This document shows, piece by piece, positions 1 to 16,789 of a stretch of DNA of 16,789 nt. The notes below the pieces were generated by a model that had not been told where the DNA came from, did no database searches, and was given only the letters and a program-made list of their open reading frames with translations. How positions within the stretch are numbered: the first letter of the stretch is position 1; every line of letters begins with the position of its first letter. The stretch is from an uncultured bacterium. Its GTDB lineage: Bacteria; Zixibacteria; MSB-5A5; JAABVY01; JAHJOQ01. The translations under genes were made by a program, and so were the position numbers. The stretch is from NCBI GenBank assembly GCA_965369655.1, contig CBDUQR010000054.1:1-16789 (forward strand), given 5' to 3'.

Positions 1-12
1 TCATGTATGGAG

Positions 13-42
13 AGAATATAGATATGTCGCCGACTATGTCAA
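13..42 (-). promoter_or_regulatory. Putative sigma-70 promoter for a gene starting at ATG 4..2 and running off the left edge
   Basis: Minus strand reads TTGACA (42-37), then 16 nt to TATATT or 18 nt to TATTCT, then ATG at 4-2 with no SD. The gene itself is outside the window. Confidence 0.45.
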
Positions 43-235
43 GTTAGTACTAGTGTTGAAGCGATCTTTACCAGTTGTGGCAAAGTCATCAATCGAGGTC
101 CAGGACTCGAAGTGTCTGTCGTCTCCACAAGCGGGAAGATCAATGAGTCCATGTATAAGCTGATCATATGGAAGAGAATATATTTCTATGCAACAGTTCT
201 ACACGATCTAAATGCGTACTGACAGAGGTATCGAA

Positions 236-886
236 ATGATCTTCATACTACGGAAATTGCCCTATTTAATAATGGCTTGTTTGATATACGTTGCTGGCTC
301 ACACGCGAGCGAACAGCGAGATCAGTCATTCAAGTATCGACCCAGAAATGGCGACATCGTTTTTCAAACCTCGAAATCCCAACTTGGACCAGCGATTGAA
401 ATTGCGACCGGATCGAAGATTACGCACTGCGGTGTGACGCTTCGCGTAAATGACACGATGTTCGTGTACGAGGCGGTCGGGCCGGTCCGCAGAGTGCCGT
501 TGAGCGAATGGATACATTTCGGCGTCGGCGAGAAATTCACAGTCAAGCGTCTGCACAACGCAACTGATGTCATGACGCCGCAAGTGATCGAGAAGATGCT
601 CAAGGCATATCGCAAGCTCGAGGGCAGGGACTACGACGTCAATTTCGAGTGGTCCGATGAGAGATTGTACTGTAGTGAGCTGGTCTACAAGATGTTCAAG
701 CGGGGTGCAGGTGTTGAGCTCGGCAGATTCGATCTGTTCGGTGATTTCAATCTGGACGATGAACTTGTCCAGTTCTGGATCAAACAGTATTTCCCCAAGG
801 GTCCGAATCTGAAGGAAAAAGTAATATCGCCCGTGTCGATACTGAGCGATACAACTCTGGTGACCGTTTTTTCAAATTACCAATAA
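236..886 (+). CDS. yiiX: YiiX/YebB-like permuted papain-like (NlpC/P60, peptidase C92) amidase with N-terminal signal peptide
   Basis: Motifs GDIVFQ, ITHCGV (His), VYEAVGPV, YDVNFEWSDERLYCSELV (Cys) in permuted His-before-Cys order. Start moved from 212 to ATG 236, which has a GAGGT SD upstream and a hydrophobic N-terminus. Confidence 0.85.
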   Translation: MIFILRKLPYLIMACLIYVAGSHASEQRDQSFKYRPRNGDIVFQTSKSQLGPAIEIATGSKITHCGVTLRVNDTMFVYEAVGPVRRVPLSEWIHFGVGEKFTVKRLHNATDVMTPQVIEKMLKAYRKLEGRDYDVNFEWSDERLYCSELVYKMFKRGAGVELGRFDLFGDFNLDDELVQFWIKQYFPKGPNLKEKVISPVSILSDTTLVTVFSNYQ

Positions 887-918
887 GGCATAGTGGCATG
901 CCGCCAGCTCGAATCGAG

Positions 919-3903
919 CTATTTCATCAGTGCCATTTTCCTGACTTCGCTGCGCGATTCTGTCTGAAGGCGGTAGAAATAGATACCGGACGCGAGTCCT
1001 GATGCAGTCCAGCGCACCTTGTGCATACCCAGATCAAGATGCTTGTCGAGGAGAGTCTCGACCTTCTGTCCGAGAAGGTTGTAGATCGTCAGTTGCACAT
1101 GCTCTGATCGATCCAAGTAAAATTCGATGATAGTGGCGGGATTAAATGGGTTAGGATGGTTCTGATAAAGGGTGAAACGATTCGGGAGTTGGTCGTCAGC
1201 ATCATCCAGGTCGACATCGGTCGATATGCCTTCATACTTTGCTTTGGCCTGCGCGACAGAGGCTATCAGATCGTCCAGCGAGTCGGAGCCGATCACCGCG
1301 AACGCAACCTCGACCGTGTCGTCCGGAGCGAGCGTGAACGGACCGGTGGCGATCAGGTTCGAGTGGTCCGGATTGATGAGATACGATGAACTCGGATTGA
1401 TTCCGCCCGTCATGAAGCCCCATTTCTCAGCGTCGGTTCCGCCGTCACCGTCATACAGATAGTCGTAATTTTTCAACGCTCTGAACGATGTTGCGCCCAA
1501 CGTGTTGAGCACCGCGACGCCCCGGTAGTCGGGATTCTCGACAGAATCTGCGCTGAACATGTAGCCGATGTCCGCGTCCGAAATAAATCCAACCCGGTCA
1601 TCGTCCCCGGCTGTGTATGGATTGCCCCATGGCCAGTCCCAGTCGGAGAGAATACCGACATGAAGGTTTTCGATAGTCTGCGCGGTTGTGTTAGTGATTC
1701 GCAAAATCAGCAGGATGTAGTCGTCGTTTGTATCATCCACGTAAACAAGTGAATGTTGGTGGATCATTATGCCGATCGGGTTCTCCGCTTTGGAGTCATC
1801 GAACAGGCAGAAGCTCTCCTGGTCAGCGTATGTACCGTCTTCGATAAAGACGACATTGCCACCTGTAGCGACCTCAAAGTCGTTGTCGGAAACTCTGATC
1901 CTGTTTCGCGCCGCATCGGAGACATGTGTAGCATCGGATGCTACCAGCAGCGCCATCTCGTATAGATTGTTGCTGCCGGACCCGTTATACGGCCAGACAA
2001 AACCGGGCAGTCCGAGCTCGACAATACTGCTGTCGGCGAAACCGTACTGACCATAGTTGGAAAGCCCGAACATCACATTTCCGACGTCATGGGTGTACGT
2101 TGATCGTACGCTCGGCGGGTTCTCGCGGACCACGAATACGAGAGGAATACTATCGCTGTAATCGCCCAAATCGGAGACTGCGAGAGTAAACGTCAGTTCC
2201 TCCGCCTGCACGGCGGATTCGCTGACTACGATCCGGTACGGAGATGCGCTGTTGTCGGCGGAGCTGTCTTGCTGAATATTCCCGAACACCCAGAACGAAT
2301 CGAGCAGAGTGACATGTTCGTCATCCGACCGTAGAGTTGCCTCGACGTCCGCCAGACCGAGACCGGAATTGCTAAGTGTAATCTCGACATCAAGAGTGTC
2401 GCCCGGGTCGGGAGATGGCTCGGTGATCTCTGCTATGAAAATGTTGGGTGCATCGTTGGAATCCAAAGCCTCCAGCGCAGCTGGAATATAGATCATGCCG
2501 TGGCCCGATTTCATGTCGGGACCCGGATCATCGACGTCGATCGCAGTCTCCATGAGCGCTTTCTTGATCGAGTCTACAGGTGCATTCGGGTTGTACTCTC
2601 TCAGCAACGCGACCGCCCCTGCGACATGAGGGCAGGCCATCGAGGTTCCGGTGCTCCAGCCGTACGATCCATTTACCACCGGAATTGTCGACCTGATGCT
2701 GACACCCGGAGCGACAACCTGAGGTTTGAGCGAGACCTCATCGCAGTCTGACGGTCCCTGGGAGGACCGGGAATGCACCGGAAAGTCCGGGATGGTAGGG
2801 TAAACCATCCCAACCGCGAAAGAATTGTATTCAGATGATGCGCGGTTTGCTGGATTGCGTATCGTCATAGAGCCTTCGTTGCCTTCGTTTCCGCATGCGA
2901 AAATCACCACAACTCCGAGCGCCTCGAGATTGTCGATAGCATTCCAGAAGACATCTTCGCAGCCGAGCACACTTTGCTGATATCCCCACGAGTTGGCCAC
3001 CGCGTCGGGGACATCGGCGATTGTATTTGGATTGCCGTCAGGATCGGCAGCCCACTCGAAGGCGTCGAGTATGTTTCCGTTCGGTACGTCGACGACCGCT
3101 GCTGCGATCCACTGCGCATCGGGAGCCACCCCTACGGTATCGCCGGTAGCATCGTCATGCCCTACCATGGTGCCGAGCGTGTGAGTGCCGTGCTGCGGGT
3201 TTGACGAAGATGCGATCACATGTGGAACCGAATCGCCGTCGGCCGGATCAAACCAGCTTTCCTGCCAGGAATAGCCGTTGATGCCTCTCCATGAACCCGA
3301 AAGGGCCGGGTGCGCGCCGTCGACGCCTGTGTCGAAACTGCAAAGCAGTCTGCCCGCGCCGGTGTATCCAAGCACCCACATCGAATCGGCTCCGATCACC
3401 CTCAGAGACGACTCGACCGTATCGGATGGAGATGCGCCGCCTGTCGAGAATTCGACCGGCTCGATCAGTCGCGCGGCGCCGATCTGATGAATCGCCTCGA
3501 CATCGCCTCGCCGTGAAATCTCTCGAAGGATATTTCCTGATGCCTCTACGCTTACGATATTGTCGATCCAGTGGCTCTTGTAGCGCCTGACCTCGCCGGA
3601 CGTCACATTCGCTTCGAGGAATTCGAGCAGCTCTTTCTGCGTCTCGCTCGCCTTGTGTTTCAGATGCCGAATTCCGATAGCGTGACGAGCCTGTCTCGTG
3701 TAGCTGTCGAGTTGTAGAGATGCGGCAAGCCCTGTAGCCCTGGATTGATCTTTCATCGCGATGAAGGCGAAATGGAGTTGGCCTGGATCAGCGTCGATTT
3801 TGCTTAACAGATTCGCATCTATCTGCGCCGAGTTGATAGTCTGGCATATCAGAAGCGAGGCGAGCAGTATTGTGATCGTGTTGATAATTCTTCTCGACAG
3901 CAT
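919..3903 (-). CDS. Secreted S8 (subtilisin-like, bacillopeptidase F-like) serine peptidase with propeptide, Ig-like/beta domains and C-terminal T9SS type-A (FlgD-Ig-like) sorting domain
   Basis: Catalytic triad motifs FDTGVD, HGTHTLGT and GTSMACPHVAG; oxyanion GNEG; signal peptide MLSRRIINTITILLASLLIC; C-terminus NHPNPFNPATIIEF...IYNLLGQKV...LASGIYFYRL...RKMALMK. Start at 3903 has GGGAG upstream (ORF is open to 3963). Confidence 0.92.
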   Translation of the reverse strand: MLSRRIINTITILLASLLICQTINSAQIDANLLSKIDADPGQLHFAFIAMKDQSRATGLAASLQLDSYTRQARHAIGIRHLKHKASETQKELLEFLEANVTSGEVRRYKSHWIDNIVSVEASGNILREISRRGDVEAIHQIGAARLIEPVEFSTGGASPSDTVESSLRVIGADSMWVLGYTGAGRLLCSFDTGVDGAHPALSGSWRGINGYSWQESWFDPADGDSVPHVIASSSNPQHGTHTLGTMVGHDDATGDTVGVAPDAQWIAAAVVDVPNGNILDAFEWAADPDGNPNTIADVPDAVANSWGYQQSVLGCEDVFWNAIDNLEALGVVVIFACGNEGNEGSMTIRNPANRASSEYNSFAVGMVYPTIPDFPVHSRSSQGPSDCDEVSLKPQVVAPGVSIRSTIPVVNGSYGWSTGTSMACPHVAGAVALLREYNPNAPVDSIKKALMETAIDVDDPGPDMKSGHGMIYIPAALEALDSNDAPNIFIAEITEPSPDPGDTLDVEITLSNSGLGLADVEATLRSDDEHVTLLDSFWVFGNIQQDSSADNSASPYRIVVSESAVQAEELTFTLAVSDLGDYSDSIPLVFVVRENPPSVRSTYTHDVGNVMFGLSNYGQYGFADSSIVELGLPGFVWPYNGSGSNNLYEMALLVASDATHVSDAARNRIRVSDNDFEVATGGNVVFIEDGTYADQESFCLFDDSKAENPIGIMIHQHSLVYVDDTNDDYILLILRITNTTAQTIENLHVGILSDWDWPWGNPYTAGDDDRVGFISDADIGYMFSADSVENPDYRGVAVLNTLGATSFRALKNYDYLYDGDGGTDAEKWGFMTGGINPSSSYLINPDHSNLIATGPFTLAPDDTVEVAFAVIGSDSLDDLIASVAQAKAKYEGISTDVDLDDADDQLPNRFTLYQNHPNPFNPATIIEFYLDRSEHVQLTIYNLLGQKVETLLDKHLDLGMHKVRWTASGLASGIYFYRLQTESRSEVRKMALMK

Positions 3904-4073
3904 GTTAACATATCTCCCTGCACCCGAGCGTACGGAACGCATGTATACCTGCCCGGTACACATCCTATTTCCAATTACGCATATCTACAGCTAAGTTAGG
4001 TGGAAGTCGATTTGAATCAAGCGCTTTCTGAGAATCAAATCAATTTATGATTGCAGGTCAACCGGCCTGCCCC

Positions 4074-4416
4074 GTCCTGAGCTTCGCGAAGGGCCCGCTT
4101 AACCTGCATCGTTCCCGGCAGATCCTTCGAAGCTCAGGACTCGTGTCCAGAGGTTGTCCCATAAGTGCTAATGTACTTGAGTGGGAAGCTGACTCTGTCG
4201 CTCCCGCGGAGGCCCTTCGCTTTGCTCAGGATATCACGGGAGCCTATTTAACGATAACCCATTCAATAGATTCCCGCCTTCGCGGGAATGACCTCGCTTT
4301 CTTTCGCAAGCATGACCACCAACCTATCAGACCTTTTGGGACAGCCTCAGGACGTCTGCCGCCCACAATACATTCGAGAAACTGAGATCGCAGCGTCGCT
4401 CCTCGTGATGACAACA
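4074..4416. repeat. Composite REP-like palindromic repeat cluster (copy 1)
   Basis: Inverted pair GTCCTGAGCTTCGCGAAGG (4074-4092) / CCTTCGAAGCTCAGGAC (4124-4140); GATTCCCGCCTTCGCGGGAATGAC (4269-4292); GTCGCTCCTCGTGATGAC (4395-4412). Several blocks recur inverted at 11490-11617. Confidence 0.8.
4151..4347. mobile_element. Putative 197-bp non-autonomous MITE with 15-bp terminal inverted repeats and 3-bp CAG target duplication
   Basis: Left end AGGTTGTCCCATAAG (4151-4165) and right end CTTTTGGGACAGCCT (4333-4347) match 13/15 as inverted repeats. CAG flanks both sides (4148-4150, 4348-4350). The homologous repeat at about 11543-11583 lacks the insert. Confidence 0.65.
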
Positions 4417-4455
4417 TCACGGAGCCTTGCCCGACACGGAATTGTTCAACTTGCC

Positions 4456-5733
4456 CTAAAGCCTGTAGTCCAGACCGATGCTGATCAGCGAAAGACTGTT
4501 GTCGTTTTCGTCGAGGTCATGCGTTTCCCAGTCTGTCGATATCAGAACACTAAACCTTATCCCGTCGTATATCCGGATGTCTCCGAGGAGATTGAGTTGA
4601 TTGAGCATGTAGTCGGTGTAAAACATGTTTGATTCATTCGTGTAGTTGCGGCTGCCGATCCTGTGGGATGCGCTGAGCCAAAGTCCGGTGCCGACAGACA
4701 AATCAAAACCATACTCCACATCCGACTGGAGGTAGTCCTGCTGCTCGAAGTCTGATCGCCGTGACCAGAAGACAGCTAAGGACGGTTTCACGAAAACCTG
4801 GAGTCCGTCAGATATCGATCTGGTCACCGTGAACTCCGTGATGTTGTAGATATAGTCGAAGTTCACGACATCCTGAGTGTCATAGGCGACATACTCGAAC
4901 TGATTTCTCAAAGACGCACGCCAGCTTTCCGAAAAGATCGCGTACAGCTCGATTTCCAGATAGTCCTCCCAGGAATCGTCCAGATCGCCTTCCTTTTCGG
5001 CGAGGATTCGACTAAGCTCGTTGTCTAAACGTATCGTGGTAGAGAATGTCGGCGACCAGTCGAGTTGCATACGAAACCTGTGTTTGGTCAGATCGAGCCG
5101 AGTGGAGTCCCGTACGCTTCTGATATCGTTGCGGTATGTCACCGAGAACATGTCCGTCCACCCGAACTGCCGCTCGAATCCGACCGAGAATTTATTGTAG
5201 TTGTAATCGAAGATAAACTCGCCGGAACCGTCATATCTGACTATTTCGAAAGCGTCACGCGCCACGAAGAACAACCCATCGCTCAATTCAGGTTTGAAAC
5301 GAAATACTGCGACATTGGAGACATAGCCATTCCTGCTGGATGAATTGGCGTCGAGTACAGCCCTGGCGTCGAGTTTGTTACGGATTTCCAGTGAGCGATA
5401 CTTGCAGGTCGCTTCAAGACTGTTGCGCAGGTCATCTCCCGAACCGGTGAACGAATTGCCGATCCGAAGCGAATTCCCGGCGTCAGATGATTTGCTCCAC
5501 TCGATTGCCGCCCTGAGACGGTAGGCATTCAGTTCGTCGGAGTCCTGCTTCAGTGTGAGTATGGAGTCCTCGTCGAGCGTAAGCGTATCGATCAGGGAGA
5601 GGTAGTAGCCCTGAGTCATCTTGTCATAGCCTAACCCGACGGTGATATCGAGATTATCGTCTGCGAATGAGTCGTGCGCAGAAATGAGGAACAAACAGGT
5701 CGCGATCAGAATGAATAACCTGGCGGATTGCAT
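4456..5733 (-). CDS. Putative outer-membrane beta-barrel protein (hypothetical)
   Basis: Signal peptide ending ...HDSFA; many amphipathic aromatic-rich strands (FSVGFERQF, FRMQLDWS, VEYGFDLSV); C-terminal strand LISIGLDYRL resembles a beta-signal; AGGGG SD; 63 bp downstream of the 350-aa gene on the same strand. Confidence 0.72.
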   Translation of the reverse strand: MQSARLFILIATCLFLISAHDSFADDNLDITVGLGYDKMTQGYYLSLIDTLTLDEDSILTLKQDSDELNAYRLRAAIEWSKSSDAGNSLRIGNSFTGSGDDLRNSLEATCKYRSLEIRNKLDARAVLDANSSSRNGYVSNVAVFRFKPELSDGLFFVARDAFEIVRYDGSGEFIFDYNYNKFSVGFERQFGWTDMFSVTYRNDIRSVRDSTRLDLTKHRFRMQLDWSPTFSTTIRLDNELSRILAEKEGDLDDSWEDYLEIELYAIFSESWRASLRNQFEYVAYDTQDVVNFDYIYNITEFTVTRSISDGLQVFVKPSLAVFWSRRSDFEQQDYLQSDVEYGFDLSVGTGLWLSASHRIGSRNYTNESNMFYTDYMLNQLNLLGDIRIYDGIRFSVLISTDWETHDLDENDNSLSLISIGLDYRL

Positions 5734-5796
5734 TTGCCCCTACACCGATCCGTCATTATTCATACATATATTTCCCTGTCGAGCAACTCAGAGAGC

Positions 5797-6849
5797 CTAT
5801 CTGCCAGTCATCGACTCTGCTTTCAATATGAGGTCTCGGGCGGCTTTTGCCTCAACCATAGATGTTTGCAGGTTGTTCGACCGAAATGCCAGGGTAGCAT
5901 TTTCCTGATGGGCAATCGCAGTTTCAAGAATATCCGAAGCCCTGGAGTCAGGAGTGTCCGATAGAACATCCCGCAGCCTGTCGATAAGTCTCTGGTTCTG
6001 CTTCAGCAGCGTTTCGATACGATCAGGCTGGCTACTTCGCTCCATGATACCGAGGGCTCGCTTTGTGACGTCGCGAGCATTCATCGTTTGTTTGAGTGAT
6101 ACCCTGAACTTGCCTGTTGCCAGACTCTCCCAGGCTCTCAACTGAATATCCTCAGCATTCGTCAGGAGCTGTGAGACATTGCCGTTGGCGCCAAGTCGTA
6201 TGCTCTGCTCGCGCGCTTTGGAGATCAGATCATCGGTCTTGTCGAGCTCGCGGCGAGCACGGCCTTCATTGTCGATATTCGAGTTCGCCGCCGCAATGGC
6301 GCGTCTCGCGATGTCTCTGGCTTTCAGCGTCGCCTTGAACGCGATCCTGAGCCTGTTGCCCCTGAAGAATTCCATGGCTTCGGCCTGAGTCTTCCGTGAG
6401 GTCTCGTACAGAGAGGCCGCCTTGAGACTTCCTGACTCCGTGATGGCCTCGTCGGCTCGGGCAAGTATCTCATTCGTTCGTTCGAGCGCTCGCCGAACGA
6501 TAGCGTCATTTCTCTCAGATGATTTCAGGATCGCGACTGACCTGTTGACCTGGTCTCGCGCATACATAGTCAGTTTGTATGATTTGCGGAACATTCCCCG
6601 CCTGAAAGAGTCCTTTGCCTCGACCTGCAACCTGACCGCCTGGTCAAGGTGCTGATTCGCCATGATCGATCCCGCCTTTCGGGTGGCGTCGGCAGCTCTT
6701 TCGATCAACTGATCGGTCTTTTCGAGTTCGCGAATGAGATCCGATGCAAACTGCGCGGAAGCTGTCGAGAAGAACAGCACGGCGAGGAAGATTGCGGCGA
6801 TCAGCACTCCGATCTTTCTTTTGTGTAACGCTTCAGACTCAAACATCAT
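5797..6849 (-). CDS. Exported all-alpha protein with four tandem ~79-aa helical repeats (hypothetical)
   Basis: Signal peptide with ASA cleavage motif at residues 30-32; four aligned repeats; GGAG SD (true start may be the second ATG at 6846); directly downstream of a consensus sigma-54 promoter. Confidence 0.8.
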   Translation of the reverse strand: MMFESEALHKRKIGVLIAAIFLAVLFFSTASAQFASDLIRELEKTDQLIERAADATRKAGSIMANQHLDQAVRLQVEAKDSFRRGMFRKSYKLTMYARDQVNRSVAILKSSERNDAIVRRALERTNEILARADEAITESGSLKAASLYETSRKTQAEAMEFFRGNRLRIAFKATLKARDIARRAIAAANSNIDNEGRARRELDKTDDLISKAREQSIRLGANGNVSQLLTNAEDIQLRAWESLATGKFRVSLKQTMNARDVTKRALGIMERSSQPDRIETLLKQNQRLIDRLRDVLSDTPDSRASDILETAIAHQENATLAFRSNNLQTSMVEAKAARDLILKAESMTGR

Positions 6850-6885
6850 ATTCTCCGCTTGTTCTCATATCCGACCGATCAAGCT

Positions 6886-6901
6886 TGCAACAGGCGTGCC
6901 A
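6886..6901 (-). promoter_or_regulatory. Sigma-54 (-24/-12) promoter for the helical-repeat + beta-barrel operon
   Basis: Minus strand TGGCACG-CCTG-TTGCA is a perfect match to TGGCACG-N4-TTGCW and ends 36 bp upstream of the start codon. Confidence 0.9.
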
Positions 6902-7026
6902 GTTGGGAAAGGCATCGCGAATTTGAGTGGCGCATTGCATGACAACAGGTTGCGCAGATGCGTGGGTATCTCCCGGACTTCAGGTCGATCCGAGCCACCA
7001 TTCGTTGAACCATTGTGCACGCAATA

Positions 7027-7044
7027 TGTACGTACAGGTACACT
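7027..7044. promoter_or_regulatory. Putative enhancer (UAS) for the sigma-54 activator, TGTAC-N6-GTACA
   Basis: TGTACGTACAGGTACACT, 16/18 identical to 9725-9742; palindrome centre is about 134 bp from the -24 element at 6901. Confidence 0.7.
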
Positions 7045-8368
7045 ATTCAATTCCGTATTTCTCCAGCCGCGAGTAGAGCATCCTGCGAGTTATATTGAGC
7101 ATCTTCGCCGCTTTTGTCTTGTTGCCGTATGATTTCTTAAGCGCCTCAACAACAGCCTGCTTTTCGAGATCATCCAGGTTCAAGCTTTCGGTTCGTCTGA
7201 CATGGGGCTGCGCAGTCGGCTTGAACCGCAGCATCAGATGAGACGGCGTCAGTTCAGAGTCGGCTGCGAGTATGAGCGCTCGTTCGAGAATGTTCTTCAG
7301 TTCGCGCACATTGCCGGGCCAGTGGTACTCCATCAGCATCGAGATGATTTCGTCGGACAAACGCCCGCGACTGTAGCCGAGTTTCCGGCAGAAGTATTCT
7401 GCGAGTTCAGAAATGTCCTCTTTCCTCTCTGCGAGCGTCGGCATCAGTATTGGAAACACGTTCAATCTATAGTACAAATCCTCTCGAAAACTTCCGGCGT
7501 GCATGTCTTCTTCGAGGTCTCGGTTTGTCGCCGCGATGACTCTCGTGTCGATCTTGATCTCTTCGGTGCCGCCTACGCGAGTGATTTTCCATTGTTCGAT
7601 TGCGCGCAGCAGCTTCACCTGCACTGAAAGCTTGATTTCGCCGACTTCATCGAGAAACAGCGTGCCCTTGTCAGCCAGCTCGAATCTCCCGAGCTTCCGT
7701 TTCTGGGCGCCGGTGAACGCGCCCTTTTCGTGGCCGAACAGTTCGGATTCAAGCAATGTCTCGGTCAGCGCCGAGCAGTTGACAGCGATGAATGGGCCGT
7801 CGGATCGGTTCGACTTTTTGTGAATCAGGTTGGCGATCAACTCCTTGCCAGTGCCGGATTTGCCTAAGATCAGGACATTCGCATCGGTCCCTGCCACCTT
7901 CTCGACCATAGTGAGAAGTTCTCGCACCGATGGGCTGTCGCCGATGAACCGGTCGTATGACAGCGATTCGAGATCGCTTTCGAGCAGTTCCTGACGCGCT
8001 GCCTGTTTCTTTGATTTGAGTATCCGGTCTACAAGCAGGATCAACTCGTCGAGCGAAAAAGGCTTGATCAGGTAGTCGTATGCACCAGCTTTCATCGCCT
8101 GTACCGCCGACTCCGCGGATGCGAACGCTGTCATCATGATAACCTCGCAGTCGGGCGATGATTTCTTCGCCTCACGAAGGACATCGAGGCCGTCGGGCGG
8201 GTCCATCTTCAGGTCCGTGACGATGATATCGAACGGCATCCTTTCGATATTCGCCAACGCTTCTGTACCGGAATCGCATATCGTCAGGCTGTGACCCGCG
8301 TCCTCGAGTGCCCCTCCGACCAGGAATCCCATCTTTTGTTCGTCGTCGACTACAAGAATACGCGCCAT
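7043..8368 (-). CDS. Sigma-54-dependent two-component response regulator (NtrC/AtoC/ZraR family: REC-AAA+-Fis HTH)
   Basis: REC domain ILVVDDE...TDLKM...MMTAF...KPF; Walker A GKSGTGKE; ESELFGHEKGAFTGA; Walker B LFLDE; FREDLYYRLNV; WPGNVREL; C-terminal HTH GNKTKAAKMLNITRRMLYSRL. Confidence 0.96.
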   Translation of the reverse strand: MARILVVDDEQKMGFLVGGALEDAGHSLTICDSGTEALANIERMPFDIIVTDLKMDPPDGLDVLREAKKSSPDCEVIMMTAFASAESAVQAMKAGAYDYLIKPFSLDELILLVDRILKSKKQAARQELLESDLESLSYDRFIGDSPSVRELLTMVEKVAGTDANVLILGKSGTGKELIANLIHKKSNRSDGPFIAVNCSALTETLLESELFGHEKGAFTGAQKRKLGRFELADKGTLFLDEVGEIKLSVQVKLLRAIEQWKITRVGGTEEIKIDTRVIAATNRDLEEDMHAGSFREDLYYRLNVFPILMPTLAERKEDISELAEYFCRKLGYSRGRLSDEIISMLMEYHWPGNVRELKNILERALILAADSELTPSHLMLRFKPTAQPHVRRTESLNLDDLEKQAVVEALKKSYGNKTKAAKMLNITRRMLYSRLEKYGIE

Positions 8369-8371
8369 ATT

Positions 8372-9682
8372 CTAATCTCCAGCCGGAAGGGTTATTGTCG
8401 CAATTGTGCCTTTTCCCGGTTTGGATCGCAGAGCCAGACGTCCCCCGTGCGCCTCGGCGACGTTTTTTGCGACATACAGGCCAAGACCCGATCCCTTCTC
8501 CCGGGTTGTGACGAACGGTTCGAGGACTCTTTCGATGTCCTTCTCTTTTATGCCGTGACCTTCGTCTGCGATCTCAATTCTGATGTTGTCATCACTTTTT
8601 ATCAGGATAATCTCGATTCCGCCGCCATCCGGCTGAGCATCCCTGGCGTTAAGCATCAGATTGAGTACCGCCTGTCTGATCGCGAAACGGTCGGCCTGTG
8701 TCGAGAACGATCCGTTAGCCGGTTCGCATCTCATCCGGACGGTTACTCTCGCATCTCTAAAATCTGCTCTGGTTTGATTCACAAGCGTTTCGATCGTTTC
8801 GCGCAGGTCGACACGTTCGCGCTTTTCGCTCACAGGATGAACGAAATCGAGATAGCCTGAGACCACGCTGTTTAACCGCGTGACCTCGTCTGAGATGAAA
8901 TCAAAGATCGGATCCTGCGAATCCGCGGCATATTTCTTCTTAATCCTTTCGGCGCTGTTCTTGATGATGCCGAGCGGGTTTCGTATCTCGTGAGCGATTG
9001 TGGCGGCCATCTCGCCCATAGATGAGATGGCGGATGCGCGAAGAAGCGCCTGCTGTGTCATCAGAAGCTTCCTGTTGATCACGAGAAATGCAAACACGAA
9101 CAGCACCACGAGCCCTGCGCTGACCGCGTTCGCGGCTATGATATTCCTTCGAAAGTCATCGATTGTGGAGAAAAACTCGTATCCCGCCTCGGCTCCGATG
9201 ACCGCAATTACACTATCGGATATATCGGTCACAGGCGCGTACGCCGACAGAAGATAGAGGCTGTCTGAGCGATATATCTGCGTCACGGCGGGAATCCCTG
9301 CGCTCGCCGAGACGAACTCCGAGAGGTGGAGAATTTCGTCTGTCTGAATCGAATCAGACTCGTCATAAAAGTCCAATCCATCCGGGTCATATATGTTAAG
9401 ACTCATCAGCGCGTTGACGTCCCGGACTTCGTCGAGAAGCAGAAGGATGCCGACATATTGATCGAGAGCCATCGATTCGCCCGCAAACAGACCATCTGTC
9501 AATGATCCGGCGCGCCTCGCGGTCGACTCCGCAATCGCCAGAAGTTCCTGCGAAACTCGCTCCTCGGCGAATGACTTCATGCGAACATACAGGTACCACT
9601 GGCTTAGATTGAGGAAGACGAGAAGCAGAAAGCCAAATGCAGCGACTGCGATTGTGATTTTCCTGCCAAGAGCAAGCCTCAT
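8372..9682 (-). CDS. Membrane-bound sensor histidine kinase (two TM segments, periplasmic sensor, HisKA + HATPase_c)
   Basis: H-box AHEIRNPL, N-box NLMLNARDA, G1 DEGHGI, F-box PFVTT, G2 GSGLGL; two hydrophobic segments flank an extracytoplasmic domain of about 145 aa; ends 3 bp before the regulator start. Confidence 0.95.
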   Translation of the reverse strand: MRLALGRKITIAVAAFGFLLLVFLNLSQWYLYVRMKSFAEERVSQELLAIAESTARRAGSLTDGLFAGESMALDQYVGILLLLDEVRDVNALMSLNIYDPDGLDFYDESDSIQTDEILHLSEFVSASAGIPAVTQIYRSDSLYLLSAYAPVTDISDSVIAVIGAEAGYEFFSTIDDFRRNIIAANAVSAGLVVLFVFAFLVINRKLLMTQQALLRASAISSMGEMAATIAHEIRNPLGIIKNSAERIKKKYAADSQDPIFDFISDEVTRLNSVVSGYLDFVHPVSEKRERVDLRETIETLVNQTRADFRDARVTVRMRCEPANGSFSTQADRFAIRQAVLNLMLNARDAQPDGGGIEIILIKSDDNIRIEIADEGHGIKEKDIERVLEPFVTTREKGSGLGLYVAKNVAEAHGGRLALRSKPGKGTIATITLPAGD

Positions 9683-9688
9683 AGCCGA

Positions 9689-9717
9689 AAGATAATGAGA
9701 TTAGGATTACTTGACAA
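9689..9717 (-). promoter_or_regulatory. Putative sigma-70 promoter for the kinase-regulator operon, probably leaderless
   Basis: Minus strand TTGTCA-N17-TATCTT-N6-ATG(9682); no SD in front of the ATG. Confidence 0.5.
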
Positions 9718-9724
9718 CAACAAC

Positions 9725-9742
9725 TGTACGTAAATGTACACT
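9725..9742. promoter_or_regulatory. Putative enhancer (UAS) for the sigma-54 activator, TGTAC-N6-GTACA
   Basis: TGTACGTAAATGTACACT, 16/18 identical to 7027-7044; centre is about 136 bp from the -24 element at 9869. A weaker copy, cGTGC-N6-GTACA, lies at 9768-9783. Confidence 0.7.
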
Positions 9743-9868
9743 TGAGCGCATTCAGGCGATCTGTGATCGTGCAGTCAGGTACAAATCATCGTTTTGACTT
9801 CTCCTGCTGCCAGTAGCGATTTCTGTAATCGATTGACACATATACGATTCTCGATGTAATGCTCGGTT

Positions 9869-9884
9869 TGGCACGGTAGTCGCA
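9869..9884 (+). promoter_or_regulatory. Sigma-54 (-24/-12) promoter for the lipoprotein gene
   Basis: TGGCACG-GTAG-TCGCA, with GG-N10-GC conserved and one mismatch to consensus, 52 bp upstream of ATG 9937. Confidence 0.8.
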
Positions 9885-9936
9885 GTACGCTTCGGCAGAA
9901 GAGACGAACAATGCCAGATATTAACAGGAGGTCAAG

Positions 9937-11082
9937 ATGAAAAGGTTTTTCTTTCTCGTAGTTCTTTCAGCAATGGTTGGTGCGCTCCTTGTTGCGGGTT
10001 GCACGAAGGAATCGGGACCGGTCACATCGGACGAAGCGGGCCTGAACTTCGAGGATGATTTCGGCGGCTATGATGCCTCGAATGAGGCTCCCGGATTTGG
10101 AGACGAGATAATTCTCAGCGAGATGTCTGAGGATGCTGAGGTTGCAGTCGATGACCCGGAATTCGCAAGTCAGTTTGCCACACTCGACACCCTTCCGATT
10201 GTCCGCGTCTATGCGATGAAAATCCTGTGGGGAATGCTCGAGTTCGATTCGACAGTGACAGAGGTGACAGACTGGTCGGGATCGCTCTCGATCGAACACG
10301 GCGCCATCAGGATTGCGAGCCTGATCAGATTCGAGAGACCGGGCGATCACATAGTCAGGCCGCGCACAGATTGCAGCAAGCTCGAGTGGGTATCATACAC
10401 AACTCTGCACTTCGACGGAATACTCGTGTGGCTGTATGATCTGTCGGACAGTATGGGCCTGACTGCGAACAGTGTCACATTCGAGACCGGACCATACAGC
10501 AGAACATTTGATATTTCCGAACTCGATTCGCTCTCCGAAATCATCGAAGTCATCGAAGTCGACGAACTCGGAAACAAGGTTTCATTCGAAGCGCGCTATC
10601 TGCCGACGCCTGACTGCGAATATGGCTTCCTTGATGGAAGATGGGTCATCAAAGATGACGATCGTGGAGTGTTCTTCGGGCGCTGGGTGAACTGGAGCGG
10701 TATGGCGATGGGACATCTCCGTGGCCACTGGGGAATCGATAACGCCGGTGAAAAAGTCTTCTTCGGAAAATGGATTGGTTGCGGCGGAGAATTCAGAGGC
10801 CTGCTGAGAGGTACCTGGGATTATGGAGTGGAAGCCTGTGTCGATTGCCCGCCCGCAGGAACATTCCGCGGTGTATGGGCCGACAGGAACAGAGTGGTGA
10901 AAGGCGGTCTCGGTGGACGATGGGCATCATGTCTCGGGTCACGCGATAATGACACCGGCAACACCGATAACGGCGGCAATGGCAATATGGGTGGCATGAA
11001 CAACGAGATCGGCGGCATCCCGGATCGTCACTGCGGATTCTTCCATGGCCGATGGAACAAGTTCTGCCCGGAAGTGGATTAG
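9937..11082 (+). CDS. Lipoprotein with acidic N-terminal region and C-terminal Gly/Trp beta-repeat domain (hypothetical)
   Basis: AGGAGG SD; MKR + hydrophobic core + lipobox LVAG-C; eight G-x-[FL]-x-G-x-W repeats; eight additional Cys. Confidence 0.85.
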   Translation: MKRFFFLVVLSAMVGALLVAGCTKESGPVTSDEAGLNFEDDFGGYDASNEAPGFGDEIILSEMSEDAEVAVDDPEFASQFATLDTLPIVRVYAMKILWGMLEFDSTVTEVTDWSGSLSIEHGAIRIASLIRFERPGDHIVRPRTDCSKLEWVSYTTLHFDGILVWLYDLSDSMGLTANSVTFETGPYSRTFDISELDSLSEIIEVIEVDELGNKVSFEARYLPTPDCEYGFLDGRWVIKDDDRGVFFGRWVNWSGMAMGHLRGHWGIDNAGEKVFFGKWIGCGGEFRGLLRGTWDYGVEACVDCPPAGTFRGVWADRNRVVKGGLGGRWASCLGSRDNDTGNTDNGGNGNMGGMNNEIGGIPDRHCGFFHGRWNKFCPEVD

Positions 11083-11115
11083 CACTCTCCCTTGCATTCC
11101 TTTCTATATAGATCA

Positions 11116-11141
11116 ACAGCCCGTCTGCTAAGGCGGGCTGT
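11116..11141 (+). terminator. Hairpin after the lipoprotein gene (possible terminator or stabiliser)
   Basis: ACAGCCCGTCT-GCTA-AGGCGGGCTGT, an 11-bp stem with one G-U pair; weak U tract. Confidence 0.5.
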
Positions 11142-11211
11142 CCGCGTTAATGCTTACTGCGCGGTTGAATTTATCGCCGTGTGGATTGTATTTTGTTTGG
11201 AGGTGAGAAAG

Positions 11212-11418
11212 ATGAGTATGGAAGAATGCCCGAAATGTGGATGCACAGAGATCGACAGCGGTTGGATTCTGAGCGCCGGGAAAATCGCCTATAAATCGGA
11301 CAAGCAGAGATATCCCATGACCGGCGGTAACTGCAGAACATACGCCTGCACCAACTGCGGATACATCGAATCCTACGTTGATGTGAGCTATCTGGACAAG
11401 AGCAATCCCCGCCCATAG
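11212..11418 (+). CDS. Small zinc-ribbon protein (68 aa, CxxC...CxxC)
   Basis: GGAGGTG SD before ATG 11212; MSMEECPKCG...YACTNCGYIESY, two CxxC knuckles typical of small Zn-ribbon proteins. Confidence 0.8.
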   Translation: MSMEECPKCGCTEIDSGWILSAGKIAYKSDKQRYPMTGGNCRTYACTNCGYIESYVDVSYLDKSNPRP

Positions 11419-11489
11419 TGGACTTCCGCGATCTGTCCGGTGGCCCACCCCTTGGGACTTGTTGAAAAACCTATTTGGGCGTGGGGCTG

Positions 11490-11617
11490 TGTTGTCGTCA
11501 TCACGAGGAGCGACAGCGACGTGGTGATCTCAGTTCATGCAATGTGGGCGGCAGACCTCCCGGCAAGTCCTGAGCTTCGAAGGGCAAGCCCTGAGCCTCG
11601 AAGTATCTGCCGCGCAC
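11490..11617. repeat. Composite REP-like palindromic repeat cluster (copy 2, inverted relative to copy 1)
   Basis: Exact reverse-complement matches to copy 1: 11497-11514 = 4395-4412 (18 bp), 11526-11535 = 4380-4389, 11543-11556 = 4354-4367 (14 bp), 11566-11583 = 4124-4141 (18 bp). Internal inverted repeat GTGGGCGGCAGA...TCTGCCGCGCAC. Confidence 0.8.
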
Positions 11618-11665
11618 GGAAGATCAAGGAAGAGAGATTATCGGGGAATTCGCATCGATGATCAG

Positions 11666-11702
11666 AAAGAAAAAAGAGACCGGTTTTATACCGGTCTCTT
11701 TC
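11666..11702 (-). terminator. Intrinsic terminator of the RRM gene, probably bidirectional
   Basis: AAAGAGACCGGT-TTTAT-ACCGGTCTCTTT perfect stem with an A-tract on the left (U-tract on the minus strand) and TTT on the right; lies between convergent genes. Confidence 0.85.
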
Positions 11703-11748
11703 AAATACGGTGAACTGCTGTCTTTACCAGCAGGAGAACCGTCGTTTG

Positions 11749-12042
11749 TTACCAGGATCGGTTACGATAGCCGCCTCGACCGCCGCCGCCACCTCTATCC
11801 TCGCGCTGGCGGGCTTCGTTGACCTTCAACGTGCGTCCATCGAGCTCCTGGTCATTCAGACCGGCGATGGCTGCAGTAGCCTCGCTCTGATCGGACATCT
11901 CGACAAAGGCAAAGCCTCTTGGTCTCCCAGTGTCTCTGTCCGTAATCATGTTTACTTCTGTGACTTCGCCATAACTCTCAAATGCCTGGCGTAACTTCTC
12001 TTCCGTCGCGTCAAACGACAGATTGCCAATGTAGATTTTCAT
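11749..12042 (-). CDS. Single-RRM RNA-binding protein with Gly/Arg-rich tail (bacterial Rbp/RNP-1 family)
   Basis: RNP2 IYIGNL, RNP1 RGFAFVEM, LDGRTLKVNEA, C-terminal RGGGGGRGGY; GGAG SD. Confidence 0.95.
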   Translation of the reverse strand: MKIYIGNLSFDATEEKLRQAFESYGEVTEVNMITDRDTGRPRGFAFVEMSDQSEATAAIAGLNDQELDGRTLKVNEARQREDRGGGGGRGGYRNRSW

Positions 12043-12200
12043 TCTACACTCCGTGGTTGCTTATCCCGAAGTGAACTGCGTTCCGATGAAGTCAGATACT
12101 TCAAGATAAATGACATGTTGCGCATGATTGCGCGATCAATTCGAGATTACGCTTCAGCGGAGAGTTGTAGATTAGGACAAGACTACGATAAAACTCGAAC
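12043..12200 (-). promoter_or_regulatory. Structured 5' leader of the RRM gene with possible anti-SD pairing
   Basis: In the mRNA, UCUACA(ACU)CUCCG (12171-12158) can pair with CGGAGUGUAGA (12053-12043) over the SD. Internal 12-bp stem 12061-12072/12098-12109 and GCGCA-AUCA-UGCGC hairpin. Confidence 0.45.
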
Positions 12201-12310
12201 TCAAATCAATACTAAGTATTGACTATATCGGATGTTTCAACAAAAACCTACAATTATTTTTGCAAAATGCAATTTATTTTTCGTCAGGTGGTCCACCCCC
12301 TGGGCTCCAG

Positions 12311-13093
12311 CTATGGAGCTGACCACAGCACTTTTCCTTCTTTATCAAACAGCACCAATGATGAAGCTGACCTTGACGTAACGTTGCCTGTACTAATCGT
12401 CTCCAGCGAAGTACAGCCCATAGTTGCTCTAATCACTTCGTTTGTATCGACAATGTCAACTGAAGGGAACTCTTCATTGCGTAATACGGATGCCAATCTC
12501 ACGGCTCCGTTAGTATCGGCAATAAACATACCTCTCTTTTTGCCAAATAAACCAAGCCCTAAAACTATCTTATCGCCATAAGAGAAACAAGCCTGGCTGG
12601 AATGTATCCCTAAGCTGTATTCGGATGCATTTCCATCATTCATTTTCAGATGTGCCCCAATTTCGTCTACAATCACTTCAAATTGCGGATTAGAGGACTT
12701 TCCGATGCTTAGGCCGAGGCCCTCTTCACTTGCAGCCATGAAGACGGATGCACTGTCTGATCTTTCGAGCTGGATATACGGTCCATGCACTGGAACCAAT
12801 CCAAGCATAAGAGGTGTGAGGTCCTTTTCTGTATCGATAAATTCCAGACTGGGGAGGCCATTATACTCCCCAAGGATTGCCACAGTCTTACCTTGTTCAT
12901 CGACTACTTTCAGTTCACGTACAGAGATAACGTCTTCAATCTGGCCATTAGTCGCTTGGACTGGATGCCCCGACAACATACCTCCAATAAAACCAGCAGC
13001 CATCGCAAGAAACAAGAAAGTCAATCTTCCAAGAACAGGTCCGCATATTGTCTCTCGAATACTTGTCAACTTTCGCCACATTTCTTTCCGCAT
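12311..13093 (-). CDS. Hypothetical membrane-anchored or exported beta-rich protein
   Basis: GAGG SD; N-terminal hydrophobic segment LTFLFLAMAAGFIGGML; recurring hydrophobic-D-x-x-G-K/R beta-hairpin motifs (VVDEQGK, IADTNGA, LFDKEGK); AT-richer than the flanks. Confidence 0.7.
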   Translation of the reverse strand: MRKEMWRKLTSIRETICGPVLGRLTFLFLAMAAGFIGGMLSGHPVQATNGQIEDVISVRELKVVDEQGKTVAILGEYNGLPSLEFIDTEKDLTPLMLGLVPVHGPYIQLERSDSASVFMAASEEGLGLSIGKSSNPQFEVIVDEIGAHLKMNDGNASEYSLGIHSSQACFSYGDKIVLGLGLFGKKRGMFIADTNGAVRLASVLRNEEFPSVDIVDTNEVIRATMGCTSLETISTGNVTSRSASSLVLFDKEGKVLWSAP

Positions 13094-13202
13094 AGCCTAT
13101 CCTCTCTCCTTCTGCAGTGTTAATTCAATCACGGTTACTATATGTAGAAACCGTAGCTGTCCACTCGGTTCCAGTGTACCACCAACCAACGAACAGATTA
13201 CT

Positions 13203-14363
13203 CTATTCTGATAAACTGTCATCGTCTTTGCTCTCCCGATCATGTTTCTTAATGGATTCAATGAAAGGTTTCATGAAACTGATCACTTCTTCGTCAGATT
13301 TTGATGTCTTGGTTGGCGAAGTATCATTTGTAATTGTCTTGCGATACTTGAGCCACAGCTTGATGGTATTAGATTTTGGAAGAGCGGCAATAATGGTCTC
13401 TCTATTCATTCTGCATCCGCTAACAGTTCCATTAGGAATACCGCGCAGAATCTCAAGAATACTACTTAGGTCATTCTTCAGTTCTTGACTTTTCACGAAC
13501 TTCTGGTCATCGTTGAGAAACACAGGGGCGAACTGTTCATGGAACTTGTCGCCTGAAGAAAACACCATACAAAATGGCAAATAGAAAACATATTCCACAT
13601 CAATTAAGTTCGTTCTGCGAGTACCCAAGAGTGATAGCGATACCCCTGTGAGAAATGTCGCGTAAACCCAATAGCAGTAGTAGGCGTAAGGAGCGAACTT
13701 ATGTAAGTTGGGCATTCCGTTGTTGAGCCACCTATTATGAATCTTCGTTTGGAGATCTTGATCAACTGTAACCATCTCTAAGCAGGTCTTGAGGTGCCGT
13801 AAACCCCATGCCGGATCGTCCTTTTGGATCGACTGTGCGAGTAAGGATGCAGAATCTGTCAGATCAGATTTGCCCAGAACGCCAGTCATGTCACGCCTAA
13901 AATTCCGGATGAGTGGTTCCAAGTCGATTTCAGTGATCAGGTTTCGTCGTTCCTTAGCCCACGAAGTGTCTCCTTCAGAGAAATCCTTGCTAATCCACCT
14001 TCTTAATCTACTCGAACCTTGATCTTCATCAGAGTATATGAAAGGTCTGCCATCGGACGTTGTCATAGCTTTTCCGTCAATCCTTATTGGTTGCTGTTTC
14101 ATAGGGATTTCCTGTCCCAGAAGGCACAAGACTAGCATCTCGGCGAACGAGGAATTCGGTCGTGCGTTTGGATGACAGAGTCGCTCAGCTAACTGGGTTA
14201 TACCCGCTTTCCCTTTTCGCCTTTCAGTTTGAACCATATCTGTCTGCAACTCCAGCACTAGAACCGGAGGGATTACAACCGTGAAAAACTCATGCAGTAC
14301 TTTTACTTCATCATCTGATAGGCACTCCAAGACCGACTTATCAATTAGAATCGATGGTTTCAT
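13203..14363 (-). CDS. Hypothetical protein with PIN-like nuclease signature
   Basis: N-terminal ILIDKS (Asp after first strand), PPVLVLEL (Glu), later NLIDVEY and FSSGDK acidic motifs in PIN-like order; GGAG SD; AT-richer than the flanks. Confidence 0.65.
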   Translation of the reverse strand: MKPSILIDKSVLECLSDDEVKVLHEFFTVVIPPVLVLELQTDMVQTERRKGKAGITQLAERLCHPNARPNSSFAEMLVLCLLGQEIPMKQQPIRIDGKAMTTSDGRPFIYSDEDQGSSRLRRWISKDFSEGDTSWAKERRNLITEIDLEPLIRNFRRDMTGVLGKSDLTDSASLLAQSIQKDDPAWGLRHLKTCLEMVTVDQDLQTKIHNRWLNNGMPNLHKFAPYAYYCYWVYATFLTGVSLSLLGTRRTNLIDVEYVFYLPFCMVFSSGDKFHEQFAPVFLNDDQKFVKSQELKNDLSSILEILRGIPNGTVSGCRMNRETIIAALPKSNTIKLWLKYRKTITNDTSPTKTSKSDEEVISFMKPFIESIKKHDRESKDDDSLSE

Positions 14364-14428
14364 TCAATGAACTCCACTTAATCCCCAATATAATTCACGA
14401 CTAACAACATTCGCAAGTCAAGTCATCC

Positions 14429-15964
14429 TCACATCCACAAATTTCTATCCAGACTCCGATACTGTATTGCTTCGGAGATGTGTGCTGGCTGGATCTTCTC
14501 TAAGCCTTCGAGGTCGGCGATTGTGCGGGCAACCTTGATGATGCGATCATACGCTCGTGCCGACAGCCCGAGTTTCGTAATCGCGAGGTGCAAAAGCCCC
14601 CTTGACTCTTCATCGATCGGGCAGAAATTCTGGATGTCGCGCGATTCCATGTGCGCATTGCAGTACATGTTGGTCTCGTCCTTGAATCGCTCCAACTGGA
14701 CCTTCCGGGCGCGATTGATACGTTCCCGTATCGCGTCAGATTGCTCTCCCGACGGTTCGCTCGCGAGGTCCTTGAACTTCACTGCGGGCACTTCGATATG
14801 AATATCGATCCTGTCGAGCAGCGGCCCGGAGATTTTCGACATATACTTTTGAATCTGAATCGGCGTACAATTGCACTCGTGCGAGCCGTCACCGTGATAC
14901 CCGCACGGGCACGGGTTCATCGCACCGGCAAGCATGAACTGCGACGGATATGTCAGCGACATCGCTGCGCGCGAAATCGTAACATTGCCATCCTCCATCG
15001 GCTGACGAAGCATTTCGAGAACATCCTTGCGGAATTCCGGCATCTCATCAAGGAACAGCACACCATGATGCGCCAGCGATACCTCGCCCGGTCTCGGAAC
15101 TCGTCCGCCACCAATCAATCCGGCATCCGAGATCGAGTGGTGCGGTGACCTGAACGGCCTCGTCGCAACCAATGCCGTGTTCGATGGCAACACGCCCGCG
15201 ACCGAATGAATCTTCGTGGTTGCGAGTGCTTCTTCGAGAGTAAGGTTCGGCAAGATGGTAGGGAACCGCTTGGCGAGCATAGTCTTCCCTGACCCGGGTG
15301 GCCCGATCAAGATGATATTGTGCCCGCCCGCCGCGGCTACCTCGAGGGAACGCTTTGCGCCTTCCTGACCCTTGACATCGGAGAAATCGACCTTGTATTC
15401 CTGACACTCGCTGAAGACCTTGTCCATGTCAATCCGGTATGGTTCGATGGAATTCCCATCTTCCAGAAACTTGACTGCCTGCCGCAGGTCTTTGATCGGA
15501 TAGACCTTGAGCCCATGAGCCATCGCAGCTTCCATCGCGTTTTCTTCCGGGACGAGGAATGCCATGTTCTCGGCGTTGGCGGCCTGCATCGCCATCGGGA
15601 GAATTCCGGAGACAGGACGTAGCGATCCATCGAGAGATAACTCGCCCACGACAACGACATTTGACATATCCTCACGCATGATCTGGCCGGTCGCACTCAG
15701 AATGCCTATCGCTATGGGGAAGTCGAATGCCGATCCCTCCTTGCGGACATCAGCCGGCGCGAGGTTGATAGTCACTTTCTTGCTGGGAAAGATGAAATCC
15801 GAATTCTTGATCGCCGACATCACACGTTCTTTCGATTCCTTCACAGCGCCATCAGGTAACCCGACGGTCGTGAACGACGGCAGCATCTGTGTGATGTCAG
15901 CCTCGACCTCGACAGGATAGGCGTCGATGCCGAGCACAGCCGATGATAGTATTCTTGCGAGCAT
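14429..15964 (-). CDS. comM: ComM/YifB Mg-chelatase-like AAA+ ATPase (DNA recombination helicase)
   Basis: [110 protein letters not shown]; full length with GAGG SD. Confidence 0.96.
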
Positions 15965-15977
15965 ATATGCCTCTCTG

Positions 15978-16136
15978 TCAATAAGACTTTACTTCTTGCT
16001 TGTTTTTGCCGGAGTCTGTCCGGGAGTTATGATAGCTTATCAAGTGATGGCATTTCCGCGACGGTGCTCCTGACGGGAATCTAACAATCGGCTGTCCAAC
16101 ATCCATGAGAATAGCCTTGATTCGCTTATCCGACAT
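15978..16136 (-). pseudogene. 52-aa ORF whose N-terminus resembles HAD-hydrolase motif I; probable truncated remnant
   Basis: Hand translation [52 protein letters not shown]. The first 20 aa fit the HAD IKAILFDVGGTL pattern. Preceded by TTGGCA-N17-TATCAT-N5-ATG. Confidence 0.45.
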
Positions 16137-16141
16137 ATTCA

Positions 16142-16170
16142 ATGATAAGCAATTGCGTCACTGTTGCCAA
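16142..16170 (-). promoter_or_regulatory. Putative sigma-70 promoter upstream of the HAD-like ORF and comM
   Basis: Minus strand TTGGCA (16170-16165), 17 nt, TATCAT (16147-16142). Confidence 0.45.
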
Positions 16171-16230
16171 ATGGGAAGTTAATTCGGGGAGGTGACAGAA
16201 TCTGTCACAGAATCTTCGTAGGGCGATTTG

Positions 16231-16620
16231 TCAGCCTACTGGATGCGGAGAGAATTCGAGCTTGTACTCACGGAATCCGATGATATAACCGTCCGGGTCG
16301 GTCACAAAGAAGTACTTCCCAAAGTCGTATTCCTTTACGCCTCCAATCGGCTCAATGCCTGCGGTTTCGAGCCTGGAAACCAATCTCTCGGAATGGTCAA
16401 CCTCGAAATTGACAGAGACGCCGATTGTGCCAAAAGGCATATCTTTGTCGGTCAGATTCCTGCTCTTTCTGTGCAAAGCCAGGTGGACATCGCCAAGCAC
16501 GAACTCTGCCCACCCCGGGCTCTTGAACTTGAGCGGAATGCCGAGATTATCCCTGTAGAAACCGACTGATATATCGATATCCGTCACAAGCAGTATGATG
16601 GTATCGATGCGCTTGATCAT
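16231..16620 (-). CDS. VOC / glyoxalase-bleomycin resistance family protein (129 aa)
   Basis: MIKRIDTIILLVTDIDISVGFYRDNLG...WAEF...VNFEVD...FGKYFFVTDPDGYIIGF; GGAG SD before ATG 16620 (the upstream extension to 16761 does not look coding). Confidence 0.9.
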   Translation of the reverse strand: MIKRIDTIILLVTDIDISVGFYRDNLGIPLKFKSPGWAEFVLGDVHLALHRKSRNLTDKDMPFGTIGVSVNFEVDHSERLVSRLETAGIEPIGGVKEYDFGKYFFVTDPDGYIIGFREYKLEFSPHPVG

Positions 16621-16789
16621 GAGGCGTCTCCAAAAATCTCCTTCATTATGTTCTACGGTCACAGCACTCGTTATCTTTAGTGCGGTAACAGCCAATGATA
16701 CAATGTGTTCTGAAACGGAACGACGGGAGTTTAGAAAATCGACATAGGTAGGCTCTCGCAAGCTTTCCCTGTCACACCACCGGGCGTAC

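Follow-up and report, generated by a model that had tools for sequence, protein, structure and literature searches.

Several described systems share features with the locus analysed here, among them ZraSR-ZraP, through which Enterobacteria respond to envelope stress in a zinc-dependent manner. ZraR activates two divergent sigma-54 promoters, those of zraP and of zraSR, and ZraP is described as a periplasmic chaperone (PMC4987338). Slam combines a periplasmic TPR domain with an outer-membrane barrel, its gene lies beside those of its lipoprotein substrates, and these substrates have in common a C-terminal eight-stranded barrel that follows a handle domain (PMC5449769). Like ZraSR-ZraP as described in that account, the present locus pairs a sensor histidine kinase (HK) and an NtrC-type activator with an adjacent, putatively activator-dependent sigma-54 promoter and a predicted secreted periplasmic helical protein (PMC4987338). 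As in Slam-mediated type XI secretion, there is genomic linkage between a periplasmic module of helical repeats, a barrel for the outer membrane and a lipoprotein whose N-terminal part is handle-like and whose C-terminal part is an eight-stranded barrel; however, the Slam account reports the system from Proteobacteria only, whereas the present module occurs in Zixibacteria and allied phyla (PMC5449769).

The window, i.e., the whole stretch of DNA that was analysed, is an entire contig of 16,789 nt from a Zixibacteria-type genome of 2.99 Mb, in which rpoN was also found. The first-pass annotation had placed the kinase and the activator between two outward-facing sigma-54 promoters, and we recovered every one of these elements in its place. 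What the present analysis adds is one perfect palindrome common to both promoters, 141 or 144 bp upstream. The features are as follows, with RR denoting the response regulator.

4456-5733, minus strand: outer-membrane beta-barrel gene (ORF, 425 aa), second in the sigma-54 operon
5797-6849, minus strand: helical-protein gene (ORF, 350 aa), first in the sigma-54 operon
6901-6886, minus strand: putative sigma-54 promoter P1, TGGCACGCCTGTTGCA, 0 mismatches to TGGCAC-N5-TTGCW, 52 bp before the start codon (ATG) of the helical gene
7006-7021, no strand: a possible second RR site of degenerate sequence (3 mismatches), spotted by eye at 21 bp from UAS1
7027-7042, no strand: putative enhancer palindrome UAS1, TGTAC-N6-GTACA, immediately next to the RR stop codon and 141 bp ahead of P1
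7043-8368, minus strand: RR gene, NtrC-type (bacterial enhancer-binding protein; ORF, 441 aa)
8372-9682, minus strand: HK gene (ORF, 436 aa)
9689-9717, minus strand: weak candidate for a sigma-70-like promoter of the HK-RR operon, 9/12 matches, abutting UAS2
9725-9740, no strand: putative enhancer palindrome UAS2, TGTACGTAAATGTACA, 144 bp upstream of P2
9768-9783, no strand: CGTGCAGTCAGGTACA, read from the sequence as a probable second RR site with 2 mismatches, at a distance of 43 bp from UAS2
9869-9884, plus strand: putative sigma-54 promoter P2, TGGCACGGTAGTCGCA, 1 mismatch, 68 bp before the start codon (ATG) of the lipoprotein gene
9937-11082, plus strand: lipoprotein gene (ORF, 381 aa)
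11672-11702, no strand: hairpin with a 13-bp stem and a T tail, a likely terminator that would end the lipoprotein transcription unit

The RR is built of REC, AAA+ and Fis-type HTH domains (Pfam Response_reg, 1.9e-26; Sigma54_activat, 1.8e-71; AAA_lid_14; HTH_8), and a GAFTGA loop was read in its translation. It scores under the curated NCBIfam cut-offs for AtoC, NtrC and ZraR. The HK has HisKA and HATPase_c domains, and its translation predicts two transmembrane helices flanking a periplasmic domain of ~150 residues, for which no Pfam match was found. The window scan found no sigma-54 site upstream of the HK-RR operon. The sigma-70-like candidate at 9689-9717 is a lead only, since sites of this quality are as frequent in the region as expected by chance.

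At up to two mismatches the sigma-54 motif has 7 matches in the window versus 6.4 expected by chance, so its count in the window alone is not significant. The perfect consensus, however, occurs only three times in the 2.99-Mb genome, P1 being one of these sites. Perfect TGTAC-N6-GTACA palindromes number only four genome-wide; two are UAS1 and UAS2, and the remaining two lie more than 400 bp from any sigma-54-like site. A perfect palindrome and a good sigma-54 site occur together at P1 and P2 and nowhere else in the genome. A relaxed scan for palindrome-promoter pairs returned three, namely P1, P2 and one weak pair, which suggests that this genome holds no other convincing target. TGT-N10-ACA is the NifA site. 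The palindrome fits this pattern and also resembles NifA and NtrC enhancers in its position ~100-150 bp upstream of the -24/-12 element, often with two sites. However, the activator here is a REC-domain response regulator, whereas NifA is a GAF-domain protein, and the half-site in its extended form, TGTAC, is peculiar to the present regulon.

The same elements were found in relatives, where a palindrome and a YGGCAC-N5-TTG site stand upstream of the helical and of the lipoprotein genes alike; in several of them the -12 element has TTGAT or TTGTT in place of TTGC. The position of UAS1 is kept, for example in loci L014, L017, L020, L021, L024, L026, L029 and L003. A second site with at most one mismatch lies 20-22 bp away in L014, L015 and L027, and the 43-bp spacing seen at UAS2 recurs in L014 and L015. 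A palindrome-promoter pair was present in 46/77 lipoprotein upstream regions versus 8/1341 control ORF upstream regions and 74/5000 random windows; the remaining 31/77 had no pair by the criteria applied. The lipoprotein gene is unlinked in most sampled lineages, and unlinked copies often retain palindrome and promoter. Of five genomes without the helical and barrel genes, four also have neither element upstream of the lipoprotein gene, the exception being genome G084, which kept them in the absence of the helical-barrel cluster. Paralogous lipoprotein copies have neither palindrome nor promoter.

In all 21 assessable loci the barrel gene comes immediately after the helical gene, and the order RR-helical-barrel was seen in 18 helical-seeded loci and in five closed genomes. 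Loci L116 and L104 show an alternative order, HK-RR-helical-barrel-lipoprotein. The arrangement as a whole is conserved in Zixibacteria and in allied uncultured phyla. When the effectors were searched for across genomes, a check that the first-pass annotation had proposed, they were found to co-occur: among 201 genomes of the phylum, 118 have lipoprotein and helical protein, 28 the lipoprotein only, 8 the helical protein only and 47 neither, although these counts overstate the support because related genomes are non-independent samples. Because 28 of the 146 genomes with the lipoprotein have it in the absence of the helical and barrel genes (the barrel profile was also applied to five of the 28), the three effectors do not form an obligate complex. 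The earlier interpretation is supported in part: kinase, activator and two outward-facing promoters make up one conserved regulatory unit, but the lipoprotein gene is detachable. The scanned neighbouring ORFs at locus L048 include one for a UDP-GlcNAc 2-epimerase.

No Pfam or NCBIfam family was found for any of the three effectors, in agreement with their earlier description as uncharacterised. The helical protein has a Sec signal peptide (...ASAQ), which marks it as secreted, and self-alignment bears out the four helical repeats noted before, each of ~80 residues. Its 23 relatives gave weak Pfam matches to HEPN (8 relatives, best 1.1e-7), DUF1771 (7), YfdX (4) and DUF4398 (3), and the sole matches in a PDB profile search were to designed helical repeats and to MIT domains. 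The barrel protein likewise carries a signal peptide, and its AlphaFold2 model (pLDDT 86.4; 20 strands by DSSP) has no plug domain. Foldseek matched the model to BtuB, OmpG and Occ barrels (E ~1e-8, probability 1.0), and in VIA-align MtrB, BtuB, FptA, OccAB4, MOMP and AlgE were tied at Z 17-18.6. By its predicted structure the fold is of the outer-membrane type, as had been proposed, and the tied matches single out no particular barrel family. Relatives fall into 505 representative clusters at E<=1e-3 (167-477 aa among the 150 listed) with a consensus C-terminus ...GLDYRF; no Pfam family was found in 24 + 22 members.

The lipoprotein has the lipobox LVAGC, with the lipidation cysteine at position 22, and a conserved motif FGGY..DE.P.FGD. 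Its AlphaFold2 model (pLDDT 86.7) shows a beta-sandwich (~85-223) followed by an eight-stranded Gly/Trp meander barrel (~227-379); structural matches reach Z 6-7.6, inside the stated noise range of the tool. Seven of the eight Gly/Trp repeats counted previously fit G-x-x-x-G-x-[WFY], and the eighth is a variant, VFFGKW. The label Cys-rich suits this protein, with nine cysteines, but not its relatives: C22 is present in 60/60 and C227 and C377 in 53/60 each, whereas the other six are shared with 1 to 11 of 60. Signal peptides, lipobox and the outer-membrane-type barrel model fit an envelope localisation of all three effectors.

We consider unlikely an envelope-stress module of the Zra/Cpx kind, with the helical protein acting as a chaperone in the periplasm, as a feedback modulator of the HK (the part that ZraP plays for ZraS) or as both, and with barrel and lipoprotein as stress-induced envelope components. 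The best NCBIfam matches include ZraS for the HK (1.8e-49) and ZraR for the RR (5.7e-119), the secreted helical protein is encoded first behind the RR, and 4/23 of its relatives have the weak YfdX matches. However, the scores fall far under the curated cut-offs (398 vs 760 for ZraR, 169 vs 479 for ZraS), and the regulators are not orthologues. ZraP is a small protein, whereas the helical protein has 350 aa in four repeats and its translation contains no Cys; nor do ZraP, CpxP or Spy appear among the 25 listed of the 88 Pfam families matched by the 23 helical relatives, which leaves the earlier metal-stress reading unsupported. The module also differs from ZraSR-ZraP, the precedent named in the first-pass annotation, in having two further targets, barrel and lipoprotein, and in that its kinase-regulator operon, unlike zraSR, has no sigma-54 site of its own.

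Still more doubtful is a Slam/T11SS- or MtrCAB-like route in which barrel and helical partner export the lipoprotein or hold it at the surface. The parts parallel those of Slam, L116 and L104 have the lipoprotein gene immediately behind the barrel gene, and barrel residues 31-70 are the most conserved yet the least confidently modelled. TbpB, LbpB, fHbp, HpuA and HphA barrels are among the lipoprotein matches, but at Z 5.8-6.7 they lie within noise. DUF560, the family of Slam, was found in 0/24 barrel relatives at E<=1, the barrel has ~20 strands versus 14 in Slam, the helical part is a separate protein, and the lipoprotein also occurs alone. The porin-cytochrome complex MtrCAB has the same topology, in which a barrel, a partner in the periplasm and a lipoprotein are combined, and MtrB is the nominal top barrel match (Z 18.6), although barrels of TonB-dependent receptors and Occ porins tie with it; MtrB has more strands. 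No CXXCH haem motif was read in the translations, so an Mtr-type conduit was ruled out. Helical scaffolds combined with porins also serve as exporters in AlgK/AlgE, PelB, PgaA and BcsC, and the barrel matches include AlgE (Z 17.1), 4y25, a polysaccharide secretin of PgaA type (Z 14.5), and PelBC (Z 12.6). In the ESM Atlas, clusters with the automatic name TPR protein lie near the helical protein (score 0.93). However, these barrel matches are tied with many unrelated barrels, a TPR family is matched by only 2/23 helical relatives, and the scanned ORFs beside the module or beside unlinked lipoprotein genes include no synthase, which makes an exopolysaccharide-type export pore highly improbable.

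The best explanation, to which we give about an even chance, is a conserved sigma-54 two-component regulon that switches on an outer-membrane channel, its periplasmic partner and a ligand-binding lipoprotein. Its regulatory logic is well supported by cis-elements, gene content, conservation and co-occurrence; RR binding to the palindrome, sigma-54 dependence, localisation, protein contacts, signal and cargo are what we infer. Following the established NtrC-type mechanism, the membrane HK would sense through its periplasmic domain and phosphorylate the RR, which would bind TGTAC-N6-GTACA ~140 bp upstream of P1 and P2, probably at two sites each, oligomerise and, by way of its GAFTGA loop, spend ATP on opening the promoter complexes. 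P1 would then express the operon of the secreted four-repeat helical protein and the plug-less ~20-strand barrel, and P2 the monocistronic outer-membrane lipoprotein with its beta-sandwich and eight-stranded soluble barrel. Substrate-sensing sigma-54 systems such as DctBD follow a similar logic. Judged from fold class and context, the most likely physiological role would be that of a signal-induced outer-membrane channel complex, in which the channel works with its periplasmic helical partner, together with a ligand-binding lipoprotein, whose predicted barrel is of a general kind seen in several ligand-binding proteins. With channel and lipoprotein induced, the module would therefore alter what crosses or binds at the outer membrane.

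Five genes lie within positions 4456 to 11082 of the window, which is an entire contig (C54, 16,789 bp); its source genome (2.99 Mb, 100 contigs) is rated 99.5% complete. The source names on close homologues of the window proteins are candidate division Zixibacteria and Zixiibacteriota.

Genes of the two-component region (position in the window, strand, product, basis)
8372-9682, minus strand, histidine kinase (HK), HisKA and HATPase_c domains (Pfam)
7043-8368, minus strand, response regulator (RR), Pfam domains and GAFTGA in the translation
5797-6849, minus strand, helical protein, 350 aa, ORF
4456-5733, minus strand, barrel protein, 425 aa, ORF
9937-11082, plus strand, lipoprotein, 381 aa, ORF divergent from the kinase gene

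The response regulator matches Response_reg (PF00072, 1.9e-26), Sigma54_activat (PF00158, 1.8e-71), AAA_lid_14 (PF25601, 1.7e-21) and HTH_8 (PF02954, 1.1e-11) in Pfam. It has the receiver domain, the sigma-54 AAA+ domain with GAFTGA and the C-terminal Fis-type helix-turn-helix of the NtrC family. The top three NCBIfam models were AtoC, NtrC and ZraR, and the protein was rejected as an equivalog of each (426 bits against a cut-off of 714, 409 against 558.6 and 398 against 760). Because these scores fall far under the curated cut-offs, we regard it as an NtrC-family enhancer-binding protein with no named orthologue. The genome encodes rpoN (411 bits, above the cut-off). The N-terminal 205 residues of the kinase, which include its predicted periplasmic domain (about 32-179), gave no match in a Pfam scan at E<=5, and the sigma-70-like site 5' of the kinase gene is of a quality no better than chance.

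The first-pass annotation had placed two outward-facing sigma-54 promoters around the kinase and activator genes, and predicted sites are indeed found there. P1, the predicted promoter of the helical-barrel operon (TGGCACGCCTGTTGCA, 6901-6886, minus strand), has 0 mismatches to TGGCAC-N5-TTGCW, and P2, that of the lipoprotein gene (TGGCACGGTAGTCGCA, 9869-9884, plus strand), has 1. The window holds 7 matches at <=2 mismatches versus 6.4 expected by chance, so the motif count alone is uninformative; the predicted sites gain weight from their quality, placement and conservation in relatives. Only 3 perfect sites occur genome-wide, P1 among them. The distance from promoter to start codon is 52 bp for P1 and 68 bp for P2, and GGAG-type ribosome-binding sites, read from the sequence, precede both start codons. 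Each predicted site combines the motif, GG at -24 and GC at -12 with a gene downstream and rpoN in the genome.

A perfect palindrome, TGTAC-N6-GTACA, lies directly after the response regulator stop codon (UAS1, 7027-7042), and a second perfect copy lies at 9725-9740 (UAS2); they begin 141 and 144 bp, respectively, upstream of the start of the promoter motif. This shared enhancer palindrome is an addition to the first-pass observation. Only 4 perfect copies exist in the genome, and no sigma-54-like site lies within 400 bp of the other two (contigs C22 and C35). With relaxed criteria (a palindrome with <=1 mismatch located 60-200 bp upstream of GGCA[CTG]-N5-[TTG/CTG/TCG]), scanning the genome on both strands yielded 3 palindrome-promoter pairs, namely the two window pairs and one on contig C15 that is weak in both elements. 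Therefore, the predicted regulon consists of P1 and P2, in agreement with the earlier description of the module as self-contained. Degenerate second sites are present at 7006-7021 (21 bp from UAS1) and 9768-9783 (43 bp from UAS2), and relatives have better sites at the same spacings, suggesting that two activator dimers may bind per promoter. The palindrome has the form TGT-N10-ACA, which is a NifA-type site. The cis-element evidence that regulation follows the established NtrC/NifA scheme is strong.

The gene block of kinase, regulator, helical protein and barrel protein (the cluster) is well kept in relatives. With the helical protein as query, homologues were found in 19 of 41 genomes of the class. 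In each of the 18 fetched loci, the helical gene is preceded on its own strand by a response regulator homologue (47-84% identical). The two genes are directly adjacent in 17 of these; in locus L025 (genome G019) a gap of 5.7 kb separates them, with an inserted 1011-aa ORF (positions 9360-12395 of the locus, plus strand) that carries a trypsin-like peptidase domain. Across 23 loci, comprising the helical-seeded loci and the closed genomes, profile HMMs built from many of the same sequences (L020, L022, L025 and L051-L055 not among them) place the barrel gene immediately behind the helical gene in 21, and contig ends truncate the remaining two. The five closed or near-closed genomes have one cluster each. 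Upstream of the helical gene, relatives carry the palindrome and a YGGCAC-N5-TTG site; the exceptions are L018, L025 and L030, which have no palindrome at <=1 mismatch. In many relatives among L016-L026, L032-L050 and L056-L135, the -12 element of the presumed sigma-54 promoter upstream of helical and lipoprotein genes is TTGAT, TTGTT or TTGAC, not TTGC, with GGCAC kept at -24, and this may be a lineage-typical variant.

The lipoprotein gene changes its location but not its control elements. In 11 of the 23 loci (the G019 case being deduced from coordinates) it stands next to the kinase gene in divergent orientation, and only 3 of 20 lipoprotein-seeded loci, four of which were picked as second, weaker copies, have the kinase or regulator gene beside it. 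The five closed genomes have it 0.3 to 2.6 Mb from the cluster. Unlinked copies keep the palindrome 90-145 bp upstream of a sigma-54-type site, clearly so in L032, L035, L037, L041 and L050. We further collected eighty loci from a species-wide genome collection, with 77 usable lipoprotein upstream regions. Their labels, which are the submitters' own for metagenome-assembled genomes and not always consistent, include Zixiibacteriota, KSB1/Zhuqueibacterota, Latescibacterota, Krumholzibacteriia, Eisenbacteria, Fibrobacteraceae and Gemmatimonas; the public label of L058, L060, L061 and L066 is 'uncultured Ignavibacteria'. The palindrome-promoter pair was present in 46 of the 77 regions. Among the controls, it occurred in 8 of 1341 regions upstream of the remaining ORFs of these loci and in 74 of 5000 random windows. 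In L116 and L104, on contigs labelled 'uncultured Fibrobacteraceae', the kinase, regulator, helical, barrel and lipoprotein genes follow one another on one strand, with the palindrome between the barrel and lipoprotein genes; this gene order is a second, independent linkage. The weaker lipoprotein paralogues L038 and L044-L046 have neither palindrome nor sigma-54 site. Many genomes hold two to four lipoprotein-family matches, and L043 (contig C5 of genome G139) is a tandem pair. Where the lipoprotein gene is unlinked, it is flanked by housekeeping genes (DprA, UPF0029, PfkB and PAP2) that give no functional hint.

In a phylum sample of 201 genomes, the lipoprotein profile matched 146 and the helical profile 126; 118 genomes have both proteins, 28 only the lipoprotein, 8 only the helical protein and 47 neither, counts that we read as a pattern and not by a statistical test because related genomes are not independent. 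Four of the 8 helical-only genomes have weak partial matches, and in another helical-only genome (G004) the cluster contig is cut inside the regulator gene, upstream of the expected position of the lipoprotein gene. Families f4, f7, f9, f12 and f14 lack both proteins throughout. In five lipoprotein-only genomes that are 96-100% complete, the barrel protein is absent too; upstream of their lipoprotein genes, four have neither palindrome nor promoter, and one (G084) has both.

None of the three target proteins belongs to a Pfam family (E<=0.01 for the helical protein) or an NCBIfam family, as the first reading had supposed in assigning them to no characterised family. The helical protein has a Sec-type signal peptide ending in ASAQ, followed by four repeats of ~80 residues with the common pattern ELxKTDxLIxRA ... 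Q..A ... T..ARD...RA. Its 23 relatives gave weak matches to generic helical hairpins (HEPN 8, DUF1771 7, YfdX 4 and DUF4398 3). A PDB profile search found designed repeats and MIT domains only, and the ESM Atlas returned only unnamed or 'TPR' clusters and a lead to OmpL37 at 0.85.

The AlphaFold2 model of the barrel protein (24-row alignment, pLDDT 86.4) has about 20 strands and no plug. Foldseek matched it to many outer-membrane barrels at probability 1.0, and VIA-align gave Z-scores of 18.6 for MtrB, 18.0 for BtuB, 17.9 for FptA, 17.6 for OccAB4, 17.5 for MOMP and 17.1 for AlgE. The model matches many outer-membrane barrels equally well; a PDB sequence-profile search found nothing. Of 24 relatives, 11 have F as their last residue and six more end in ...FR; the window protein ends in L. 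The signal peptide, the closed antiparallel barrel of the model and the C-terminal aromatic beta-signal mark the family as predicted outer-membrane beta-barrels. It comprises 505 representative clusters at E<=1e-3, and the 150 listed are 167-477 aa long, most about 420; all 22 sampled members lack a Pfam family. A TonB-dependent transporter was rejected. Such a transporter has a 22-stranded barrel, an N-terminal plug and a TonB box, whereas the window barrel has no plug in the model, has no Plug or TonB_dep_Rec match in Pfam, and aligns structurally with only the barrel part of BtuB, FptA and FecA. The best conserved segment (majority frequency 0.55-0.70) is residues 31-70 (window 5524-5643), a loop and helix between strands 1 and 2; the model is least confident there (pLDDT 52-65), and the segment may be a partner-dependent element.

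The lipoprotein has a signal peptide ending in a lipobox (...LLVAGC, residues 17-22) whose Cys22 is invariant in 60 of 60 relatives, the marks of a bacterial lipoprotein. The motif FGGY..DE.P.FGD, at residues 42-56, is near-invariant. In the model, residues 85-223 form a beta-sandwich (C2-like matches, Z about 6.5-7) and residues 227-379 an eight-stranded meander barrel made up of eight Gly/Trp hairpin motifs. C227 and C377, each found in 53 of 60 relatives, probably form a disulfide across the barrel ends, since both sit just outside the first and last strands (E229-240 and E367-375). Structural matches, all at Z <=7.6 and inside the noise range of the tool, include de novo barrels, avidin, TbpB, LbpB, fHbp, HpuA and HphA; the barrels of TbpB, LbpB, fHbp and HpuA score 5.8-6.7, likewise within noise. 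A PDB sequence-profile search and the ESM Atlas (best score 0.78) returned nothing, and Foldseek gave no match at E<=0.001.

Around the five genes, the stretch downstream of the barrel gene encodes an S8 subtilase of 1014 aa (919-3963, minus strand) that carries a T9SS sorting domain at its C-terminus. The family relatives L014, L015 and L027 have full-length orthologues, 52-58% identical, at the corresponding place. Like the ORF inserted in L025, the subtilase is a secreted-type protease next to the module. Proteins with T9SS tails occur near the cluster in 7 of 23 loci versus ~4 expected (37 such genes in 3 Mb), and we do not treat this proximity as meaningful. A YiiX-type permuted papain-like C92 enzyme (212-886, plus strand; NCBIfam 1e-58, under its cut-off) and a YifB Mg-chelatase-like AAA ATPase (14429-15964, minus strand; 642 bits, above its cut-off) flank the region and appear to be ordinary housekeeping neighbours. 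Of two small candidate ORFs, neither with a family match, one of 108 aa (11092-11418, plus strand) occupies the gap that follows the lipoprotein gene and the other, of 112 aa (4047-4385, plus strand), the gap that follows the barrel gene. A low-GC stretch at about 11900-14400 (0.43-0.45 versus 0.51-0.56 elsewhere) may be acquired DNA; its two minus-strand ORFs, 12311-13093 (260 aa) and 13203-14363 (386 aa), had no Pfam, NCBIfam or PADLOC match. A PADLOC scan of five flanking ORFs gave no match, and a search for tRNA genes found none.

We prefer the reading of a signal-induced channel with a helical partner and a lipoprotein of a ligand-binding class, and put its chances at about even. A periplasmic signal would induce the outer-membrane channel, and the same signal would induce the channel's periplasmic helical partner and a co-regulated lipoprotein of a ligand-binding fold class; we infer this physiological part. 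A Zra-like envelope-stress module seems unlikely. ZraP, CpxP and Spy chaperones are marked by membership of the CpxP-like (LTXXQ) family, and a chaperone of this kind is absent among the 25 families listed of 88 matched by the 23 relatives of the helical protein at E<=1. Metal stress was likewise rejected as a reading, since the translated helical protein is free of Cys and the listed matches include no ZraP family. A polysaccharide-export pore is the least probable of the readings, a slim chance only.

A Slam- or Mtr-like machine for surface display is improbable, more so than the Zra-like module. The barrel and its helical partner would then be an unrecognised, non-DUF560 translocon or holder that displays the lipoprotein, an analogue of Slam/T11SS or MtrCAB with contacts through barrel residues 31-70 and FGGY..DE.P.FGD, and this specific form we consider just as doubtful. 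Its hosts would be Zixibacteria and allied FCB-type phyla and its switch a dedicated sigma-54 two-component system, which is no likelier. Of all the readings, display bears the strongest architectural resemblance to a described system, namely Slam, a 14-stranded DUF560 barrel fused to an N-terminal TPR domain (PMC5449769). However, 0 of 24 barrel relatives match DUF560 at E<=1, the window barrel has more strands, and the helical module is a separate gene. A Slam-dependent TbpB-like lipoprotein has a lipobox, a handle domain and a C-terminal eight-stranded barrel; in the window protein, the lipobox and a model with a sandwich and an eight-stranded barrel go together with matches to such barrels that stay within noise. 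The occurrence of lipoproteins without the barrel also argues against display.

The module is controlled by a familiar type of logic. Our searches of the literature and of family and structure libraries gave no earlier description of the enhancer site, the regulon or the three target families; we found no paper joining Zixibacteria with sigma-54, and nothing relevant on Zixibacteria, lipoproteins and the outer membrane. Zixibacteria and their neighbours (KSB1/Zhuqueibacterota, Latescibacterota, Krumholzibacteriota and Eisenbacteria) are uncultured groups with an essentially undescribed envelope biology. The module offers a complete, testable regulon, from sensor and activator through a 16-bp enhancer site and two promoters to three target families unnamed in databases. 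Most families of the phylum have kept it, and its cis-elements are also found outside the phylum. Should the three proteins form a trans-outer-membrane complex, they would represent a new way to build or use the outer membrane in bacteria other than Proteobacteria; if they do not, the module would be a clean case of a small sigma-54 regulon whose integrity survives the dispersal of its genes.
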